Positions 1-60,801 of a stretch of DNA of 60,801 bases are shown piece after piece. Origin of the DNA: a virus (taxonomy: Duplodnaviria > Caudoviricetes). The notes beneath the pieces are model-generated. The model saw only the letters and a program-made list of their open reading frames with translations. It did no database searches and was not told where the DNA came from. The position numbers and the translations under genes were made by a program. Within the stretch, counting starts at the first letter, position 1. Every line of letters begins with the position of its first letter. The stretch lies in the IMG/VR virus record IMGVR_UViG_3300009537_000009, positions 1 through 60,801 of that record; one strand, given 5' to 3'.

Positions 1-57
1 AACGGACACACTCACCATACTCAGCATACAAACGGACACACTCACCATACTCAGCAT
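1..57. repeat. 30-bp-period tandem duplication (aacggacacactcaccatactcagcat x2), in frame within a CDS
   Basis: Direct repeat at 1-27 and 31-57; encodes AEYGECVR twice on the minus strand. Confidence 0.9.
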
Positions 58-99
58 CATCGAGGTAGCTCCTTCGTGCGGTTACTTCCGGATCGAGGG
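1..99. repeat. 99-bp terminal overlap identical to 60703-60801 (circular assembly)
   Basis: Exact identity of the first and last 99 nt; an ORF reads in frame across the junction. Confidence 0.95.
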
Positions 100-202
100 T
101 CGGGAAGGGCTCCCATTCGCTCATAGCCTCCAGAGTTATACCTGGGAACACCCCGACCAGCGGGATCGTTCCAATTACCACAAAAAAATCACGTCTATCC
201 AT
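1..202 (-). CDS. 5' part of a junction-spanning hypothetical protein (continues 60702-60449) with twin-arginine-like N-terminus
   Basis: ATG at 202 after GGAG; translates MDRRDFFVVIGTIPLVG... in frame into ORF 60449-60733. Confidence 0.7.
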   Translation of the reverse strand, partial: MDRRDFFVVIGTIPLVGVFPGITLEAMSEWEPFPTLDPEVTARRSYLDDAEYGECVRLYAEYGECVR

Positions 203-220
203 CACTATGCTCCATAAGTT

Positions 221-508
221 TTATTTATGCCATGCGTCCATGGCAGACAGTGCTGATAAAATTAACTTATCGGCTTCTTTCCGGTCCCACCATGTAAGGT
301 ACCCCTCTTCGTCCGTCTTCCCCCTAATCAGTCCGCCATCGTACAGGGCGTGGTAGATTCCGTGCTTCCAGTCAGAGTTGCCAAATGGACGCTTGCCACT
401 AAAACCCTCGTCTTCGATCCACAATTTCTTCATGGATTCACGAAAGAAGGCTCCGATGGTGGGAGGGAGTTGAAATTCTTCTCTTATAGTTAAGTCTAGT
501 ATCTTCAT
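221..508 (-). CDS. Hypothetical protein (probable start at 508, MKILDLT...)
   Basis: 3' part of ORF 221-793; the upstream extension runs through a promoter and structured leader. Confidence 0.65.
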   Translation of the reverse strand: MKILDLTIREEFQLPPTIGAFFRESMKKLWIEDEGFSGKRPFGNSDWKHGIYHALYDGGLIRGKTDEEGYLTWWDRKEADKLILSALSAMDAWHK

Positions 509-509
509 G

Positions 510-755
510 TCTATCTCAATGGATTCAGATTCCGAGGACACAGGGTTCCCCAGGGGAGCAAGCTGGCTCCACCAGAGTCCCTGTCCGTATCTCAATTGGA
601 ACGAGTTCGTCGGTTCAGGTTGCAAGCACCCCGGATTTACACCGGATTCTCCTTCCACCCTCATCCTGCTTGCACAAATCCCGGTGAGTGTGGTATCATC
701 TCTCGATGCGCTGGCGGACGGTGACAGAGCTTTGGCTCGGACTGTTGACCAACGA
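510..755 (-). ncRNA. Putative structured leader or ncRNA (unclassified)
   Basis: Lies between leftward promoter and first CDS; nested inverted repeats 621-628/667-674, 631-645 hairpin, 540-545/579-584, 609-617/746-753. Confidence 0.4.
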
Positions 756-761
756 AACCCT

Positions 762-789
762 ATTATAGCACCACTTGACAAAATGTCAA
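762..789 (-). promoter_or_regulatory. Leftward sigma70-type promoter
   Basis: Minus strand TTGACA (789-784), 16-nt spacer, TGcTATAAT extended -10 (TATAAT 767-762). Confidence 0.85.
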
Positions 790-803
790 CCATGAATTAT
801 AAT
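775..803 (+). promoter_or_regulatory. Rightward sigma70-type promoter for the primase-helicase
   Basis: TTGACA 775-780, 17-nt spacer, TATAAT 798-803; ATG at 810. Confidence 0.85.
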
Positions 804-809
804 CCCCCT

Positions 810-2540
810 ATGAAATCATTTGAAGATTACAGAATTGCAATCCCCGCTGGGTATGTGGGGCAGTATCGGACCACCTGTCCGGAGTGTTCTCATTCGAGGA
901 AAAAGCAGGGCGTGCACTGTCTCTCTGTCAATATCGACGAGGGAGTGTGGAACTGTAAGCATTGTGGTTGGGCAGGAAGCCTCCACGAGGAGTTCGTTCC
1001 TCCCGTGGTGCAGAGGAAATCTCCCAACAAAATCAAACCAATAGTGGAGAAGCACTCCATGCCGGTGTGGGCAGAGGAGTTCTTTCTCAGCCGTGGCATC
1101 AGTCAAAATACCCTCATAGCCAACAAGGTAACAGGGGGGGTGGAGTATATCCATGAGAAGGAGGCAGAAGTCCCCGTGGTGGGGTTTGTCTACTACAAGG
1201 ATGGGGAGATTTGCAATGTCAAGTACCGTGACGAGGACAAGAATTTCATAGGGGTAAAGGGAGCCGAGCGGTGCCTATACGGGTACGACCACATCAAGAA
1301 TAATCGTGTGATCATTGTCGAGGGGGAGATGGATAAGCTTGCCCTATGGGAGGCGGGACACCATAGTTGTGTCTCCGTTCCGGATGGCGCACCAGCCCCC
1401 AACACCAAGAACTATTCCTCGAAGTTCACCTTTCTGGATGATCCCAAGCTGGATGCGGTGGAGGATTGGATCATTGCGGTGGACTCTGACGCTCCCGGTA
1501 AGAAGCTGGAGCATGAGTTGGCTCGTCGGTTGGGACTCGGCAAGTGTTCGAGAGTTGTTTGGCCCAGCGATTGCAAGGATGCCAATGATGTGTTAATGAA
1601 GCACGGTAGGGAAGCTCTTGATCTGTGTATCCAGAGTAGGGAGCCATTCCCCGTAAAGGGGACTTTCAGTGCCAACGACCTGGAAGAGGACGTGATCGAC
1701 TTATACAGGAATGGCATGGAGAGGGGTGTATCCACAGGCTGGAAGAGTCTCGATCCTTTTCTCAAGATTCGGCCCGGACTTTTAACGGTGGTGACTGGTG
1801 TGCCGAACTCCGGCAAATCTAATTGGGTGGATGACCTGATGATCAATCTGGCCGAGAACGAGGGGTGGCGGTTTGCTATCTTCTCACCGGAGAACCAGCC
1901 AATCAAGGATCATGTGACCCGCATGATTGAGAAGAGGGTGCGAGTCCCGTTTGATTTTACGTATGATGTACGCATGACGGAGAAGGATTTGCTCCACGGA
2001 AACAAGTGGGTGGGGCATTACTTTACTTGGATTCTCCCCGACGATGATTCGGAGTGGACTCTTGATAACATTCTCGACACCGCCAGGGTGTTGGTGCAGA
2101 GAAAGGGGATCAACGGTCTCGTGATCGACCCATGGAACGAACTTGAGCATATGCGTCCACCACACATGACGGAAACCGAATACATTTCCATCTGTCTAAA
2201 AAAGATGAGGCATTTTGCCAGACAGAACTCTATCAGCTTGATTATTGTTGCCCATCCTGCCAAGTTATATCGTGGGCAGGACGGCAAGTTCCCTGTGCCA
2301 GACCTTTACTCTATTAGTGGGTCCGCTCACTGGAAAAATAAATCGGATAATGGGGTAGTGATATGGAGAGACCTGGAAAACCCGCAAGACAGGAGGATAC
2401 AGGTTCATATACAGAAGGTGAGGTTTCGTCAGGATGGTAGGCTGGGGGTGGCTGATCTGGTGTATTGTGGGGTGACCGGAAAGTATAAGAATGTCGGTGA
2501 CAATACTCCAATGGTTTCACCATACGAGGAAACCGTATGA
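810..2540 (+). CDS. Bifunctional DNA primase-helicase (T7 gp4/Twinkle-like)
   Basis: Zinc-binding CPECSH...CKHCGW, TOPRIM VEGEMD and DSDAPG, Walker A GVPNSGKS, IDPWN, SF4 helicase motifs. Confidence 0.93.
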   Translation: MKSFEDYRIAIPAGYVGQYRTTCPECSHSRKKQGVHCLSVNIDEGVWNCKHCGWAGSLHEEFVPPVVQRKSPNKIKPIVEKHSMPVWAEEFFLSRGISQNTLIANKVTGGVEYIHEKEAEVPVVGFVYYKDGEICNVKYRDEDKNFIGVKGAERCLYGYDHIKNNRVIIVEGEMDKLALWEAGHHSCVSVPDGAPAPNTKNYSSKFTFLDDPKLDAVEDWIIAVDSDAPGKKLEHELARRLGLGKCSRVVWPSDCKDANDVLMKHGREALDLCIQSREPFPVKGTFSANDLEEDVIDLYRNGMERGVSTGWKSLDPFLKIRPGLLTVVTGVPNSGKSNWVDDLMINLAENEGWRFAIFSPENQPIKDHVTRMIEKRVRVPFDFTYDVRMTEKDLLHGNKWVGHYFTWILPDDDSEWTLDNILDTARVLVQRKGINGLVIDPWNELEHMRPPHMTETEYISICLKKMRHFARQNSISLIIVAHPAKLYRGQDGKFPVPDLYSISGSAHWKNKSDNGVVIWRDLENPQDRRIQVHIQKVRFRQDGRLGVADLVYCGVTGKYKNVGDNTPMVSPYEETV

Positions 2541-2690
2541 TTGATGATGCTCATAAAGTACGGTGCTGTTATTGTTCTAGTTATGTCTTGTTGGACGCGA
2601 GATGTAAAAACAGGAGGGGTATTATGTACGGGAAGAAGCACAACATTCCCGGAAGACTGATTTCATGCGAGCAATACGAGGAGAAGAAGG

Positions 2691-2921
2691 ATGTTAGAAG
2701 GTAAGTTGTTTAACGATGTTGAGGAGTTGTGGGTGATACAGGAAGATGGTGTGGAGGTCGTTATGCCGTCTGGAAAGAGGGCGTGGACTTCCAGAAAGAA
2801 TGCGGAACTCGCGTTACAGAGTGCGCTCCGAAGGATTGATAGGATTGTTTATCGGGGGCGCGCAGCGGCTGAACTTAATAAGTATCGTCATGCTCACATT
2901 GAGATGAGGAGGTTGTTATGA
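2691..2921 (+). CDS. Hypothetical protein
   Basis: ORF with purine-rich RBS in compact operon. Confidence 0.6.
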   Translation: MLEGKLFNDVEELWVIQEDGVEVVMPSGKRAWTSRKNAELALQSALRRIDRIVYRGRAAAELNKYRHAHIEMRRLL

Positions 2922-3077
2922 ACGAGGCATATATAGAGATTCGGAAATTCATAAGGGATTGCAGGGACTGCCCACATATGGCTGTTGACTCGCAGTGGTT
3001 GGCTATATGTACGTCCATGAATATGAAGATAGACAGGCCATACACGGTGCCTGATTGGTGTCCATACTTAATAGAGG

Positions 3078-3308
3078 ATGGCTATGATGGGTGAGCTACA
3101 CTTAATAGAGCCGCCCTCAAAGCAAAGTGTAGGTGATTTTCTAAGAGAAATGGCCGAACAGGGTGACTTAGAGGAGAAATGCTTGATTGTTAAAATCCGT
3201 GAGGAACCCTTCACCTTGACTATGGGGTGGGTAAACATGAGTCCTATGGAGGCAATGGTTTATTCGGATGCTGCTCATAGATTAATTATGACGAAGATGG
3301 GGTTCTGA
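3078..3308 (+). CDS. Hypothetical protein
   Basis: ORF with GAGG RBS; resembles protein 60174-60452. Confidence 0.65.
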   Translation: MAMMGELHLIEPPSKQSVGDFLREMAEQGDLEEKCLIVKIREEPFTLTMGWVNMSPMEAMVYSDAAHRLIMTKMGF

Positions 3309-3310
3309 TA

Positions 3311-3643
3311 ATGAGTACGTGGAAGGCAGTGGAGAGGAGGGTAGCCACTTTTCTCGGCGGGGATAGGGTGCCAATAACAGGGAGAGTAAGAGGGAGTGCT
3401 CCAGATGTGGATCACAAGCACCTATCTATTGAGGTGAAGCATAGAAAGTCCCTTCCCTTATGGCTTGTGGATGCTATGGATCAGGCGGTTAAGAGTATGC
3501 GTGGCGAAAGGATTCCGATTGTTATACTTCATGAGAAGGGTAAGATGATTGGTGATTGTCTGGTGTTGTGTGAGTTAAAAAATTTCAGGGATATATTACA
3601 TGAGTGTGGAAGATATAAGGGCGTTGAGCATACAGGGGATTGA
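3311..3643 (+). CDS. PD-(D/E)xK nuclease, Holliday junction resolvase-like
   Basis: ERRVA...PDV...IEVKHRK motif pattern. Confidence 0.75.
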   Translation: MSTWKAVERRVATFLGGDRVPITGRVRGSAPDVDHKHLSIEVKHRKSLPLWLVDAMDQAVKSMRGERIPIVILHEKGKMIGDCLVLCELKNFRDILHECGRYKGVEHTGD

Positions 3644-4055
3644 TCCCACCGAAAAGTATGGATGGGTCTCATGGACAAGAGTGGCACATCAGTTATCTCG
3701 GGCGAGCAGGGAAGTTAGCTTATTTGGTAGGGCGAAATACGCCGGTGATGCAAACGCAAGAGCGAGATTCGAACAGTGGTTGGTGTCTGTGTACCAAGAG
3801 GAGGGGTTGTGTCGGGCGGTGATCGGGGAAATTATGGATCATGGGAAATGTCCCGTGTGCCATGGTGTGGCTTGGACAATAATAAAAGAGAAGAAGGTGG
3901 TGTGTCGTAGTTGTAAGGGTACGGGGCAGATGGTGTGGACCGAGAAAAAACTTAAGGGGGTGGCGGGTAAGTGGGACAAAGAGAAGTATATCAGGATTAG
4001 AACAAGGGTTTTGGATATTGAAACAGAATTATTCAGGGTGATGAGAAGAAGATAG
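3600..4055 (+). CDS. Zinc-finger protein, antitermination Q-like
   Basis: CPVCHG...CRSCKGTG DnaJ-type zinc finger; last gene of replication operon. Confidence 0.5.
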   Translation: MSVEDIRALSIQGIDPTEKYGWVSWTRVAHQLSRASREVSLFGRAKYAGDANARARFEQWLVSVYQEEGLCRAVIGEIMDHGKCPVCHGVAWTIIKEKKVVCRSCKGTGQMVWTEKKLKGVAGKWDKEKYIRIRTRVLDIETELFRVMRRR

Positions 4056-4080
4056 GGAACATCCCTGTTCCCTTTTTATT
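4054..4080 (+). terminator. Intrinsic terminator
   Basis: AGGGAACA-tccc-TGTTCCCT hairpin followed by T-tract, between convergent genes. Confidence 0.8.
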
Positions 4081-4496
4081 TACGGCAGGATGACTCTCAG
4101 CTTCCTCATCTTGGCGGAAGTGTGGAGAGTCTTTAGTGATTTGTTTCCATGGTCGGACATGATTTGAATATGCCAACCAACAAACTCCGCTCCATGGAGG
4201 GGTACCATTCTTCTATGAATGGAATATGTGAAGTGATGGGCCAGTTCGTGAGAGACGAGCCACGTATTTAGGGCCCAAGGAGGAAGGTGTATTTTGGAGT
4301 GGTAGAAATCGAAGAGTGCTGGCCCCCTCTCAGGGAACACTACGCCCTTGATATTCTTTATGCCATAAGTCGTACAAATTAAACGAGCATAGTCCACAAT
4401 CCCTTCCTTTCTCAGTTCCCTTGAGATTGGAGAGAGGAACTCATGTTCCCAATCATACACCCTTTTTCTCTGGAAATCTCTTGGAAACATAGGCAT
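4080..4496 (-). CDS. HExxH zinc metallopeptidase-like protein
   Basis: SHELAHH followed by HGAEF, SprT-like pattern. Confidence 0.7.
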   Translation of the reverse strand: MPMFPRDFQRKRVYDWEHEFLSPISRELRKEGIVDYARLICTTYGIKNIKGVVFPERGPALFDFYHSKIHLPPWALNTWLVSHELAHHFTYSIHRRMVPLHGAEFVGWHIQIMSDHGNKSLKTLHTSAKMRKLRVILP

Positions 4497-5169
4497 CGTG
4501 CTCCTTTTTTATACATGGTGTCTTGTGTACTACCTTGTGAAATGGATAGGAGACGTGGCCGCCTTTCGACCAGCACTCCCGGCATGTACCACAGTGACCT
4601 CCGTTTAGTTGAGACTGACATATAAATCCACCCGGCCATCTATCCCTGAACACTGATGATGTGCCTCCATACTTCTCACCGAGCCGCTTTATCCATCTGT
4701 TGGGCGCACCATCGACCATCACATAAGATACCCTGATGTTCAGGTTCTCCGGTATAGGTTGATGGTAGTCCTCCAAGATACGATACTCTCTGGTAGGAAG
4801 CCAGTGTTCGGTATCTGGAGTTTCTCTTGCCACTTCGCATATGTCAGACAACATCTTCTCACTTTGTAAATCCCCGCTATCGAACCAGCGAAAGAACTTA
4901 TCCCTTTTGACAAGAGTTATCATGGCCGGAACCCATAATGGTTCAGTCAACCACGCATGGTACCTGCGCTCCAAAGCGAGTTGCGTCCGGGGCATAAGAT
5001 AGCGCCCACCCTTGGCGAAACACACCCCCTTACTGCACACGGAACCTACCGCGTTCTCTAACTTGGAACCCATATTACAGCGGCTGGCAGGGATGTTCCA
5101 CGCCCTTCCTGGCATTTTGGATGGCTCTGATAGGCCGCCTGTGATTTCAACTGCTGTTTTGTGTAGCAT
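4453..5169 (-). CDS. Phage gp88-like Cys-rich protein
   Basis: GGLSEPSKMPG, C..CF, FRWFDSGD, WLPTRE, C-terminal CGTCRECW; probable start 5169. Confidence 0.7.
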   Translation of the reverse strand: MLHKTAVEITGGLSEPSKMPGRAWNIPASRCNMGSKLENAVGSVCSKGVCFAKGGRYLMPRTQLALERRYHAWLTEPLWVPAMITLVKRDKFFRWFDSGDLQSEKMLSDICEVARETPDTEHWLPTREYRILEDYHQPIPENLNIRVSYVMVDGAPNRWIKRLGEKYGGTSSVFRDRWPGGFICQSQLNGGHCGTCRECWSKGGHVSYPFHKVVHKTPCIKKEHDAYVSKRFPEKKGV

Positions 5170-5353
5170 TTGTACTCCACTTATGGTAGGCATGCATATC
5201 GTACCCACACGCAACGTGAGGCCCCTCATGGTCTGGTTCTCTGGTACATATCCAGAGTTGCTCCTCGCCATCACTGTCCACAATAATCCTCTCTCCGCAT
5301 GAATCCATACTATCGAAGTTACAATACTCACAACCAACGTCTTTATTGCTCAT
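5147..5353 (-). CDS. Small Cys/His-rich protein
   Basis: CEYC...CTREPDHEGPH. Confidence 0.55.
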   Translation of the reverse strand: MSNKDVGCEYCNFDSMDSCGERIIVDSDGEEQLWICTREPDHEGPHVACGYDMHAYHKWSTNATQNSS

Positions 5354-5399
5354 TTCATCGTACCTGTGTAAATGGGGACATCCCTGTCCCCTGGTTACA

Positions 5400-5624
5400 T
5401 TAAAGGGAGAAGTTTTTAATACCCATTCTGGATACTATAGTGTCTCCCTTGCGATTGTACATCTCTCCTGTGTTTGTATTAACACAGTAAAACTCATCCT
5501 GAGTTTTCTTTCTCATCCTGATACAGGGATGCATACCGAGCCAGAACCAGTCTCCCAGTTCTATGTCCCGAAGCTCCGCCTTTTCGAGTGGCTTCGAGAA
5601 AACAGCTATTGAGACCTGTTCCAT
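5400..5624 (-). CDS. Hypothetical protein
   Basis: Start overlaps stop of upstream gene. Confidence 0.55.
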   Translation of the reverse strand: MEQVSIAVFSKPLEKAELRDIELGDWFWLGMHPCIRMRKKTQDEFYCVNTNTGEMYNRKGDTIVSRMGIKNFSL

Positions 5625-6700
5625 TATGCAGCCCTCGCTATATCACGCCACTGAGACTGAGGAAGCTGGATGATAGTAGCACCCAATTGCTCCAGTTCAG
5701 AGGCACGGTCGTAGGTAATCTCATCGTGCTGAGCGAAGCGGGTTATTGCGTTGCTCAGTCCATACTTTGAGATATCTCCACCGGAGATAAGGTGCTTGAG
5801 CACACCGGAGGATTCATCCTTTGTAAGTTGCGATTTCTTCGCAACCATTTCAATGGACTTCACCGGGTCGCCGGTTATATCGCACTCAAGGGATGCTCGC
5901 ACCGAGTCACACAACTTGGTGAACACGTTACCACCAAGGGCACCGTTGACCACATCCTCCATCTTGGAGAAGATGGCCGCGTCTTCCAGGAGTTTTGTGC
6001 GGTCGGAGATAAGCTCCGCCACTATTCCGTCCACCTCGTGCTTCCGCCCCGTGTGGTGACGCCTTGAACCGGCATCCCTGAACACTGCGAGATTGGAACA
6101 GTGAATGGTATGTATTGCGGGGTACACACTCAACGCCCCCATACCAACCTCCGAGTTGGAAATAACCACACCGGGCTGGAGAACGTGGATTGGATTGTGA
6201 CCAACCCCCCACTCAACACCAGGGCGCTTAATTTCCTCCCTTATATCCGGCAGAGTAGCCTTGATATAGAGTTTGGTATCGGTGATATCACAGGACTGAA
6301 CCACAGCACCGCTCTTCATGAGAGCTGGCAAGACTACTTCCGCCAGATCATAGTTATCGAGACAACGATAACTGTTCGACAGAAATGCCCTCGCTACCCC
6401 GTCCATGGTACGCACCATCTGTGGTGATGGCTCATCATGAAGCCAATGGTTCACATTCTCCCTGAGAAGTTCGGGGGCTGAGTGGAGCATCCTGTCGTAG
6501 TACCGGGCATCAATGCCAAGATGTGAACCCAACTGACGATGGGCCACGTGGTTCATCTCGAACGAACCTTGCTGATCAAGAGACAACCTGCTTGAGGAAT
6601 CCATTTCCATCAGAGAAGTATCCCCGATGAAGTCTTGCTTAGATTCCCTCTGACGAGTCAACTCATCAGCCAGTTCGTTCAACGATTTGCCTTTCTTCAT
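5624..6700 (-). CDS. DUF932-like phage protein
   Basis: ARAFLSNSYRCLDN, ISNSEVGMG, CSNL, NAIT motifs. Confidence 0.8.
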   Translation of the reverse strand: MKKGKSLNELADELTRQRESKQDFIGDTSLMEMDSSSRLSLDQQGSFEMNHVAHRQLGSHLGIDARYYDRMLHSAPELLRENVNHWLHDEPSPQMVRTMDGVARAFLSNSYRCLDNYDLAEVVLPALMKSGAVVQSCDITDTKLYIKATLPDIREEIKRPGVEWGVGHNPIHVLQPGVVISNSEVGMGALSVYPAIHTIHCSNLAVFRDAGSRRHHTGRKHEVDGIVAELISDRTKLLEDAAIFSKMEDVVNGALGGNVFTKLCDSVRASLECDITGDPVKSIEMVAKKSQLTKDESSGVLKHLISGGDISKYGLSNAITRFAQHDEITYDRASELEQLGATIIQLPQSQWRDIARAA

Positions 6701-6776
6701 TTCAATTTACCTTTAGGTGAAGTGCGGTCACCTTCATACCGCACAATGTTTTCTACTTCCATGCAGCGGAGAACAA

Positions 6777-6995
6777 TCATCCTCTCTTGACTACTCGCGT
6801 CACCTGCTTGAAGTCGCCCCATATTGCGACGAGCTTTACAGACCGCTCTGAGATTATTACATCCCAAAAGTCCGGTTCGGACTGAGAGTGCATTCCATAC
6901 ATCATCTCCTGCACGTTCCCTTTTTCCTTGATCCACTTTTCATGATCTTCAAACAGATCAAGTGCATGGTTCTCATCTGTATATCTAATCTTCAT
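6777..6995 (-). CDS. Hypothetical protein
   Basis: GAGG RBS; preceded by palindrome 7015-7034. Confidence 0.6.
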   Translation of the reverse strand: MKIRYTDENHALDLFEDHEKWIKEKGNVQEMMYGMHSQSEPDFWDVIISERSVKLVAIWGDFKQVTRVVKRG

Positions 6996-7014
6996 AGTAT
7001 AACCTCGTTGGTGA

Positions 7015-7034
7015 ACTGTAAACCTGTTTACGGT
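7015..7034. promoter_or_regulatory. 20-bp palindrome copy 1
   Basis: ACTGTAAAC-CT-GTTTACGGT. Confidence 0.8.
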
Positions 7035-7228
7035 TTGTTAAGGAATTGCTCAGCCTGAGTGTCGTATCCTATTACTACTCCTTTCTGTGCTCGCTTCTCC
7101 ATCTGTTTGATGGAGCGTTCTAACTGTCTCCGTACACGCTTCATCTTGTTGATCGACTTGCGGTCTGTTCCATCATAACGCGCCTTACTTGGTGATCGCT
7201 TCGAGCGACCGTGTTTTTCATTTGCCAT
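7028..7228 (-). CDS. Small basic hypothetical protein
   Basis: ORF with GAGG RBS. Confidence 0.6.
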   Translation of the reverse strand: MANEKHGRSKRSPSKARYDGTDRKSINKMKRVRRQLERSIKQMEKRAQKGVVIGYDTQAEQFLNKP

Positions 7229-7238
7229 TTCTCATACC

Positions 7239-7754
7239 TCATTGTGTGCGTGAACGCTCTACTGTAACAATTGTATCGTACTTACTCCCGCCGTGTGGAA
7301 CCAGCAAGACCTCCAGCATTTCGAAACCACGACCCTTACCGAGTCCCATGCTATTCCAACCAAAGCATATAGCAAGCCCACACGGTTTCAGTACCCTTGC
7401 CGCTTCATCTTTCAGGGAGGCCACCCAACCAGCCGACGTATGCCATCCTGTTATTTTAATCCCAGCCCTCTTGTAGTGCTCTGATACTTGTCGAGGGGAG
7501 TACGGCGGGTCGAGTAGAATTCCATCAAACTTATGACTCTCCCTTGTTTTCAAAAACTCTATACTGTCCATGCAAAACTCAACCCTTCCTGACAAGTCGT
7601 TTCGAAACTGTGCCGGGCTGTTATCTCCAGCAAACGGATCGCACCAGTTGACCCCATCACCCACATACCTCTCTATCAGGGTTTTTATGGGTCGAATAGT
7701 AAACGTCTCCTTGTTTGCCATTGCCCAAATACGATTAATCTCCACTTTTAACAC
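7239..7754 (-). CDS. Amino (m6A/m4C) DNA methyltransferase-like protein
   Basis: DPFAG (SAM-binding-like) and DPPY catalytic motif. Confidence 0.75.
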   Translation of the reverse strand: MLKVEINRIWAMANKETFTIRPIKTLIERYVGDGVNWCDPFAGDNSPAQFRNDLSGRVEFCMDSIEFLKTRESHKFDGILLDPPYSPRQVSEHYKRAGIKITGWHTSAGWVASLKDEAARVLKPCGLAICFGWNSMGLGKGRGFEMLEVLLVPHGGSKYDTIVTVERSRTQ

Positions 7755-7777
7755 CTCTTGGTTGTTGAACAGTGTAC

Positions 7778-8389
7778 TTAGCCCTTTTGTTTATTTAGAA
7801 GCCATTCATAAACATACGACCATTTCCAAAAATCATCATCTCTCCATTCGAAGGCAGCCACGAGTGACGATATAGCATCTCCATATGATGGTGTCCTACA
7901 TTTACTGACCCAGGACTCTAACCTCTCCTCTGATATACCTACTTCCTTACCAGCCTCTTTGCCAATTGATTTCAATATTTCTTTAAGGAAAAGCGTTATG
8001 TTGCATGGAGTATCCATCTCCCTACACTTCTTGACTACCTCTTCTCCGTAGAGAAATTGTGCAATCTCTCCACATTTAACCATAAACTCCTGCAATGTTT
8101 CTGCTTTGCAAGCTTCCGAGTATGGAGTACGATAGCAGAGTTTGTGACCAGCCAGCCCGACAGGACAGTGTTTGCATTTATGGTCTCCAATGTCACCAGC
8201 CTCGCTTTCGCCCTTCAGGCAAAGAGCACAGTTCTCCGGGCGTAGTCTTGGTCTGTTTAAGAAAGCCCCGTCTCTTAATAGTCTATACCCTATGGTCGAT
8301 AAACTCTTGGCATTGTAGAATGTTATCTTGTCCCATTCCACTGTGTTCAGGTAGTCGGTGTACTCTTCGTAAGTATAAAACTTCTTCAT
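7778..8389 (-). CDS. Cys-rich hypothetical protein (paralog of 8715-9326)
   Basis: CALC...CKHCPVGLAGHKLCYRTPY. Confidence 0.7.
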   Translation of the reverse strand: MKKFYTYEEYTDYLNTVEWDKITFYNAKSLSTIGYRLLRDGAFLNRPRLRPENCALCLKGESEAGDIGDHKCKHCPVGLAGHKLCYRTPYSEACKAETLQEFMVKCGEIAQFLYGEEVVKKCREMDTPCNITLFLKEILKSIGKEAGKEVGISEERLESWVSKCRTPSYGDAISSLVAAFEWRDDDFWKWSYVYEWLLNKQKG

Positions 8390-8496
8390 TAAATATCTCC
8401 TATGTTGGTGCGGATTACATCCGCGATTTCAGAAAACGTGAGACCATTAGAGCTTCTACAACCGACATGAGAGTACCCTTATCAATGCCGTGTTGG

Positions 8497-8718
8497 TTAT
8501 GCCTCCAAAACTCTCTTACTCTTTTCTTCATGACGAACCTCTCTTGCTTTTAACATGTTACAAATGTCCTGTGCCTGATCTTTTCCGAACAGGCACGTCT
8601 CGTACTCGAATACTGGTGACCAGATAAAACCAAGTGGACAGAACTTTGCCCACTCTACATTATTACCGTATCTCACAACAGCATACAAGTTCCTTTTATA
8701 GTGGCTTACTTTTATCAC
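8497..8718 (-). CDS. Hypothetical protein
   Basis: ORF overlapping upstream stop, GGAG RBS. Confidence 0.55.
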   Translation of the reverse strand: MIKVSHYKRNLYAVVRYGNNVEWAKFCPLGFIWSPVFEYETCLFGKDQAQDICNMLKAREVRHEEKSKRVLEA

Positions 8719-9326
8719 ACCTTGACTCCCTTCAGAAAATTTATTTCTGCCTTGATGGATTTATCAGTTATTGTATCTTCAATTACCAACCGCTCCCACG
8801 GAGTATCGTGACATCCACGATGACCGGCCTTTCCGATGGGACAAGTTCCGCAATTCAAACCGCTCCTTAAACAGAATCCGTAAGTACCAGCATACAGATC
8901 GTGCTGGTCTTTACGTGACAAGTCACCAGCCTCCAGAAGAAGCTCATACTTACGAATCGTAAGCATCTTTACTACCCACCATGGAAGCCGGTGGAATTCC
9001 TTATACCTATACTCCACAAGTCTTGTGTATTCATGGAAAGTTCCAACCCCCCATAGTTTTTGTACGAATCTAGTCTCCAGCACCATTGGGTTCTCCATGA
9101 GGCTCGCGTATACTCGGCTCCAAAAGTTAAGACCCTCTCGTGTATCGCTCCACATAAAACCCCCATAAATTCCTGTAGCCGGTGGTTTACTGTGCATAGC
9201 TTTGTGGATAGAGACATCGTGCTCGTATATAGTGGCCTGTCCCATGCCGTATGTATTATCTATGTAAGACGCCAACTTTTCTACTCTTGATTTCATTTCA
9301 AATCTCCGGTTCTGTTGTTGAAACAT
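8715..9326 (-). CDS. Cys-rich hypothetical protein (probable start 9296)
   Basis: CGTCPIGKAGHRGCHDTPW. Confidence 0.7.
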   Translation of the reverse strand: MFQQQNRRFEMKSRVEKLASYIDNTYGMGQATIYEHDVSIHKAMHSKPPATGIYGGFMWSDTREGLNFWSRVYASLMENPMVLETRFVQKLWGVGTFHEYTRLVEYRYKEFHRLPWWVVKMLTIRKYELLLEAGDLSRKDQHDLYAGTYGFCLRSGLNCGTCPIGKAGHRGCHDTPWERLVIEDTITDKSIKAEINFLKGVKV

Positions 9327-9516
9327 CCAATCGTATGGTTGTATTTTTCCATGTTTGGAATTCGACCATACAGTGGTTGGTATGTGGTGGTTCTACGTAC
9401 CACATTCTTGGACACCCCATCTGTATTAACCTGTTCCTCATTACCTCCCAGTTTGGAGTTCTAAGGGCACACGCAGAGTTATCTGTTACGTTAGTAACTG
9501 TTAGTTTATAGAACAT
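9298..9516 (-). CDS. Hypothetical protein
   Basis: GAGGT RBS before ATG 9516; preceded by palindrome. Confidence 0.6.
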   Translation of the reverse strand: MFYKLTVTNVTDNSACALRTPNWEVMRNRLIQMGCPRMWYVEPPHTNHCMVEFQTWKNTTIRLDVSTTEPEI

Positions 9517-9532
9517 AGTCTTACCTCTTGAA

Positions 9533-9552
9533 ACTGTAAACAAGTTTACACT
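9533..9552. promoter_or_regulatory. 20-bp palindrome copy 2
   Basis: ACTGTAAAC-AA-GTTTACACT. Confidence 0.8.
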
Positions 9553-9757
9553 TAGTGATAGAAATTACCACTCTCATATAGAAAAACAGTCTTAATCTTC
9601 ACTTCATATACTCATACCTCATCTAAAGGTTATACACCTTTCAAGTTGCGGTATATCCTTATATTACCCTCACCCCATTGCATCGCTACGTTCTCTAGCG
9701 CGACGCGAATAACTGTGCAAAGGGCGGTGGTCGCGCTGGCGGCGAGCGTTGGTTAAG

Positions 9758-10003
9758 TCAGTCATTAACTGTGAAGCCGCGAAAGTATTTTTTCGCGCAA
9801 GTTGGACCGACCGGGAAAAAGCCCATATAACCTGGGTCATTCGGATCAGGCCCTAGACCGGGAGCGGCTACTGAAGACCCGCCGTCGATCACTTCGATGT
9901 ATTTCGGGTAATCTCCTACCGGTCGGTCACAAACGGCGCATCTTGTGATGTCGTCGTGTAGTGGGTTTTCGGCCCAGACCATGGGTATGGTTGCTGCTGT
10001 CAT
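9758..10003 (-). CDS. Small Cys-containing hypothetical protein
   Basis: CAVC...GPTCA; AGGAG RBS. Confidence 0.6.
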   Translation of the reverse strand: MTAATIPMVWAENPLHDDITRCAVCDRPVGDYPKYIEVIDGGSSVAAPGLGPDPNDPGYMGFFPVGPTCAKKYFRGFTVND

Positions 10004-10035
10004 GGTTCATTCTCCTGCCGCCCTTGCGGGCGGCG

Positions 10036-10317
10036 TTAGCTGGTTCTGATAATGTATACAAAGTCCCTGAAGGATACACCATCTGGACACTTTGCCCTAA
10101 TGTTATCCATTTCTCCGTACTCTTTCAGACTCTCCAGAGTCCTTGGAGTGCAGTCAGGACATACTGCATATGAACCAATCAGGATACCGCCTGTTTCCTC
10201 ACTGTCTGTGTAATCCTTATTGCAGTAGTCACACAGAACCCTGTCTCCAGGATCAACGGTGATAACTTCACAGTTTCCAAAGATTGGATGTATTCCGGGT
10301 TGAGAAGTAGTTTTCAT
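10036..10317 (-). CDS. Zinc-finger hypothetical protein
   Basis: CDYC...CPDC. Confidence 0.7.
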   Translation of the reverse strand: MKTTSQPGIHPIFGNCEVITVDPGDRVLCDYCNKDYTDSEETGGILIGSYAVCPDCTPRTLESLKEYGEMDNIRAKCPDGVSFRDFVYIIRTS

Positions 10318-10340
10318 TTGGGTACCTTTAGGTAAGTAAA

Positions 10341-10360
10341 ACTGTAAACTTGTTTACAGT
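10341..10360. promoter_or_regulatory. 20-bp palindrome copy 3
   Basis: ACTGTAAAC-TT-GTTTACAGT. Confidence 0.85.
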
Positions 10361-10363
10361 TGT

Positions 10364-11659
10364 TTAGGAGGCTTCAATTAACTTAACACATAGTTGCAGA
10401 ATCGCATCCTGAAATTCTCGTGTAAAGTCTTTTGAGCCGGTGTTGCGATGGAGCACCTCTTCAAGAACGGTTACCATCAAATCACTATTGCCCCTGTCGA
10501 AGGCACGTTGCCCGATCACTATTCTGTCTTTTTGGGTAGCATACATTCCCAATATCCCCTTCTCAAAAAACTCACCCAAGTGGAATTTGTCTATGGGTAC
10601 GTTAATGTCTGCTCGTTCACGCAATGTATTGAGTATCTTCTCCAGCCTACCCCTTTGCATTTCTGTAAACTCTCCCTGCACATACTCCTCATGCTCATCA
10701 AAAGTTCTCGCTGGACGGTTGATCACACCCGAGAGATTGCTTCTCTGAAGAAACTCTATCATTTCTCTTGATGCACAAACACCTATTGACAACTCATCAG
10801 CGGTTAGAATAGGCACCTCATGAGGTAAGTAAAGAACGAGTCTTCCTATTAATCCTGCCCACTCTCCCGAAAACTCCAGATCATCTAAATATGGGAGGTG
10901 TCCGTGAGTACTGAACATAGAAATCATATGCCTTATTACCTGTTCTTGGTCACAGGCGGCAAACAGCCTCCAGAATTGTCTATCGTTTTCTGGTGAGTAT
11001 GTCAACTCTCTCGATTCATTTATATCAGAATTGAACAAGTCAATATCATATGTGATATACATACCAACATACCTTCGTACACTATCTCCTACCCTAATTC
11101 CTTGTCGATAAATCTTGCCAATGTTTTTGTCAGCGGGTAAATAAATTGACCCGACATCCGGAAGATTGAATATTGGTAATCTGTTAGTCAGGAAATACTC
11201 ATTAAACTTATTGAGAGTATCACGTATATGTGTTTCCAGTATGTATACCCGAGTCACTCCCGCCTTACCGCGTATATTCTGAGGAGAAATATTTCTCACC
11301 AAAACATCACCACCTGCATCAATTGCGTTGCAGTATATCTCTCTAACTGCCATCCATTCCTCCCACTCCGGTCCCGCGTCTGTCGTCAGGGATGTAGTGT
11401 GCCCATCGATAATGATCTGCTTGAATGTTTCTGTTCCGAGAGTTGTGGTTTGGTAGCTGAAGATAATCTCACGCTCACCGCTAAACACGCGGAAGGGCGT
11501 ACCATTTCTCATCAGCCATGCGACCGCAAAACAGGCCCCACTGCCAAACCTCCCTATCTTATTTTGTTGTCCACGTTTGGTGGACGCCCCTAATAAAACG
11601 AAAGCGTTGTTTTCAACCTCGCCCTCGTTTTCTATACATAACCACCCGTTAATATTCAT
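10364..11659 (-). CDS. GHKL (Hsp90/MORC-like) ATPase-domain protein with C-terminal metallopeptidase-like motif
   Basis: LLGASTK...IGRFGSG, REIYCNAIDAG; C-terminal LEEVLH...DFTREFQ. Confidence 0.7.
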   Translation of the reverse strand: MNINGWLCIENEGEVENNAFVLLGASTKRGQQNKIGRFGSGACFAVAWLMRNGTPFRVFSGEREIIFSYQTTTLGTETFKQIIIDGHTTSLTTDAGPEWEEWMAVREIYCNAIDAGGDVLVRNISPQNIRGKAGVTRVYILETHIRDTLNKFNEYFLTNRLPIFNLPDVGSIYLPADKNIGKIYRQGIRVGDSVRRYVGMYITYDIDLFNSDINESRELTYSPENDRQFWRLFAACDQEQVIRHMISMFSTHGHLPYLDDLEFSGEWAGLIGRLVLYLPHEVPILTADELSIGVCASREMIEFLQRSNLSGVINRPARTFDEHEEYVQGEFTEMQRGRLEKILNTLRERADINVPIDKFHLGEFFEKGILGMYATQKDRIVIGQRAFDRGNSDLMVTVLEEVLHRNTGSKDFTREFQDAILQLCVKLIEAS

Positions 11660-11683
11660 TGAGTTATCCTAATAGGTTTTAGT

Positions 11684-11703
11684 ACTGTAAACGTGTTTAC
11701 AGT
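11684..11703. promoter_or_regulatory. 20-bp palindrome copy 4
   Basis: ACTGTAAAC-GT-GTTTACAGT. Confidence 0.85.
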
Positions 11704-11749
11704 CGGTTAAAATTACCAAATTGCAGTAAATCCGCAACCTGATAGTACT

Positions 11750-11771
11750 AAAAAAGGGGCCGAAGCCCCTT
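11750..11771 (-). terminator. Intrinsic terminator
   Basis: Minus strand GGGGC-TTCG-GCCCC followed by TTTTTT. Confidence 0.85.
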
Positions 11772-11776
11772 GCATT

Positions 11777-12067
11777 TTAGTCCGGGAAGAGGGGTTGGGT
11801 CGCCGTCCCCCATATTTCTACCGATCCGCTCGGGGTTGGCATAACTTCTCCAGCCGCGTCGAGCAGCCAGTAGAAATCTTTGCCCTCTACAGTGGTAGGA
11901 TCGATGGCTTCCATGTCCCGTGCCGCCCTCGCGGTGAAGGCGGCTCGATTTATGGGGTTGGTTATACTATCCCTGATAAGATCGGCAACATTTACCAGGT
12001 CGTTCCATTCCGGGTATGTAAACCACGGAGAATGGCCTGAATCAGTTAACAGTTCTCTAACGTTCAT
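11777..12067 (-). CDS. Hypothetical protein
   Basis: ORF with GAGG RBS. Confidence 0.65.
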   Translation of the reverse strand: MNVRELLTDSGHSPWFTYPEWNDLVNVADLIRDSITNPINRAAFTARAARDMEAIDPTTVEGKDFYWLLDAAGEVMPTPSGSVEIWGTATQPLFPD

Positions 12068-12112
12068 AGTCTTGCCTCATATAAGAGTGTGAAGGGTCGA
12101 AGCCCCTTTGGT

Positions 12113-12466
12113 TTAGTTGCGGGATCGCAACGATTTTATTCGGTACACATTGTACCGCGCCGCTTCCGCATTGCAGATACCCGCCAAGAGATAGACTTTA
12201 ATCCCAAGACGGACAAATCCCCTCGCGTGTCTGATAGGCCAGTTGGCTTGCCGTGCCAACTTCTTCGCATACTCTTCCTTATACTCTCCGAGAAGAGAAT
12301 ATCCTCGATCTGTTTCGGTCCATTCGATTGTCCCGGACTTATCCCCTTCTCCAAGGGATGCGGTAAGATCAGCGAGAGCCTGATAATGCCATTGGGAGGC
12401 ATTAAATAGATGGGTGCCGGACTCTTGAAGAAAGAAGGATTGATCCGGGGTCATTTTCTGTTTCAT
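12113..12466 (-). CDS. Hypothetical protein, paralog of 12565-13074
   Basis: Shared LQ.GT.LFN...Y.A.A..T...G.GDK.GT..W block. Confidence 0.75.
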   Translation of the reverse strand: MKQKMTPDQSFFLQESGTHLFNASQWHYQALADLTASLGEGDKSGTIEWTETDRGYSLLGEYKEEYAKKLARQANWPIRHARGFVRLGIKVYLLAGICNAEAARYNVYRIKSLRSRN

Positions 12467-12489
12467 AATAGAACCTCATGGGTAGTGAA

Positions 12490-12509
12490 ACTGTAAACGT
12501 GTTTACAGT
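12490..12509. promoter_or_regulatory. 20-bp palindrome copy 5
   Basis: ACTGTAAAC-GT-GTTTACAGT. Confidence 0.85.
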
Positions 12510-12564
12510 GATAGCAACATGCTATCCCAATACCCGCCATCCAGGCGGGTATGGAGTTAGAATG

Positions 12565-13074
12565 TTAGACTGTTTCCAGCTTGGACTGGAGAAGTTTAAT
12601 CATTCCCTGGAGCTCCTTCTTGGTCCACTTCCCATCCCTGAGACGAGCGCACTCTTTTAAGTAGCTCGAAGGAGCCGGGCCTTTTGCCTGAGCTTCCTTT
12701 TTCTTTTTCGTTGCGGCATCCCTTGCCTTACGAATCTTGGTCAGGATATCCATGCACATAGCAGCATTGGCGACGCCTACCTTGAGGTAGACATCTGTTG
12801 CCTGAGTGACATAAACACGGGCAGTGGACCATTTGAAGCCACTGGATTCTGCCACCACGTCGATCATGGCGCTTTTATATTTAGTGTCGAGTGACCACTG
12901 TTTACCGCGTTGTCCTTTTTTCCATTTGGTGGTGCCGTCTTTATCACCAGCACCAATGGCAGAAGTTACTTCCGCGATAGCGCAGTATGTCAGCCCTTCT
13001 CCGTTGAACAGGTTAGTTCCAGCTTGTTGAAGGTGAAACACTACGTCATCACTTAGTAGGATTGATTTACTCAT
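12565..13074 (-). CDS. Basic hypothetical protein, possible helix-turn-helix DNA binder
   Basis: VVAESSGFKWSTARVYV resembles an HTH; Lys-rich. Confidence 0.7.
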   Translation of the reverse strand: MSKSILLSDDVVFHLQQAGTNLFNGEGLTYCAIAEVTSAIGAGDKDGTTKWKKGQRGKQWSLDTKYKSAMIDVVAESSGFKWSTARVYVTQATDVYLKVGVANAAMCMDILTKIRKARDAATKKKKEAQAKGPAPSSYLKECARLRDGKWTKKELQGMIKLLQSKLETV

Positions 13075-13135
13075 TGCTTTAACCTATCGGGTTGGTTGAT
13101 GGGACTGGAGGGCTTGAAAGACACCAGTGAATCAG

Positions 13136-13155
13136 ACTGTAAACCTGTTTACAGT
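13136..13155. promoter_or_regulatory. 20-bp palindrome copy 6
   Basis: ACTGTAAAC-CT-GTTTACAGT. Confidence 0.85.
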
Positions 13156-13415
13156 TCTTTTCCCCAGCGCCTAGCCTATCCAGCACCTATATTATACTGT
13201 GAGGGGGCTGATAGGGTTCCTGTTGATCTGAAACGACAATCCAGCTTTAGATGGAACGATCCACGGCCCCCTACACGGGTATATAAAACACCCTTCCCTC
13301 ACACACACACCATTTTTCTCTATAATTTTTTGGGAAAAATTTGTGATATTCTGGTTACGATTTGTTAATGAATGTATGATTGTACGTCCATGTGGGGAGT
13401 CCCTGACATTGACAA

Positions 13416-13424
13416 TGTTATAAT
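13416..13424 (+). promoter_or_regulatory. Extended -10 promoter upstream of terS
   Basis: TGTTATAAT. Confidence 0.55.
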
Positions 13425-13434
13425 ATACTTATGA

Positions 13435-13908
13435 ATGTATTTTATGGGGAAGGAAGTGGCTAGTAGACCAAATAAGTATAGGAGAGCCTGGAATCAGGCA
13501 ACCATCCCACTGGTAAGAGAGTTGATGGAGAATGGTGGTTCTATCGTGGAGGCATGTAGAATCATGGGAATTAGCAGGGTGACCCACTATCGGTGGATGA
13601 AATGCCCTACAAAAGCAGCATATAGCCGCGCTATGAGTGATCTTCTGGATGCTTCCGAGGCTTGGTGGATGAGGCAGGGGAGAGAGAATGTTGGAAACAG
13701 AAGTTTTAATACCCAGTTATTCAATCTCAATATGGTCAATAGGTTCAAGTGGAACTCTGCCCAATCAGAACAGACGCGGAACGTCTCCGAGAAGAGGAAG
13801 GTTACTGTCGATATTCGTAAAGCTATCGACGAGTCGGAGGAAAAAAATGAGGAGCAACACGGAGAGGTTATTCCTTTGTTGAAGAAAGTAGTTGACAATG
13901 GGGAATAG
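13435..13908 (+). CDS. Terminase small subunit (putative)
   Basis: HTH GGSIVEACRIMGISRVTHYRW, SEAWW..GR, MVNRFKW; first rightward late gene. Confidence 0.75.
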   Translation: MYFMGKEVASRPNKYRRAWNQATIPLVRELMENGGSIVEACRIMGISRVTHYRWMKCPTKAAYSRAMSDLLDASEAWWMRQGRENVGNRSFNTQLFNLNMVNRFKWNSAQSEQTRNVSEKRKVTVDIRKAIDESEEKNEEQHGEVIPLLKKVVDNGE

Positions 13909-13919
13909 TGTGGTATAAT
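13892..13919 (+). promoter_or_regulatory. Consensus sigma70 promoter of the RNA island
   Basis: TTGACA 13892-13897, 16-nt spacer, TGgTATAAT ending 13919. Confidence 0.9.
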
Positions 13920-13926
13920 GGTCCCA

Positions 13927-14047
13927 GGTTGCGTAGTTTAATGGCAAAACACTAAAAACACTATTTCTACCTATTGCTTTCCAAGCCGCTTGAGATGGTT
14001 TATCATTCGCTAAATGAGTGATGCGGGTTCGATTCCCGCCGCAACCG
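13927..14047 (+). ncRNA. tRNA-like RNA with ~70-nt expanded anticodon region; Y RNA (YrlA)-like candidate
   Basis: Acceptor GGTTGCG/CGCAACC, D arm, T arm GCGGG-TTCGATT-CCCGC, no CCA; inner helix ACTATTTC/GAGATGGT and bulged-C helix TGCTT/AAGC(C)G. Confidence 0.65.
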
Positions 14048-14056
14048 ACTTATTAC

Positions 14057-14131
14057 GGGGGATGGGCAGAGCACCCGGAGAATCCTTGCAAGATTCTAGC
14101 CTGATCAGTTTGAGTCTGATACCCTCCACCA
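14057..14131 (+). tRNA. tRNA-Ala(TGC)
   Basis: GAATC-CTTGCAA-GATTC, G3:U70, ACCA end. Confidence 0.85.
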
Positions 14132-14200
14132 GTTTAGCGTCCGAAGTGTGTAGGTTACCACCAAAGATATTGCTTGATACTCCTATGTACGATCACTTGA

Positions 14201-14276
14201 CGCTCTATCGTATAACGGCTATTATTCCGGACTCTTAATCCGTGTGATCCAGGTTCGAATCCTGGTGGGGCGACCA
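14201..14276 (+). tRNA. tRNA-Lys(CTT)
   Basis: CGGA-CTCTTAA-TCCG, TTCGAAT loop, CCA. Confidence 0.9.
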
Positions 14277-14290
14277 ATCATGGAGGAACT

Positions 14291-14572
14291 ATGCAGTACA
14301 GTTTTCTAATACTGCTTATAACATTTTTGATAATGTTAATCATTCTGATAGTGGATGATTGGCGGAAAACACTGCTTATAGAGGAATATAAGGTACTATC
14401 ACGAGTGTGGTCGCAAGAATCCTCACTGCTGGATGAGTACAGAAAGAAGTCGAGGGTATGGTTACATGGCGACTATCCTATTCTCAAGGATAGCGAGGTC
14501 ACCAAGGAAAGGCGAAGGGTTCTGCACAAGATGGCAGAAGATCGCAGGAAAGGAACTCATAATAGAGCGTAG
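14291..14572 (+). CDS. Membrane-anchored hypothetical protein
   Basis: GGAGG RBS, N-terminal hydrophobic helix; stop codon inside tRNA-Cys. Confidence 0.7.
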   Translation: MQYSFLILLITFLIMLIILIVDDWRKTLLIEEYKVLSRVWSQESSLLDEYRKKSRVWLHGDYPILKDSEVTKERRRVLHKMAEDRRKGTHNRA

Positions 14573-14637
14573 AGGTCGATTGGATAAACGGGTGTCTGCA
14601 AAACACTCACAAGCTGGTTCGATTCCAGTCTACGCTT
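14566..14637 (+). tRNA. tRNA-Cys(GCA)
   Basis: GGTGT-CTGCAAA-ACACT, U73; followed by CCG running into next tRNA. Confidence 0.85.
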
Positions 14638-14639
14638 CC

Positions 14640-14713
14640 GGTCTGTTAGTTTAGTGGTAAAACATTGGTCTGTCTAACCTTTGTCAAGGGTTCGATTCCC
14701 TTACAGATCGCCA
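14640..14713 (+). tRNA. tRNA-Asp(GTC)
   Basis: GGT-CTGTCTA-ACC, G73, CCA. Confidence 0.85.
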
Positions 14714-14719
14714 AATTAC

Positions 14720-14807
14720 GGGGGTGCTGGTATGCGCCTTATCAATTCTTGCTCTATTGAGCCGAAGATACAGGCTTATCTTGGTTCGACTCCAAGTACC
14801 CCCTCCT
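14720..14807 (+). tRNA. Atypical tRNA-like gene, undetermined anticodon (9-nt loop, long variable arm)
   Basis: Acceptor GGGGGTG/TACCCCC, T arm CTTGG-TTCGACT-CCAAG, TCAAT-TCTTGCTCT-ATTGA. Confidence 0.6.
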
Positions 14808-14811
14808 ATAT

Positions 14812-14901
14812 GGATTGTGCAAGTAAGTCAGCCTGGGGCTGAGAACGGCTGTAACCCGTTTCCTTATGGGCATGAGGTTCGATTCCTTCCACGATCCACC
14901 A
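14812..14901 (+). tRNA. tRNA-Tyr(GTA), atypical 8-bp acceptor
   Basis: AACGG-CTGTAAC-CCGTT; GGATTGTG/CACGATCC; A73, CCA. Confidence 0.8.
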
Positions 14902-14973
14902 CCCCTTGTGTTGGGGAAACAACCACCACTCCTAATGGGGGTATTACAGGTTCGAATCCTGTCGAGGGGTCCA
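14902..14973 (+). tRNA. tRNA-Arg(CCT)
   Basis: CCA-CTCCTAA-TGG; CCCCTTG/CGAGGGG; CCA. Confidence 0.8.
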
Positions 14974-14975
14974 AT

Positions 14976-15158
14976 ATGGAAAACAATTCAGGGTACGTCA
15001 AGGTTCTTGAAGAGAGGGCGGCAGAAGCCTCCATGTTCAAGAAAGAGTTGGAGTTTTTGAGATTTTTCTATGAAAGGTCGGATTTCAAGATGGCGATCAT
15101 GGAAGAGTATACCGCTCTAGGACACAAGGTTCCCTATGAATATGATGAGCCTAGCTGA
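14976..15158 (+). CDS. Small hypothetical protein (60 aa)
   Basis: ATG 14976; SD-like GAGGGG lies in tRNA-Arg 3' end; stop inside tRNA-Ile. Confidence 0.6.
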   Translation: MENNSGYVKVLEERAAEASMFKKELEFLRFFYERSDFKMAIMEEYTALGHKVPYEYDEPS

Positions 15159-15222
15159 CTGATAGTCAGAGTGCGCCTGATAAGCGTACTGAAGCAAGGT
15201 TTGATTCCTTGAGGCTCAACCA
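15146..15222 (+). tRNA. tRNA-Ile(GAT)
   Basis: TGCGC-CTGATAA-GCGTA; TGAGCCT/AGGCTCA; ACCA. Confidence 0.85.
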
Positions 15223-15223
15223 A

Positions 15224-15300
15224 GCCGTGGTGGTGGAATTGGGATACACGCCAGTCTTAGAAACTGGTTCTTGAGAGTTCGAGTCTCTCCTGCGGTACCA
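15224..15300 (+). tRNA. tRNA-Leu(TAG), short variable arm
   Basis: CCAGT-CTTAGAA-ACTGG; 5-nt variable region; ACCA. Confidence 0.9.
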
Positions 15301-15305
15301 AATTA

Positions 15306-15383
15306 GTGTCCCTGACGGGAATTGGAATACCTGCCGGGCTTAAAACCCGGTGTTTCTCAGTTCGAATCTGAGTGCGAGTACCA
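15306..15383 (+). tRNA. tRNA-Leu(TAA), short variable arm, poorly paired acceptor (possible pseudogene)
   Basis: CCGGG-CTTAAAA-CCCGG and intact T arm; GTGTCCC vs TGCGAGT pair poorly. Confidence 0.65.
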
Positions 15384-15397
15384 TTCATTGGTGATTT

Positions 15398-15781
15398 GTG
15401 AGACATACAAAGAAGGATTTTGAGATAGACTGGTTTTCGGGTAGTGGTGCTGGCGGACAACATAGAAACAAACACCAGAACTGTTGCCGGATTACTCACA
15501 AGCAAACCGGGTTGAGGGCGCAGTCCACGAGTCACAGGGAAAGGTGGAAGAACCAGCGCGACGCATTCAACCGTTTAGCTGGGATGATAATTGCATCTGA
15601 TGATAAAAAGGAAAGAAGGGATTCCAATCATATTGTCAGAACATACAACTATGTTCGGGGCATTGCCACTGACGGGGTTATCGAAAAACCCTTGCATCCC
15701 GTAATAAACGGTGATATAATGGAGTTTATTGTTAACTCCTTATCTGGCAATAGACCAGATAGATTCACGGGCAGAATGTAA
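15398..15781 (+). CDS. Truncated class I peptide chain release factor-like protein (GGQ peptidyl-tRNA hydrolase domain)
   Basis: SGSGAGGQHRNK...CRITHKQTG...VRTYNY...NGDIMEFI, matching the C-terminal half of RF1/RF2. Confidence 0.9.
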   Translation: MRHTKKDFEIDWFSGSGAGGQHRNKHQNCCRITHKQTGLRAQSTSHRERWKNQRDAFNRLAGMIIASDDKKERRDSNHIVRTYNYVRGIATDGVIEKPLHPVINGDIMEFIVNSLSGNRPDRFTGRM

Positions 15782-15785
15782 CAAT

Positions 15786-15861
15786 GTATGCATAGCTTAA
15801 CCGGCAAAGCCCAAGGATGTGACCCTTGAAGATTCAGGTTCGAAGCCTGATGTATACCCCA
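15786..15861 (+). tRNA. tRNA-His(GTG), no encoded G-1
   Basis: CAAGG-ATGTGAC-CCTTG; C73; base -1 is T. Confidence 0.85.
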
Positions 15862-15862
15862 A

Positions 15863-15938
15863 GCAGTCTAGGCCGATCCGGCGATGGTTCTAGTCTTCCA
15901 AACTAGTGAGGTGGGTTCGACTCCCACAGGCTGCTCCA
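15863..15938 (+). tRNA. tRNA-Gly(TCC)
   Basis: CTAGT-CTTCCAA-ACTAG; U73, CCA. Confidence 0.9.
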
Positions 15939-15942
15939 ATTT

Positions 15943-16013
15943 CCCCCTGCTAATGGATAGAGGCAGGTCTTCTAAACCGGTCCTTGTGGGTTCGAATCCC
16001 TCCTGGGGGTCCA
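15943..16013 (+). tRNA. tRNA-Arg(TCT)
   Basis: GGT-CTTCTAA-ACC; compact D arm; CCA. Confidence 0.75.
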
Positions 16014-16028
16014 TATACAGAGAAAAGA

Positions 16029-16718
16029 ATGGGATTACTAATACCGCCATCTGATGATCCAATGGATACTCAGTGGACTGACTACGAAGCATATATTCCG
16101 TGGTGGAAGGATACTCCTCCCATGGCGAGACATGGCCTCATTACAGGGGAAACACCCAAACATATAGGGCTTGGTTTCAGGAAAACCAACGATCCGAGTG
16201 AACCCTATGTTGAGAGGCTTTTGAATATTCGTGGATTAAATACAGACGGAACCTCGCCCCGTTTTATTGCGGAGGATAATGAGAGTCTGGCAAAGTTCGG
16301 AGCAACAACCCGAATCGAACCCGATAACGCATATGTGATAGGGTCTGCGTATAAAGAAGGTGAGACATATATGCACGAAGCGGCTCATTTTTTTTCGGGG
16401 GACGACAAGGTGGTCGAGAGATTGGAAGATATCGGGATGACCACTACCAAGGCCAAGTCGGGGGAAACGCTGTACAAATGGCCCGGAAAGGATGTATTCA
16501 TACCCGAAGCAGATACAGAACATATGTTGATTGATCTGGAAACTTTTCTCAGAAATGACAATACCCAAAACGCTATGCAAGCTTTTGAAAGGCTTATTGA
16601 ACTTTCCGGTAAACACGACATCAAACTATCGAAAGTGGTGGATGTGTACCACGACATAGTGGGCCTTCTATATGAGATATATCCGGACCTAAAAGAATTG
16701 TCGATGGATGGCCGGTAG
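16029..16718 (+). CDS. Hypothetical protein with HExxH motif
   Basis: MHEAAHF; probable start 16029; stop inside tRNA-Ile(TAT). Confidence 0.7.
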   Translation: MGLLIPPSDDPMDTQWTDYEAYIPWWKDTPPMARHGLITGETPKHIGLGFRKTNDPSEPYVERLLNIRGLNTDGTSPRFIAEDNESLAKFGATTRIEPDNAYVIGSAYKEGETYMHEAAHFFSGDDKVVERLEDIGMTTTKAKSGETLYKWPGKDVFIPEADTEHMLIDLETFLRNDNTQNAMQAFERLIELSGKHDIKLSKVVDVYHDIVGLLYEIYPDLKELSMDGR

Positions 16719-16775
16719 TCATAAGGCAGCTTATATCTGTCTTGGAGCAGGGTTCAACTCCCTGATCGACGACCA
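16699..16775 (+). tRNA. tRNA-Ile(TAT)
   Basis: GGCAG-CTTATAT-CTGTC; TGTCGAT/ATCGACG; ACCA. Confidence 0.85.
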
Positions 16776-16790
16776 TATGTGGAGAGGACG

Positions 16791-16949
16791 ATGAAAGAAC
16801 TGATACAAGAGAGTGAGGAGGGGTTGAGATTCGTACCCCTCGAAGATTTGCTTGAGGCCCTTCATATGCTTAGAGATGACTTCATGCAAATGAAACGCGG
16901 GTACCATGTTACCATAGAGAAATGGATCAAGGAGCTTGATGATGTCTGA
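16791..16949 (+). CDS. Small hypothetical protein (52 aa)
   Basis: GGAGAGG RBS, MKELIQESEEG... Confidence 0.55.
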   Translation: MKELIQESEEGLRFVPLEDLLEALHMLRDDFMQMKRGYHVTIEKWIKELDDV

Positions 16950-17154
16950 GAGGCCACCTGTACTTTGTGGTATCGATGGGGTGTATCATCCCGCTTTTTA
17001 CCGATGTAATCAATTTCGGTTTCGGGGATACGGGATTACGATGATATGTTGCGCCGTATGCAAGGAAGGCTCCCATATCGAGGATGATACAGAAAACTCA
17101 GCTCGTAGGCCGGATATCGAGGCGGCATTCTTACAAAATGCCAGTAGAGGGTGA
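16942..17154 (+). CDS. Small Cys-rich protein
   Basis: AGGAG RBS; CCAVC; 3' end overlaps tRNA-Val. Confidence 0.5.
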   Translation: MSERPPVLCGIDGVYHPAFYRCNQFRFRGYGITMICCAVCKEGSHIEDDTENSARRPDIEAAFLQNASRG

Positions 17155-17174
17155 GATTCCTTCACGAGCTACCA
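17100..17174 (+). tRNA. tRNA-Val(TAC)
   Basis: GCATT-CTTACAA-AATGC; AGCTCGT/ACGAGCT; atypical T loop TGAGATT. Confidence 0.85.
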
Positions 17175-17180
17175 AATAAT

Positions 17181-17259
17181 GGGGATGAGATGGCTCGACC
17201 GATCTTAAAACCTTACGGAAAGGATCGGGACCAGGGATCAAAACCCTGCATCTCCACCA
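17181..17259 (+). ncRNA. Minimal tmRNA-like RNA: tRNA-like domain only, no mRNA-like domain
   Basis: GGGGATG/CATCTCC with G3:U70 and A73-CCA; stemless D loop AGATGGCTCGA; 8-bp P2-like CCGATCTT/AGGATCGG; GAC then CAGGG-ATCAAAA-CCCTG. Confidence 0.8.
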
Positions 17260-17264
17260 TATTT

Positions 17265-17336
17265 TCCCTGTCTGCGGACTCAGTGTGACGGCTACGAACC
17301 GAAATCAGGTCAGTTCAACTCTGGCACAGGGAACCA
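17265..17336 (+). tRNA. tRNA-Arg(ACG)
   Basis: CGG-CTACGAA-CCG; TCCCTGT/ACAGGGA; ACCA. Confidence 0.8.
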
Positions 17337-17337
17337 A

Positions 17338-17411
17338 AGGCCGATAGTTCAACGGCAGAACACTGGGCTTTGAACCCGGTAGTCCTGGTTCGAATCCAGG
17401 TTGGCCTTCCA
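17338..17411 (+). tRNA. tRNA-Gln(TTG)
   Basis: CTGGG-CTTTGAA-CCCGG; canonical arms. Confidence 0.92.
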
Positions 17412-17417
17412 TACATA

Positions 17418-17504
17418 GCTGGCTTGGCAGAGCGGACGAATGCAGGGGTTTTGTAAGCCTCAGTCGAAAGACCATCGTGGGTTCGAATCCTACAGTTAGC
17501 TCCA
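17418..17504 (+). tRNA. tRNA-Thr(TGT) with long variable arm
   Basis: GGGGT-TTTGTAA-GCCTC; GTC-GAAA-GAC arm; G1-C72, C2-G71. Confidence 0.8.
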
Positions 17505-17518
17505 ACCTGAGAGAGAAG

Positions 17519-18166
17519 ATGAGAAAGGGAATATTACTTGTAGTGTTTTTGCTGGGTGGTTGCGGTGTGATGACCGATCAGGGCAGGGTGTCCAAAGAGG
17601 TTTATCGGGCCGAAACGGCACAAAAGCTGTTCGACTCCGCCCAAAAAGCTGATGATGCTTTCGCAAAGGAAAACCCCGTGAGCGGAGTACCGTCATACTG
17701 TAACGGTTCTGTAACAGATGCCCAAGCCGTGGTTTGCGGGATGGCTCAAGCGAACGCTAATCTCTCAGTAGCCCTTGTAAACGCAAACAGGAAAGCCTCT
17801 GTCGCTTATGCTTCACAGATTCTATCTACACAGGCACAAGAAAGAATTGCATTCAAGGACCGTCTGATGAATTTCTTCGGTATCGTGTATTCGACCGAGA
17901 GGGGCTCAAGGAGCCGTTCTACGGGTGATGGGACCAGGGTGGTCATCAATGGGCCAAACGCCCGAGGTAGCGGAGAAGGAGGGGCTTCTGCTGGCAGTCA
18001 GGACGTAAGCCTGAATATCGGTAATGCAAATCAGGTATCTTCGGATGGAAGGACTGGTTTTGCCAACAGGAATAGTACGGTTGACAACCACGACCAATCC
18101 GAGGTTGTGTTCGAACCTGTCCTCGAACCGGTGGTTGACATACCCGAACTACCTGTGATAGAATAA
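17519..18166 (+). CDS. Lipoprotein
   Basis: MRKGILLVVFLLGGC lipobox; probable start 17519. Confidence 0.75.
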   Translation: MRKGILLVVFLLGGCGVMTDQGRVSKEVYRAETAQKLFDSAQKADDAFAKENPVSGVPSYCNGSVTDAQAVVCGMAQANANLSVALVNANRKASVAYASQILSTQAQERIAFKDRLMNFFGIVYSTERGSRSRSTGDGTRVVINGPNARGSGEGGASAGSQDVSLNIGNANQVSSDGRTGFANRNSTVDNHDQSEVVFEPVLEPVVDIPELPVIE

Positions 18167-18173
18167 AGAGTTT

Positions 18174-18248
18174 GGACTTCTGGTGTAGGTGGCCGCACGA
18201 CAGTTTGAAGCACTGTAGGATCAGGCTCGATTCCTGGGGGGTCCACCA
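18174..18248 (+). tRNA. tRNA-Phe(GAA)
   Basis: ACAGT-TTGAAGC-ACTGT; ACCA. Confidence 0.85.
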
Positions 18249-18250
18249 AA

Positions 18251-18325
18251 GCACCGTAAGGCGAATGGCGAGCCAGTAGTCCTTCAAACTATTGTGAGTG
18301 GGTTCGATCCCCACACGGTGTACCA
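18251..18325 (+). tRNA. tRNA-Glu(TTC), C at position 33
   Basis: GTAGT-CCTTCAA-ACTAT; GCACCGT/ACGGTGT; ACCA. Confidence 0.75.
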
Positions 18326-18326
18326 C

Positions 18327-18404
18327 TGTGGGATAGCAATCCGGGTGATCGCAGACGGCTGTTAACCGTCAAGGAGATGAGTTCGAGTCTCATTCCCACA
18401 GCCA
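18327..18404 (+). tRNA. tRNA-Asn(GTT)
   Basis: GACGG-CTGTTAA-CCGTC; G73, CCA. Confidence 0.9.
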
Positions 18405-18409
18405 TTTCA

Positions 18410-18494
18410 GGAAGGTAGGGTGCTGGGCACAAAAACGGTTTGAACCCGTTCCCACTCTTTGGGGTGATCGTTCGATTCGGATTACCTTCCGCCA
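18410..18494 (+). tRNA. tRNA-Ser(TGA), 8/4-type fold
   Basis: AACGG-TTTGAAC-CCGTT; GGAAGGTA/TACCTTCC; long variable arm; G73. Confidence 0.85.
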
Positions 18495-18495
18495 C

Positions 18496-18581
18496 AGTAG
18501 GTTGAGTGCTGGGCACACGACAGTTTGCTAAACTGCCCCACTCCGAAGGGGGTGACAGTTCGATTCTGTAACCTACTGCCA
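18496..18581 (+). tRNA. tRNA-Ser(GCT), 8/4 fold
   Basis: AGTAGGTT/AACCTACT 8 bp, T stem ACAG/CTGT 4 bp; loop TTGCTAA; G73. Confidence 0.85.
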
Positions 18582-18584
18582 TAT

Positions 18585-18659
18585 CAGAGACGACGAGGCT
18601 GGGTCATCTCCGTCCCTTGGAAGGACTGAAGCGCAGTTCGATTCTGCGGTCTCTGACCA
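18585..18659 (+). tRNA. tRNA-Pro(TGG)
   Basis: GTCC-CTTGGAA-GGAC; C1-G72, A73. Confidence 0.85.
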
Positions 18660-18660
18660 G

Positions 18661-18735
18661 AGGGGTGAAACATTTAAGGTGATGTCTCGGTCTTTTAAAC
18701 CGGAAAACAGGGTTCAAGTCCCTGCGCCCCCACCA
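18661..18735 (+). tRNA. tRNA-Lys(TTT)
   Basis: TCGGT-CTTTTAA-ACCGG; ACCA. Confidence 0.85.
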
Positions 18736-18739
18736 GTCA

Positions 18740-18748
18740 TGGTATAAT
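18740..18748 (+). promoter_or_regulatory. Extended -10 promoter
   Basis: TGGTATAAT immediately upstream of the large structured region. Confidence 0.65.
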
Positions 18749-18752
18749 AGAG

Positions 18753-19139
18753 ATAGGCACTCCCTGCCTTAAAATTATGAGCGGCTCACCGTCCGTGTCG
18801 GGAAGAAAAGCGGTTTTAATGAGCGGGTCTTTGACCTCGGACCAGTCCTCCAGAGCGCAAGCAAGTTAGGCGGGGGGCGATAAACAGGGCTATACTGTAA
18901 CACAGTCAGTGACTACGACCAGCTTCGGCTGCTTGGCCTTACGGCCTTGAAGGTAGTGCAGCGTCTCGCGGTACGATAACACGCACCTGATATACGCTCA
19001 CCTTGTGACGGTAACTAGACAACCATAAAGAGTATTCTCTCCCTGTGGTGGAATTCTCGGATCATATGCTGGACTAATATCCCGGCCTATAAACCCCGAC
19101 CAGTCTGGTTACAGTGAAGGAGGTCCGAGCTATGCCTAT
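18753..19139 (+). ncRNA. Large structured non-coding RNA, unclassified (~385 nt)
   Basis: No long ORF; nested long-range helices 18753-59/19133-39, 18836-43/19122-29, 18894-901/19108-15; cUUCGg hairpin 18920-18931. Confidence 0.7.
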
Positions 19140-19170
19140 TTGTGTTGTATTTTTACAACAGGGGGAGTTG

Positions 19171-19353
19171 ATGCAGTGTAAGTGCGGTGGAAGCACGGTT
19201 GACCGTGTGTCTGTCCGAAAGAAGGGGAAGTACAAACTTCTCTATGTCCATTGTGTCGAGTGTACCAGGGTAGGTAATTGGTTGTACCTTGAAGATAACA
19301 AGTTGGCTGCCTCCGGTGAGGATGCCAGAAAGAAATATAGCGCGGTGGTGTAA
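19171..19353 (+). CDS. Small zinc-ribbon protein
   Basis: GGGAG RBS; MQCKCGG...CVEC; stop inside tRNA-Met. Confidence 0.65.
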   Translation: MQCKCGGSTVDRVSVRKKGKYKLLYVHCVECTRVGNWLYLEDNKLAASGEDARKKYSAVV

Positions 19354-19413
19354 AGGCTAACATCTTGGACTCATATTCCTCGGCTGAGAGTTCGATTCTC
19401 TCCTGCGCTACCA
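19339..19413 (+). tRNA. tRNA-Met(CAT) (elongator Met or Ile2 not resolved)
   Basis: GGA-CTCATAT-TCC; AGCGCGG/CTGCGCT; ACCA. Confidence 0.8.
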
Positions 19414-19414
19414 T

Positions 19415-19491
19415 GAGCCGTCATGTTCCAAGGCTGGCGATGAAGTCTCCAAAACTCTATGTGTGGGGTTCGATTCCCTAGCGGCTCGCCA
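19415..19491 (+). tRNA. tRNA-Trp(CCA)
   Basis: AGT-CTCCAAA-ACT; G73, CCA. Confidence 0.8.
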
Positions 19492-19509
19492 ATTACTAAA
19501 GGGAATTAC

Positions 19510-20181
19510 ATGAATGTAATCTTATGTTCCGGAGTGATGCGTTCCGGATCGACGTGGTGTTTTAACGTATTAAGAGGTTTGTGTGGTCTGGTCGCTGAGT
19601 GTCTCTCTAAACCGTTCTACGCCTCTTACCTGGAGGGGGATGCTTTAGACAAGTTCCTCCTTTCCGATGCCGCTTTAAGGCCTGGGGTGAGTGTATTCAA
19701 GACGCACCTCATAGGGCCGCGAGCTGCCCACTTAGCCAGAAGCGGCATCATCAAGAATATTTGTACGTTGCGAGACCCCAGGGACTGCGTAGCCTCTCGT
19801 CAGGAGTTTAAGTCGGAAAGCCTGTCCGACTCCATCGGGCTTGTTAGGGCATCATATACTACCGCGATGGGACTCGATGATGCTGCGCTGTTCCTGGACT
19901 TTGAGAATATTAAAACATCCCCGGTATCTGTCATTCTCGATATGATGGAGTATTTGGGGATAGATTTCGAGAGTGCTGATGAGGTGGCTGGCATTCTCTC
20001 GGAAGAGTTTTCCTTGGAAAAAATGAAGAAGATGGAACCGAATAATGGAATTGATCCGCTAACGGAAATTCACGAGAACCATTTTCACGGGGGAGAAAGC
20101 GGGAAGGGCGTATCTCTTGGTCTGGATAAGAAGCTGGAAGACCTTCTTGACTTTTATCGAAAGGTGACAAATGACTCCTAA
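19510..20181 (+). CDS. Sulfotransferase-domain protein
   Basis: GVMRSGSTW (5'-PAPS loop), KTH, RDPRD..AS (3'-PB); probable start 19510. Confidence 0.8.
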   Translation: MNVILCSGVMRSGSTWCFNVLRGLCGLVAECLSKPFYASYLEGDALDKFLLSDAALRPGVSVFKTHLIGPRAAHLARSGIIKNICTLRDPRDCVASRQEFKSESLSDSIGLVRASYTTAMGLDDAALFLDFENIKTSPVSVILDMMEYLGIDFESADEVAGILSEEFSLEKMKKMEPNNGIDPLTEIHENHFHGGESGKGVSLGLDKKLEDLLDFYRKVTNDS

Positions 20182-21844
20182 GTGGGGGGTTCGTATCGAG
20201 CCTGTTGTTCGGGATCGGTCACCCAATGCGGATGCTGCTGAAACCTTTTGGGAATGGGTTAGGGATAAGGATTATCGAAGGGCTGTTATGGCTTACGAGG
20301 AAATCCACAAAGACCCAAACATGGATAATTCATTTATTCGCACATTGGGGCAGTTGGATAGATTTTACCTCGCTGCATTTTTGTGCAACAGGGTCGATCT
20401 TCTCCACCCATGGCTATACGATAGAGCAAGGGAAGTTCAATACGATTGTGATGAGCACTTGGATTTGTGGGCAAGATTCCATTATAAAAGCACTCTTGTG
20501 ACACAGTTCGGCGGGATACAGGAAATTCTAAAAAACCCGAACGTCACGATTGCAATTTTATCCTATTCCACTAAGCAAGCCAAGCCCTTTCTAAGGGCTA
20601 TTATGCAGGTGTTGGAAACCACAAGAAGTTTACATGAGTTGTATCCTGATATCTTGTGGGACAAACCAAAAGTACAAGCCCCAAAATGGAGCGAGAATGA
20701 GGGGATCAGGGTAAAGAGAACCAGAAATTCTCCAGAAGAAACCATACAGGCGTTTGGTTTAACGGACGGGCAGCCAACCGGGTATCACTTTCAGTTGCAG
20801 ATATATGATGATGTTGTTGTGCGCTCCTCTGTGACCACCCCCGATCAGATTAAGAACACGACAGAGCAGTGGGAGTTGTCACTCAACCTTGGCGATACGC
20901 ATAACCCTAGAAGACAGTATGTTGGCACGAGGTATGCGTATGGGGATACTTATGGGACTATCATGCAACGGGCTGCTGTAATTCCTAGAATCTATCCAGC
21001 TACCCATAACGGAAAGATAGATGGTTATCCTGTCTTTCTTTCTAAGGATAGATTTGATGAGATTGTAAAAACAACTTCGCAGTACACGGTTGCTTGTCAA
21101 CAACTCCTGAACCCACTTGAGGGAACGGATATTTCTTTCAAGCAGGAGTACTGGCGAGAATACGAAATACGCCCATTCACTCTGAATGTTTATATTACGG
21201 TAGACCCCGCAAACTCCAAAAAGAAGGGTTCCAACCGCACCGCAATTTCCGTGGTCGGGGTTGATCAGGCATTTAATAAATATCTTCTTGACGGCATGTG
21301 TCACAAGATGACCCTCTCAGAACGATGGTCTAATTTAAAGAAGGTCAGAGAGAGGTGGATTCGTATGCCTGGAGTAAGGGAAGTCAGGGTGGGGTATGAG
21401 AGATATGGAGCACAATCCGATATCGAGCACTATAAAGAGATGATGAAAATCGAGGGCGTATCGTTTCCTATTTACGAAGTGGCGTGGGTAGGGGGGGAGA
21501 ATCAGGGACAGTCAAAGGTGGACAGGGTGCAAAGACTGGAGCCTGATTTCAGGAATGGTTCTTTCTTTTGGCCATACCAAACCGACGCCAAGAATCTTAC
21601 CAAGCTTCAGAGAACCATGTCCATGTCCGGTCAAGCTTTTCTCGTGGCAAAAAAGATCATCAATATAGACGAGGATGGCAAGACGTATAACCTTGTTAAT
21701 TGGGTGAAATCCAACGAGTATGACTTGTTCCCATCCATCCATCCAGATTTTCTCGATGCCATGTCAAGAATTTACGACATGGATATGAGGCCACCAAAGA
21801 ATTATGTAGGCCCAATGGAGCCCTCAAAAGAGGAGAGTTATTAA
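20171..21844 (+). CDS. Terminase large subunit
   Basis: ARFHYKST Walker A-like, TGYHFQLQIYDD Walker B, GTRY, nuclease VDPA and HPDFLDA. Confidence 0.9.
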   Translation: MTPKWGVRIEPVVRDRSPNADAAETFWEWVRDKDYRRAVMAYEEIHKDPNMDNSFIRTLGQLDRFYLAAFLCNRVDLLHPWLYDRAREVQYDCDEHLDLWARFHYKSTLVTQFGGIQEILKNPNVTIAILSYSTKQAKPFLRAIMQVLETTRSLHELYPDILWDKPKVQAPKWSENEGIRVKRTRNSPEETIQAFGLTDGQPTGYHFQLQIYDDVVVRSSVTTPDQIKNTTEQWELSLNLGDTHNPRRQYVGTRYAYGDTYGTIMQRAAVIPRIYPATHNGKIDGYPVFLSKDRFDEIVKTTSQYTVACQQLLNPLEGTDISFKQEYWREYEIRPFTLNVYITVDPANSKKKGSNRTAISVVGVDQAFNKYLLDGMCHKMTLSERWSNLKKVRERWIRMPGVREVRVGYERYGAQSDIEHYKEMMKIEGVSFPIYEVAWVGGENQGQSKVDRVQRLEPDFRNGSFFWPYQTDAKNLTKLQRTMSMSGQAFLVAKKIINIDEDGKTYNLVNWVKSNEYDLFPSIHPDFLDAMSRIYDMDMRPPKNYVGPMEPSKEESY

Positions 21845-22022
21845 TGTCCAAGATCAGTTTCAGAAACCTTGTTAAGAAATATGATAAGCGTGTTGGAGGG
21901 TGGGTTGCCTATCGTTGCGGGAGAAGGGAATTTATACAAAGAAAGCACGGCGCATCCCAGTATGATACCGTAGTTCTGTATGTTTCCGATGACTATGTTG
22001 AGGACGGTTACGAGACTATCTA

Positions 22023-23993
22023 ATGGCAACAATTATTACACGGGCGGGAAAAGGTTCTGCGCTAACGCATAACGAACTAGATGCCAACTTCACTAACCTA
22101 AATGGTAAACCGGAGATTAATGACTCCGGTACCTCTGCTACCCAGGTATGGTCTGCGAGCAAAATAAACAGTGAGTTATCATCCAAGAGAGATAAGAACA
22201 CTCCTTATCTTGTTCACGAGGGCGCGTGGGTAACCTCAACAGCATACCAAATTGATGATATAGTAAGTCATAATGGGGCATCCTACTACTGTAAATCGGG
22301 TCATACATCAGGAGCGTCTACAGAACCGGGGGTTGGTGCTTCGTGGGAATCTGTGTGGGTATTGCTGGCAGCAAAGGGAGACACTGGCGCAACTGGTGCG
22401 ACTGGCGCTACAGGTGCAACCGGAGACACCGGAGCCACAGGGGCCACAGGAGACACCGGTCCGACCGGGCCTCAGGGTGACACCGGTCCGACCGGGCCTC
22501 AGGGAGACACTGGCCCAACAGGCGCTACTGGCGCTACGGGCGCAACCGGGCCAGCGGGGGCGGACGGTGAAATCGCCGGTCCAGGTTCCAGTGTAGACAA
22601 TACCGTTCCGCGTTGGGACGGCACTGCGGGAACCAGCATTCAGGGTAGCGGCGTCGTTATTGACGACACTGATAACATTTCAGGCATAGTCAATCTGACG
22701 CTTACGGGTACGGTTGACGGCAGGGATGTTGCTGCTGACGGCACAAAGCTAGACGGTATAGAATCTAATTCTACCGCAGATCAAACTGGTGCAGAAATTA
22801 AAGCTGCTTACGAAGCAGAAGCAAACACCAATGCTTATACTGATGCAGAGCAATCAAAACTCTCCGGAATAGAAAGTGGTGCAGACGTTACAGACGCTAC
22901 AAACGTAGCCTCTGCTGGCGGTTCAATAATTTCAAGTGGTCTTGGTGTGCCCTCTTCCATCCCTTCCAAGGTAGGAGACATTTACATTGATACAACCAAC
23001 GACAACGTATATGTCGCTACGGATACCGTATCCAGTGCTGACTGGGATCAAGTTACTGGCGTTGGCGACATGTTGGCGTCTACATATGACCCTACTTCCG
23101 TGGCTGGTGATGCTTTCAACATGGACAACATGGTTGAAGGCACTACAACAAAAATACTTACCGCCACCGAACGAACGAAGCTGTCTGGAATAGAGACATC
23201 AGCAACCGCCGACCAGTCCAATGCAGAGATTGAAACTGCCTACAACACGCAGGTTGCTATTGTCCCGCAAGCGGAGGCAGAAGCCGGGACTGCAACGACA
23301 TCGAGGCGGTGGACGGCGCAACGTGTTGCACAGGCTATAGCTGCCCTAGCTGCCGGAGGGACTCCCCCAACGCAGCAGGTCATTACAGCTACCGGAACGT
23401 GGACACGCCCCTCGGGGTGCAAGAAGGTTATAGTAGAGGTACAAGGCGCTGGCGGCGGCGGCGGCGGCGGTCGGAGCAACGGGGCGGATAGTGGCGGTGG
23501 CGGCAGCGCCGGAGGGTACACTTTCAAGCTGCTTGATGTAACCGCCATCAGCTCATCCACTGTTACCATTGGGGCTGGTGGTGCAGGGGGTACGGGCGGT
23601 TCGGGCGGGTCCGATACAGATGGAAGCGCCGGTGGCACGTCGTCATGGGCTGACGGAACGAACACATTAACGGCAAATGGTGGCACTGGCGGGAAGAAGT
23701 ATTCTGGAACGGCGGGTGTCATAGGTGCACCTGGAACGGCAACAGGCGGCACTAACTCAACAGGTGGTGCAGGAACACCCATTAGCGGTGATATTGGTGG
23801 CGGTACGTGTTTACCTGTAGGCGGGGATAGCTTCTTTGGCAAGGGCGGATACTTGTCACGCAGCGCGGTGGACGCTACGGCAGGTCAACACGGGTCTGGT
23901 GGCGCGGGTGGTATAGGAAACTCCTATAAGGTTGCTACTACCAATGGCGGCGCTGGCGGTGCCGGGGTAATTGTTGTTACGGAGTTTTATTAA
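22023..23993 (+). CDS. Tail fibre protein with CBM-like module, collagen repeats and Gly-rich C-terminus
   Basis: [15 protein letters not shown]-terminus, W....AY...D.V...G..YYC, G-X-Y repeats, repeated KL.GIE..A. Confidence 0.85.
22378..22570 (+). repeat. Collagen-like (Gly-X-Y)n coding repeat with a 27-bp-period duplication
   Basis: [10 protein letters not shown]...; gacaccggtccgaccgggcctcaggg occurs twice. Confidence 0.9.
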
Positions 23994-24463
23994 TGAACGT
24001 AATTGAGATTGATGCGAGTAATAGAGTTATTCGCATACAGGAGGTTCCCGATACGTGGGTAGTAAAGGGTGGTTCCATTAGTAGCGATACAGGACACATT
24101 GTATTTCCTGACACATCTCGTTGGTATCCGGCACCCACCAATGTACGCGAGGGTGATGTGTTTGACGTTCCGACAGGAACGGCCACACCACCGACAATTG
24201 ATCTTGATAAATACAAATCGGCACTGATTGCTGATGTGCGCGATCAAGCACAAACACATATTCTTGCGATATGGCCGATCTGGAGACAGGTAAACGCCGA
24301 AGCTGGTATCTATCCGCCAGAAGTAAAAGAACAGAAAGACGCGGACATTGCCGCGACAATTCTCGAAAGCAACCGTGTCGAGGATATTATCGATGCTGCT
24401 CCGACAGTTTCCAGTGCAGATATAGCAGCATCCACCTTAACTCTTCCAACATTCCCGGTATAA
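23993..24463 (+). CDS. Tail fibre-associated/assembly protein
   Basis: Coupled to fibre gene; ILAIWPIWRQVN motif. Confidence 0.6.
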   Translation: MNVIEIDASNRVIRIQEVPDTWVVKGGSISSDTGHIVFPDTSRWYPAPTNVREGDVFDVPTGTATPPTIDLDKYKSALIADVRDQAQTHILAIWPIWRQVNAEAGIYPPEVKEQKDADIAATILESNRVEDIIDAAPTVSSADIAASTLTLPTFPV

Positions 24464-24635
24464 GAAATGGCACTAAAACATAAATTTGATTCTGGACGGT
24501 GGAGCGAGCGCAAACAAAGGCGCCGGGAGGTGAGGGATAGCCCCGGTAATGAGAGCTCGGTTCGTTCGTTACGTGACAGGGTTCTACTACTGGAACAGGC
24601 ATTAGGACTGAAATAATTAATCTTAGGTTAAATAG

Positions 24636-24989
24636 ATGTGCGCTATGAGTGAAACAACAAGAATGAGAACATTCTGGCTATCTGTCCTGGTGGCTATATT
24701 TATGTCTGCGTTTGGTAACTGGTATTCAACACAGATCAATATAACCAGAATAGAAACTATGTTATCTATCATACGTGATCGTTCCGAAGAAAACTACCTT
24801 GCCATACAAGATACGAACAGAAGACTTGTGAGCGACATTGTTTCCCTGACCTCAGACAGGTTCAGAAGAGTTGATTGGGAAATGGAAGAAGCTAAACTCG
24901 ATAAGAGAATATCCGTTATTGAGGCGGCGAATGCGGAAACGCAAAAGAAAATAAACGATATATACCTATTTATAAAGAGGGTTGAATAG
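24636..24989 (+). CDS. Membrane protein with coiled coil
   Basis: N-terminal TM segment; lysis region. Confidence 0.65.
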   Translation: MCAMSETTRMRTFWLSVLVAIFMSAFGNWYSTQINITRIETMLSIIRDRSEENYLAIQDTNRRLVSDIVSLTSDRFRRVDWEMEEAKLDKRISVIEAANAETQKKINDIYLFIKRVE

Positions 24990-25392
24990 AATGAGAAAAC
25001 TACTTTTTGCCATTCTATTGATGGCACCCCTTACTACATACGGAAACATGGAAGAATCCGCATCTCGTTTTATGAATCGGGCACTTCCACCCGGTTGGTT
25101 TATATGTGATAAGCTGGATGATATGATGGAATTGTTCCAGTCAAGGGTATCTGGCGACATATCTCAAACAAGATTGCTGATAAAAACATTACAAGAGGAG
25201 ATGAATGCTATTGGTGAGCCTGTTTGCGGGAAGGCCGGTGTTCCAATACTTACAATTGCACTTATCGAGAGTGGCGTCATCAAAACGTTCAATGGATCGT
25301 ATTATGGCCATGTTTTCTCAATCACAACAACTGGTAACGATATGGGTTACGTGATGATTATCGATCTTAAAGTTAGGTACGAGGGTACATAA
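24982..25392 (+). CDS. Exported hypothetical protein
   Basis: Signal-peptide-like MRKLLFAILLMAP. Confidence 0.6.
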   Translation: MNRMRKLLFAILLMAPLTTYGNMEESASRFMNRALPPGWFICDKLDDMMELFQSRVSGDISQTRLLIKTLQEEMNAIGEPVCGKAGVPILTIALIESGVIKTFNGSYYGHVFSITTTGNDMGYVMIIDLKVRYEGT

Positions 25393-25604
25393 TGGATATT
25401 GTTCTTTCCTTTCTGCTAGACTCGATAGAGTTTACCGCTGGTATTATTCTTTGCTGGTTTATTCTGAAATACCTCGACAGAAAAACACAATTCAAGTTCA
25501 GAGATGCCCTGGCTCAAATGAGGACGGATGGTAATGTGGCAGTATATTACGGGTTGCGTCTTGTTGCTGTGGCTATGTTCGCTGCCGCAGTATTCGGAAG
25601 CTAA
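25392..25604 (+). CDS. Holin candidate
   Basis: 70 aa, two hydrophobic segments, overlaps endolysin start. Confidence 0.55.
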   Translation: MDIVLSFLLDSIEFTAGIILCWFILKYLDRKTQFKFRDALAQMRTDGNVAVYYGLRLVAVAMFAAAVFGS

Positions 25605-26100
25605 AGTATCTTCCAAGTACGACAAACAGATATGTTCGGCAAGCAAACTTTATCTGCCTGTCCCTACCAAGTTGTTTGGCTGCAATCTCTTGAAAGCTCA
25701 ATATTATCAGGAGAGTTTATTGGACCCCGAAGCAAGGAGTCCTGTTGGTGCGGAGGGGATTGCCCAATTTATGCCGGGTACCGCGAAGGATGTTTGGGAG
25801 AGGATGGGCTACCGAACCGTAAACCCGAGGGCGGCGGGGCCGTCTATTAAGGCTGGCGCTTTTTATATGGCAGACCTTCGCGGGAAATGGAAGGCAGAGA
25901 GACCGGAAAAAGACAGGATGCAGCTTGCCCAAGCTTCCTATAATGCGGGATTCGGGAATCTGTTGAAGTCACAAAGGAAGTGTGGTGGCAATCTATGGAC
26001 TGATATCAGTCCATGCTTGAGGCTCGTTACTGGAAGGCACCACAAGGAAACATTAACATACGTTGAAAGGATATGGGGGTATTGGTTACGATGGAGCTAG
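25528..26100 (+). CDS. Endolysin, lytic transglycosylase (SLT) with N-terminal hydrophobic segment
   Basis: QES...ARSPVGAEGIAQFMPGT, ASYNAG, ETLTYV. Confidence 0.9.
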   Translation: MVMWQYITGCVLLLWLCSLPQYSEAKVSSKYDKQICSASKLYLPVPTKLFGCNLLKAQYYQESLLDPEARSPVGAEGIAQFMPGTAKDVWERMGYRTVNPRAAGPSIKAGAFYMADLRGKWKAERPEKDRMQLAQASYNAGFGNLLKSQRKCGGNLWTDISPCLRLVTGRHHKETLTYVERIWGYWLRWS

Positions 26101-26525
26101 TTGCAATTGTATTGATTCTTTTTCTTGCTGTCGTTGTTTATTCAGTGAAAAAGGAAAACAAGTCAAAGACAGAAACAGTGATTCCTGAAAAGACTGGGTT
26201 GAATGCGCCGCCAGATATAGAGAAAAGACCACTAGTATTCTCCCACTTCAACCCCTCGGCCTGGCATGACAAGGGGATTGCCATGGTATTGTGCCTCGAC
26301 TCCCCGGAAATGGAGTGGATGCACATAACGGACAGGGATGGAAATTCATTCCAGATGGTTAAGCACGGTCGGAAGGATAAAGGAAGGGATGTCTGGAAGC
26401 GGTTGGATCGTAAATGCACGGCTGGACGGATTAGAGCCTCGGATGGAAGGATTGTGTATCATGCTGTTGTCCACGGAAACAGTGTTAATCGTGGGGCGTG
26501 TTGGGGCGTGAAGGATGATAGCTAG
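26091..26525 (+). CDS. Membrane-anchored hypothetical protein
   Basis: N-terminal TM helix. Confidence 0.6.
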   Translation: MELVAIVLILFLAVVVYSVKKENKSKTETVIPEKTGLNAPPDIEKRPLVFSHFNPSAWHDKGIAMVLCLDSPEMEWMHITDRDGNSFQMVKHGRKDKGRDVWKRLDRKCTAGRIRASDGRIVYHAVVHGNSVNRGACWGVKDDS

Positions 26526-26898
26526 ACTCCTTGCCGGATTCGCTTTCAGGAAGATACTAATAGTTGCGGTGCCCATGATACTCGCTGGCGGTGGTTTGTT
26601 CATCAAGTATGTCATTGACTCTAAGATCGACGCTGAGACCGAACTTGCGGTGGCAAGGCAATCGTTACGTGGGGCTAACTTCGCGCTAGAGGCTAAGACA
26701 CTGGAGCTTGCTACTACAATGAGACTTTTAGATGAAACAAAGAAAGAAGCTAAAATTATTTCTGAGCAATGGAATAGTGTTAGGGATAAGCTTGATGAAC
26801 TGGATGAAGAAGAGATTGTTGTTTGGCTTCGGACTGGCGTTCCTCCTGACATTATCAGGGTGCTCCAGTCTGGAGAAGATAGTTTACCCGCAGATTAA
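26515..26898 (+). CDS. Inner-membrane spanin (Rz-like)
   Basis: TM plus coiled coil, W...VPPD near C-terminus. Confidence 0.7.
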   Translation: MIARLLAGFAFRKILIVAVPMILAGGGLFIKYVIDSKIDAETELAVARQSLRGANFALEAKTLELATTMRLLDETKKEAKIISEQWNSVRDKLDELDEEEIVVWLRTGVPPDIIRVLQSGEDSLPAD

Positions 26899-27076
26899 TA
26901 CCGTAACCCAATGCCCACCATTGTTCCTTTTGGGGGAAATAGAGACTGGATGGGTGTTGGAAGGGTTTACGAACGGGGATATGTTGAATCTGTTAATCGA
27001 GCAGAGAGAGGCTATCGATAAGAAAAACGCCGAGCTTCGGGTTTTACAGGCGTGGCACCGTGAGCAGTGCAAATAA
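26732..27076 (+). CDS. Outer-membrane spanin lipoprotein (Rz1-like)
   Basis: Overlapping frame, LLTLSGC lipobox, CPP...TNGDML. Confidence 0.75.
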   Translation: MKQRKKLKLFLSNGIVLGISLMNWMKKRLLFGFGLAFLLTLSGCSSLEKIVYPQINTVTQCPPLFLLGEIETGWVLEGFTNGDMLNLLIEQREAIDKKNAELRVLQAWHREQCK

Positions 27077-27082
27077 TGAGTA

Positions 27083-27091
27083 TGTTATAAT
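27083..27091 (+). promoter_or_regulatory. Extended -10 promoter upstream of head genes
   Basis: TGTTATAAT in AT-rich gap. Confidence 0.5.
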
Positions 27092-27237
27092 ATAGGTATA
27101 TGGTGAAATGACAACCAGTACTACATTTGAGTGGATCGAGCTTGTAAGAGCCGTGGATAAGGAGGCTCTTGAGCCGTTCAATGATGACTATGGGAGGAAC
27201 AGACAATTCATTTCTCCCTCAAAAGCGAGGAAGTTAT

Positions 27238-27567
27238 ATGGAAATCCAACAAAGCGACATCCACACACTGACAGAAATGGGACAGGCTCGTGATATTGCC
27301 GAGATTTTGGACAGGAAGTACCCAAACTGGTTGTGGATGGTATATATCCAGGATGGTCTCGCCTTCATTAGAAGCATGAGAATATCCGGAAGACACGGGT
27401 ACGTATTACATCTTGACAGAATAGATAATGATGGAAGGGATATTACTAGAGCAGGTGGAGAAATCCTGGAAAGGTACGCTATTGCGAGAAAAAAATTTAA
27501 CCATGATAAGTGGAGTGAACTACCGATGGATTTCACGGGCAACTTGATAGGTGATACCAAGTGTTGA
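27238..27567 (+). CDS. Phage protein upstream of portal
   Basis: GAGG RBS; YPNWLWMV...RAGGEILERY. Confidence 0.7.
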   Translation: MEIQQSDIHTLTEMGQARDIAEILDRKYPNWLWMVYIQDGLAFIRSMRISGRHGYVLHLDRIDNDGRDITRAGGEILERYAIARKKFNHDKWSELPMDFTGNLIGDTKC

Positions 27568-29678
27568 GCCACCCTACGCCACCATTAGAAGGAGAGTCTG
27601 TTAGAGACCCAAATGCCGAGTGGTTAGATCAGGCAAGACAAGCCTATATTTCCTCTACTGACTGGATGGATATCAATCTTCGAGCCCAGTGGGAAAAGAA
27701 TATTGCCAACTTCAACAGCAAGCATCCTCCGGGTTCCAAGTATCATACGGATGTCTACAAAAAAAGGGCAAGGTTGTTTCGTCCCAAAACACGCATCTCA
27801 GTAAAGAAACTTGAAGCGGCTATGACCACTGCGTTCTTCACCAATGAAGAAGTTGTTTCGGTCGATCCCAACAATAACCAGGACAAACAACAAGTGAGTG
27901 CTGCTTCTGTGATGAAGTCGGTTATGCAGTATAGACTTACAAACACGGTACCGTGGTTTCAAATTATGGTTGGCGGTATCCAATCTGCCGCCATAAATGG
28001 TGTGGTGATAGGTCATGTATATTGGGATTATACAGAAAAGACTATCTCCACACAAGTATTTGACGGGGAGAATCCGGTGATGGATGGTGATGAACCCGTA
28101 AGCGAGACCTACTCATTTACCATGGACGATAAGCCGGTCGTAGACTTGGTGGCTCCGGAAAATTTCAGGATAGATGTAGGAGCGGATTGGGCTAACCCTG
28201 TGAACTCCTCCCCGTTTGTCATAGAACTTATCCCAATGTATGTCCAGGATATAAAAGAAAGGATGGGTCGTGACTGGATAACTCTGGATAATAAGGCTCT
28301 TATGACTGGTATAAAGCAGTCATATGATTCTGTGAGGAGTGCCAGGGAGAAAGGGAGGACTGACAGATATGAGGAGTCCAGGTCTGATATAAAAGACCAT
28401 GAAATAGTTTGGGTCCATAAAAACATTATCAGGAAGGGATCGACAGACTGGTGTTTCTATACTGTTGGTACAGAACATCTGTTGAGCAAGCCCAAGAAAC
28501 TGCAAGAAATGTATCCCCATCTTAGACACGGGGAGAGGCCCTATGTTGTTGGGTACTCCAATATAGAGGCTTTCCGTGTTTACCCGGCAGGAACTGTTGA
28601 GTTGTCTCAGGAGCTTCAAGCAGCCTCGAACGATATTTGGAATCAGAGATTCGAAAACATTCGTTTAGCTATGAACAAAAGGTATCACACGCGACGTGAT
28701 GCTAATATCGACTACACAGCACTGTTCAGGAATATATCCGGCGGCGTTGTGGAGATGGATGATCCAGACAGGGATATCAGGGTGATCGAAACACGCGACG
28801 TAACAAGCTCGGCTTATGCTGAGCAAGATAGAATCAACATGGATTTCGATGAGATTCAGGGAAACTTCTCTGTCTCAACTGTTGGGGGAGCCAGGAATCT
28901 TAATGAGACGGTTGGCGGCATGTCGATGTTAGCCAATAATACAAACATGATGACTGAGTATGTACTCAGAACATACGCGGAGACCTTCGTCGAGCCGCTC
29001 CTGAAACAGTTTATGAGGGTGGAGCAGTTCTATGAGAATGATATTACGGTTATAAACCTGAATCAACAAGCATCGGAGTTCTTCCCGAAGGGGGGGACTG
29101 ACGACGAGATGGATGAGTTGTTCAAGCACGAACTCACTCTCAAGGTGAATGTGGGCATCAATGCCACAGACCCATTCAAAAAGAATCAAATGCTGGATTC
29201 CTTCCTATCCAGGCTAGAGAGAACTCCTGGTGCTATGTTGATGGTCAACATGGAAGAAGTCATCAAGGAGTTTGCGGCAAACGCGGGATTCAAGGATGGT
29301 TCGAGGTTTATTTCCAAGGGTGATCCTAGAGTAGCTGAGCTTGAGCAAACTGTACAGCAGTTGCAACAATCCTTGCAGAACAAGGAGGTCGAGACGCAGG
29401 GCCGCATCTCTTTGCAGGAATTGAAGAATGAGGCAGCAGTAGCTATAGCGCAGATCAGGGGACAGGTTGAATTGACCAAAGAGGAGATGCGCTCAAGACT
29501 TGGTGATCTGGAAATTCAGATCAGGATGGAGGATACGGATACCAAAAGAGGCGAGCTGATGCTACAGAGGGATGCTTTGATCCAAAAGATTCTTGAGTCC
29601 GAAAGAGAGTCGTTCGCCGGTAAACCAGGAACGGTTCTAAACGATGATTATGGAGCCGTGCCGCACGCAGAGGGATAA
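27561..29678 (+). CDS. Portal protein
   Basis: 705 aa, LFRPKTR, ENFRID, ETVGGM, ETFVEP, coiled-coil C-terminus; position before scaffold and capsid genes. Confidence 0.85.
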   Translation: MLSHPTPPLEGESVRDPNAEWLDQARQAYISSTDWMDINLRAQWEKNIANFNSKHPPGSKYHTDVYKKRARLFRPKTRISVKKLEAAMTTAFFTNEEVVSVDPNNNQDKQQVSAASVMKSVMQYRLTNTVPWFQIMVGGIQSAAINGVVIGHVYWDYTEKTISTQVFDGENPVMDGDEPVSETYSFTMDDKPVVDLVAPENFRIDVGADWANPVNSSPFVIELIPMYVQDIKERMGRDWITLDNKALMTGIKQSYDSVRSAREKGRTDRYEESRSDIKDHEIVWVHKNIIRKGSTDWCFYTVGTEHLLSKPKKLQEMYPHLRHGERPYVVGYSNIEAFRVYPAGTVELSQELQAASNDIWNQRFENIRLAMNKRYHTRRDANIDYTALFRNISGGVVEMDDPDRDIRVIETRDVTSSAYAEQDRINMDFDEIQGNFSVSTVGGARNLNETVGGMSMLANNTNMMTEYVLRTYAETFVEPLLKQFMRVEQFYENDITVINLNQQASEFFPKGGTDDEMDELFKHELTLKVNVGINATDPFKKNQMLDSFLSRLERTPGAMLMVNMEEVIKEFAANAGFKDGSRFISKGDPRVAELEQTVQQLQQSLQNKEVETQGRISLQELKNEAAVAIAQIRGQVELTKEEMRSRLGDLEIQIRMEDTDTKRGELMLQRDALIQKILESERESFAGKPGTVLNDDYGAVPHAEG

Positions 29679-29679
29679 G

Positions 29680-30006
29680 ATGTTTCTGGATATGGAAGAG
29701 TATTCTGACGATGAGTTGTTTGCTTCCGTCAGGAAGGGAGAGGAGGTTAAGAAATTTCTTTCCTCAGAAGTGGGGAAAAGAATTGTGGAACATGCTAAAA
29801 ACTCACACCGAATGGCGGTGATGGCGTTGACTGCGTTTTCTACAGGGCACTACGATCTTAATAAGGAGGCTGATAGGGAGTCTCTTGCTAGAATGCTAAA
29901 GGATTTATCTGAGCCGACCACGGTTCTAAATATATTCAGCAAGTTTCTGATTGAATCGGATCGATCAGAAGAACAATTAATACAACGTGATATGGAGGAG
30001 ACCTAA
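29680..30006 (+). CDS. Hypothetical head-region protein
   Basis: Between portal and scaffold. Confidence 0.7.
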   Translation: MFLDMEEYSDDELFASVRKGEEVKKFLSSEVGKRIVEHAKNSHRMAVMALTAFSTGHYDLNKEADRESLARMLKDLSEPTTVLNIFSKFLIESDRSEEQLIQRDMEET

Positions 30007-30929
30007 TGCCAGAAGCTACCCACAAGGGCGAAGAAGGTGTAGTCGGAAGCAATCCGAAGAGGGCTGCTGCGATGGAAGCATTGACACAGATGAGGACTGA
30101 TCAAGAGGTTCCTATAGAGCCTATTGATGAGGAAGAAGATAACTTGCCCATCGAAAAAGGAGATGATGGCAAGTACTATGCAAGAATTACTATTGACGGG
30201 CACGAGGAGCTACTACCCTTTGAGGATGTGATTGCCAACGCTCAGAAAGTAAAGGCTTCAAGCAAGCGTTTTGAAGAGGCTGCTGCCCTTCGAGCACAAC
30301 TGGAAGCTGAAAGAGAGGAGTTTGAAAAAATCAAACTCACAAAACCAGCGCCTCCACCCGAACAGGACGAGGACGACGACGAACTCGACAAACTCATTCA
30401 GGAATACCATAAGGCCCTGTATGATGATGACGAGGATGCGGCAGTAAAACTCATGAAACAAATCAGAGGGCGTTCCAAGACTACCCCATTTGCTTCTGAA
30501 GATGCTGTCCGAAAAATGGTTCAAGATGCGATCAATGAGGAAACCAGGAAGCAGGAAGAGGCTAGGTCGAGCAGAGAACAGAGGGAGTTCATGAAATCAG
30601 TGAAGTCCGCTCAAGCTAAGTTCGAGGAAACCTATCCAGAGATTGCTAACGATTCCGTTCTACGATCAATCGCGGACGCCAAGACCGTTGAGATAATGGA
30701 GGCAGACGACACATTGAAACCTTGGGATGTTATTCAAAAAGCAGCCGAGGCAACACTGGAGTGGGTTTCCAACAAGACGGTTGGGGGTAACAGATCGGAA
30801 CGAAAAAGGTCGGCGGAACACCAACCTAATCCAGCTAGTGTTAGTGGATCATTGGGTTCGGATGAGCAACCGGTCACAAGGTCTGATGTTATCAATGAGT
30901 TAAGACACGCAAGACACCAAAAATCATAA
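30006..30929 (+). CDS. Capsid scaffolding protein
   Basis: Acidic, coiled coil, IDGHEELL..QK...RFEEAA; directly before MCP. Confidence 0.75.
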   Translation: MPEATHKGEEGVVGSNPKRAAAMEALTQMRTDQEVPIEPIDEEEDNLPIEKGDDGKYYARITIDGHEELLPFEDVIANAQKVKASSKRFEEAAALRAQLEAEREEFEKIKLTKPAPPPEQDEDDDELDKLIQEYHKALYDDDEDAAVKLMKQIRGRSKTTPFASEDAVRKMVQDAINEETRKQEEARSSREQREFMKSVKSAQAKFEETYPEIANDSVLRSIADAKTVEIMEADDTLKPWDVIQKAAEATLEWVSNKTVGGNRSERKRSAEHQPNPASVSGSLGSDEQPVTRSDVINELRHARHQKS

Positions 30930-30939
30930 GGAGGCTATA

Positions 30940-31896
30940 ATGGCTGGACAAATTTGGGCGGTCAACTCTAGCGGTGGATACATGTATTCGGACAATCTGA
31001 GTCGTGAACTCCGCATGGAGGTTCAACCCGTTATCAAATTCAGGCAGTTTTGCGACATTAAGGATGCTGCTCACCAGGGTCTGAACCGTGGTGATACATT
31101 CCACTGGAATGTGTATTCTGATGTTGCAACACAAGGTACTACCCTTGTAGAAACTGCCACAATTCCTGAAACCGGATTCACGATCACTCAAGGTACACTT
31201 ACCGTTACTGAAGCTGGTAACAGTGTTCCGTACAGCGGTAAGCTGGACGACCTGAGTGAACAACCGGTTAAGGAAATCATCCGCAAAGTTCTAAAGACAG
31301 ACGCGAAGAAAGCGTTTGATAATCTTGCGGCGGCGCAATTCGATGCTACTCCTCTAAGGGCTGTTGGTACTACAACTGCTGCTGTGACGTTCACAACGAA
31401 TGGTACGGCTACTGCGGTGAATACCGGAGCACTTGGAAAGGAGAACACAAAGCTCGTTGTTGACTGGATGAAGGAAAGAAATATTCCCGCATACGTCAAT
31501 GATGACTACTACTGCATCGGGTGGCCTACTACGTTCCGTGCACTCAAGAATGATCTGGAAGTAATCAAGCAGTATGTTGATTCTGGTTTCCAAATGATCA
31601 TGAATGGGGAAATCGGACGATACGAGGGAACTCGATTCGTTGAGCAAACTCATATCGCAAAGGGTACCGGAATGGGTACTTCTGCTGCTGCATGGTCAGG
31701 CGGAAACGACTGGGCTGTATTCCTCGGGGAAGATGCTGTAGCTGAAGCTATCTCAATTCCTGAAGAGATAAGAGGAAAAATTCCAGGGGACTTTGGTCGA
31801 GACAGAGGAGTAGCCTGGTATTATCTCGGAGGATTCGGTATCGTTCACACAACAGCAGCCCAAGCACGTATTGTGCTTTGGGATTCTGCATCATAA
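30940..31896 (+). CDS. Major capsid protein (N4 gp56-like)
   Basis: KFRQFCD, EAGNSVPY, GEIGRYEGTRFVE, DFGRDRGVAWY; strong RBS. Confidence 0.88.
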   Translation: MAGQIWAVNSSGGYMYSDNLSRELRMEVQPVIKFRQFCDIKDAAHQGLNRGDTFHWNVYSDVATQGTTLVETATIPETGFTITQGTLTVTEAGNSVPYSGKLDDLSEQPVKEIIRKVLKTDAKKAFDNLAAAQFDATPLRAVGTTTAAVTFTTNGTATAVNTGALGKENTKLVVDWMKERNIPAYVNDDYYCIGWPTTFRALKNDLEVIKQYVDSGFQMIMNGEIGRYEGTRFVEQTHIAKGTGMGTSAAAWSGGNDWAVFLGEDAVAEAISIPEEIRGKIPGDFGRDRGVAWYYLGGFGIVHTTAAQARIVLWDSAS

Positions 31897-31908
31897 GGAG
31901 GAGAAGAT

Positions 31909-32292
31909 ATGAGTTATTCAAATCCCGTGACTGCTGTATATTCATACGGTGAGCATGACTTTGGTGCAGCGTCTGAAACCTTCAGATTTAAAGGCCCAGC
32001 CGGGAAGAAGGGGTATCTGGTCGATGTAAACGTCTCTGCTACTGAGGTCTTTACAAACACCACTACTGAAGGTGCTGTTAAGGTTGGTAGTGCAGAAGCC
32101 GGAGCGCAGTATGTCAACATGGGTCTTGGTACCCTTGCTGACAAAGCTACGCAGAACGCTTCTGATACTGCTGCTGACGTTGTACTGAGAGACCTACCGG
32201 CTGATACTGCCATATGGGTGCAGCTACTTGCACCTACTGGTGGTACACCATCCGGGAAGGGATTCGTACAAATCATCGTTAACTGGTACTAA
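31909..32292 (+). CDS. Putative capsid decoration protein
   Basis: AAGGAGG RBS, beta-rich, immediately after MCP. Confidence 0.6.
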   Translation: MSYSNPVTAVYSYGEHDFGAASETFRFKGPAGKKGYLVDVNVSATEVFTNTTTEGAVKVGSAEAGAQYVNMGLGTLADKATQNASDTAADVVLRDLPADTAIWVQLLAPTGGTPSGKGFVQIIVNWY

Positions 32293-32480
32293 GAGGTGAA
32301 CCATGAAGGACAGTGCTAACGGAAAGATGCCCAGCAATGGACTTACCGAAAAGACTCCTTTCGCTAACGAAACTCCAGCCGCTTGCGGTCTGGACTCTAA
32401 GGGCAAAGACCAAAAGCCTATGGGCGTGGTGAAGAAGTCTGCTGGTGGTGGATTCAACTTCCGCTAACAGTTGGTTATTC

Positions 32481-32506
32481 AAGGGGGGCGCAAGCCCCCC
32501 TTTTTT
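32481..32506 (+). terminator. Intrinsic terminator after capsid genes
   Basis: GGGGGGC-GCAA-GCCCCCC followed by TTTTTT. Confidence 0.9.
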
Positions 32507-32517
32507 CGGAGAATCAA

Positions 32518-32706
32518 ATGATTGAACATGGTTATATTTCTGAAGATGAAATGATGGATGAGAAATCCAAGAATTTCAGAGATTACAATACCGGTTGGGA
32601 TGCTGGTCAGAAAAACAATAGCTACAACCGTATTGGTGAGGACATGTATGATGATCGTCTTGACCAAATGTTTTCGGATATGGTGGTAGAGAAAAGGGGA
32701 TGGTAA
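32518..32706 (+). CDS. Small acidic hypothetical protein
   Basis: GGAG RBS. Confidence 0.55.
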   Translation: MIEHGYISEDEMMDEKSKNFRDYNTGWDAGQKNNSYNRIGEDMYDDRLDQMFSDMVVEKRGW

Positions 32707-32772
32707 TTGAGGAGACACGTTCATTTGTTAATGGGCAGATGAAGGTAGTGTATAAAATACAAGGGAAGGAAT

Positions 32773-33852
32773 GTGATGCCGAAGGGAAAGTATTTAAGAA
32801 ACCTGCCCCACAAACCAATAAAGGAACTGGAACCAGAAGACCTGGGAAGGATAAGTCCTAATACGGTTTGCGTCGTAAGGTACGGGGCAATCGGTGATAT
32901 GATCATGGCCTCCTCTATCTTCCCTGAATTAAAGAAACAGGGGTATAGGGTTTGCCTGAACACAACCAAGTCTGGTTATGAAATAGTAAAGTATAACCCG
33001 TTTATTGACGAGTTTCTTTTACAAGATAATAAACAGGTAAAGAATCTGGAGCTTGGTGAGTACTGGGAGTTTCTAGGAACATGCTTCCAGTATGTGATCA
33101 ACCTATCGGAATCGATTGAAGGGGCATTATTGATGATGCCTCCAAGACTACTACACCTTGATGGTGTGTTGGTCGAAGATAAGGGACATGAGGATTACTT
33201 CAAGAAAGATGTACACGAGAAGTACAACATCAATTACATAGAAAGAACACACAAGATAGCTGGCGTGCCCTTTTCTCATGAAACTAGATTCTTCCCTTCT
33301 CCCAAGGAGGACGCATGGGCCAAGAAGGAAAGGAATAAGTTGGGCGGTGATCATATTATTATGGTGGTCTTATCCGGCACCGCATCTTTCAAAGCATATC
33401 CTCATGTAGATGCGGTTATGGCGCAGGTTCTGATGAAAACATCAGGCACTAGATTTCTTCTGGTTGGGGATACTACGTGTCAAATACTGGAGGCTGGATG
33501 GGAGCTTGAAAACAGAGTGATCAGAAGGTCTGGAAAATATAGCGTAAGACAAACTCTTTCCCTGTTGAAGTATATGGATGTGGTTATGGGGCCTGAAACG
33601 GGAATGTTGAATGCAGCATCAATGCTTCCCAACAGGAAGATTATATACCTCTCTCATTCCAGCGTGGAGAACTTGACGAAACACTGGGTGAATACGTTGG
33701 CTGTTGCAGGTGATGTAGAGTGTTACCCGTGTCACAAAATGCACTTCGATGGCAGGTACTGTAACAGAGAAAAGGAGACCGGTGCCGCACTTTGTTCGTA
33801 CAATATCGATCCGTCTATTTTAGTGGATCACATTATGGAGGTAATTAGATGA
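32773..33852 (+). CDS. Glycosyltransferase family 9 (heptosyltransferase-like)
   Basis: RYGAIGDMI, NPFIDE, K.YP, GPETGMLNAA, CYPC. Confidence 0.85.
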   Translation: MMPKGKYLRNLPHKPIKELEPEDLGRISPNTVCVVRYGAIGDMIMASSIFPELKKQGYRVCLNTTKSGYEIVKYNPFIDEFLLQDNKQVKNLELGEYWEFLGTCFQYVINLSESIEGALLMMPPRLLHLDGVLVEDKGHEDYFKKDVHEKYNINYIERTHKIAGVPFSHETRFFPSPKEDAWAKKERNKLGGDHIIMVVLSGTASFKAYPHVDAVMAQVLMKTSGTRFLLVGDTTCQILEAGWELENRVIRRSGKYSVRQTLSLLKYMDVVMGPETGMLNAASMLPNRKIIYLSHSSVENLTKHWVNTLAVAGDVECYPCHKMHFDGRYCNREKETGAALCSYNIDPSILVDHIMEVIR

Positions 33853-34535
33853 ATTTTCTGACTCTCTGTCAACGAATGGCGAGGGAGGTCGGCATACCGG
33901 GAGACGGACCAACCACTGTTGCAAGCCAAACCGGGGAACTGCAAGATATTGTTCAGTATATTACTGACGCGGACATGCAGGTTAAGAGAGAGTTCCAAGA
34001 CTGGAACTTTATGTGGACATCTACCACAGACACAAGCTCCGTTGGAAGTAACAACCTTACAACAGGTAGCCCTTCTGATCTTGGTGTTTGGAACAGGGAG
34101 GGGATTGTCTATAATTACGATACCGACGACTGGCATGAAATGGAGTATGTCGAATGGGACGAATACAAGGATATGTACAAGTTCGGAACACACTCCAACG
34201 GGCCTCCGGAACTCTTTACCATTATGCCCGACAAGACAATCCAGATTTATCCTCCGGCTGAATCATCAAAAAATATCTATTTGGAATACTGGAAGAAACC
34301 AGAAGAGATGACTGCTGATTCTGATGTGTCTGATATACCTGCCGAGTTTCATAGAATAATTATAGTCAGGGCGAAAATGTATTATGCTGCACATGAGGAC
34401 GCCCCCGAAGTGATGGTGGATGCATCAGCAGAATACATCACTCTTTTGGATGCCTTATCCGCAGCATATGGTAGAGGTCAGGATTCCAGAAGGATGCACA
34501 AAGCCATGGGAGACATGAGAGTTGAGGTTATATAA
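33849..34535 (+). CDS. Head-tail adaptor / tail tubular protein A-like
   Basis: MNFLTLCQR...WNF...GPP...IYP...D...IPAEFH. Confidence 0.7.
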   Translation: MNFLTLCQRMAREVGIPGDGPTTVASQTGELQDIVQYITDADMQVKREFQDWNFMWTSTTDTSSVGSNNLTTGSPSDLGVWNREGIVYNYDTDDWHEMEYVEWDEYKDMYKFGTHSNGPPELFTIMPDKTIQIYPPAESSKNIYLEYWKKPEEMTADSDVSDIPAEFHRIIIVRAKMYYAAHEDAPEVMVDASAEYITLLDALSAAYGRGQDSRRMHKAMGDMRVEVI

Positions 34536-35101
34536 TGGTTCTCAGGTCAAACGTATCCAGACAAATAGTCTCATCATCTTCAAAGGTAAAGTATTTTACA
34601 TTTACTGGTGGGCTTAATATTGTTGATGCGGCTCTTAGCCTACAACCTGGAGAGTGTATTGCTGGTACAAACTTCGAATGTGATGTAAGAGGCAGGTATA
34701 GAAGAGTTGACGGTTATGAGAGGTTCGACGGACAACCCCTTCCATCGGAGATTGTATATTATCGCGTTCGGTTTAGCGCGGGTACGAAACTGTTTGGTGC
34801 CTTCGCCGCAGATTTTGGAGAGGACTTCAATAATCAAATTCCATCTGTGGGGGATATGGTTAAAGGGGCTACATCCGGTGCGGTTGGTAAAATACTGCTG
34901 GTTGATGTAACTTACTTCTTTCCGGGGGGAGCACAGGAAGGAGAGGGAGACCCTCCACCAGAGGGTACTTTTCAGGATAGTGACGCGGAGGGTTATGTGT
35001 ATTTCACTCTGGTGAGTGGGACATTCGACTCAAGCGAAACCATTTATTTTCTAAACGCCAACAGTTCGTTTGGCGTTGACTTTAATGTGGAGTTTTCATA
35101 A
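34535..35101 (+). CDS. Tail protein resembling the N-terminal part of a nozzle/stabilisation protein
   Basis: FTGGLN...PGE...N...GRYRRVDGYERFDG. Confidence 0.55.
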   Translation: MVLRSNVSRQIVSSSSKVKYFTFTGGLNIVDAALSLQPGECIAGTNFECDVRGRYRRVDGYERFDGQPLPSEIVYYRVRFSAGTKLFGAFAADFGEDFNNQIPSVGDMVKGATSGAVGKILLVDVTYFFPGGAQEGEGDPPPEGTFQDSDAEGYVYFTLVSGTFDSSETIYFLNANSSFGVDFNVEFS

Positions 35102-35700
35102 TGGCAGAGACTAGAAGGCAAAGGAGTTACTTAACATCAACATCCTTTGTCACCAACGCAACGGGCAATATCACCGCACAGGATGTTAGGGAAATGATAG
35201 AGTCCATGATGGGGGCATACGCCGCCATCAATAACACCGCAGGAGATGGTACTCCTACAACACAGGCTGTTGCCACAGCTACTACCGTCACGCTCGACTG
35301 GGATGGTGGTACTGGCGGTGCAAATGGTCTTGATGACACGGATGCTTCTACATATGGAGCAGATGCAGATTATGCGAATGACAGGATCAGAATATATGAC
35401 GAGGGTATTTACCTTGTCAATCTTTCTTTGGCGATGTCACAATCTATAAATGCGTCTGTGATTTGGGACGTGGTTCTTGCCACGCAACCAGATGGCGGGG
35501 CTGTTTCCGAAACCGCATATAAGACACAAAGGACAATTGCCAACAATACTGATGTAGCTCATACAACTATTAGTGGATTGATTGATACTTCCGCACACAC
35601 CGACTATACGGATGTGCTACTTAGGTTGAACCATGACAACGGTTCTAGTAATAACCTGACTCTATACTACGCACAAATGACAGTCACAAGAGTAGGGTAA
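35101..35700 (+). CDS. Virion structural protein (putative fibre/spike)
   Basis: GNITAQDVRE N-terminus; beta-rich C-terminus; translationally coupled on both sides. Confidence 0.55.
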   Translation: MAETRRQRSYLTSTSFVTNATGNITAQDVREMIESMMGAYAAINNTAGDGTPTTQAVATATTVTLDWDGGTGGANGLDDTDASTYGADADYANDRIRIYDEGIYLVNLSLAMSQSINASVIWDVVLATQPDGGAVSETAYKTQRTIANNTDVAHTTISGLIDTSAHTDYTDVLLRLNHDNGSSNNLTLYYAQMTVTRVG

Positions 35701-37637
35701 TGGGTCTATTCGCCACAGCAGTTACGTCATCAAGCCCTGTTTTAAGAGACGCTAACCTTGACTCTTCGCTAGTCACTGAACTTCAAACATCTATAGAGCG
35801 ACAACGAAGCATTATAGAAGAGGTTCCTGGTACTGGTACTGTAAGGGGTGTGTGGGTGTATGATGGTGATGTTTATGCCTTCAGGGATAACGATACAGGG
35901 ACTGCCTGTAAAATGTACAAGTCCTCCACATCTGGATGGGTGGAACAGACAATGGGAACCTATATTGAATTTCAGGATGGTACCATTGAGGTTTTTCCTG
36001 GTGATGTAATAGAGGGGGCAACTAGCGGTGCTCTTGGGACTGTGGTGGCTGTCAATCTAATTAATGCTGGGTTTCAGGCGTCAAACGGGTTTGCCAGGGG
36101 GAGAATTTATATCTCAGATACCACTGGTACCTTTCAAGACGAGGAGACCTTTGGAGTCCGCAGGGTAAAATTTGATACCGGTACCCGAGAAATTTTGGTG
36201 GGTGATCGTGTGACCGGAAGCGGGGCCAGTGAGTGGGCTGATGTCAGCAAGGTCGTGCTTGATTCCGGTGCATGGAGCAGTGGGGATGCGGCGGGTTATC
36301 TCCAGGTATCGAACTGGGGGCAGTTGAATGATATAGATGATGACGAGGTGCTTTCCGTAAATGGTACGCAACACGCCCTCGCCGATGGAGCTGATCAACC
36401 TAAGTTCCATGATTGCGGGAAAATCTCTCTTGTAAATACAACGGTATCTCTTAGTCCTGGCGGGTACTTTGAATTTGTTAACTACAATTTCAGGGGTCAG
36501 GAAGATACGAACAGAATGTACGGTGCTGACGGTGTGAACCCAGCCTTCGAGTTCGATGGGACTCGTCTGATGAGTATTCGCACGGGAGCAGACGATAGTA
36601 CGCCTGTCCATATAGCGGCACACAAATTCCATTTGTTTCTCTCTGTTCCTGGTGGTTCAATATTCCACTCGGCTCCGGGAAAACCGATGGACTTCGACTC
36701 AGCAACTGATGGAGCCGCTGAGATAGCCATGGGTGAAGAGGTGACGGGGTTCTCTAAGGAAGTAGAGGATGTGTTCACAATCTTTACCAGGAACGATACC
36801 TACTTTTTGTATGGTTCCAGCGTTCTCAATTGGGCATTGCGCAGGTTCCATCAAGGTTCCGGAGCAATTGCAAGGACTGTGCAGAAAATCGAGAGAACTT
36901 GGTATCTGGATGACAGGGGCATCACCAACATCTCTGCCGTACAAGCTTTTGGAGACTTCCAACAAGCCGTATCTTCTGACAAGATACAACCACTGCTAGA
37001 ATCCTATATCAATAAGGTGCAGTGTTCACTAAGGGTGAGGAAAAAGAATCAATATAGGCTTTACTTTACCGACAAGACCGGGATATCGCTTACATTTATT
37101 AATAGAAAGAACCTTGGAATCCTTCCATTCTCAATGGACCATCAAGTAAACGTGATGTGTTCCTCTGAGGATAACGATGGTAATGAGGTTTTGTATGGTG
37201 GTTTCGATGATGGTTACGTAAGAAAGCTGGACTCCGGTACATCATTCGACGGAGAAGAGGTTAGTGCTTTTGTGAGAACCGCCTTCTATAACTACGAAAC
37301 CCCACATAGAAAGAAAAGATTCAGAGGTCTTGTTATCGAACTTGATGTTGAGTCATCTGGAACAATTAATATATTGCCTGACTTTAACTATGGAAAGATC
37401 GAAATACCCGAAGCCCTGCCAAAGAACTTAGCCATAACAACTATCGGAGACTTTTGGGGATCATCCAACTGGTCGGTTCAGTCTGTAGGAGTACAGGTGG
37501 TTGAGGAGGCTAGGCTGAGAACGAACGGAATTGGCACAAACATGGGCATGGTTTTATACACATCATCAACATACGAGACCCCTATCACATTACAAGGGGC
37601 TGTTGTGGAATACTCTGATAGAGGTTTGAAAAGATAA
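35700..37637 (+). CDS. Tail nozzle / tubular protein B-like
   Basis: Beta-propeller-like, VSSDKIQP, KNQYRL, KKRFR. Confidence 0.7.
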   Translation: MGLFATAVTSSSPVLRDANLDSSLVTELQTSIERQRSIIEEVPGTGTVRGVWVYDGDVYAFRDNDTGTACKMYKSSTSGWVEQTMGTYIEFQDGTIEVFPGDVIEGATSGALGTVVAVNLINAGFQASNGFARGRIYISDTTGTFQDEETFGVRRVKFDTGTREILVGDRVTGSGASEWADVSKVVLDSGAWSSGDAAGYLQVSNWGQLNDIDDDEVLSVNGTQHALADGADQPKFHDCGKISLVNTTVSLSPGGYFEFVNYNFRGQEDTNRMYGADGVNPAFEFDGTRLMSIRTGADDSTPVHIAAHKFHLFLSVPGGSIFHSAPGKPMDFDSATDGAAEIAMGEEVTGFSKEVEDVFTIFTRNDTYFLYGSSVLNWALRRFHQGSGAIARTVQKIERTWYLDDRGITNISAVQAFGDFQQAVSSDKIQPLLESYINKVQCSLRVRKKNQYRLYFTDKTGISLTFINRKNLGILPFSMDHQVNVMCSSEDNDGNEVLYGGFDDGYVRKLDSGTSFDGEEVSAFVRTAFYNYETPHRKKRFRGLVIELDVESSGTINILPDFNYGKIEIPEALPKNLAITTIGDFWGSSNWSVQSVGVQVVEEARLRTNGIGTNMGMVLYTSSTYETPITLQGAVVEYSDRGLKR

Positions 37638-38722
37638 TGGCTGTTATTGCTAGTAAAAGTAGTTGGTTAAATGCGAGACCACAATTCCAGGGGCAGTCAC
37701 AATCTGCTATTGATGCTGGGTATTCTCAGTATTTAAAGAATATGTCTGCCTATACGAACACGGGGAGACCAGAAAACTCCTCATCGTTGAGGGGCGGGAG
37801 GCAGACTCCATCTTCTGCGGGTTCGTCTGCCAGTCGTTCTTCGTCGGGCTCATACATCGGATATCTGGGACAAGGCGGCCCACAACCAGTGAGGGCGACA
37901 GGCGTTACCGGCATGAGTAGTCCCATCCGCCCCGGCAGAAGTCCGCAGCCCATGCGAGAGTTCGAGATTGGCGGCATCAAGGTGATGGGTATTTGGGACA
38001 AGGCCAGCGGCAGATGGAATCTTTCCTGGGGTTCGGTTGCTTTGTCCGGTGACGAAAAATCGGAGATGCCGAGGTATGTGGTGGGTGACGGCCCAGGAGA
38101 CACTACACAGGCCCCCCGGGGACCGTCCGCGCCAAGAGGTGGAGGCGGCGGAGGCGGTGGTGGCGGAGGGTCTAGTAGGGGTACGTCCGTAGACGCCAGT
38201 TCATTCGGCCCAAGAGAACCAGCCACACACCAAGTGGTGAGAACCGGTCCGAACGCAGAAACAACTCAAGGCCAACTTGTTAATGTTTTGGATCAGGAAG
38301 GTCCGCTGATGAGAAGGGCGGTAACAAGGGGTATGCAGATCGGTAATGATCGGGGGCTGATCAACAGCTCAATTACCGAGGGTGTAGCGATGGGGGAGGT
38401 TATGAATCAAGCCATCCCTATTGCGATGAGCGATGCCAATACGTTCTTTACAAACTCACTTAATAATCTCAATGCAGAGAATCAGTTCAGGGCAGCAAAT
38501 AATTCTGCGTACCTTGAGTCTATTCTACAGGAACAACAAGGTCAGATCAGCCAGACACTGGCCCATATTAATGGCAGTTATGGTATACAGGCGGCACAAA
38601 TAGCGGCCCAAACATCATACATGGATATGTGGCTCCGTATGCAAATGGACCCTTACACGACCGGGGATATGAAAGCAAATCTGGATGCCAGACTAAGACC
38701 GTATCTTGGGGCAATAAGATAA
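37637..38722 (+). CDS. Putative internal virion/ejection protein
   Basis: Gly/Ser-rich; RGLINSS...A.PIA..DA motif. Confidence 0.6.
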   Translation: MAVIASKSSWLNARPQFQGQSQSAIDAGYSQYLKNMSAYTNTGRPENSSSLRGGRQTPSSAGSSASRSSSGSYIGYLGQGGPQPVRATGVTGMSSPIRPGRSPQPMREFEIGGIKVMGIWDKASGRWNLSWGSVALSGDEKSEMPRYVVGDGPGDTTQAPRGPSAPRGGGGGGGGGGGSSRGTSVDASSFGPREPATHQVVRTGPNAETTQGQLVNVLDQEGPLMRRAVTRGMQIGNDRGLINSSITEGVAMGEVMNQAIPIAMSDANTFFTNSLNNLNAENQFRAANNSAYLESILQEQQGQISQTLAHINGSYGIQAAQIAAQTSYMDMWLRMQMDPYTTGDMKANLDARLRPYLGAIR

Positions 38723-39163
38723 GTGATACGAAAGGCAACATATAAAGATATTAAGGGGTTGGTTGATTTATGTAAGGAGGCGCATTCGAAGTCCGTCAAC
38801 GAGCAATTGCCTGTTGACAACAAGACCCTCATCAAGTCCTTGCAGGTTATCGTGCTATCCAGAGAACATTGTTGTTATGTGACTGAAGTGGATGGAAGGA
38901 TAGTTGGTGCTATTATCGGTGTTACCCACCAGTCATGGTTTAGCAAGAAGAAACAGGCGTCAGACTTATTTTTCTACACATCAGAGAGGGGGCGCGGTAG
39001 TGGTCCGTTTTTGTTTAGACGGTTTGTAACGTGGGTTAGAAAAGAGTCTGGAGCCAAGCAGATAATACTAAGCACCGACTCCGGGATTGATTCAGAAAGA
39101 ACATCTGAACTTTATACCAGGATGGGTTGTAAGAAAATTGGTGATGTATTCCATAGGGGTTAA
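38723..39163 (+). CDS. GNAT acetyltransferase-like protein
   Basis: IRKAT..D, RGRGSG, LY.RMG. Confidence 0.75.
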   Translation: MIRKATYKDIKGLVDLCKEAHSKSVNEQLPVDNKTLIKSLQVIVLSREHCCYVTEVDGRIVGAIIGVTHQSWFSKKKQASDLFFYTSERGRGSGPFLFRRFVTWVRKESGAKQIILSTDSGIDSERTSELYTRMGCKKIGDVFHRG

Positions 39164-39165
39164 TT

Positions 39166-39846
39166 ATGAGTTTTATGAAAAGTATAGGAAGAGCGGTCAA
39201 GAAGGTTGCCAGGGTAGTAAAGAAAGTTGCCCCTGTCATCTTGCTGGCGGCTGGTATTTATTTCGGAGTGGGCGCATATGGCGCAGCCCTTTTGTCTGCC
39301 CAAGGTACAGGTGCTGCTATTGGATCGATGACGGCATTCAAGGCTGGTATGTCTGGCATCGGAGCCAAGCTCGGTATAGGCACATCAATGTCGGGGCAGG
39401 TTACCCCCTTTAGTGTTATAACAAAGATCAAGGGTGCCGTGAGTGGGACAACTGGCCTATGGAGTCCTGCATCAGAGGTGCCACCGGCTGCTCAGCAGGG
39501 ACTTTTATCTGCAACCACGACAACAGCCAAGAAAACCATGTCTCCGTTGGCGCAAGCCGCTCTAATTCAAGGCGGTACTACACTGGCTGCTGCCGCACTG
39601 GCAGAGGAACCAGAATCAAGAGATGTAAAGGAAATGGGTATGGATGGGCAGGTGATTAACAGGGCTGGCGATATACGCCCAGCAAGAATGATCAGTCCGA
39701 ACCAGAATATGCCTAAAGTGGATCAAACGTATGGTGCCCAGCCATCGTTGGCGCAGGGCTTGATACAGGCAAAACCACAAGTACCTGTTACCCAAGGGCC
39801 TAAACCAGAAGACGTTGCACGACCAAGAGGACTTCTCCGTGTATAA
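39166..39846 (+). CDS. Putative ejection protein
   Basis: KKVAPVILLAAG Ala/Gly-rich hydrophobic N-terminus. Confidence 0.6.
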   Translation: MSFMKSIGRAVKKVARVVKKVAPVILLAAGIYFGVGAYGAALLSAQGTGAAIGSMTAFKAGMSGIGAKLGIGTSMSGQVTPFSVITKIKGAVSGTTGLWSPASEVPPAAQQGLLSATTTTAKKTMSPLAQAALIQGGTTLAAAALAEEPESRDVKEMGMDGQVINRAGDIRPARMISPNQNMPKVDQTYGAQPSLAQGLIQAKPQVPVTQGPKPEDVARPRGLLRV

Positions 39847-40333
39847 TCCAGAGCAACCAACACAGCAACCAGACGCTCAATCCGAAAGGGTCATTGATAA
39901 TATAGCCGATGTATTCTGGACGCCACAAGAGGAAGGTGGTGGTTTTGAGGGACTTCTCGAAACATGGAACCAGGGTGGCGCGGCAGCAGTTGGCTCCTTT
40001 GTTGGTAACATTGTGCGGTACAAGGTGGATCAGATAGAGGGCGGTGCCACAGAAGACGGTGAAGTTGGGGAGATAAAAAGAGACGAACTTATGTTTATAG
40101 GTTCCGAAGTAATCAATGAGGCGTTTGAAGTGATCGCAACTCAAGTTCAGGCAGGAGCTGAAGTCTCAACTCCTTTACCGGAATCAGACGAAGATATGGA
40201 GAATGCTCAAGGGGAGGCTTTGATTGTTGCTATCGAGAGTTATAATGGAACCCCCGATCCAAAGATTGATGCACAACCGGCACAGGACTTCGCATTGAAG
40301 TTTCTGGAAGAACAGTCAGGGGGGATGATGTAA
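39815..40333 (+). CDS. Acidic hypothetical virion protein
   Basis: ORF in structural operon. Confidence 0.6.
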   Translation: MHDQEDFSVYNPEQPTQQPDAQSERVIDNIADVFWTPQEEGGGFEGLLETWNQGGAAAVGSFVGNIVRYKVDQIEGGATEDGEVGEIKRDELMFIGSEVINEAFEVIATQVQAGAEVSTPLPESDEDMENAQGEALIVAIESYNGTPDPKIDAQPAQDFALKFLEEQSGGMM

Positions 40334-41697
40334 TGGGATTAGATAGAAATGTTCTTGCCCAAGGTCTGTTGAATATGGGCACTACACTCGGGCAGTCCGT
40401 GATCGCAAACTCTGCTCTTGAGAAAGAGATTGCGATGAAGGAAAGACTGGGTATTTTGGACGCACAGACAAGGCTGGAGCAAGAGAGACTGGTAACTTCT
40501 CGTTCCGAGAATGTTGCAAATATACAGGGTGGATGGAACTTGAAGTCTCAACAAGAGGCTAGTGCTGGAAGCTTGGCTTCAACCAAGGCTGCTGCTGCTG
40601 GAACCCTTGCTGTTCAACAGGAGATGGGTCGTACAGAGATTGAGTTGAAGGGTATGGACAACTCTGGCCTGATGGAAAGATTAAAGCAGTCCGGGCTCAA
40701 CGCGGTTAGGTTGCAGGAAGTTATCAATGGCGGAGACGTTAATCAGATCAGAGAAAACGCAAAGGCCGGTATTGATAGTATGCGTGAAGAGGTAAACCTT
40801 GCTGACAAGCGAGCGAGGCAGGAACATAAAAGGAATCTGGAGTTTACGGCAAATACCGCTGTAGCGAGTGCTGCTGCTGCCATGGATAAGACTCTTACAG
40901 ATACAGCGACCCAACTTACATCAACGATTGAAGAGATGTTGAAGGCTATTGCTGATGCCCGTAGAGGCTTGGACGAAGTAGTGGAGACCCGTGTTGTAGA
41001 CGGCAAGGAAGTAAATGTCACTTATGGTATGTTCTTATCGGAGATGATTGAAGAACGAAGGCAAGTGATGGGTCTTATGATGGGTACGGCAAGATCATCT
41101 TATGAGACCGGACTTGAGGAGTCGTTCGAGAAGAAGGAGTCTGGAGCGGAGATGACTCCAACAGAGAATAAACAGGCTAAAGCTTACGAGCCTATCTTTT
41201 TCAAGAGGCAGTCTGTAGATGCCCAACAGTGGGTTAAGGAGGGAGGAGAGCTTTCCTCCAAGAGGTTGGCCAACTGGAAGAGGGCTGGCTTGAATCCAGA
41301 GGCTATCTTCTCCGCAAGGGATAAGGTCGTCAAGAGTCAGGCTCCGGAGGAAATTGTCAATAAACCACCGGTTAATGATAAACCAAGAAACAAACCACCA
41401 ACTGTTGCTCTGCCTGATCCTGTAAAAACAGAACTGCCCGATATGGCTGGTCTTCTTTACCCAAAAGAAAAGCCAAGGCAGCCCATGCAACCATATAGTA
41501 ACGACTCCAGGGTAGGAGGCTTGCTATCACAGGATAGTGGAGCGCAACAAAGAGAAATAAAGGGAGCGATTTCAAGAATACAGGCTCTTGGTACTGGTCC
41601 GTTGGATGGGGCAAAGGAAAAACAAAGGGAGATTTTGATGGCATTTTTGAGAAACAAGGGCATGACTGACGATCAAATTGCACACATGGTGAAATAA
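40333..41697 (+). CDS. Putative internal virion protein
   Basis: Coiled-coil-rich; precedes giant gene. Confidence 0.6.
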   Translation: MGLDRNVLAQGLLNMGTTLGQSVIANSALEKEIAMKERLGILDAQTRLEQERLVTSRSENVANIQGGWNLKSQQEASAGSLASTKAAAAGTLAVQQEMGRTEIELKGMDNSGLMERLKQSGLNAVRLQEVINGGDVNQIRENAKAGIDSMREEVNLADKRARQEHKRNLEFTANTAVASAAAAMDKTLTDTATQLTSTIEEMLKAIADARRGLDEVVETRVVDGKEVNVTYGMFLSEMIEERRQVMGLMMGTARSSYETGLEESFEKKESGAEMTPTENKQAKAYEPIFFKRQSVDAQQWVKEGGELSSKRLANWKRAGLNPEAIFSARDKVVKSQAPEEIVNKPPVNDKPRNKPPTVALPDPVKTELPDMAGLLYPKEKPRQPMQPYSNDSRVGGLLSQDSGAQQREIKGAISRIQALGTGPLDGAKEKQREILMAFLRNKGMTDDQIAHMVK

Positions 41698-44600
41698 TGG
41701 GTATCAATTACCTGCTTGGAGATACACCAGACTCTGCAAAACCTACCAGAGTCTATCCTTCGTCTACTCCGACAAGTGATTCCGATTTTCTCACTGGCAT
41801 AAATCGCGGAATCAGGCAGACTGCTGCGCTCGGCTATGCCGGTTCGGCTATTGTAGGGGGTGGGCTGAGGGCTATTGGTCTTGAGTCCGCTGGAGCCTCT
41901 CTTGAGAAGTTTGGTATCGAGGGATACCATGACTACATGGAGTCTGCCCAGGATTACAAGGCATCCGTTTCATGGACGGATGTATGGAATTCCGACGGGA
42001 GCTTTCTTGATTGGGCGCAGGGGGTACTGGGGGAACAACTACCCAATATGGCTCTGATGATAGGATCGGGCGGATTGGGGGCCGCGCTCGGTAAGAAGAT
42101 TGTGAGTAAGTATGCTCTCGAAAAGATGGCATCATCCGAACTTATGGAAGCGGCAATTAAAAAGGGCGTGACATGGGGTGCCGGAACAGGCGTCTTCGCT
42201 GCATCCGAAATACTGAACACAGGGGAGATATACGGCTCCATCCTGGAGGAGACTGGACAGGCGAGACCTGGAGAGTCTTTATTGTTTGGTACCGTTGCTG
42301 CTTCTTTGGATGCGTTCACCCCGGTGAGAATCCTAAAGGGGTGGGGATACGGGGCTGATTTCACAGGATTCCTATCGAAAACAATAGCATCCCAACCGTT
42401 ATACGGAAGGGCGCTTGCGGCTGGAATAGGAGGCATGATTCGAGAGGGTACTACGGAGGGAATGCAAGCCCTGATAGAAGCGATGGCTGTTAACTTCGTA
42501 AAACAAACCCCAATGCTTGATTTCTCCGATGATCAATGGACTGAGTTCAAGGAATCTATTGCTGCCGGAGCACTGATGGGTGGTGTATCTGTCGTTTCTC
42601 CAACCCCAGGTGTTCTGCAAGCCACAGACGATGAAGCTGACCTTACCGGAGGAGAAGCCCCGCCTTCAGAAGAGTGGTCTATCGAAAGAACCAACGAAAT
42701 TCTTAACAACTCCGATCCTGAAGCCGGTACTAAAGCACTCGAAGAACTTGGACTGTTTAGGGATATAGGTCTTGGGGAGACGAATGTGATCGGCAGGGTA
42801 TCCGGGAAGGATATTATTCCAACTCCTGACTTTGATTCCATCGGAGATGTGATCCCAGCCAAAAGAACTCTGCCTAAAACAGAGCCAGCCACTAAAACTA
42901 CTCCACTTCAGTTCTCTCCGGTCTCACAAGAAGGGGCACTCGCAAAGGACTTGGTGGGACATCTTCTGTCTGCTAATGAATTAGAATCCAACACTCTACA
43001 GGAAATGAATGCGCCAGTAATGGACGCAATGAAGGCTTCCGATATCAGGCTGACTCCGAAGGGCAGGTTGGATGTTCCCCTGAAGGATAAATATCCCGCT
43101 ATTCCAGAGTATTATGATCGTATGCCGAATGAGGATCGCATACCAATCATTAATATGCTTCTAAGGGAGGAGGGGGAGAAGCTGAAGACTTCCTTCAAGA
43201 CACCCGCGCATTTGCAGGGGCTTCCCACAGAAGAGAAGATTGCAAAGACGAAGAAAGAGTTCGAGTTAGCTTTGCTCAAGAGAGTGGATAAGCGTCTAGC
43301 GGCGGCAGTTGGTAAGACAAGTCCTGTCCAAGAAACCCTATTGGATGCCATCAAAACATCCAGACCTACCACAGTACTTCGTGGCCCGGTGGTGAGGGAG
43401 TTCTCCGAGCCTATCAAGAGAACCCTGAAGAAATCACAGAAGAAAAAACTGAAGAAGTCACAAGAGACTTCTGTGGTTACTCCCACACCTTCCGTTCCGC
43501 TGACTACTATGGGAGAAGGGAGGGCCCCAGTCAATCTGATAGGACAGGAGTCAAGGCCTGGAGTTAAGGTTAAGGGTGAGGTTGTTCCGGAAATCAAGAG
43601 GACAACAACAAAGACATTCTTTAACGCAATGACAGGTAAGCTTGAGACGGTAGAAGGAAAGCAGACACCAGACCTGTCTCAACAGGATGAGTACAACAAG
43701 CTTAACACTGCCTACAAATTTGTGGACAAGCTCGACCGGGACTTGAAGTCTATTATAGGCCGTACAGGGTCGAAACGTCCGGACACTGTTAGTGTTGATA
43801 AGGACGGCAACCCTATTACCGTACCATTGCAGACAACGGATGACGACTTCAAAACCTTCACTCCCGAAGAGGATGCGGAAACAGTGAGGCAGGTTTGGAG
43901 GGATACTCTGGACATTCTAGTGTCATCCGGTCATATGACCAAGGAAGAAGTTGGTGATATGAAGCTTGACCCGACTGTGTTCACCTCTGACTTCTATGAT
44001 ATAAACAAACCTGTTGACTTCCAAGCCAGACCACCTCAAGAAAGAGTTCGTCTACAGAAAACAGGAGAGGCATTAGAGACAATGCGCCGCAACATACTGT
44101 TGGGTGTAAGGTCTGTTGGGCTTGGGTGGAGAACGGTAGAAGTCCGCCCTGGTGAATCAAAGCAGACTGTCGATTCTGTTCTGTCTAAGAATGAAAGGTT
44201 TTATGTGGATGGAAAAATCAAACAGGAGTTTGAATTAGTCACTGCTGATAACACAGACCCGTTCTCTGATGTACGGGTTGTTAGAAAGAAAGATCAGGCC
44301 GTGATGGCGATTGTACCATGGGAGGATGCGAGAATATACCGCTCCTACCACAGGACATTCGAGAACAAGAACTTCATTGTGATGAGGGAGGCTCTTGGTC
44401 GGGGTGATGAACCTTGGGTTGTGCTGGACAAAAGAAGAGATAATGCTGTCGTCGAGAAGTTATATCCATATACAGAAGAGGAGTGGCTCTTCCTTAGAAA
44501 GACGGGCATACTTGATGATGTATACAAGGGAAGGGGATTACCTAAGCATAGTAGACAACGCGAGCCTGTATTCGCTCTTCTTGAGGCATATTCTGATATA

Positions 44601-47600
44601 GAGGGAGAAAAGATTCCACCTAAAATGGGATCGAAGTCGAGGCGCGAACTACTGAAGTCAAGGCTGACCATTACTGCTAGACTCAAGAGCATGTTGAATG
44701 ATGCCGTGCAGAGAGTGATTGCCGACCCGGATTTCATCTATACGGGTGATGAAAGTATGCCAACCAAGGATAGGATTGCAATCTTTAATGATTATCTGGA
44801 TAACGCGGCAGATGAGATATATACAGAAGGAATGCTTCGTCTTGTAAATCACGAGATGGAGATTCAACCAAAGAAGTTCCTTAACCTGTTTGAAGATTTG
44901 TTCCGATTCAAGGACTCTCTCGACACTGTATTAACAGCCGCAAACAGGTCTGATGGCGGAACAAAGTGGCAGTTCATGGATAGCGTTCCATCTTCCATTG
45001 CTGGTGTTGTGGACTCTGTTACGAATGATATTATTATTGAACCATCCAACACCATTCCTCTACCTGGAGATACGGTTCTGATGTTTGTGGCTGGGGTTGA
45101 CGGCAAGTACTATCCTCAGACACAGACCTACAAGGCTCTAAGGACGGAGGAGCTTATTAGGGACGGTAAAAGAATTGGCTACACGATGTACTATGAAACA
45201 TCTGGTGGGGTTGAGAAGAAGTGGATGTTCAATCCAGACTCCCCGCATGGGTCCAAGGTGCGCGTCGTTCGCAATGCCCCTAAACCAAGGGAGAGGACAA
45301 AGGCAAGCACTCCTATCATGGATGATAACGAGTTTGTATATAAGATAGAGAATGATGAAGAGTTCTACGATGAACTGGTATTTGGTAGGACAGTTAAATT
45401 CGATACTCTTGGAAGGCCCAATAGAGGCAAGCCCGTGTTTGGTCACACCAAGAGGAGTTGGGAGGAGCGCAGAAGAGAGCTGCTTGATAAGAGAATACTG
45501 AGAAATCAGAGAGGTATCCTGATTCAGGTGAAGGCCGGGGTCACGCCAAATGAACTTGCCATTATAGACTACGAGAACCAAAGGACGGGCGCGTGGAGGG
45601 ATTCATCAAGGGTTCAGGAGTTCAGGTATAAGGCATTCGGTGTAGCGGCTGGCGATCCATATATTCTTGAGTCATTTATTGTAAGAGAATATGTGCCGAC
45701 TGGTATAAGAAAACCAAAAGAAAGTGTTGGTTTGACCCGCACCAAGAAGAAGCCCGGACTCGGTACCGCTAACGCCCACAGAAAAGCTGTTCTACAAAAA
45801 AGAAGGGACCATGAGGCAAGGCTTGACGCGCTTGATAGTACAAGTCTGACAGATAAGGATGTTAGTCTGAACGATTTGATTGTGATCAAACCGTCTGCTC
45901 TGTATAAACACGATGGTATGTACCTTATCCCTTACAGGGTTCTGGATAAAACAAAGGTTGGCGCGTTGCTTGAGAATGGCAGACTCATTCCATTCAAGGA
46001 CATTGGAAGTTCTCAGCCAATGGAAAGAGATGCCACAAATATCTTTGTTAAGAGAGATAATCAGTTTGTAACCAAGGAGAATGCGGCGTTCAGATATATC
46101 TCAGACAACATCCTTATGAATGATATGGGTGTGTATATCAGAGACCCTGTTGATGGTGAGGATCACAGAACCGTGATCATTGCAGACCGTGAAGTAACAA
46201 AGGATATCAACAGCAAGTATCTCAGCAAGTTATCGAAGATAGAGGCAGCATCACGGTCACTGGAAGAAAAGAAGAAGGAGGTTCGCAATAGCAAGGCAAG
46301 GAGAAAGAGAGCATTTCTCAACGGAGAAATCAACGAGAGTGAAAGGGCTATTGGTGATGAGATAGATAATGTCTCTATCAAGGAAGCGAAAGAGAACCTC
46401 GATAATGCTCAGATGAGGGCGAACTTCTTCCACCGGGAAGAGACTCCGTATATTTTGAGCTCGGCCATTCTTGATAAGCGAGCAACACAGGTAGGCGTAA
46501 TTACAGACTCGCAACAGATAGAGCAATGGGCCGATCCGGACCTGTACAACATGGGGCTCATTGAAATTATTGGCTCTATGGGCGACTCGGCTATGCGTAT
46601 ACACCAAAGGGCTAGATACGCAGAACAGATAGCTGTCTTGAGGGAAGATATTGCGGCCATCAAAAAAAGGAAGCCAGACGCAAGGACGGAGCTGAACTTC
46701 GAGGAGAGTGAGTCAACACCCCTATTACTTGGTTTCCAGAGAGCAGAGTTAATCGAGGGGTATGAAGAAGAGATTGCCTTCCTATCAGAAGAAATCAGAA
46801 ATCTTGAGAAATCAGAGAACTTACATAAGATTACTCCGGAAGAAATAGTGGAGTTCAAGCTGAAGAAGACAGCCGCTCAGCTTGTCGGCATGACTGGAGC
46901 AAGAATCACTCTCAATACTCTCGATGGCAACAAGGTCAAGGGAACCATCAAACGTCTAATTATAGATAGGGATGGGAAGGGGGTTGAGATAACTACTCCA
47001 GTTGATGTGAAGAGGGTTCACTTCGATAACATCGCGTCCTTCAAAGCCGCACATACATTCTCTGGTGCTGCCCCTGTTGAACTAAAATCTCCACAAGAAA
47101 GACTGGATGCTGTTTTTAAGAGAGAGGCAAGCTACCAGGAAAGCGTCAACCTGAATAGGAAGCCAAGCGAAAATGTTCAGGTTCTATTGAGGAAGCACTA
47201 CGGATACTTCGATCACGATGGGTATCGCGTTCCTGCTACCAAGCTGCATACTGCTACGGGATTGAAGTCAACCGACTTCTTCAACTCCTACGATGAGAGG
47301 CTGAAAAAGTTTCCAAAGGATAAACTTCTGCTAGTAACCATGTCCAATGGAAGCAAGTTCCTTGGCACAGTTGATAGAGTGGATAACCCCATGGATGGTG
47401 ATGAAGTGTGGATGAGCGGTATATTCACAAGAGCACCAGGAGAGTCCTTCAATCAAAGAAAGCTTAAAAGCTTGAACAAGAGGGATCGAAGGAAGGGTGC
47501 CCCTCAGATTAAGAAGTTTGACGCCAACAAGATTATCTTCATCGAGCGCAACCACGGCCTATCTTTGCCATCTACAGAAAAGCCTATTGCTGTAGCAAAA

Positions 47601-50600
47601 AGAACAGACGAGCCTAATGTGGATGCCACGCCAAGACGACAACTTGGCTTTTCTTTTTCCCCACCTACTGATCTTGCAGCAAAGGCTAAGGACTTCTATA
47701 CCAAAACCAGACCTACCAACAGAAAAGAAGAGGTTATGAACTATGAAAACGCTCTTCCTATTATCTCAGATAGTGCTGTGTACGAAGTCTACGATTTGGA
47801 TGGCAACGGTAAGGATGTACCGACAGGTACCTTCACTCCCGTCTATTTCGGTATGGATGGTCGTGTATTCAAGGTTGAGGGGAAGGAGAGACTGACCCGC
47901 AAGCAAGCTGGGTATGAAAGACGCAAGGTAATGAAGGCTGTCCCTAAAGCGCAAGAGGAGGCCAGACTTAAAAAGGAGCGAGAGGCGTCCCTGAAGGAAG
48001 CTTTCGAAAAAAAGAAAGAGGCGAAAAAAGAAAAGAGAACACTCGTAAGAAATAGAGTCGGTACTGGTGAGGTTTCATCAGAGCCTATACAGGGGTTCAA
48101 ACCGATTAAGCCTGATCGCGGAGAGATAACACTCATCGTCTCCAGAATTCTTAATAAGAAAGGGCTTGCCTCTGTTGTTCCGAGTGGTCAAATAAAGAGA
48201 GGGGTGACACAGAAGAAGGCTTTTGCGTTAGTGGAAACCGCCGTTGGTAGAAAACTGACAGAGAAGTTTTTTGTATTTGTTGGTGATCCCCAAAATCTGC
48301 CGGTACAGAATAGTCCAGAGGGGATGACCACACGGGCACTAACATACGGCAACAAGATTTATATCGCAGAGAACTCGATTGCTCCGGGTGAAATGAGGGG
48401 GATTGTTTTCCACGAGTTGGGTGTTCATATTGGTATGCGTCTTGGAATGTCCATGGAACAGATGACGAATATCCTTGACACCTTCCGCAAACTTGCTCTA
48501 CACAACAAGGATATTCAAGCATCTGTTGAGTTTGCTTCCCTCGCGGTTCCAGAGGGCGTGATGAATCGGGATGATGTAGTCATAGAGGAGGCTCTTGCAT
48601 ACTACATCCAGAACTTCCCGCCCAAGGCATTACCAAATACACTATGGAAGAAGCTGATTGCTATCGGAAAAGAAATCTTTTCTGGTATCCAGTTGAGAAG
48701 GGGGAAGGCAACGATAAATGATATCGTGAATTTGATTCAAGGGGCCACAAGGAATCTTGAGGACATGCAGCTTAGAACCGTGGATTCTCTGAACGATTGG
48801 GCCATAGAACAGCCTATGGCAAGTGCTGTGGAGACGAGTATCGGGCAATGGCGAAATCCACAGGAGATTGACGCTGGTCCGGTCATGAACTGGATCAATA
48901 AAAAAATGAAGTTCATGCACACGTATGGTGAGTTAACGGATTTCCATCAGTTTGTATCACTGCATAATGAGATTCTAGGAAACACCACTATGGTTGAGCG
49001 TTCGGCCAGATCGTTCTTCGATGGGTTAAAGAATGCACCCAAAGAAGTCAGCAGGGAAATGTTTGAGTATCTCATCGATGCCGCTGGAGACCCGCTGAGT
49101 ATTTCCGATCCACACTTCAGGGAGATTGCTGTTGATGCGAAGAAAGTGATCATGGAAATAGGGAGAAAGCTGGTAGAGAGTGGGCATATAAACAAACAGG
49201 AGTATGAGAAACTCAAGGGTGCTTATCTGCCAAGGGTATATTTGAAGTATATGTTGGAGAAGAAACCATACAAGGCAAAGGGTGGTGGGCTCGGAGTGAG
49301 CAAGCTGAGTTATACAAAGCCACGTCTGGACATACCAGAAGACGTAAGGGAGGCGTACTATAACGAAGTGAAGGATGCGTCATATCTGGTTGCCAGAGCA
49401 ATAAGTATTCCGTTAAGAGACTTGGCCATCTTCCAAGGATTGAAAGAAATGGTGACAAAGAAGGAGTGGGTTCTGCCCAACCAACTTGCTAGTTGGGATG
49501 GTCTGGAGGTGACTGTTCATTGGCTTGAGAGGGAGGCGGCGGCTATTTACGCCAGGATGAACTACATTCCTGTTGAGCAAAAGGTGGCAGCAAGGGAGTA
49601 TGCCGATAGAATGATGGCGGTTGCGGAAGAGCAAAAAGAGAAGTTTGCTCCTGATGAGAATCTTGCTAAGGACTGGGTTGAACTAAGAAAGGACGAAAGA
49701 TTGGGGGCTTTGTCTGGTCTTGTGGTTAGAAAGGAGATAGCTGACCAGTTCAACGTAGTCGAGTTTATGATCGGTGATCCCGGGTGGGCAGAGAGATGGC
49801 TTGGTGACGATGGATACGCAACCAGGGCTACCATGTTATGGAAGTGGGCGCACGTTGTTATCAATCCCGCAACCGTGATTAGAAACCATATCTCCAACAT
49901 GTCTCTTATGTACCTTTCCGGTATGTCAATGAGAAATGTTGTAAGTTACATGGCCCGTGCATTTGATGAGCTTGCCAAGGATAACTCTAACCCGATGGTA
50001 TCTAAAGTCGGAGAAGGTAGCGAGTGGGTGAGAAGATTCGAAAGAATGGGTATCCGCAAGGGAACGTGGTCTAACGTAGAACTTATGAGAATGGACGATG
50101 AGTTCCAAGCTGTTCTCGCAAAGGCAACCAAGGAAGGAGATGCCGGGTCTCTTTTCAAGATTCTTGCATTCGCCAAGGATAAGTTCCATCTCGTACACAA
50201 CAAGAGCGGAAACTTCTATCAGTTCCTTGAGGAGTGGGCGAAGCTTGCGAAGGCGATGCACGAGGTTGAGGTGAACGGCATGGCTGACGTGGATGCCGCT
50301 AACCAAGCACAGAAGTGGTTGATCGACTATTCATTTGTGGGTAAAAGTGTACGCTTCTTGAGAAGTAGTCCTATAGGTGTTCCCTTCCTTACCTTCACAA
50401 CAAAGGTGATTCCCTTGATGATGGAGGTTGCCACAAGATCACCGCAGAGATTCATACCGTTCATCGCTATGTACTATGCTATGGAGGCCGTAACGAAGTC
50501 CATGCTGGATTTGGATGACGATGAGTATGAGATGTACATGAACAGACTACCCGAGTATGTTAGAGAGGGGCACGGTATCATTCCTGTGCCGATGGAAGAT

Positions 50601-51185
50601 GAGGAAGGTAATCCTTATTTCATGAATTTGAAACACCACATGCCTTGGCAGGTTCTGCAAGATATAGGATACGGTTTATATAAGGGGGATATTTTCGGGG
50701 CCGCAAAGGGGTTTGGTGTGTTTGGCTCTCCGTTGATTTCGCTTGCTGCCGGTGCGGTAACAAACGTCGATCCGTTTACTGAGAGAGAGATTACAGACCC
50801 TGGGGACAGTGCTCCTGACCGAGCATGGGATTGGGTGAAGTGGGTCTACAATCTGACGCTTCCACCATTCATGACTTCCTATGGGGCGTTTGGGGAAGCC
50901 TACGATTATGTGACACAAACAAAGGATAGGTATGGGGAGAAGAAGTCCCTGCCTAACGTATTAGGGAAGGCAACCGGGTTCAATATGATATCCGCATCAG
51001 AAGGCGAGAGGGAGGGAAATCTAAACTACCTTGGATGGAAGCTCAGGGAGATGGAGATGGCCAGATCACGAGCCCTCAAGGAGGCCCACACCAGCGAAGA
51101 GAAGAGGGAGTTACGTGATAGCTACGGCAAAAGAATCAAGGAGCAGAAGGAGAAGATACGGGAGTACTCCCGTCTAACTTCCTAA
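41697..51185 (+). CDS. Giant (3162 aa) internal virion / polyvalent ejection protein
   Basis: Uninterrupted ORF; Gly/Ala hydrophobic N-terminus, FHELGVH...EEALA metallopeptidase-like motif, C-terminal PF..F and D.FT..I motifs. Confidence 0.8.
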   Translation: MGINYLLGDTPDSAKPTRVYPSSTPTSDSDFLTGINRGIRQTAALGYAGSAIVGGGLRAIGLESAGASLEKFGIEGYHDYMESAQDYKASVSWTDVWNSDGSFLDWAQGVLGEQLPNMALMIGSGGLGAALGKKIVSKYALEKMASSELMEAAIKKGVTWGAGTGVFAASEILNTGEIYGSILEETGQARPGESLLFGTVAASLDAFTPVRILKGWGYGADFTGFLSKTIASQPLYGRALAAGIGGMIREGTTEGMQALIEAMAVNFVKQTPMLDFSDDQWTEFKESIAAGALMGGVSVVSPTPGVLQATDDEADLTGGEAPPSEEWSIERTNEILNNSDPEAGTKALEELGLFRDIGLGETNVIGRVSGKDIIPTPDFDSIGDVIPAKRTLPKTEPATKTTPLQFSPVSQEGALAKDLVGHLLSANELESNTLQEMNAPVMDAMKASDIRLTPKGRLDVPLKDKYPAIPEYYDRMPNEDRIPIINMLLREEGEKLKTSFKTPAHLQGLPTEEKIAKTKKEFELALLKRVDKRLAAAVGKTSPVQETLLDAIKTSRPTTVLRGPVVREFSEPIKRTLKKSQKKKLKKSQETSVVTPTPSVPLTTMGEGRAPVNLIGQESRPGVKVKGEVVPEIKRTTTKTFFNAMTGKLETVEGKQTPDLSQQDEYNKLNTAYKFVDKLDRDLKSIIGRTGSKRPDTVSVDKDGNPITVPLQTTDDDFKTFTPEEDAETVRQVWRDTLDILVSSGHMTKEEVGDMKLDPTVFTSDFYDINKPVDFQARPPQERVRLQKTGEALETMRRNILLGVRSVGLGWRTVEVRPGESKQTVDSVLSKNERFYVDGKIKQEFELVTADNTDPFSDVRVVRKKDQAVMAIVPWEDARIYRSYHRTFENKNFIVMREALGRGDEPWVVLDKRRDNAVVEKLYPYTEEEWLFLRKTGILDDVYKGRGLPKHSRQREPVFALLEAYSDIEGEKIPPKMGSKSRRELLKSRLTITARLKSMLNDAVQRVIADPDFIYTGDESMPTKDRIAIFNDYLDNAADEIYTEGMLRLVNHEMEIQPKKFLNLFEDLFRFKDSLDTVLTAANRSDGGTKWQFMDSVPSSIAGVVDSVTNDIIIEPSNTIPLPGDTVLMFVAGVDGKYYPQTQTYKALRTEELIRDGKRIGYTMYYETSGGVEKKWMFNPDSPHGSKVRVVRNAPKPRERTKASTPIMDDNEFVYKIENDEEFYDELVFGRTVKFDTLGRPNRGKPVFGHTKRSWEERRRELLDKRILRNQRGILIQVKAGVTPNELAIIDYENQRTGAWRDSSRVQEFRYKAFGVAAGDPYILESFIVREYVPTGIRKPKESVGLTRTKKKPGLGTANAHRKAVLQKRRDHEARLDALDSTSLTDKDVSLNDLIVIKPSALYKHDGMYLIPYRVLDKTKVGALLENGRLIPFKDIGSSQPMERDATNIFVKRDNQFVTKENAAFRYISDNILMNDMGVYIRDPVDGEDHRTVIIADREVTKDINSKYLSKLSKIEAASRSLEEKKKEVRNSKARRKRAFLNGEINESERAIGDEIDNVSIKEAKENLDNAQMRANFFHREETPYILSSAILDKRATQVGVITDSQQIEQWADPDLYNMGLIEIIGSMGDSAMRIHQRARYAEQIAVLREDIAAIKKRKPDARTELNFEESESTPLLLGFQRAELIEGYEEEIAFLSEEIRNLEKSENLHKITPEEIVEFKLKKTAAQLVGMTGARITLNTLDGNKVKGTIKRLIIDRDGKGVEITTPVDVKRVHFDNIASFKAAHTFSGAAPVELKSPQERLDAVFKREASYQESVNLNRKPSENVQVLLRKHYGYFDHDGYRVPATKLHTATGLKSTDFFNSYDERLKKFPKDKLLLVTMSNGSKFLGTVDRVDNPMDGDEVWMSGIFTRAPGESFNQRKLKSLNKRDRRKGAPQIKKFDANKIIFIERNHGLSLPSTEKPIAVAKRTDEPNVDATPRRQLGFSFSPPTDLAAKAKDFYTKTRPTNRKEEVMNYENALPIISDSAVYEVYDLDGNGKDVPTGTFTPVYFGMDGRVFKVEGKERLTRKQAGYERRKVMKAVPKAQEEARLKKEREASLKEAFEKKKEAKKEKRTLVRNRVGTGEVSSEPIQGFKPIKPDRGEITLIVSRILNKKGLASVVPSGQIKRGVTQKKAFALVETAVGRKLTEKFFVFVGDPQNLPVQNSPEGMTTRALTYGNKIYIAENSIAPGEMRGIVFHELGVHIGMRLGMSMEQMTNILDTFRKLALHNKDIQASVEFASLAVPEGVMNRDDVVIEEALAYYIQNFPPKALPNTLWKKLIAIGKEIFSGIQLRRGKATINDIVNLIQGATRNLEDMQLRTVDSLNDWAIEQPMASAVETSIGQWRNPQEIDAGPVMNWINKKMKFMHTYGELTDFHQFVSLHNEILGNTTMVERSARSFFDGLKNAPKEVSREMFEYLIDAAGDPLSISDPHFREIAVDAKKVIMEIGRKLVESGHINKQEYEKLKGAYLPRVYLKYMLEKKPYKAKGGGLGVSKLSYTKPRLDIPEDVREAYYNEVKDASYLVARAISIPLRDLAIFQGLKEMVTKKEWVLPNQLASWDGLEVTVHWLEREAAAIYARMNYIPVEQKVAAREYADRMMAVAEEQKEKFAPDENLAKDWVELRKDERLGALSGLVVRKEIADQFNVVEFMIGDPGWAERWLGDDGYATRATMLWKWAHVVINPATVIRNHISNMSLMYLSGMSMRNVVSYMARAFDELAKDNSNPMVSKVGEGSEWVRRFERMGIRKGTWSNVELMRMDDEFQAVLAKATKEGDAGSLFKILAFAKDKFHLVHNKSGNFYQFLEEWAKLAKAMHEVEVNGMADVDAANQAQKWLIDYSFVGKSVRFLRSSPIGVPFLTFTTKVIPLMMEVATRSPQRFIPFIAMYYAMEAVTKSMLDLDDDEYEMYMNRLPEYVREGHGIIPVPMEDEEGNPYFMNLKHHMPWQVLQDIGYGLYKGDIFGAAKGFGVFGSPLISLAAGAVTNVDPFTEREITDPGDSAPDRAWDWVKWVYNLTLPPFMTSYGAFGEAYDYVTQTKDRYGEKKSLPNVLGKATGFNMISASEGEREGNLNYLGWKLREMEMARSRALKEAHTSEEKRELRDSYGKRIKEQKEKIREYSRLTS

Positions 51186-51301
51186 ACGAAACAACCTTGC
51201 CACGAAAGATGTAGAGAGCCTCTGCCCAGTAGGGCGACTCTCTGCACAACTCTGCAATGTCTGGACGCTTTTCTTTCAGCATCACCCACCAGTCTCTTTT
51301 C

Positions 51302-51673
51302 TCATTCATTACAGGGGTCTTTTATAGACTGGTCGGGGGTTTCGTCCTGAGAAGTGGGGGTGTTGATTGGCATCATCTTATAGTTGCACTTAACGGTCCA
51401 ATCCGAATCCCACCAATCTCCTTCTTGATCATATCCATCCTCGTCTATTTCCGCATCGGGCGGTCGCTCTGTTCGGTCGTACTCTTGTGCCGAGTGCGTG
51501 ACCTCGCCCACGACAATATTTATTACCTCTTCACCCCATCCATCATTTGAATGGCTGTCCTTAATAGCGGCGGCTGCGGCCTTGTCTCGGTCGTCAACCG
51601 AATCAAAATACTGCATCCCATCGCCTTCGGGATCGTATAAAAAGTATCGCTGTTGTTGGTAGTTCCAGTTCAT
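51302..51673 (-). CDS. Acidic hypothetical protein
   Basis: YFLYDPEGDG...GEVTH...CNY. Confidence 0.7.
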   Translation of the reverse strand: MNWNYQQQRYFLYDPEGDGMQYFDSVDDRDKAAAAAIKDSHSNDGWGEEVINIVVGEVTHSAQEYDRTERPPDAEIDEDGYDQEGDWWDSDWTVKCNYKMMPINTPTSQDETPDQSIKDPCNE

Positions 51674-51740
51674 ATCTCACCGTTAGAACCGCGAACCAAA
51701 AAACAGTTTGCATCATAAACGGTTTGAGCGAACCCACTCA

Positions 51741-52073
51741 TCAAAAAATAACACACCTGTCGTCGCCCAATCGAGATAGCATACGTTGTGCCGCACGAAT
51801 ATATTCATCAGTCCAGCCATTCCTGGCCGAAGCGAATGGGAAGTCATCAATCGTGAGCAGTGTACCTGCTCCATGTTTCTTCCACTTGCTTTTCTTTATT
51901 GAGGGGAAGTGATACTTCGATCTTCCTATGATGATACTGCGCTCGGCACTCAGTGAGGGCTTCTCTTCGGTCACCACGATGGCTCCGTTTTCTGCGATGA
52001 AAATAAACCTTGGTATAAATTCGTTCATTTCTCTAGTATACCTCACATGATGAAGATAGCCAATACCAATCAC
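51741..52073 (-). CDS. Hypothetical protein
   Basis: Coupled ORF. Confidence 0.55.
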   Translation of the reverse strand: MIGIGYLHHVRYTREMNEFIPRFIFIAENGAIVVTEEKPSLSAERSIIIGRSKYHFPSIKKSKWKKHGAGTLLTIDDFPFASARNGWTDEYIRAAQRMLSRLGDDRCVIF

Positions 52074-52846
52074 AAATAATCTCTCATTAATTTACGCATT
52101 GTAATAGAGCGTATCTCGTCGTAGTAACCCTCTCCATCTATATCCTTCAAGACAATAATCCCCCTCCACCACCTGAACTCGGTGTCCCTGCACCAGTGCT
52201 CACTGTAATCATGGTGAGAGAAGCACCCCGCGCTCAGTCCGAAAATCTTCTGTCCGTTTGGAAGCGTGTCCTCCGCGTGAGAGTACAGATGTGAGTGTCC
52301 CTGCACACAGGAAACGTGCATCTTTGTGATCAGGGACCGAGATATGTTAACCCCGCTGATGGGTCTGCCCATAACTCCAGATGTAAAATAGTGAGAGAAG
52401 TGAATTCCCCCGATCACCAGAGCACGCTTGAACGAAATATACTTCCACTGCTCATAGGGCAATTGATCCAAGCTGATAATGTTGCTGAGGTACGGATAAT
52501 TAGCACACAGAGTGTTTATCCTTTGCTCGTGGTTTCCCCCGAGCATACAAAGATTGGGACTATATAGTTTCTTTCTTGATAATCTGGCCCGAGCATTATA
52601 CTTCTCTGTTGGCCCGAGCAGTCTGCCCATTGCATCTTTGGCAGACACCAAATCATCCAAAAACCTCTGACCCTCAGCGGCTTCCGGGGTGTTATGAGAA
52701 CTGATAGATGACAGGTCAGCAAAATCCCCGAGACAAACAATATGCTCTGGTTGGGTGGAAATGATGAACCTGCCTAGCGCATCAAACCGCTCATTGCCAT
52801 ACTTGGGGGAGGCGTGGGGGTCCGGAATAATAAGTATATCTGACAT
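52070..52846 (-). CDS. Calcineurin-like metallophosphoesterase
   Basis: PDPH, LGDFAD, GNHE, HY, GHSH. Confidence 0.88.
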   Translation of the reverse strand: MSDILIIPDPHASPKYGNERFDALGRFIISTQPEHIVCLGDFADLSSISSHNTPEAAEGQRFLDDLVSAKDAMGRLLGPTEKYNARARLSRKKLYSPNLCMLGGNHEQRINTLCANYPYLSNIISLDQLPYEQWKYISFKRALVIGGIHFSHYFTSGVMGRPISGVNISRSLITKMHVSCVQGHSHLYSHAEDTLPNGQKIFGLSAGCFSHHDYSEHWCRDTEFRWWRGIIVLKDIDGEGYYDEIRSITMRKLMRDYL

Positions 52847-52847
52847 T

Positions 52848-53171
52848 TTATATATGCCAATCTTTTTTGGGTTGAGTAGATATGCGTCTTAGTTTCTCCG
52901 CCGCACCAACCCAGGGATCGAGGGGCACTTCGGGAGGCATCTCCTGCCCCCCACATTCCTTATAAATATCCGCCAACAGATTTGAGTATATCTTTATCTT
53001 CTCCGCATCCCTCTCCTCCTGGCCTTTACGGGTCATGCGAGAAGTGTACTTTAATATATTACCAAGCAGGTAACCGCGCCACTCAATCGGGCTTAGCTTT
53101 GCCTTGATGAATGCGATAGTCTCTATACCACCCGCGTCATAGTAAGTAGCGTTTTCGTCAAGCGTCATCAA
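52848..53171 (-). CDS. DUF3310-like protein
   Basis: YYDAGGIETIAFI...GYLLGNILKYTSR..KG..D..K. Confidence 0.8.
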   Translation of the reverse strand: MMTLDENATYYDAGGIETIAFIKAKLSPIEWRGYLLGNILKYTSRMTRKGQEERDAEKIKIYSNLLADIYKECGGQEMPPEVPLDPWVGAAEKLRRISTQPKKDWHI

Positions 53172-53254
53172 GTATCTCCAAATTCCTTGGAATGGGGATG
53201 GTCATCCATACCACCCCCACTCCGATATAACGACTCAGCAACGTCCTTTAGTCG

Positions 53255-54796
53255 TTAACCCTTTATAAAATCAGATATCACGGCAGGGACTCCCGCATCA
53301 AACCCGACTACATCCATTGCGCCGCCATCCTCCGGATCAGCAATCGTGAATCCCGTAGAGGTCATACCAACCACCACCAACTTGGCGTGGATTCCCATGG
53401 CCGAACGGTATCTTCGTAGCGCCTCCATCGGCTTCATTTTCCCCGCCCATGTTTCATTGTCAGTGTAGACAATGAAGGCATCGTAAGACTTCTTCTCTAG
53501 AAGAGCAACTTGCATCGGAAGAGAACAGTCGGTTGCACCGAACGGTAGTCCATGCACCGCCTTCATAGCTGCATTCAGATTCCACCCACGAGCAATAGGC
53601 AGCTTTGTGATGCTATTACAGAACCCATACACATCCGCACAGTCCTCTACATTCACCGTAACCAGGCTCATGGCGGTAGCAGCCATTCTGACAGACATGG
53701 AACCATTGAACGGAAGCCCCATTGACCCCGATACATCGAGACCAATCATGATACGCTTCCCTGTTGGTTCAACATTCACAAATGCATCATGAAAGGCGTT
53801 ATTGAGCGCGCCCACAATAAGAGCAGAGGAGTTACCCTCCTTCTTATACTCGCTCATTGCAATCAAGACAGACATCGGATGCACCATTGAACCACGGATG
53901 CCCCTCAGCTTCTGCACTACTAGCTCTTCGCACTCACGATTGAAGACACCGTAGTTGCTCATGTTGCGCAGATTACGGATCATTGCAGTCATCGGCATGT
54001 TGGGTAGCATGGCCCTCCACACACCCGCATCCTTCAACACCTCGGTTGACAAATACTCTCTTGGGGTGTGATGGTTTTGCACGAGAAAGTCCACCACCTT
54101 CTCGGGATTGGTCTCGTTGCGGATAGATTCGTATGTGTGAACAGCCTGTGGTGCCTGTGGAGTCACCTTGCCGCCAACCGCCCAACCAAACAACGCATTA
54201 TGTTTTTCGCTGACCGGCTTAACATGGGCGAGGCGCAGTACATCTCTATGCGTCCATCCCTCACGGTTCCGGTACTTGGTCATGCCGAAAGCAAGAGCAT
54301 GTATGTCACGCGAGTACCACTCCCCCACAACCTTACGAATAAGACTGCCCCACTTTCCACCCAACTGCTTGCGGTACTGTAGGAACATGAATAAGTGAGT
54401 AGGAATACGGCAGATATCACCCAGCCTGGAAAGAGCCAAACTCCTAACAGCTACCCTTTTATCCACTGAGGCAACAGCCAGCGCGAATATTTGTGGGTCT
54501 ACCTTGTGGGCCAGTCCGTTTACGTTGACATCCACTATAATGTCGATTGCTCTCTCTGCGTCTGACCTGAGAGCAGTCAAGATGGCCTCATAATTGCCAG
54601 CCACCATCTCCCGCTTCGAGACGTAGAATGTCGCCCCGTCCGCGCCGAGAATAAGAAACCTTCTCAGGCGATCAAATTCATTCAGCCCATAAACAAACCC
54701 ACCCGCGTTGTTCATGACTTCTCGTGGGTCGGAGCGCACCGTTTGTGGCGTCACCCGATGACGATCAATTGCGTAATTCTGCATTTTGCTACTCAT
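53255..54796 (-). CDS. rsr: Ro60 (TROVE + vWA) RNA-binding protein
   Basis: NNAGGF, RLRRFLILG, KYRNREGWTHRDVLRLAH, MP.TA.IRNL, MIDAS DVSGSM, YTDNETW, GFTIADP.D..MDVVGFD. Confidence 0.95.
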   Translation of the reverse strand: MSSKMQNYAIDRHRVTPQTVRSDPREVMNNAGGFVYGLNEFDRLRRFLILGADGATFYVSKREMVAGNYEAILTALRSDAERAIDIIVDVNVNGLAHKVDPQIFALAVASVDKRVAVRSLALSRLGDICRIPTHLFMFLQYRKQLGGKWGSLIRKVVGEWYSRDIHALAFGMTKYRNREGWTHRDVLRLAHVKPVSEKHNALFGWAVGGKVTPQAPQAVHTYESIRNETNPEKVVDFLVQNHHTPREYLSTEVLKDAGVWRAMLPNMPMTAMIRNLRNMSNYGVFNRECEELVVQKLRGIRGSMVHPMSVLIAMSEYKKEGNSSALIVGALNNAFHDAFVNVEPTGKRIMIGLDVSGSMGLPFNGSMSVRMAATAMSLVTVNVEDCADVYGFCNSITKLPIARGWNLNAAMKAVHGLPFGATDCSLPMQVALLEKKSYDAFIVYTDNETWAGKMKPMEALRRYRSAMGIHAKLVVVGMTSTGFTIADPEDGGAMDVVGFDAGVPAVISDFIKG

Positions 54797-54919
54797 GTGA
54801 ATTAAAGGGTTGTAATGTCAAGGTGCGTGAATGGAGTGTACTCAAACACAAGGTTGATAATCCACTCACATCGGACATTACGAAACGTATTATACATCGA
54901 ATCCATGGCGGTGTCAAGC

Positions 54920-55135
54920 CTAAAACCACCCCAAAATACCCCCAATCGGGGCCACAACAGCACCAAATAATCTTGCAAACACCTCACCACCACACTCATC
55001 GACACGGAAAAGCTTTACAAGATTAATTACCCACCCCGACACAAACGCCACCACCACTAGAATCACCGCAACACCCACATAAGTAGAAAGATTTTTTAAC
55101 TTAATAATCATACTGCACATACCCCGCTCATACAT
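54920..55135 (-). CDS. Small membrane protein
   Basis: GWVINLVKL...R..G.VVAPIG.ILGWF. Confidence 0.7.
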   Translation of the reverse strand: MYERGMCSMIIKLKNLSTYVGVAVILVVVAFVSGWVINLVKLFRVDECGGEVFARLFGAVVAPIGGILGWF

Positions 55136-56766
55136 TGTTCCTCTGAGTTTTCATCAAATATTACGTTCCTCTTGGAGATGGCCTCCTCATAAGGAACCTT
55201 TGTGATTGGTTGTCCGCCCCTGCCACCAGCCGGGTAGCAAGTAAGTCCCCTTAGTCGTGGCGCGTATTGTGCCACAATTCGAGAGAAGTTGTCAACCATA
55301 TCTGGATTGTTCTCTGGACTTCCCCATTCGGGAAGGTTGATGGTTGAACTTATCGCGTGGTCCACATACTCCTGCACATCGGCTTGGAAAGATATTCTGC
55401 GCTCGTAATCCACCGCCAAATCCACAGATGTTTCAATCATGCCCGGTCCTATACCGGAGTCTATCTGTTGTTGCGCCGCCTGATCCACATGGTATGTCAT
55501 CTTCCATTTATTACCGTCCGCCAGGTATCTCCTTTTATACGCCACTGCATACACTGGCTCTATGCCGGATGTGGTTGCCGCAAGAATAGAAATCGTACCT
55601 GTCGGGGCAATCGCCCTGTATCCCTTGGGTCGAGACAAGTAGAACCTGTCACAATGTTCATTGGCAGACTTCTCAGACTCCTCTTTATAGACTGTCAGCC
55701 ACTCGCGCAGTTCGTCGCTCATTCCATACTTCTGCCCACGTTTCAGCATCCACTCATGAACCCCCATCAAACCAAGCCCAAGCCGTCTGTTCTTGCGCCT
55801 TACATCGTACACTCTTGGGTAAGGTAGATCAGCCCTCATGGTTCCGCACACAAGGAACTTTGAGGCGGCGGAAACAATATCACGGAACTCATCAATGGTA
55901 TCGATGGAACCCATATTAACGCTCCCAAGATTGCACACGTCAGAGTCGTCGCTCGATGTTATCTCCGTGCAAGCGTTACGGAGCGTCTCCCCTTGGTGCT
56001 CTCCAAAGTTAAACGAAAACCCGGGCTCCCCCGTCATCAACGCCTGACGACAGTTATCGACGAATATCTGTGGCAGATTTCCCCCGGAAACCATACGAAG
56101 AAACTCATCATCATAGTTAAGAGAAATATTCATTGTATCGAGAGGAGCCGCCGCATTGAAGTCCTGCTCTTTAAGCTGGGAAAAGGTAACGCCACATGTC
56201 CCAACCTCCATGTCATGCCAATTCTTGGCAGTCAAGAAGTGGTCAGCGTCTCCATGCTGCCAGTTAAGGGAGCCATACAAGGCAGACCTTCTCGATCCAC
56301 CCTGCATAACATTTCTCCCAACTTCCCCCAACACCTTCAACAACGGAATAGGCCCGGAGGATATACCACCAGTGCGACTAAGCGTCTCCCCTGATGGTCG
56401 AGCAATGCTTACGTCTGCGCCTATCCCTCCTCCGGTCATGAGACAGGCCATCGCCCTATAGGTCAGTTCAGCCCACGCTTCCCGCGTGTCCTCCTCCAGC
56501 TTGAGCAGATAACAGTTGTTCCAGAACTTGGCCTTGCGTCCAGCATAATAAATATACCTCCCCCCCGGCATAAACTTCATCAGCCGGATGGTCTCGGTTA
56601 GGAAATCCCTCGTGCTCTTGTCCATAATTGGATCAGCAGTGCCGCCAATTGTTCCACAAACAGAGTCTGTAATGGCGTGTGATCTGGCCCTCCATGTATC
56701 GTAATCTTGTAGAGCGTACTTTTTCTTGAATACTTCATACGCCAGTTTGTTTTTGAATTCTTCCAA
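55108..56766 (-). CDS. nrdJ: Class II (adenosylcobalamin-dependent) ribonucleotide reductase
   Basis: FMPGGR, NNCY, GGGIG, RRSA, NACTEI, CNLGS, APTGTIS, C-terminal CMSGVC; no beta-subunit gene seen. Confidence 0.9.
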   Translation of the reverse strand: MEEFKNKLAYEVFKKKYALQDYDTWRARSHAITDSVCGTIGGTADPIMDKSTRDFLTETIRLMKFMPGGRYIYYAGRKAKFWNNCYLLKLEEDTREAWAELTYRAMACLMTGGGIGADVSIARPSGETLSRTGGISSGPIPLLKVLGEVGRNVMQGGSRRSALYGSLNWQHGDADHFLTAKNWHDMEVGTCGVTFSQLKEQDFNAAAPLDTMNISLNYDDEFLRMVSGGNLPQIFVDNCRQALMTGEPGFSFNFGEHQGETLRNACTEITSSDDSDVCNLGSVNMGSIDTIDEFRDIVSAASKFLVCGTMRADLPYPRVYDVRRKNRRLGLGLMGVHEWMLKRGQKYGMSDELREWLTVYKEESEKSANEHCDRFYLSRPKGYRAIAPTGTISILAATTSGIEPVYAVAYKRRYLADGNKWKMTYHVDQAAQQQIDSGIGPGMIETSVDLAVDYERRISFQADVQEYVDHAISSTINLPEWGSPENNPDMVDNFSRIVAQYAPRLRGLTCYPAGGRGGQPITKVPYEEAISKRNVIFDENSEEQCMSGVCAV

Positions 56767-56815
56767 TTACATAGCCTCAAAAAATAGGGAGGACATTGCG
56801 CCCTCCCCGAATTAC

Positions 56816-57100
56816 TTATCCATGAAGCCCAAGATTGTTGAATGCTTCATCCAGCCGTGCGGCTCGCGCCCGGAGGCCACGCATATAATCTTGGACTGCT
56901 CTACCAACCGCCTTGTGTCTTCCTGTTTTCTTTACCGGCTGATCTTTGGGGCTGCACACAGCATTTCCTCTCCCCACCACAACACCATAAGCATTGGTTA
57001 GTGTCGCGTATGTATCGTACTGAATGCACCTACCTTGGGCAAATTTCTTCTCGTACCACACATCTAATTTCAGACCATCTGGAATCTTTGGTTCACTCAT
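56816..57100 (-). CDS. Hypothetical protein
   Basis: G.AVCSPKDQ..KKTGR..AVGRA. Confidence 0.7.
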   Translation of the reverse strand: MSEPKIPDGLKLDVWYEKKFAQGRCIQYDTYATLTNAYGVVVGRGNAVCSPKDQPVKKTGRHKAVGRAVQDYMRGLRARAARLDEAFNNLGLHG

Positions 57101-57110
57101 ACCTCACCTA

Positions 57111-57494
57111 TCAAAAAGGAATGTCATCATCATTACCATGATCCGGAGACTGATCATGGTCTTGCCTTGGCTCATCGCCGCGACTGTCCAAGAACGTGAA
57201 GGAGTCTCCAACTATTTGTGCAGTGACTCTCTTCACTCCGTTCTTGTCTTCCCACTCGTCATACTGCAATCTCCCGACGAGGGCGATCTTACTACCCTTG
57301 TGAAAATGCTCCCCGACCACCTCACCGCGCTTACCAAAAAATACAACACGATGCCAGTCAGTAAACTCTGCCTCACCTTTCTTATGTGAGGTGGCCACAC
57401 TGATACTGGTTATACAGGCTCCCGAGGAGCTATACCTTATCTCAGGGTCTTGTCCAAGGTTACCTACAATAGTAACCGATGCTATACCGCTCAT
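57111..57494 (-). CDS. ssb: Single-stranded DNA-binding protein
   Basis: GNLGQDPE, TDWHRV, KGS...GRL, C-terminal DDDIPF. Confidence 0.95.
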   Translation of the reverse strand: MSGIASVTIVGNLGQDPEIRYSSSGACITSISVATSHKKGEAEFTDWHRVVFFGKRGEVVGEHFHKGSKIALVGRLQYDEWEDKNGVKRVTAQIVGDSFTFLDSRGDEPRQDHDQSPDHGNDDDIPF

Positions 57495-57503
57495 CTAGTT
57501 TCC

Positions 57504-58247
57504 TCAAAAAACCGGAGGATCATAATTCTTTATGATCTTCCAGAGTTTAAATAATGACAGGAAGATTTCCAGCCCCCTGTCCGCTTCTTCATCTGACCAT
57601 ACTTTGTATTTTACCAGAGCCGCGCTAGTCCTGTCAACAAAAACATTCGCTATCTTTCTCTTGCCGATCATATGAGAGTAGGCAGATAGCTGCACAACAT
57701 TCTCGGTGTAGGCAATCTTCTCCGGATCGCTAGCATGTGTCAGATCACGAGACTTTATATCTATCAACCATTCATCGTTGAAAGCGTCCGGAGTGCCAGC
57801 ATACCCGAGTCCAGATACAGAACTCTTTTCGCACGTCCAGCCCCACCCAAACCCAACCTTGATAATCGACACCGCTGGCGCTACGCTCGGTACTACCACC
57901 CCACCGCTTAACGCTGTATCGATATCAGCATGTATCTTATCTCCGAGAGCAGCCTTCTCATCCACATACTCTTTAAGCTTGGCGTGGCACATACGAAACA
58001 GTTTATCGGGTCTCGCTGATGGGTACTGTCTCGCAGATTCAACAGCAAACTTCACGAGCATTTCCTGCTGCCACCTCTCAATGGCAGGGTTATACATCAC
58101 ATCCTTTGTGATGGTTGAGACTGATGGGTACAATCCCATCTTCCTCGCGTCTCTCAGTGTTGGCGGTCTGACAGAACCATTCGACCCCACCACCTCCGTC
58201 ACCAGCTTACCGTCTCTGGAATACCAGTGGCTCAAGGGGTTGCCCAC
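57504..58247 (-). CDS. PD-(D/E)xK exonuclease
   Basis: PSVSTI, G..IH, YAGTPD...IDIKS, QLSAY. Confidence 0.8.
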   Translation of the reverse strand: MGNPLSHWYSRDGKLVTEVVGSNGSVRPPTLRDARKMGLYPSVSTITKDVMYNPAIERWQQEMLVKFAVESARQYPSARPDKLFRMCHAKLKEYVDEKAALGDKIHADIDTALSGGVVVPSVAPAVSIIKVGFGWGWTCEKSSVSGLGYAGTPDAFNDEWLIDIKSRDLTHASDPEKIAYTENVVQLSAYSHMIGKRKIANVFVDRTSAALVKYKVWSDEEADRGLEIFLSLFKLWKIIKNYDPPVF

Positions 58248-58702
58248 CTTGGCAATTGCGGGGGAGCAACAATGCGCCTTCGTTCATCCATATCCACCCA
58301 CACATTGGGCAGGTAATAAAGATATCTGCCAACACCAAACCTCACGGCGGCACGCTTGAATGCGTCTGAGCTCGCCCCTTTCTCGCCCTCAATGTCGGTT
58401 TCTCCGGCTCCGTCAGCCTTCCATATCCATTCATTAGCGATTTGGATACCGATATTGCAGATGATACCGGACCTTACATCCGTATACGTACACTGCCACT
58501 TATCCCAACCAACCACATCATCAAGACGCTTCATCGCATCCCTTGCGTTGATGTAAGCCAGCGCAATACACTTGGTTTTTTCACGGTTGGTAGCCCCAGG
58601 TCGCCAATGAATGGCATCAACCGGAAATGGCTGTTTGAGACGCTCGTAGATTATCTGAGCCGTGGTCTGGTAACCAGCCTTATCAGATTGTTTATCAGTC
58701 AC
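58232..58702 (-). CDS. Rad52/Rad22-family single-strand annealing protein
   Basis: LAYINAR...RLD...W, EKGASSDAFKRAAVRFGVGRYLY; probable GTG start 58702. Confidence 0.88.
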   Translation of the reverse strand: MTDKQSDKAGYQTTAQIIYERLKQPFPVDAIHWRPGATNREKTKCIALAYINARDAMKRLDDVVGWDKWQCTYTDVRSGIICNIGIQIANEWIWKADGAGETDIEGEKGASSDAFKRAAVRFGVGRYLYYLPNVWVDMDERRRIVAPPQLPRWATP

Positions 58703-59003
58703 TTTTAATCCTCCTGTACGCTGTAACAGTCTTCTCATATGGCTCCATCTCATGCACCCTGTCCTTCAGAGTAATATCCATATCATGGGGGCTGGCATCA
58801 CCGGTACATTCGGGGAATTTTATGAGAAAGTAACCCTCATCCACCCTATACACCCTGGCCCACACCTGATACCATCTATGGGTGGACATTAAAAACTCAT
58901 CCAGCAATGAGTATGAGAAGCTAACCTCATCACACACATCCTCCAATGAGATGGATAAGTCCGTCATACCGCAGGCTTCTCTTAATTTTGTTTCCGCATT
59001 CAC
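58695..59003 (-). CDS. Hypothetical protein
   Basis: Coupled ORF. Confidence 0.6.
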   Translation of the reverse strand: MNAETKLREACGMTDLSISLEDVCDEVSFSYSLLDEFLMSTHRWYQVWARVYRVDEGYFLIKFPECTGDASPHDMDITLKDRVHEMEPYEKTVTAYRRIKSD

Positions 59004-59383
59004 TGCAAGTCCTCAATATTAACGCCAAGCTCAACAGCAAGGAACTCTGTTTGAGTATTCAGGTCATCGAAATCCTGATAGGACAGAGAGGCTGTTGAGG
59101 GTGTGTAGTATACCACTGCATGGGTCTCCGGGTCAACACCCTTGAGTGTGCCAAGAAATTTGTGGCAGATGATCTGCTTCATCTCCTCGGCACTGTATCC
59201 AAGATGATTTGCCATCCTTCGAATTATCCCATGAAAGTATTTGTTCTGTGCAACACTCCGGTTGATCACATAATCCTTGATTTCCACCTGAACGGGGTGC
59301 TTCTCGTCAATCTCTATATTATCTATAGCCTCGATCACGCGGGTTCGGATGTCATCACTTCGAACAACAAAGAACTTATTCAT
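59000..59383 (-). CDS. NinB-like recombination protein
   Basis: RSVAQNKYFH...STASLS..F. Confidence 0.75.
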   Translation of the reverse strand: MNKFFVVRSDDIRTRVIEAIDNIEIDEKHPVQVEIKDYVINRSVAQNKYFHGIIRRMANHLGYSAEEMKQIICHKFLGTLKGVDPETHAVVYYTPSTASLSYQDFDDLNTQTEFLAVELGVNIEDLQ

Positions 59384-59667
59384 ATCTTCAAAATCTCTTC
59401 TCGTACTGCCCTCCTAATAGTATTCAGGCAGTGGTTCATCTGCTCCGGCAGGGAAATCGTTCCATCATGGCATTGGGCATGGTGTGAATGACAGACCGGG
59501 ATGGTCAGGAAATCATCAGCCTTGTGTCCAGTACCGCAACCGAGTATAACAGATCGAAGGTGATGTGCAAGGCTTTCTTGACGACATATACAACATGGTA
59601 ATGTTCTCACCCATCGTAGATACTTCTCAGAAACGATTCTCTTCTCTTTTGATAATCTCAAGTCCAT
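59380..59667 (-). CDS. DUF968-like HNH/zinc protein
   Basis: KYLRWVRTLPCCIC...AHH...K..D...IPVC..HH...H. Confidence 0.75.
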   Translation of the reverse strand: MDLRLSKEKRIVSEKYLRWVRTLPCCICRQESLAHHLRSVILGCGTGHKADDFLTIPVCHSHHAQCHDGTISLPEQMNHCLNTIRRAVREEILKI

Positions 59668-59989
59668 AGGTCTCCGCTTGCTTGATCATGTTTTCCGTTC
59701 CTTTCCCTCCGGGAAACACAGCAAGAACTGTGCCTCTCTCTGCCAGCACGCGGTTCCTGATTGGACCGGCAGCTTTACCCAACCTCTCCCAGTCCGCGTA
59801 GTGTATGCGATAAGGATATCCTCTGATATTTGCCCACATCAAACCGCACCAGTCCGCACCACTGGCCCCCCCTGTTAAAACCATTTTGATGGGGGAGGTC
59901 ATGGAGTATTTCTTTACGATATCATCCAGAAAGTACATGTCTCTCGTATCAAAAACATAATCTCTCCCGCCAGCCACCACAAGAATCAT
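59627..59989 (-). CDS. SLOG family (YspA/DUF2493-like) protein
   Basis: VAGGRDY, GGASGAD, ADW..GKAAGPIRN, FPGGKGT. Confidence 0.85.
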   Translation of the reverse strand: MILVVAGGRDYVFDTRDMYFLDDIVKKYSMTSPIKMVLTGGASGADWCGLMWANIRGYPYRIHYADWERLGKAAGPIRNRVLAERGTVLAVFPGGKGTENMIKQAETYGLEIIKREENRF

Positions 59990-60183
59990 CTCTCATTACC
60001 TCGTATTGTGTTTTGTTTCCTCAACCAGTCTCTATGTTCCTCCTCTGTCGCCCAACGCCTCTCCTGAGGCAACCAGAGATAGTCACCATCAATCTCTGTT
60101 AAACTATTTTTTCTGAGCACTTCCGCCATCTCGTGTATATCGGCTATTGTTGGTGGTGCCTGTGGCTGGTGATTCATAACCAA
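59986..60183 (-). CDS. Hypothetical protein
   Basis: Coupled ORF. Confidence 0.5.
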   Translation of the reverse strand: MVMNHQPQAPPTIADIHEMAEVLRKNSLTEIDGDYLWLPQERRWATEEEHRDWLRKQNTIRGNER

Positions 60184-60452
60184 CGATGCGCATTCCCCGG
60201 TGTTACTATAATATTCATCTTCCCCAGTACCCGCGCCTTGAACACCTCGGCAAGGGCTATTGCTCCTGTGGCCGAAAGACCGGCCTTGTAATACCCCACA
60301 TCGTATTGTCCCTCCCGATCATCCAATAAGATGAGTAGAGCTTTATCGGAAGGAGCTTCGCCCTCGTCATGTATAGCATCCTCCAGCATATCAACCACCG
60401 ACCACGATTTCGAGTTCTCATTATGGTCTATCAGTTTGATGATGCTGGTCAT
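60174..60452 (-). CDS. Hypothetical protein (probable start 60452)
   Basis: ATGA overlap with upstream stop; resembles 3078-3308. Confidence 0.6.
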   Translation of the reverse strand: MTSIIKLIDHNENSKSWSVVDMLEDAIHDEGEAPSDKALLILLDDREGQYDVGYYKAGLSATGAIALAEVFKARVLGKMNIIVTPGNAHRWL

Positions 60453-60702
60453 GTAGCGTACCTGCCGATCAGAATATACCCACCATCGCGTTGGTACTCT
60501 GGTTTTCCCGGCTGATAAACCGGGAGTTCTCTCACGTATGGACTGGTGTACCAAGCCACACCGTGACCCGTCCCCCAATCGAATGGGGGCTTGCGACGTA
60601 TCTCATAAACCGTGCCACTTGGTAGCAGACGTTTCGCACGACCACGGAGATATTGAGCGACAGTAACTACCCGCGCATCTATCCAAGCATCGTCGCTATG
60701 TG
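60449..60702 (-). CDS. 3' part of the junction-spanning protein that starts at 202
   Basis: In-frame continuation across the 99-bp overlap. Confidence 0.7.
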
Positions 60703-60801
60703 AACGGACACACTCACCATACTCAGCATACAAACGGACACACTCACCATACTCAGCATCATCGAGGTAGCTCCTTCGTGCGGTTACTTCCGGATCGAGG
60801 G
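60703..60801. repeat. Second copy of the 99-bp terminal overlap
   Basis: Identical to 1-99. Confidence 0.95.

Follow-up and report, generated by a model that had tools for sequence, protein, structure and literature searches.

A phage-borne family of release-factor-like proteins without a codon-recognition domain, represented by a gene in a tRNA array

What might a phage gain from a protein of 127 residues that carries the catalytic motif and the C-terminus of a release factor, lacks the part that reads stop codons, and is encoded among tRNA genes? The protein, which we call the mini-RF, comes from a complete 60.8-kb virus record of IMG/VR (IMGVR_UViG_3300009537_000009, Caudoviricetes); the window that we analysed is the whole of this record (60,801 nt). 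The phage uses the standard genetic code and encodes a primase-helicase, a terminase, portal, capsid and tail proteins, and a ribonucleotide reductase. No close phage relative came up when the array region was compared by megablast with 50,697 phage records, and the large terminase has only four weak protein matches. The features on which our argument rests are collected in Table 1.

Table 1. Features of the mini-RF gene and of its surroundings, numbered from the first letter of the window
Feature	Position	Strand	Basis and remarks
Sigma-70 promoter-like site (TTGACA, 16 nt, TATAAT, with TG)	13892..13919	+	12/12 consensus matches, best of 17 sites in 12500-20500
tRNA gene array	13927..19491	+	All on the same strand; a few small ORFs, the mini-RF among them, lie in between; ARAGORN, Rfam
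tRNA-like element	15317..15372	+	Anticodon-arm-like and T-arm-like hairpins, then ACCA; between tRNA-Leu(tag) and the mini-RF gene
Shine-Dalgarno-like GGTGAT	15390..15395	+	2 nt 5' of the GTG; plausible, read from the sequence
Mini release factor (mini-RF) gene	15398..15781	+	127 codons plus TAA, GTG start; ORF list, profile, tree and structure comparisons
GGQ codons (G19, G20, Q21), catalytic motif	15452..15460	+	Sequence; family conservation
N28-C29-C30, family-specific signature	15479..15487	+	Aligned RF2 has S-A-V at this place
RF domain-4 remnant (residues 80-115)	15635..15742	+	Three short strands, two helices; R81-x-Y83 and D92 motifs; aligned to RF2 ~320-363
12-residue C-terminal tail ending in TGRM	15743..15778	+	Family alignment
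tRNA-His(gtg)	15786..15861	+	Begins 4 nt past the mini-RF stop codon; ARAGORN, Rfam

The boundaries of the gene leave little choice. An in-frame TGA lies two codons 5' of the GTG, and no further start codon follows before that of Met63, so that the GTG is the sole usable start that retains the GGQ motif; the starts of the homologues coincide with this position in the alignment. The hexamer in front of it has a putative complementarity to the 3' end of 16S rRNA. In the translation, GAGGQHRNK occupies residues 17-25 and VRTYNY...TD...INGD..EFI residues 80-111, and the product is basic (pI 10.2, net charge +9). The R..R.TGR ending of its tail is common to the closest subclade only, as judged from the family alignment. 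The 67 ORFs of the phage use stop codons in an ordinary way (TAA 33, TGA 26, TAG 8). Stop-codon recoding was considered as a cause for a phage to carry a release factor, and is ruled out by long ORFs that are open under table 11, by the ordinary stops, and by the lack of a suppressor tRNA.

The resemblance of the mini-RF to release factors far exceeds chance. The Pfam RF-1 model (PF00472) matches residues 5-76 with an E of 2.9e-16 and 59.9 bits against a cut-off of 35, and the mini-RF covers positions 213-337 of the 347 of the NCBIfam RF1 model NF001859. A profile built from 107 family members aligns at positions 5-126 with residues 233-363 of the 365 of E. coli RF2 (E 8e-21, 78 bits) and, in a PDB profile search, end to end with residues 220-349 of RF1 (76 bits). 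As aligned, the mini-RF corresponds to the last ~130 residues of RF1 and RF2, that is domain 3 together with the strands and helix of domain 4, without domain 1, domain 2 or the tail of ArfB. The protein begins 18 residues before GGQ, which leaves no space for a PxT/SPF domain, and has just 12 residues after the domain-4 helix, hence no ArfB-type tail. A first-pass annotation had described the gene in these very terms (an ORF of 127 codons with GAGGQHRNK and an RF1/RF2-like C-terminus, no PxT/SPF region, no long basic ArfB-type tail), and the ORF list, the PF00472 match and the alignment to RF2 bear this description out. The rest of the record does not supply the missing part: PCRF (PF03462) has no match at E<=10 in the whole of it, and we found no domain-2-like ORF, the best tblastn match with the domain-2 parts of long relatives having an E of 0.019.

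The differences from canonical factors are equally clear. The mini-RF scores 57.1, 50.4 and 50.1 bits on the RF1/RF2 equivalog models NF001859, TIGR00019 and TIGR00020, far short of their cut-offs of 400, 423 and 370. It shares with RF1 and RF2 the GGQ domain, the ensuing long helix and the R-x-Y...D...DG..D.FI strands and helix of domain 4, whereas W12, R23, H26, N28-C29-C30 and F57 are the family's own, as is its location in phages. At the place of the RF2 linker that joins the domain-3 helix to domain 4, about nine residues are also absent; we take this stretch to be the switch-loop region, which couples codon recognition to the docking of the GGQ domain.

Structure prediction gives a similar picture. 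The AF2 model of the mini-RF has a mean pLDDT of 87.3 and a pTM of 0.52, and its domain-4 remnant is predicted at a pLDDT of ~96, with strands at residues 82-84, 89-91 and 96-98 and helices at 99-103 and 108-115. The top Foldseek and VIA matches of the model are ribosome-bound RF1 and RF2 (Z 9.4-8). Residues 1-72 fit onto the GGQ domains of RF1, RF2, PrfH, C12orf65 and YaeJ at ~2.3-4 Å (~3-3.5 Å for RF1/RF2), and residues 1-118 align with RF1/RF2 215-348 at ~9 Å. This loose alignment suggests that the two halves of the model are oriented differently or flexibly, and their mutual orientation in the model is uncertain (pTM 0.52).

Could the mini-RF be a known kind of codon-independent factor? 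ArfB (YaeJ) and ICT1 resemble it in being small stand-alone GGQ proteins without a codon reader, presumably with the same job, the rescue of stalled ribosomes, and the GGQ domain of E. coli YaeJ matches that of the mini-RF at Z 7.2 (rmsd 2.3 Å over 70 residues). On the ArfB/ICT1 equivalog model NF006718 the mini-RF reaches 22.5 bits against a cut-off of 100, and its C-terminus, made of the domain-4 remnant and the 12-residue tail, has no trace of the ArfB-type linker and basic C-terminal helix of ~40 residues. This linker and helix are what ArfB uses to probe the empty mRNA channel, according to PMC7641280 and PMC7427801. No ArfB or ICT1 chain was found at E<=0.001 in the PDB profile search with the family profile, and in the tree presented below ArfB has a very long branch outside the mini-RF clade, its exact placement being unsure.

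PrfH is closer. It is a truncated release-factor paralogue without domain 1 that acts without a stop codon, as PMC9304027 describes it; domain 1 is also missing in the mini-RF, and the GGQ domains of the two match at Z 9.2 over 71 residues. PrfH differs in keeping an N-terminal module that resembles domain 2 and in the pairing of its gene with rtcB; the mini-RF has neither, and a search of the complete phage record for RtcB (PF01139) gave nothing at E<=1. The PrfH equivalog model TIGR03072 gives 44.9 bits against a cut-off of 166.65, and does so at model positions 104-178 only, which are those of the GGQ domain. The likeness to mtRF-R (C12orf65) is likewise one of the GGQ domain alone (Z 7.7-7.8): the PDB profile search gave 39 bits for C12orf65 and 37 bits for PrfH, both matches being confined to this domain. 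Profile and structure comparison with RF1, RF2, ArfB and PrfH, which the first-pass annotation had put forward as the way to place the protein, thus sets it outside ArfB and PrfH, both by these scores and by its position in a clade with 96/96 support. By these comparisons the mini-RF is neither an ArfB nor a PrfH.

Short proteins with part of a known domain may be fragments of longer genes, and here the searches argue otherwise. A word-indexed protein search found 586 family proteins of 69-223 aa, nearly all of them of 125-140 aa, the best with 62% identity. When 1.84 billion representatives were searched by profile without a filter, 143 of the 150 best matches had at most 200 aa, and release factors of canonical length first appeared at 93 bits, to be compared with 200 bits for the top mini form. 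On this evidence the mini-RF belongs to a real family and is not a fragment. The members share the signature WFSGxGAGGQHRNKHQNCC or, in a broader form, DF..W[FY]SGxGxGGQHRNKHxNCCRIxH, together with the R-x-Y...D remnant of domain 4. The alignment of 107 members has 22 invariant positions, all present in the window mini-RF. They include G19, Q21, R23, N24, K25, N28-C29-C30 (also invariant in an alignment of 30 members), R81, Y83 and D92, and G20 is kept in at least 90% of the 107 members. The family is phage-borne: IMG/VR holds 407 tblastn-confirmed stretches, and 185,579 prokaryote species, represented by one genome each, hold ten, eight of which lie on MAG contigs.

Parts of this family have been noticed before. 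Annotations exist for small "RF-1 domain" ORFs of phages and tRNA arrays, which PMC5966550 mentions, and there are partial families in PHROGs, whose profiles phrog_3122 and phrog_20323 reach only residues 4-67 of the window mini-RF. In the literature searched we found no functional or structural study of the family. The release-factor review of Burroughs and Aravind 2019 (PMC6514570) contains neither "phage" nor "viral", and therefore does not describe it; PMC10865867 does not mention release factors. What is new is that the window gene is a further member of an uncharacterised family, and that its architecture is a new variant among GGQ factors.

Where did such a protein come from? We built a maximum-likelihood tree of 50 rows, rooted at the midpoint only, from 42 hand-picked family or related proteins, two proteins of isolated phages, and the RF1, RF2, two PrfH, ArfB and one long form of one bacterial genome. 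A single clade with 96/96 support, comprising 43 rows, took in all mini forms, the window mini-RF among them. The two PrfH made their own clade outside it (96/94), and RF1 and RF2 also branched outside. Nested in the mini-RF clade are longer proteins (232, 180 and 164 aa) that have the same W[FY]SGxGAGGQHRN..NCC signature, and in which domain 2 is preserved wholly or in part with an RF1-type QR[VI]PPTE.KGR.HTS loop, a motif of the PxT type. These longer members score best on RF1 models (P0252 has 185 bits on RF1 and 115 on RF2, P0204 165 and 95). Since they retain the RF1-type PPT loop, the series points to N-terminal truncation starting from RF1: the family looks like a captured RF1-like gene that was shortened stepwise from its N-terminus, from 232 through 180 and 164 to ~130 aa, and the window mini-RF would represent the short end of this series.

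The C-terminus has varied as well. In another architecture of the clade the GGQ core is kept and the domain-4 remnant is swapped for an unrelated short C-terminus, as in gp129 of mycobacteriophage EniyanLRS and gp53 of Tunturiibacter phage Tunturi_4, both of which lie inside the mini-RF clade. Phage and mycobacterial RF-1 domain ORFs, among them those in the G1 tRNA arrays of Morgado and Vicente 2018, are so far only annotated; they resemble the mini-RF in their GGQ core, in belonging to the same clade and in lying in or near tRNA arrays; those of the EniyanLRS and Tunturi_4 type differ from it by their length of 113-115 aa, by the other C-terminus and, in some cases, by lacking the CC pair. 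The unrelated C-terminus of these members suggests that domain 4 is not essential to the role of the GGQ core. Classification of 112 distinct ORFs by a rough regular expression, which leaves out 22 loci, gave 64 mini forms with the release-factor C-terminus, 34 mini forms with another one and 14 extended forms.

The position of the gene among tRNAs was an early reason to link it with translation. Default ARAGORN identified 21 tRNAs at 14201-19413; a relaxed threshold gave 26, one of them overlapping the tRNA-His, and included a call of an intron-containing tRNA-Leu at 13927-14047. The promoter-like site lies just 5' of the first tRNA, and is likely to be the start of the transcript that carries the mini-RF, as predicted from its match to the consensus. 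On the 5' side of the mini-RF gene, tRNA-Leu(tag) ends at 15300 and is followed by the tRNA-like element, which ends about 13 nt ahead of the start codon. This element reaches 30.6 bits on the Rfam tRNA model (gathering score 29), which it matches only over positions 10-63; even at the relaxed threshold it is not called by ARAGORN, and its fold is no better than that of shuffles (z -0.81). It is possibly a decayed tRNA or a processing signal.

The association with tRNAs extends beyond this phage. Among the best 80 of the 407 family loci of IMG/VR, 39 have a tRNA within 4 kb and 23 have five or more, and these 80 loci hold 333 tRNAs in 604 kb; the control loci, around relatives of the ribonucleotide reductase of this phage, have tRNAs in none of 28 (197 kb). 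After dereplication at 90% identity, a tRNA is found within 4 kb in 29 of 65 viral clusters and within 60 nt of the mini-RF gene in 13 of them, always on the same strand, and nine have same-strand tRNAs on both sides within 30 nt. The link with translation that the first-pass annotation drew from the position among tRNAs therefore recurs in diverged phages. It is not an obligatory one, because 41 of the 80 loci have no tRNA within 4 kb.

No protein-coding neighbour is conserved among 91 family loci, where nothing recurs but "clusters" of antisense ORFs that overlap the gene itself and, in 12 loci, a phosphoesterase. We also considered a split release factor, or a partner encoded by the phage, and rejected both: the 91 loci have no conserved neighbour, and the phage has no PCRF or domain-2 ORF. 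The same results give no sign of a phage-encoded form of the partner for A-site delivery that had initially been proposed. Neither SmpB nor PTH2 was found in the phage, ARAGORN found no tmRNA, and at the gathering score Rfam returned tRNA only.

The closest relatives of the window mini-RF differ from it in how their gene must be read. They lie on four IMG/VR contigs (67% identity) from four metagenomes and represent three distinct nucleotide sequences (L071, L074/L076 and L080). In all four, frame 0 stops after codon 53 at CTT TAG C and the +1 frame resumes the exact family consensus and spacing; with CTTT read as one step, the product is a normal family member of 132 residues that scores like other members. 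When the three sequences are compared, the N-terminal part shows 15-22 synonymous and 0 non-synonymous codon changes in frame 0, and the C-terminal part 24-30 synonymous versus 3-12 non-synonymous changes in the +1 frame. In the control (wrong) frames changes are mostly to nearly all non-synonymous, and the CTT TAG C heptamer is invariant. This pattern of changes indicates that both frames are under purifying selection, and the nearest relatives are predicted to require a +1 frameshift at CTT TAG C, that is, to have an expression gated by a stop codon. The amount of product would then be governed by how slowly the A-site stop codon is dealt with.

The window gene itself reads as one open frame, with TGG AAG at codons 50-51 and no shift site of the prfB type; in-frame relatives vary at these two codons, which suggests that the shift site lies in a tolerant loop. 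A reference-based scan and tblastn found the shift only in the same four contigs out of about 170 viral loci; the family loci examined were the best 80 of 407 and the best 80 of 224 confirmed stretches in two scans. The same site was not found in short fragments from the profile search (P0216, P0223, P0248 and others), and 107 distinct N-termini of the family showed no UGA gate.

The site recalls that of prfB, where the slippery design is CTTT, a stop and then C, as outlined in part of PMC12421855. In L071, L074/L076 and L080, as in prfB, a CTT leucine codon is followed by the first base of an in-frame stop, with a C after the stop. The relatives differ from prfB in that the stop is TAG, not TGA, and in that the site is at codon 54, within the catalytic domain, rather than at codon 26. 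At 3 nt 5' of CTT, the position of the internal Shine-Dalgarno AGGGGG in prfB, the relatives carry AGAGAT, CGAGAC or AGAGAC, which are purine-rich and match it weakly. These purine-rich bases also encode a conserved R-D/E-R. TAG is the stop codon specific to RF1. An RF1/UAG counterpart of the prfB frameshift was called unknown in a passage of Atkins et al. 2016 (PMC5009743), and a section of PMC12421855 reports having found neither a prfA frameshift nor a TAG in the prfB motif; the UAG-gated frameshift of the nearest relatives appears to be unreported in the literature searched.

What, then, does the mini-RF do? We put somewhat better than even odds (roughly 0.55) on a peptidyl-tRNA hydrolase that is independent of stop codons, binds the ribosome and rescues it when stalled. 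Codon-independent hydrolysis is the most economical reading of a protein that has the catalytic domain and the C-terminus of a release factor without a codon reader, and that falls outside ArfB and PrfH. The mini-RF would bind the ribosomal A site as domains 3 and 4 of RF1 and RF2 do, its shortened linker standing in for the switch loop, and would hydrolyse the peptidyl-tRNA of the P site without reading a codon; conserved in it are those portions of RF1/RF2 that reach from the peptidyl transferase centre to the vicinity of the decoding site. Ribosomes with an unfilled A site would be set free and their tRNAs returned. Together with the tRNA set of the phage it may form one translation-support module, here predicted to be transcribed with the array. 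That it binds ribosomes, acts as a hydrolase and needs no codon, and which stall it resolves, we infer from these comparisons. The invariant GGQ and the conserved domain-4 remnant would fit an active ribosomal factor better than a decoy. By analogy, a rescue role fits the logic of PrfH, and it fits passages of PMC5966550 and PMC7824862 in which genes for Pth2 and RF-1 domains, found in tRNA arrays of phages and mycobacteria, are read as rescue factors.

Some observations speak against rescue. The mini-RF has none of the known devices that deliver a GGQ motif, be it domain 2 of RF1/RF2, the ArfB tail or the N-terminal domain of PrfH. Forms with a swapped C-terminus make up 34 of the 112 distinct ORFs, 41 of the 80 loci are free of tRNAs, and the frameshift occurs in relatives only. 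To our knowledge, isolated GGQ domains are inactive on ribosomes. Finally, elongating ribosomes could suffer harm from a release factor that is blind to codons, unless something restrains it.

Other roles must be weighed against rescue. The mini-RF might act at stop codons, above all UAG, to boost or replace host RF1, through what is left of a recognition surface or in complex with a host factor, and the UAG frameshift would then autoregulate some lineages as UGA does RF2. Such a role would suit the RF1-type PPT loop of the longer clade members, their best scores on RF1 models, and the RF1-specific stop within CTT TAG C in the nearest relatives. We nevertheless consider it unlikely, given that no residue of the mini-RF N-terminal of its GGQ domain would be able to read a codon, and that the phage has no domain-2 ORF, an ordinary stop usage, and neither a suppressor tRNA nor any recoding that we could see. 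A hydrolase acting on dropped-off peptidyl-tRNA (like Pth and Pth2), or on the split 50S subunit (like mtRF-R, C12orf65), would recycle phage tRNAs and would explain why differing C-termini are tolerated in the clade. Its GGQ domain does match that of C12orf65 (39 bits, Z 7.7-7.8), and Pth2 genes occupy the same place in tRNA arrays of mycobacteriophages and in jumbo phages, as reported in portions of PMC5966550 and PMC7824862. However, the domain-4 remnant, whose counterpart in RF1/RF2 is part of the decoding-site superdomain, shows strong conservation, with R81, Y83 and D92 invariant; RF1/RF2 match the family twice as strongly as C12orf65 does, and no MTRES1-like or other partner is conserved nearby. 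We also know of no GGQ domain that acts on free peptidyl-tRNA, and we find this role a little less likely again than one at stop codons.

The first-pass annotation had also suggested a decoy for PrmC or ArfA, for which we found nothing in favour. ArfA binds domain 2 of RF2, a domain that the mini-RF does not have. A protein that soaks up the host GGQ methyltransferase PrmC, or that blocks the A site without productive release, might serve host take-over, and the mini-RF is indeed small and basic and has the GGQ loop that PrmC recognises. This loop is to be expected of a PrmC decoy too, yet conservation extends far past it, into the long helix and domain 4, and the prfB-like gate of the relatives suggests an active factor whose dose is limited, not a sponge. 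An inhibitor of this kind is thus improbable. We give almost no credence to a functionless, decaying remnant of a captured release-factor gene. The stepwise N-terminal loss across the family (232, 180, 164 and ~130 aa) is what decay might produce, but hundreds of diverged members keep their length and the 22 invariant positions, synonymous changes prevail between close relatives, and the window ORF is intact and preceded by a plausible Shine-Dalgarno site.

If the mini-RF rescues ribosomes, how does it reach them? Three codon-independent deliveries of a GGQ motif to stalled bacterial ribosomes are known: the tail of ArfB, the recruitment of RF2 by ArfA or BrfA, and PrfH on damaged ribosomes. 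ArfB and tmRNA deal poorly with ribosomes stalled on intact mRNA. A more daring version of the rescue reading, which we regard as tentative and rather doubtful, casts the mini-RF as a codon-independent release factor of a third kind: by means of the domain-4 remnant alone it would enter the A site, tolerate an occupied mRNA channel and so free ribosomes stalled on intact mRNA, and in the nearest relatives its expression would be set by the first UAG-based, prfB-like frameshift of the RF1 lineage. If this were true, stalls at hungry codons after cleavage or depletion of tRNAs by the host, or at slowly read stop codons, could be released, and the frameshifted gene would act as a feedback sensor inside the infected cell, responding to A-site vacancy or to the activity of RF1. 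A gap pointed out in the literature would also be closed by the CTT TAG C gate, since no frameshift regulation of the RF1 lineage is known according to passages of PMC5009743 and PMC12421855.

Overall, a family of small, soluble-looking proteins that is conserved in hundreds of phages without the known recognition devices suggests that phages, during infection, use a so far undescribed way of rescuing ribosomes or of controlling termination. The mini-RF family may thereby belong to the contest between phages and host defences over tRNAs.

The nearest relatives of the 127-aa GGQ protein (the mini-RF), four IMG/VR contigs at 67% identity, encode their product in two reading frames. Their genes require a +1 ribosomal frameshift at codon 53/54, where the heptamer CTT TAG C is invariant among them, and both frames are under purifying selection. 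The slippery design is that of prfB, the RF2 gene regulated by programmed +1 frameshifting, but the stop codon in these relatives is the RF1-specific TAG. The frameshifted genes are flanked by tRNA-Thr(cgt) and tRNA-Ile(gat).

Genes resembling this family also occur on a bacterial chromosome, where 4 kb of a Pararhizobium sp. contig hold three to four GGQ genes in tandem. One of their products, of ~190 aa, has a decayed RF1-type loop in which PPN replaces PPT. Elsewhere this genome has genes for RF1, RF2 and ArfB, as well as two that are PrfH-like; an internal TAG is present in one of the latter two.

Features discussed in this section, with their coordinates (window positions unless a locus is named)
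Feature	Location	Strand	Description
Two-frame mini-RF relatives	L071:3983-4379; L074, L076 and L080 at the same positions; the same as L094-L097:1501-1897		
Tandem family-like GGQ genes	L087:3995-8172 (Pararhizobium sp. contig); also L179-L181		
tRNA-like element	15301-15388	+	Rfam partial match, 30.6 bits
Odd tRNA call	13927-14047	+	121-nt tRNA match
Odd tRNA call, "tRNA-Asn(att)"	14720-14806	+	87 nt, anticodon at position 37
240-aa ORF	19459-20181	+	Sulfotransferase-domain match PF00685, E 1.6e-11
3162-codon single ORF	41697-51185	+	Downstream of tail genes
Ro60 orthologue	53255-54796	-	TROVE domain E 7e-28; Ro60 vWA domain E 2e-59

In the window, the mini-RF starts ~13 nt downstream of the end of a tRNA-like element with a good T arm, an anticodon-like arm with loop CTTAAAA and a 3' ACCA. 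This element lacks a convincing acceptor stem, is not called as a tRNA by ARAGORN, and its fold is not superior to those of shuffled sequences. Two further tRNA calls are odd: ARAGORN fits the longer solely as an intron-containing Leu(gag), the insert being 30 nt, and the "tRNA-Asn(att)" is probably a mis-typed long-arm tRNA.

The sulfotransferase-domain ORF lies between the tRNA array, which it directly adjoins, and the large terminase, for which it is an unusual neighbour. The 3162-codon ORF presumably encodes a giant tail or virion-associated protein. The phage also encodes an RNA quality-control protein, the Ro60 orthologue; Rfam detected no Y-RNA family at gathering score in this phage. 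Stop-codon choice varies by strand block across the window: TAA ends almost all structural genes on the + strand, and TGA almost all - strand genes at 51-60 kb.

What the first reader, a model, noticed from the sequence alone, without database searches (positions are those of the whole stretch)
17181..17259. 79-nt tmRNA reduced to its tRNA-like domain
Seen: GGGGATG/CATCTCC acceptor with G3:U70 and A73-CCA; stemless D loop ending GGCTCGAC (compare the tmRNA GGATTCGAC motif); 8-bp helix CCGATCTT/AGGATCGG in place of an anticodon arm; GAC linker; 5-bp T stem. Only 14 nt (AAAACCTTACGGAA) replace the roughly 250-nt pseudoknot and tag-coding region. Known: these are AlaRS and SmpB determinants, and tag-less tmRNAs are known from jakobid mitochondria. 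Inference: it could accept nascent chains without tagging them, or titrate SmpB to block host trans-translation.
Basis: partly seen in the sequence, partly recalled or inferred. Interest (0 to 1): 0.9.

Follow-up and report, generated by a model that had tools for sequence, protein, structure and literature searches.

The report
Phage mini-tmRNA: tRNA-like domain only
This 79-base phage gene encodes only the alanine-accepting, tRNA-like end of the bacterial ribosome-rescue RNA (tmRNA), a type known from one mycobacteriophage that turns out to be a large phage family and probably interferes with, or cheaply replaces, the host's rescue and tagging of stalled ribosomes.

Summary
The Rfam tmRNA model matches them end to end, with its 302 interior positions replaced by 8 nt. 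The score is 44.4 bits and 35.9 bits, just under the cut-off of 47. The tRNA model, the mt-tmRNA model and ARAGORN give nothing there.

The gene sits in a roughly 27-tRNA array of a complete 60.8-kb phage, 6 nt after tRNA-Val. That family includes the published "TLD only" tmRNA of mycobacteriophage DS6A. A model built without the window scores the window at 63.9 bits and DS6A at 69.4 bits.

G3:U70 is kept in 32 of 32 hits of a search that did not impose it, which argues that alanine charging matters. I found no tag-coding partner, SmpB gene or integrase in the phage.

The most likely function is competition with host tmRNA for SmpB and stalled ribosomes, which would block ssrA tagging. Tag-free rescue is the main rival.

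The phage also carries a GGQ-only release-factor gene, but that gene is not generally linked to the family. This scan has found the same kind of RNA before on other DNA. It is a new member of a known kind.

The parts
17181..17259 (+). Mini-tmRNA gene (tRNA-like domain only), including the encoded CCA
   Evidence: RF00023 matches end to end at 44.4 bits and 35.9 bits. Family models R1 and R2 give 75.2 and 63.9 bits. Fold.
17181..17187 (+). Acceptor stem, 5' strand GGGGATG (G3 of the G3:U70 pair)
   Evidence: Positions 5-7 covary across the family. G3:U70 was found in 32 of 32 hits when not imposed.
17188..17198 (+). D-loop analogue without a stem, AGATGGCTCGA (part of the GGNUCGAC tmRNA signature)
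   Evidence: Aligned to RF00023 positions 8-20. GGCTCGAC is the form in 5 of 96 distinct members.
17199..17206 (+). P2a-like helix, 5' strand CCGATCTT
   Evidence: 7 of 8 pairs of this helix show changes on both sides across the family.
17207..17220 (+). 14-nt cap AAAACCTTACGGAA: an A-rich internal loop plus a 2-bp CC/GG mini-hairpin, in place of the pseudoknots and tag frame
   Evidence: Relatives usually have a 3-5 bp hairpin here, often CCGCAUGCGG.
17221..17228 (+). P2a-like helix, 3' strand AGGATCGG
17229..17248 (+). GAC linker and T arm (CAGGG / ATCAAAA / CCCTG)
   Evidence: The A54 T loop is rare, 2 of 96.
17249..17256 (+). Acceptor stem 3' strand CATCTCC (U70) and discriminator A73
17100..17174 (+). 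tRNA-Val(UAC) 6 nt upstream. The order Val, mini-tmRNA, Arg(ACG) is shared with loci L009 and L010.
17265..17336 (+). Divergent tRNA-Arg(ACG)-like gene directly downstream. It is not a tag-coding piece.
   Evidence: ARAGORN calls it only at -ps80. It aligns to the tRNA-Arg(ACG) of L009 and L010. Its fold is not better than shuffles, z = -0.21.
13892..13919 (+). Perfect sigma-70 consensus promoter (TTGACA, 16 nt, TATAAT with TG) in front of the tRNA array. It is a possible promoter of the transcript carrying the mini-tmRNA.
   Evidence: a consensus match only. A terminator-like site at 16977-16993 lies between it and the gene.
15398..15781 (+). 127-aa GGQ-only release-factor-domain protein within the same tRNA array. 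It is a possible but unproven functional partner.
   Evidence: PF00472 at 59.9 bits against a cut-off of 35. GGQ motif seen. Closest solved relatives are RF1 residues about 220-335. No general linkage to the family.

Best explanation
The gene encodes a TLD-only (tag-less) tmRNA of the mycobacteriophage DS6A type. I infer the following mechanism. The RNA is transcribed with the phage's tRNA array and trimmed by the host's tRNA-processing enzymes. The CCA end is already encoded. Host AlaRS then charges it with alanine through G3:U70 and A73. Host SmpB binds it through the stemless D-loop analogue and the P2a-like helix. The phage encodes no SmpB of its own. Because the RNA has no resume codon, tag frame or pseudoknots, it cannot add a degradation tag. 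It therefore competes with host tmRNA for SmpB and for stalled ribosomes, so proteins from ribosomes stalled during infection escape ssrA tagging and proteolysis. Shown here: identity, structure, family membership, conservation of the alanine identity pair, and absence of a tag region, an SmpB gene and an integrase. Inferred: processing, charging, SmpB binding and the effect on trans-translation.
For: Identity:
- RF00023 matches end to end with only the interior deleted.
- The window scores 63.9 bits and DS6A 69.4 bits with model R2, which was built from 76 other phage sequences.
- No tRNA model or ARAGORN call covers the locus.

Structure:
- In the first set, 95.3% of pair cells are paired against 65.1% in shuffles, with 223 against 72 double-change cells.
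- This was replicated on 63 distinct sequences not used for the model: 96.9% against 66.3%, and 420 against 134.
- Slid-partner controls give 38-52% paired.

Charging matters:
- A search that left the whole 5' strand and position 70 free returned 32 stretches. All 32 have 5'-GGGG and U70, since all are among the 43.
- Acceptor pairs 5-7 vary freely by comparison.

Dependence on the host:
- SmpB (PF01668) is absent from the window and from 5 of 5 large family-bearing phage records.
- Those 5 records have no full-length tmRNA either.

Phage trait:
- The strict pattern gave 16 stretches in one genome each of 185,579 species, of which 7 are family members.

Precedent:
- Hudson et al. 2014 state that a molecule like the DS6A TLD, chargeable or not, strongly inhibits tmRNA, perhaps by titrating SmpB (PMC4131195 passages).
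- The 2025 database paper says the same (PMC11915505 passages).
Against: - No experiment or expression data exists for this RNA.
- If titrating SmpB were all that mattered, G3:U70 would not need to be invariant. The cited experiment reportedly saw inhibition whether or not the RNA could be charged, so the strict conservation fits a role that needs alanine, such as peptidyl transfer or tag-free rescue, at least as well.
- The window copy is a divergent member. It falls below Rfam's cut-off of 47 bits (44.4 and 35.9 bits). It has A54 in the T loop, seen in 2 of 96. Its inner hairpin is only 2 bp.
- The host is unknown, so the fit to the host's SmpB and AlaRS cannot be checked.
- A terminator-like site lies between the strongest promoter match and the gene.
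- I know Mao et al. 2009 only through two citing papers, because it is not held in the library.
Confidence: 0.55

Rival explanations
1. Productive tag-free rescue. Ala-charged mini-tmRNA with host SmpB and EF-Tu enters ribosomes stalled on broken mRNAs and takes over the nascent chain. The chain plus one Ala is then released by a codon-independent hydrolase. Candidates are host ArfB, Pth after drop-off, or in this phage the GGQ-only protein at 15398-15781. Ribosomes would be recycled for phage translation without proteolysis tags.
For: G3:U70 and 5'-GGGG are invariant where not imposed, 32 of 32, so charging is under selection. The gene lies among tRNA genes, which are a translation-supply module. 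The window encodes a 127-aa release-factor GGQ domain lacking the codon-reading domains. Such genes also occur in 2 of 10 other family-bearing records. CDS-less organellar tmRNAs are thought to help with incomplete mRNAs despite having no tag (PMC11915505 passage).
Against: There is no stop codon or open region that could reach the decoding centre. A stop triplet at the helix-loop junction appears in only 20 of 33 members, at varying offset and often with its U paired; it forms the first three loop bases in only 4 of 33. There is no general linkage with GGQ proteins: 0 family hits in the 80 best viral loci around GGQ homologues (plus or minus 10 kb, 1.32 Mb), and 8 of 10 other records lack one. 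The only cited experimental result is inhibition, not rescue.
Confidence: 0.27
2. A tRNA-Ala-derived or tRNA-like RNA used off the ribosome, for example as an alanine donor to a transferase, a decoy for tRNA-targeting defence nucleases, or a processing or priming signal. It would have no role for SmpB.
For: The RNA lies in a tRNA array, carries the alanine identity pair and has no anticodon to be cut. The phage invests in RNA-damage biology, with Ro60 plus a Y-like RNA.
Against: The conserved D-loop signature and the GGAC junction are those of tmRNA, not tRNA-Ala. RF00023 scores 44.4 bits while RF00005 finds nothing. The family models score true tRNA-Ala genes at only 24-29 bits, against 38-91 bits for family members. 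The phage has its own likely tRNA-Ala(UGC) at 14057-14131.
Confidence: 0.08
3. A non-functional remnant: either an attP-type fragment of a host ssrA gene or a decayed full-length phage tmRNA.
For: Phages often carry 3' pieces of ssrA as integration sites (established knowledge; also mentioned in PMC9004378 passages). Pseudomonas phage PA_L9 shows such a 3'-half-only match, at 25.3 bits with unpaired acceptor and P2 positions marked in the alignment.
Against: Both halves are present and pair perfectly. The same trimmed architecture recurs in 96 distinct sequences with compensatory changes in all four helices. No integrase was found in the window. Spacing to the flanking tRNAs is tRNA-like, at 6 nt.
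Confidence: 0.04
4. One piece of a split tmRNA whose tag-coding partner lies elsewhere.
For: RF04321 (permuted tmRNA) matches the 3' half at 26.8-31.2 bits. ARAGORN produced long 'permuted tmRNA' calls over two relatives, L039 and L062.
Against: The gene order is standard and the acceptor stem closes within the 79 nt. The RF04321 match is only the shared T arm and acceptor strand, and is below the cut-off of 47. No other tmRNA-like match exists in the complete 60.8-kb genome. The downstream 78 nt is a divergent tRNA-Arg(ACG).
Confidence: 0.03

Closest known systems
'TLD only' / CDS-less tmRNA of Mycobacterium phage DS6A (JN698994.1 28478-28557; tmRNA Website tmID 11587; Mao et al. 2009 as cited in PMC4131195 and PMC11915505)
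   Same: Same architecture and same family. It has a 7-bp GGGG acceptor with G3:U70, a stemless D-loop analogue ending UCGAC, a P2a-like helix, an A-rich internal loop with a small hairpin, a T arm, and no tag frame. DS6A scores 63.9 bits (R1) and 69.4 bits (R2) with models that never saw it. The window scores 63.9 bits with R2. The element is unannotated in the DS6A record.
   Different: The window copy has A54 in the T loop, GGCUCGAC instead of DS6A's D-loop form, a 2-bp CC/GG mini-hairpin instead of CCGCACGCGG, GGAC rather than GCAC at the junction, and an encoded CCA. It sits inside a roughly 27-tRNA array, whereas the DS6A copy lies between two protein genes. The phages are otherwise unrelated in the searches made.
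Standard bacterial tmRNA (SsrA; Rfam RF00023)
   Same: Model positions 1-31 and 334-374 align: acceptor stem, D-loop analogue, P2a, GGAC junction, T arm and ACCA end.
   Different: 302 model positions are replaced by 8 nt, removing the pseudoknots, resume codon and tag frame. The score is below the family cut-off, at 44.4 and 35.9 bits against 47. It cannot tag.
CDS-less organellar tmRNAs (jakobid and oomycete mitochondria, Rfam RF02544; two ~65-bp Mallomonadaceae plastid genes, PMC11915505)
   Same: They show the same reduction to a tRNA-like domain without a tag frame, and still depend on SmpB (passages).
   Different: There is no sequence-model relationship: RF02544 gives no match in the window at E<=10. 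They arose independently in organelles, and most mitochondrial forms are permuted (the last point is recalled, not checked).
Full-length phage tmRNAs (e.g. mycobacteriophage Bxz1 group, Bacillus phage G, Melnitz two-piece ssrA)
   Same: They are phage-borne ssrA homologues, often near tRNA genes (PMC4131195 Table 2; PMC9004378).
   Different: Those keep a tag frame and are found by ARAGORN. This class has none and is missed by ARAGORN: 0 of 32 relatives were called as a standard tmRNA, and one received a spurious 669-nt permuted call.

Membership tests
tmRNA (Rfam RF00023), tRNA-like domain | 7-bp acceptor stem beginning GGGG with G3:U70, discriminator A73 and a CCA end | tested here: met
   G3:U70 is kept in 32 of 32 family hits when not imposed.
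tmRNA (Rfam RF00023), tRNA-like domain | D-loop analogue without a D stem, ending GGNUCGAC, followed directly by helix P2a in place of an anticodon arm, then GGAC and a 5-bp T stem with a 7-nt loop | tested here: met
   Alignment to model positions 1-31 and 334-374. The T loop has A54, which is atypical (2 of 96).
tmRNA (Rfam RF00023), whole family | Score at or above the curated gathering cut-off (47 bits) | tested here: not met
   44.4 bits and 35.9 bits. Five relatives do pass, at 48.9-61.5 bits.
tmRNA (Rfam RF00023), whole family | mRNA-like domain: pseudoknots, resume codon and a tag reading frame ending in a stop codon | tested here: not met
   Only 14 nt lie between the P2 strands. 302 model positions are deleted. 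No other tmRNA piece exists in the genome.
tmRNA (functional definition) | Alanylation by AlaRS, binding of SmpB and EF-Tu, and entry into stalled ribosomes | not testable with these tools
   Needs biochemistry. The sequence determinants are present. No SmpB gene is in the phage.
Phage TLD-only tmRNA (DS6A type) | Full-length match to a covariance model of the family built without the candidate | tested here: met
   R2, built from 76 other sequences, gives the window 63.9 bits (E 4.5e-13) and DS6A 69.4 bits. The next best place in the window scores 17.8 bits.
Phage TLD-only tmRNA (DS6A type) | Four covarying helices: P1, P2a-like, inner hairpin and T stem | tested here: met
   In the window the inner hairpin is reduced to 2 bp, so that element is marginal here.
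Phage TLD-only tmRNA (DS6A type) | Inhibits host tmRNA when expressed (property reported for the DS6A-like molecule) | not testable with these tools
   Known only from citing passages. The original paper is not held.
tRNA (Rfam RF00005) | Cloverleaf with D stem and a 5-bp anticodon stem plus 7-nt loop, and a score of at least 29 bits | tested here: not met
   No RF00005 match at the locus at E<=10, while 16 other places match. ARAGORN makes no call at default, -ps95 or -ps80 settings.
Mitochondrial tmRNA (Rfam RF02544) | Match to the family model | tested here: not met
   0 matches at E<=10.
Permuted two-piece tmRNA (Rfam RF04321) | Acceptor piece upstream of the coding piece, with 5' and 3' acceptor strands on separate RNAs, and a score of at least 47 bits | tested here: not met
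   Only the 3' half matches, at 26.8 and 31.2 bits. The 5' strand lies upstream in the normal order.

The most novel reading that the evidence does not exclude
The phage brings a two-part, tag-free ribosome-rescue kit. The alanine-charged mini-tmRNA, using host SmpB, takes the nascent chain from ribosomes stalled on damaged mRNA. The phage's own codon-blind GGQ-only release factor (15398-15781, in the same tRNA array) then hydrolyses the peptidyl-Ala-mini-tmRNA. Ribosomes would be recycled for phage translation without marking proteins for degradation. This would be a minimal natural trans-translation system made of a 79-nt RNA and a 127-aa protein.
Probability: 0.1. Interest if true: 0.8.

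Novelty: new member of a known kind. Interest (0 to 1): 0.5.

Why it matters
Trans-translation is the main ribosome-rescue and quality-control path of bacteria. How phages deal with it is barely studied. A TLD-only tmRNA was on record for a single phage, DS6A. In the library searched I found no paper that treats it as a family.

This window adds a clear member in a tRNA-rich phage. With the relatives gathered here, it shows four things. The design is recurrent in phages. It is missed by ARAGORN and sits near or below Rfam's cut-off. It keeps the alanine identity pair strictly. It never comes with a phage SmpB in the records checked.

That makes a simple question testable: do phages switch off host tagging, or do they run a cheaper, tag-free rescue? 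It also offers natural minimal substrates for AlaRS, SmpB and ribosome studies. For annotation, such genes are currently left blank, for example in DS6A and in Streptomyces phage pSt2308.

Tried and rejected
**Ordinary or odd tRNA-Ala.** Rejected. RF00005 and ARAGORN give nothing at the locus. A separate likely tRNA-Ala(UGC) lies at 14057-14131.

**Jakobid-type mt-tmRNA.** Rejected. RF02544 gives no match.

**Split or permuted tmRNA with a downstream coding piece.** Rejected. The 78 nt downstream are a divergent tRNA-Arg(ACG), and there is no other tmRNA-like hit.

**Stop codon in the cap acting as a zero-length tag.** A stop triplet lies within offsets -1 to +2 of the helix end in 20 of 33 members. 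It forms the first three loop bases in only 4 of 33, and its U is often paired. I read the A-rich loop as structural. The idea is not excluded but is unsupported.

**Conserved partnership with the GGQ-only release-factor protein.** Tested in both directions and not supported as a rule.
- 1 hit in the held flanks of the 61 loci held at the time (L009-L068 and L052).
- 2 of 10 whole records carry such a gene.
- 0 family hits in the 80 best of 399 viral loci around GGQ homologues.

**Phage-encoded SmpB.** None in the window or in 5 of 5 large records.

**Integrase or att remnant.** No PF00589 match in the window.

**Close relatives among isolated phages by BLAST.** The window's 79 nt gave no match. 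The 3.5-kb array region gave only tRNA-sized matches. The portal protein finds only about 33%-identical Vibrio and Escherichia phages, so the host stays unknown.

**Expression.** The look-up of sequencing runs listed no run and no RNA holder. This is not evidence either way.

**Papers.** The AcrIIIA1 paper (PMC11662646) concerns host t(m)RNA fragments and does not bear on this. Mao et al. 2009 could not be read. Supplements were not consulted. Table S1 of PMC9004378, which lists phage tmRNAs, might contain related calls.

**Score discrepancy.** RF00023 gives 44.4 bits in the genome search and 35.9 bits in cmscan. I report both and cannot explain the difference beyond differing search settings.
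Full report
**What is there**

The window is a whole IMG/VR virus record of 60,801 bases, rated 100% complete. Between about 13.9 and 19.5 kb it carries a dense tRNA array on the + strand. ARAGORN finds 21 genes at default settings. Five more appear at relaxed settings: tRNA-Ala(UGC) at 14057-14131 and tRNA-Trp at 19415-19491 at -ps95, and Leu(UAA) at 15308-15393, Arg(UCU) at 15942-16013 and Arg(ACG) at 17265-17336 at -ps80.

The finding lies 6 nt after tRNA-Val(UAC) (17100-17174) and 5 nt before the divergent tRNA-Arg(ACG). The minimum-free-energy fold is exactly the proposed structure, at -26.6 kcal/mol with z = -2.32. No ORF of 70 aa or more overlaps 17181-17259.

**Identity**

- Rfam's tmRNA model RF00023 matches 17181-17259 from model position 1 to 374 at 44.4 bits. 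E is 5e-18 for this genome, and the next best hit scores 17 bits.
- A cmscan of 17176-17264 gives 35.9 bits (E 1.3e-13). It shows the alignment: model positions 1-31 and 334-374 are matched, and the 302 positions between them are replaced by 8 nt.
- Both scores are below the curated cut-off of 47, so by Rfam's rule this copy would not be annotated.
- The tRNA model RF00005 matches 16 other places but not this one at E<=10.
- The mitochondrial tmRNA model RF02544 matches nothing.
- The permuted-tmRNA model RF04321 matches only the shared 3' half, at 26.8 and 31.2 bits.
- ARAGORN never calls the locus.

**A family, and the published precedent**

A pattern written from the window's landmarks (GGGG, GGNTCGAC, 14-44 nt, GGAC, T loop, CTCCA) found 43 stretches in IMG/VR, of which 32 are distinct. 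In all 43 the three acceptor pairs not fixed by the pattern are complementary.

A covariance model, R1, was built from 10 of these sequences including the window. It hits all 33 sources searched at 48.7-91 bits.

On that alignment 95.3% of pair cells are standard pairs, against 65.1% after shuffling (0 of 500 shuffles reach it). There are 223 double-change cells against 72. With partners slid by 1-3 columns, pairing is 38-52%. That alignment was fitted to the model, so I repeated the test.

Of the 80 rows listed, 76 were new loci, and 76 of 76 carry an R1 hit at 38.1-81.9 bits. On their 63 distinct sequences, none used for R1, pairing is 96.9% against 66.3%, and double-change cells number 420 against 134.

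A second model, R2, was built from those 76 hits only. It scores the window at 63.9 bits (E 4.5e-13), and the next best place in the window scores 17.8 bits. It scores the intergenic element of mycobacteriophage DS6A (JN698994.1 28478-28557, unannotated in the record) at 69.4 bits. R1 gave DS6A 63.9 bits.

DS6A is the published case. Hudson, Lau and Williams 2014 list it as "TLD only". They add that a similar molecule, chargeable or not, strongly inhibits tmRNA, perhaps by titrating SmpB, citing Mao et al. 2009 (PMC4131195, passages read). The 2025 tmRNA database paper repeats this. It also mentions CDS-less mitochondrial and two plastid forms (PMC11915505, passages read). I could not read Mao et al. 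2009 itself.

Four full-text searches turned up no paper describing a phage family of such RNAs. That is a statement about those searches only.

**Family features**

Counts are over 96 distinct sequences out of 109 held in alignments A3 and A6.

| Feature | Value |
|---|---|
| Length | 63-92 nt, median 79 |
| Encoded CCA | 33 of 96 (the window is one) |
| Junction GGAC | 85 of 96 |
| Junction GCAC | 9 of 96 |
| T loop beginning UUC | 94 of 96 |
| T loop with A54 | 2 of 96 (the window and L038) |

Between the P2 strands most members have an A-rich 5' loop, a small hairpin that is often CCGCAUGCGG, and 2-3 nt on the 3' side. The window has the shortest form of the hairpin, 2 bp.

The genes often sit by tRNAs. 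Of the 32 distinct loci, 11 hold tRNA genes in the DNA fetched, and in 7 the nearest tRNA is within 50 nt; the other 21 show none in the flanks held.

The order Val, mini-tmRNA, Arg(ACG) is shared by the window, L009 and L010. A cultured example is Streptomyces phage pSt2308 (PV588686.1, 33356-33433). It scores 79.4 bits with R2, is unannotated, and lies 85 nt after tRNA-Val in a tRNA array near an RNA ligase gene.

In bacterial and archaeal genomes the strict pattern is rare. It gave 16 stretches in one genome each of 185,579 species. Only 7 of them are family members by R1 (66.5-89.3 bits), and 3 of those 7 lie in arrays of 10-21 tRNAs, which looks like phage DNA.

R1 scores true tRNA-Ala genes at about 24-29 bits.

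**Evidence bearing on mechanism**

1. *Charging appears to be selected.* My first patterns imposed GGGG and CTCCA, so G3:U70 in those sets proves nothing. A pattern that starts at GGGTTCGAC and leaves the entire 5' strand and position 70 free returned 32 stretches. All 32 are loci already found with GGGG and CTCCA. So U70 and 5'-GGGG occur in 32 of 32, while acceptor pairs 5-7, P2 and the T stem vary. C69, C71, C72 and A73 were still imposed.

2. *The RNA must use host SmpB.* PF01668 is absent from the window and from 5 of 5 large family-bearing records. In those 5 records the only RF00023 hits over the cut-off are the roughly 80-nt genes themselves, at 48.9-61.5 bits, so there is no full-length phage tmRNA beside them.

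3. *There is no tag-coding partner.* No other tmRNA-like match exists in the window. The adjacent 78 nt are a tRNA-Arg(ACG) relative.

4. *It is not an att remnant.* No tyrosine integrase was found, both halves are present, and the helices covary. For contrast, Pseudomonas phage PA_L9 carries only a 3'-half match, and cmsearch marks non-standard pairs in the acceptor and P2 helices; it scores 25.3 bits.

5. *A possible local partner exists.* Within the same array, ORF 15398-15781 encodes a 127-aa protein that is a bare release-factor GGQ domain. PF00472 scores 59.9 bits against a cut-off of 35, and the sequence reads SGSGAGGQHRN. The best NCBIfam stretches are RF1 residues 213-337. PrfH scores E 9e-12 and ArfB E 7e-5, all far below those models' cut-offs. 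PDB relatives are RF1 and RF2 domain 3. PHROGs 3122 and 20323 are annotated "RF-1 domain peptide chain release factor".

A codon-blind hydrolase next to a tag-less tmRNA suggests a tag-free rescue pair, so I tested linkage. GGQ genes occur in 2 of 10 other family-bearing records, as open frames of 123 and 136 aa, and in 1 of the held flanks. However, around the 80 best of 399 viral GGQ homologues (plus or minus 10 kb, 1.32 Mb) there is no family hit at E<=0.001. The pairing is therefore not a conserved module. It remains an attractive hypothesis for this particular phage only.

**Reading**

Identity as a DS6A-type TLD-only tmRNA is, in my judgement, about 0.9 likely.

For function I favour interference with host trans-translation, through competition for SmpB and for stalled ribosomes. 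This is the only activity reported for such a molecule, and nothing in the RNA can direct tagging or termination.

The strict retention of the alanine identity pair is not needed for a pure SmpB sponge. That keeps the tag-free acceptor or rescue model alive at roughly a quarter of the probability. The two models differ in one measurable step: whether the peptidyl-Ala-RNA is released productively.

**Comparison and novelty**

The RNA works like, and is homologous to, the tRNA-like domain of tmRNA. It is not a canonical tmRNA, because it has no mRNA-like domain and scores below Rfam's cut-off. It is not a tRNA, a mitochondrial tmRNA or a permuted tmRNA.

It is a new, somewhat divergent member of a kind known from DS6A. 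Earlier follow-ups in this scan reached the same conclusion on other genomes. I re-derived the family, the DS6A link and the ARAGORN blind spot independently here.

**Limits**

- There are no expression data; no sequencing run was listed.
- The host is unknown. The portal's nearest isolated relatives are about 33%-identical Vibrio and Escherichia phages.
- Family counts are lower bounds from motif patterns, not from a full model scan.
- E-values of R1 and R2 are rough because calibration was shortened.
- Supplements were not available.

Noticed in passing
window 53255-54796 (-) and 54803-54884 (-): The phage encodes a Ro60/Rsr orthologue: TROVE at 98.4 bits plus Ro60 vWA at 200.9 bits, and phrog_850. 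Directly upstream on the same strand is a Y-RNA-like gene. RF00019 matches it end to end at 24.7 bits, below the cut-off of 38. A nematode sbRNA model gives 27.8 bits. The fold is -23.2 kcal/mol with z = -3.69, 0 of 200 shuffles as good. It has a GUCCGA...UUGAC closing stem and a TTGACA / TATAAT-like promoter just upstream. Phage Ro/Y pairs are known; I recall this and did not check it.
   Followed up: partly
window 15398-15781 (+): A 127-aa GGQ-only release-factor-domain protein lies inside the tRNA array, with no codon-recognition domains. The pattern scan matched 469 stretches in viral contigs, of which 399 encode a relative. Its role in phages is unclear. It is not generally linked to the mini-tmRNA.
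   Followed up: yes
window 17237-17243: The T loop of the mini-tmRNA reads AUCAAAA, with A at position 54 where 94 of 96 distinct family members have U. The only other case is L038. This may affect the T54-A58 pair and EF-Tu or elbow contacts. It is unexplained.
   Followed up: partly
window 13927-14047 (+): Rfam tRNA match at 48 bits spanning 121 nt, so a tRNA-like gene with an insertion of about 50 nt. ARAGORN does not call it.
   Followed up: no
window 14720-14806 and 17418-17504 (+): Two 87-nt tRNA calls carry anticodons not expected for long-arm tRNAs: Asn(AUU) and Thr(UGU). They may be miscalled class II tRNAs or tRNAs with odd variable arms.
   Followed up: no
window 19414-19491 (+): A tRNA directly abuts tRNA-Met. 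ARAGORN calls it Trp(CCA) at -ps95, and it scores 30.9 bits with the tRNA-Sec model, below the cut-off of 47.
   Followed up: no
window 41697-51185 (+): A single ORF of 3162 aa takes up about 16% of the genome, downstream of the structural genes. It was not annotated here.
   Followed up: no
G002:C1:18620-18697; G005:C1:25782-25857 and 27974-28049: Further sub-threshold RF00023 hits (32.3, 28 and 28 bits, model 1-374) occur in two family-bearing phage records, besides their mini-tmRNAs. They may be tRNA-Ala genes or second tmRNA-like RNAs.
   Followed up: no
L264 (PV588686.1 33356-33433) and L052 (JN698994.1 28478-28557): Two isolated phages, Streptomyces phage pSt2308 and Mycobacterium phage DS6A, carry family members that their GenBank records leave unannotated.
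   Followed up: yes
L039 5481-6149 and L062 3973-4703: ARAGORN reports long 'permuted tmRNA' genes of 669 and 731 nt with implausible tags. Each overlaps a mini-tmRNA. These are probably artefacts seeded by the TLD.
   Followed up: no

Follow-up and report, generated by a model that had tools for sequence, protein, structure and literature searches.

A gap in the tRNA array of an uncultured phage probably carries the core of a non-coding module shared by small Rep-less enterobacterial plasmids

RNA-primed replication that is independent of a Rep protein has been described, in the literature that we searched and in the available text of its main sources, for two families only, ColE1 and the marine RNA-based (MRB) origins (PMC3035462, PMC8683028). 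ColE1-type plasmids are outlined in PMC8683028 as having an RNAII of ~550 nt, an RNAI of ~100 nt and Rop. The MRB origins of Vibrionaceae, a family reported to be restricted to that group, are given in the available sections of Le Roux et al. (2011, PMC3035462) as ~490 bp long, with neither a Rep gene nor ORFs, with a terminator hairpin between A and T runs and with two partly complementary RNAs; as far as that account goes, they indicate that RNA-only origins arose more than once. VBR1 was considered as a further comparison and set aside, being protein-dependent according to the available part of PMC12753305. Here we describe a non-coding gap in the tRNA array of a phage, the core of which is very probably homologous, to judge from profile and covariance searches, to the core of a module found in small Rep-less plasmids. 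The initial annotation of this locus had proposed an unclassified, highly structured RNA; it was right that a real, conserved non-coding element lies here, the middle 195 nt of which has relatives, and wrong on the fold and the kin of that element.

The window analysed, 60,801 bases, is the whole of IMG/VR virus record IMGVR_UViG_3300009537_000009, which has a completeness rating of 100%. Genes were recognised for the terminase, portal (SU10-type), major head and tail-fibre proteins, for a primase-helicase (507-2537), for a Rad52-like protein and for a ribonucleotide reductase. Residues 106-315 of a 3162-aa ORF at 41697-51185 (+) show a weak match to the N4-type virion RNA polymerase phrog_2206 (E 3.4e-8). 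The tRNA array lies on the + strand at 13927-19413, with 21 ARAGORN calls and 13 Rfam tRNA matches. At its upstream end stands a 121-nt Rfam tRNA (13927-14047, +; 48 bits) with ~50 extra nt in the anticodon/variable region and no ARAGORN call, which begins 8 nt past a perfect TTGACA-16-TATAAT promoter (13892-13919). A tRNA-like gene at 19414-19488 (+), also without an ARAGORN call, reaches 30.9 bits with the tRNA-Sec model (gathering score 47), has the anticodon loop CUCCAAA (read as CCA) and overlaps the start, at 19459, of a 240-aa ORF (19459-20178, +) located just upstream of the terminase; this ORF has a sulfotransferase domain (PF00685, E 1.6e-11) and no relative in viral contigs. The element itself sits between tRNA-Lys and a small ORF, which is followed by tRNA-Met, in an ORF-free gap of 396 nt (18736-19131) bounded by these features:

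18661-18735, + strand: tRNA-Lys(UUU), immediately upstream of the gap, with no terminator in between
18740-18748, + strand: extended -10 promoter-like box TGGTATAAT, a perfect extended -10 in sequence
18755-18769, no strand assigned: hairpin AGGCA-CUCCC-UGCCU at the presumed 5′ end, the minus-strand reading of which is a weak terminator-like site (18769-18755)
19117-19353, + strand: small ORF with Shine-Dalgarno sequence AAGGAGGT at 19117-24, ATG at 19132, 73 codons and a CxC...CxxC pattern

The longest ORFs touching 18736-19131 are of 42 aa (-), 30 aa (+), 30 aa (-) and 53 aa (-), besides a 79-aa frame that leaves at the 3′ end, and stop codons of mixed types occur in all six frames of the gap, which bears out the earlier claim that it has no long ORF. 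Recoding was ruled out because the stop codon types are mixed, and a decayed gene was rejected as well, since the six frames translated with X at stops had no PHROG match and a best Pfam match that was not significant (E 0.24). The GC content of the gap is 0.516, against mostly 0.45-0.50 across the 2-kb windows of the genome; no paralogue of the gap was found within the record, and its direct repeats are short and at chance level. That the element has a promoter of its own, as first proposed, is plausible: besides the copy of TGGTATAAT at 18740-48, the same nonamer is found at 13911-19, just before the first tRNA of the array, and the motif TGNTATAAT occurs six times in the record against 2.06 expected, a count reached by 1 of 100 shuffles, four of the six occurrences lying on the + strand at 13.4-18.8 kb. 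No -35 box is recognisable for the box at 18740-48, only a weaker, overlapping 9-of-12 site at 18748-18775. Transcription would start near 18755. The final 15 nt of the small ORF overlap tRNA-Met, and its 60-aa version matches phrog_29406 (E 4.5e-4); no homologue of this ORF was found, either with it as an anchor in viral contigs or in a further homologue search.

Relatives of the gap were sought among phages, plasmids and bacterial genomes. Permissive blastn (E ≤ 10) against 50,697 phage records gave a single match: 18959-18992 is 91% identical over 34 nt (E 3e-3) to part of a gap that carries no annotation in Pantoea phage G19. At a threshold of 1e-5 there was no match. Pairwise alignment of the phage gap with G19 showed two collinear blocks, A and B, and a 20-nt pattern from Block B was used to collect relatives. 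Among viral contigs the pattern found one near-identical relative of G19 on a 73-kb IMG/VR contig; in 185,579 species genomes it occurred at 16 places, 12 with long homology over ~480 nt and four by chance. A profile HMM of the module (16 members, nhmmer) matched the record once, at 18957-18992, in Block B (E 5.4e-7). Covariance model R1, built on a 141-position core from 13 sequences and run on both strands of the record, gave 18806-19000 (+) as its sole match (22.7 bits, E 3.1e-5, model positions 1-141), with no match at E ≤ 10 in 640,172 bases of control sequence that included the four chance-pattern loci and ColE1. A second covariance model, R2, covers the 3′ (right) end of the module. The features that these searches define, or bear on, are as follows:

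18806-19000, + strand: 195-nt core, the probable homologue of the central region of the module, where conservation is highest (R1)
18824-18828, + strand: 5′ strand of the core long-range helix, pairing with 18985-18989; five of six model pairs kept, one as G-U
18879-18893, + strand: Block A, GATAAACAGGGCTAT; GATAAACAGG is invariant in 13/13 aligned family members
18962-18992, + strand: Block B, CGTCTCGCGGTACGATAACACGCACCTGATA, identified by blastn to G19, the profile HMM and the pair table
19001-19131, + strand: remainder of the gap towards its 3′ end, for which no relative was detected (R2; nhmmer finds Block B only)
19143-19160, no strand assigned: hairpin TGTTGTA-TTTT-TACAACA followed by GGGGG, resembling the right-end hairpin of the module by eye, with model R2 unsupportive

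Divergence between the phage copy and the module family is block-wise. The phage keeps 29 of 31 positions of Block B and 10 of 10 of GATAAACAGG, between flanks that are unalignable, and the blocks kept are the invariant blocks of the family, which argues for selection over uniform decay. Within the Block B hairpin (18968-72/18979-84) a G18970-C18982 pair replaces, in compensatory fashion, the U-A pair of 11 main-group rows, and the two differences between the phage and G19 versions of Block B lie on opposite sides of this small stem. Between blocks A and B the phage copy has two hairpins and the module family one. The left ~190 nt of the module have no counterpart in the phage: the R1 alignment starts at 18806, 51 nt past the presumed start, and nhmmer finds no left part. 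The left-end features missing in the phage are an A-run with a terminator hairpin, a TGTCAC block (minus-strand GTGACA) and the ATCTTAGCA block (TAAGAT), all of which are present in 16/16 rows of the module alignment. The right-end hairpin and the invariant GGGGCATTAGG are not recovered either, the best R2 match in the record being elsewhere (38806-38853, E 1.3), and with filters off R2 gave nothing above 2.4 bits at the 3′ end of the gap; the right-end resemblance seen by eye (hairpin and G run) was set aside as unsupported by this model. In these alignments the phage copy is the core only, both module ends being missing or unrecognisable.

By its distribution across records, the non-coding module (~480 nt; about 450-500 nt) is the shared backbone of Rep-less enterobacterial plasmids of 1.7-6 kb, being the part common to them, and it is unannotated in their records. 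Matches to it occur in 1105 of 72,556 plasmid records, and in complete E. coli genomes 30 of 31 module places are on plasmids (2.0-5.7 kb among the matches listed). Rop is present, and no Rep is annotated, in plasmid relatives that we looked at: Rop is the only annotated CDS of pEA1.7 from E. amylovora (1711 bp), p88COLEC-6 from E. coli (2136 bp) has Rop and one hypothetical CDS, and Rop is also present in pRHB16-C08_8. A further E. coli plasmid, pMB9272_7 (1718 bp), has two small hypothetical CDS, of which the 134-aa one is without a Pfam match, and no annotated Rep. The distant members are Col3M-typed qnrD plasmids of 2.7-4 kb; in the available part of PMC6764390, a review table labels one qnrD1 plasmid ‘ColE1-type’, which is not necessarily a carrier of the module. 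Several hairpins of the module covary. On its minus strand a promoter-like pair, GTGACA and TAAGAT separated by 17 nt, is conserved by eye, and together with the left terminator it looks like a short antisense RNA. Among the matches listed, Klebsiella plasmids of 54-339 kb hold only a 70-nt piece (86%) of the right-end hairpin region, which may be a separate, reusable signal. No Rfam family matches the module in plasmids, and the papers searched contain nothing on its replication mechanism, on experiments with it or on its presence in phages.

Outside small plasmids the module was found in two further settings. Pantoea phage G19 (PV483189.1, 64254-71091) has the full module amid a SpoVT/AbrB-MazF toxin-antitoxin pair, UmuD-like and partition-like genes, and looks like a phage able to live as a plasmid; a fragment of a single-subunit RNA polymerase is also near. 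Just to the right of the G19 module there is, by eye, a GGCA/UGCC hairpin resembling the one at 18755-18769. An occurrence in a phage is unusual, since one of 50,697 phage records has the full module. The second setting is bacterial genomes. In Alcaligenaceae (contigs of 67-555 kb; loci L175 at 4356-6914, L166, L170 and L180) a tRNA and a tyrosine integrase immediately precede the module and a metallophosphoesterase follows it, and the order in Corticimicrobacter is tRNA, integrase, module; from this gene order, these copies are inside an integrated element.

Compared with the pEA1.7/Col3M-type module, the phage gap is alike in Block A, Block B, the core helix and the Block B hairpin, in being ORF-free and in size (396 nt against ~450-500 nt), and differs in its place within a tRNA array and in that no plasmid-maintenance genes were detected in the phage. 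Likeness to ColE1/pMB1 is one of arrangement: the plasmid relatives have no annotated Rep and in some cases Rop, the non-coding unit is of ~0.5 kb, and the module occupies the RNAII/ori slot, because its left end adjoins DNA with homology to positions 1308-1803 of ColE1, a stretch that lies downstream of ori and includes rop. Neither the family HMM nor R1 matches ColE1, and Rfam RNAI (RF00106) has no match in the phage record or the plasmid relatives, with ColE1 as a positive control at 73.8 bits. ‘ColE1-like’ is thus an analogy from context, there being no RNAII similarity and no RNAI match. The phage record differs further in having no Rop, which was looked for, and no evident antisense promoter. 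To the MRB origins, as described in the available text of PMC3035462, the module would be comparable by description, these being origins of ~490 bp with neither Rep nor ORFs, a terminator hairpin between A and T runs and two partly complementary RNAs.

The fold originally proposed fares less well than the element. All of the motifs named in the initial annotation are in the sequence:

18753-59/19133-39, + strand: ATAGGCA/TGCCTAT (helix 1)
18836-43/19122-29, + strand: CTCGGACC/GGTCCGAG (helix 2)
18894-901/19108-15, + strand: ACTGTAAC/GTTACAGT (helix 3)
18797-802/19095-100, + strand: GTCGGG/CCCGAC (crossing pair)
18920-31 and 18935-46, + strand: UUCG and UUAC hairpins

The sequences of a further hairpin, GAGTATTC/GAATTCTC, are present too, but pair at only seven of eight positions. 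The description of the region as highly structured does not stand, its folding energy being within the range of shuffled sequences (z -0.5 to -1.5). The minimum free energy of 18740-19150 is -137.1 kcal/mol (z -1.50; 8 of 100 shuffles as stable), 18753-19139 has z -0.54, a stability reached by 27 of 100 shuffles, the opposite strand z -1.06 and the inner domain z -1.24. Perfect helices of at least 7 bp number three in 387 nt, where 2000 shuffles have a mean of 3.29 (P(≥3) 0.63). A nested triple of long-range helices arises in 0.95% of shuffles, and one with its 3′ strands within 32 nt in 0.05%, a statistic picked after the data had been seen. Imposing all three helices costs 9.1 kcal/mol, and helices 1, 2 and 3 have pair probabilities of ~0.65-1.0, 0.05 and 0, respectively; of the three nested helices and pseudoknot proposed, helix 1 is thus favoured by the energy model, but the rest is without energetic support and the whole without comparative support. 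In alignment with the module family, CTCGGACC (the 5′ strand of helix 2) falls on a conserved motif, CCCGGAC, that is part of a palindromic run there, CCGGACTCCGG. Helices 1 and 2 have 3′ strands that overlap the strong ribosome-binding site AAGGAGGT (19117-24) and the ATG at 19132 of the small ORF.

The reading of the gap that we favour, tentatively, is that it is a transcribed element of plasmid-type RNA-primed replication. It would carry a diverged, end-trimmed core of a plasmid-type non-coding replication module, the full version of which, in Rep-less plasmids, would be an RNA-primed origin with the logic of ColE1 without its sequence. That the module is most likely an RNA-primed origin we infer from context, because it is the only shared backbone of these Rep-less plasmids and lies in the ColE1 RNAII/ori slot. 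The phage would transcribe the core on the + strand, both from the extended -10 promoter that precedes it and in transcripts that run on from the tRNA array, and the folded transcript, or its R-loop, may start or assist replication of the phage DNA by host polymerases. As to the active strand, the phage promoter and one G-U pair favour an RNA from the + strand, whereas synteny with ColE1 favours the minus strand for the plasmids. Consistent with a part in replication are the primase-helicase and the result that neither a family A nor a family B DNA polymerase, both looked for, was found in a record rated 100% complete. Against it stand the cumulative GC skew of the record, which turns near 12 kb and not at 18.8 kb, the missing ends, the lack of similarity to ColE1, the ordinary fold energy, the absence of Rop and the absence of the element from related phage loci.

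A rather unlikely alternative, although the likeliest of the four considered, is that recombination brought part of such a module, from a plasmid or an island, into the hypervariable tRNA array, where it would now be transcribed passively, as spacer and as 5′ leader of the small ORF, and do nothing of its own. Syntenic homologues were sought in viral contigs with four anchors (the large terminase subunit TerL, the portal, the 240-aa ORF and the small ORF), and a TerL alignment served in both viral and metagenome contigs. The terminase has thousands of relatives at ~65% identity; its clade is very abundant in marine metagenomes, with 4049 proteins at E ≤ 1e-20 among 8000 candidates scored. In 161 related loci (1.18 Mb, viral and metagenome contigs) there was no tRNA and no nhmmer match to the gap. 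It follows that the element does not belong to the core of this phage clade and that the array of 21 tRNAs is specific to this phage. The nearest relative among phages, whose TerL is 79% identical, differs in the DNA upstream of its terminase, and a search with a tRNA-Lys 3′ pattern for syntenic homologues returned 0. This isolated occurrence of the array, the loss of both module ends from recognition and a folding energy like that of shuffled DNA all suit a remnant; the block-wise divergence that spares the invariant blocks of the family, the compensation of the single change within the Block B hairpin and the retention of a 396-nt, GC-richer non-coding gap in a compact genome do not.

It is also possible, but unlikely, that the gap encodes a stand-alone structured RNA that does not prime, whether a decoy or antisense RNA directed against resident plasmids or islands that bear the module, or a leader that masks the ribosome-binding site of the small ORF. 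An own promoter would fit such an RNA, as would the pairing of its 5′ end with the start-codon region through helix 1, the anti-SD-like CUCCCUG that occurs twice in the gap, and the core helix and hairpin kept on the + strand with a G-U and a compensatory pair. Covariation, however, is available for the core only, the small ORF is without homologues, and there is no energetic signal.

Less probable again is a signal at the level of DNA, in which hairpins in single-stranded DNA would direct primase like the G4-type ‘G sites’ of plasmids. G-U and A-C combinations number 36 and 43 in the shared, covarying helices of the module, without strand bias, as expected of DNA hairpins, and the phage has a primase-helicase. 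R1 nevertheless misses the complementary-strand origin of phage G4 (~3900-4000), its best score in that genome being 7.4 bits elsewhere, and if the module did no more than provide a priming signal, the Rep-less plasmids would have no leading-strand origin.

The catalogued large RNAs were the kin first suggested for the element, GOLLD and ROOL having been said in the initial annotation often to adjoin tRNA genes. They resemble it in being non-coding and phage-borne, but the gap element is far smaller, has no Rfam match and has its kin among plasmid backbones. Rfam 15, scanned in full over the whole record at gathering score, returned tRNAs only; at E ≤ 10 nothing relevant was found on 751 and 431 nt around the gap, and the gap alone matched no family at E ≤ 1, the sole match listed at E ≤ 10 being Mahella-1 (11.9 bits, E 7.9). 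GOLLD and ROOL gave no match at either the gathering score or E ≤ 10. The accompanying statement that the element could not be assigned holds for Rfam, and GOLLD, ROOL, RNase P, tmRNA, group I/II introns and Y RNA are unsupported because these scans gave nothing relevant. The only notable match at E ≤ 10, to tmRNA_permuted (E 0.029; 21.6 bits, where the gathering score is 47), was rejected, as it is built on the T arm and CCA of tRNA-Lys and one 7-nt complement, and ARAGORN calls no tmRNA. A Y RNA in the gap was rejected as well: there is no Rfam match, and GGUCCGAG is on the 3′ strand, whereas the Ro-binding stem has GGUCCGA on the 5′ strand. A Ro60 orthologue is encoded at 53258-54796 (-), with TROVE and vWA_Ro60 domains (Pfam E 1.7e-59 and 7.3e-28), and a Y-RNA-like stem with GUCCGA...CUUGAC adjoins its gene at 54803-54882 (-), scoring 24.7 bits with Rfam Y_RNA (sub-threshold; gathering score 38) and 27.8 bits with nematode sbRNA. 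That the gap is a divergent member of one of these families is scarcely credible: the weak tmRNA_permuted match and the argument that a phage encoding Ro60 therefore needs a Y RNA are outweighed by a match made of tRNA-Lys parts, by the gap reaching E ≤ 1 in no Rfam family and by the better Y-RNA candidate beside the Ro60 gene.

Returning to the favoured reading, a plasmid-type RNA-primed replication element, a bolder version of it can be stated, which we regard as speculative and on the doubtful side. The module would represent a lineage of RNA-only origins that is not yet catalogued, the third after ColE1 and MRB, and would move among tiny plasmids, integrase islands and phages; its core of ~190 nt would be an autonomous functional RNA domain, placed under a strong promoter in the tRNA array of this phage. 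There it would serve either to prime phage replication by host enzymes or to take over, or jam, the replication control of resident plasmids and islands with the same module.

On a practical level, the history of this locus illustrates that a call of ‘structured RNA’ made from hand-picked helices can be right in pointing to non-coding DNA that bears function and wrong on the fold. If the favoured reading is true, a plasmid module of more than 1000 records, absent from Rfam and mostly unannotated, would gain a defined core and a testable role, and RNA-only origins would be seen to cross between plasmids, integrative islands and phages. It would also provide a candidate replication start for an uncultured phage without a recognisable DNA polymerase.
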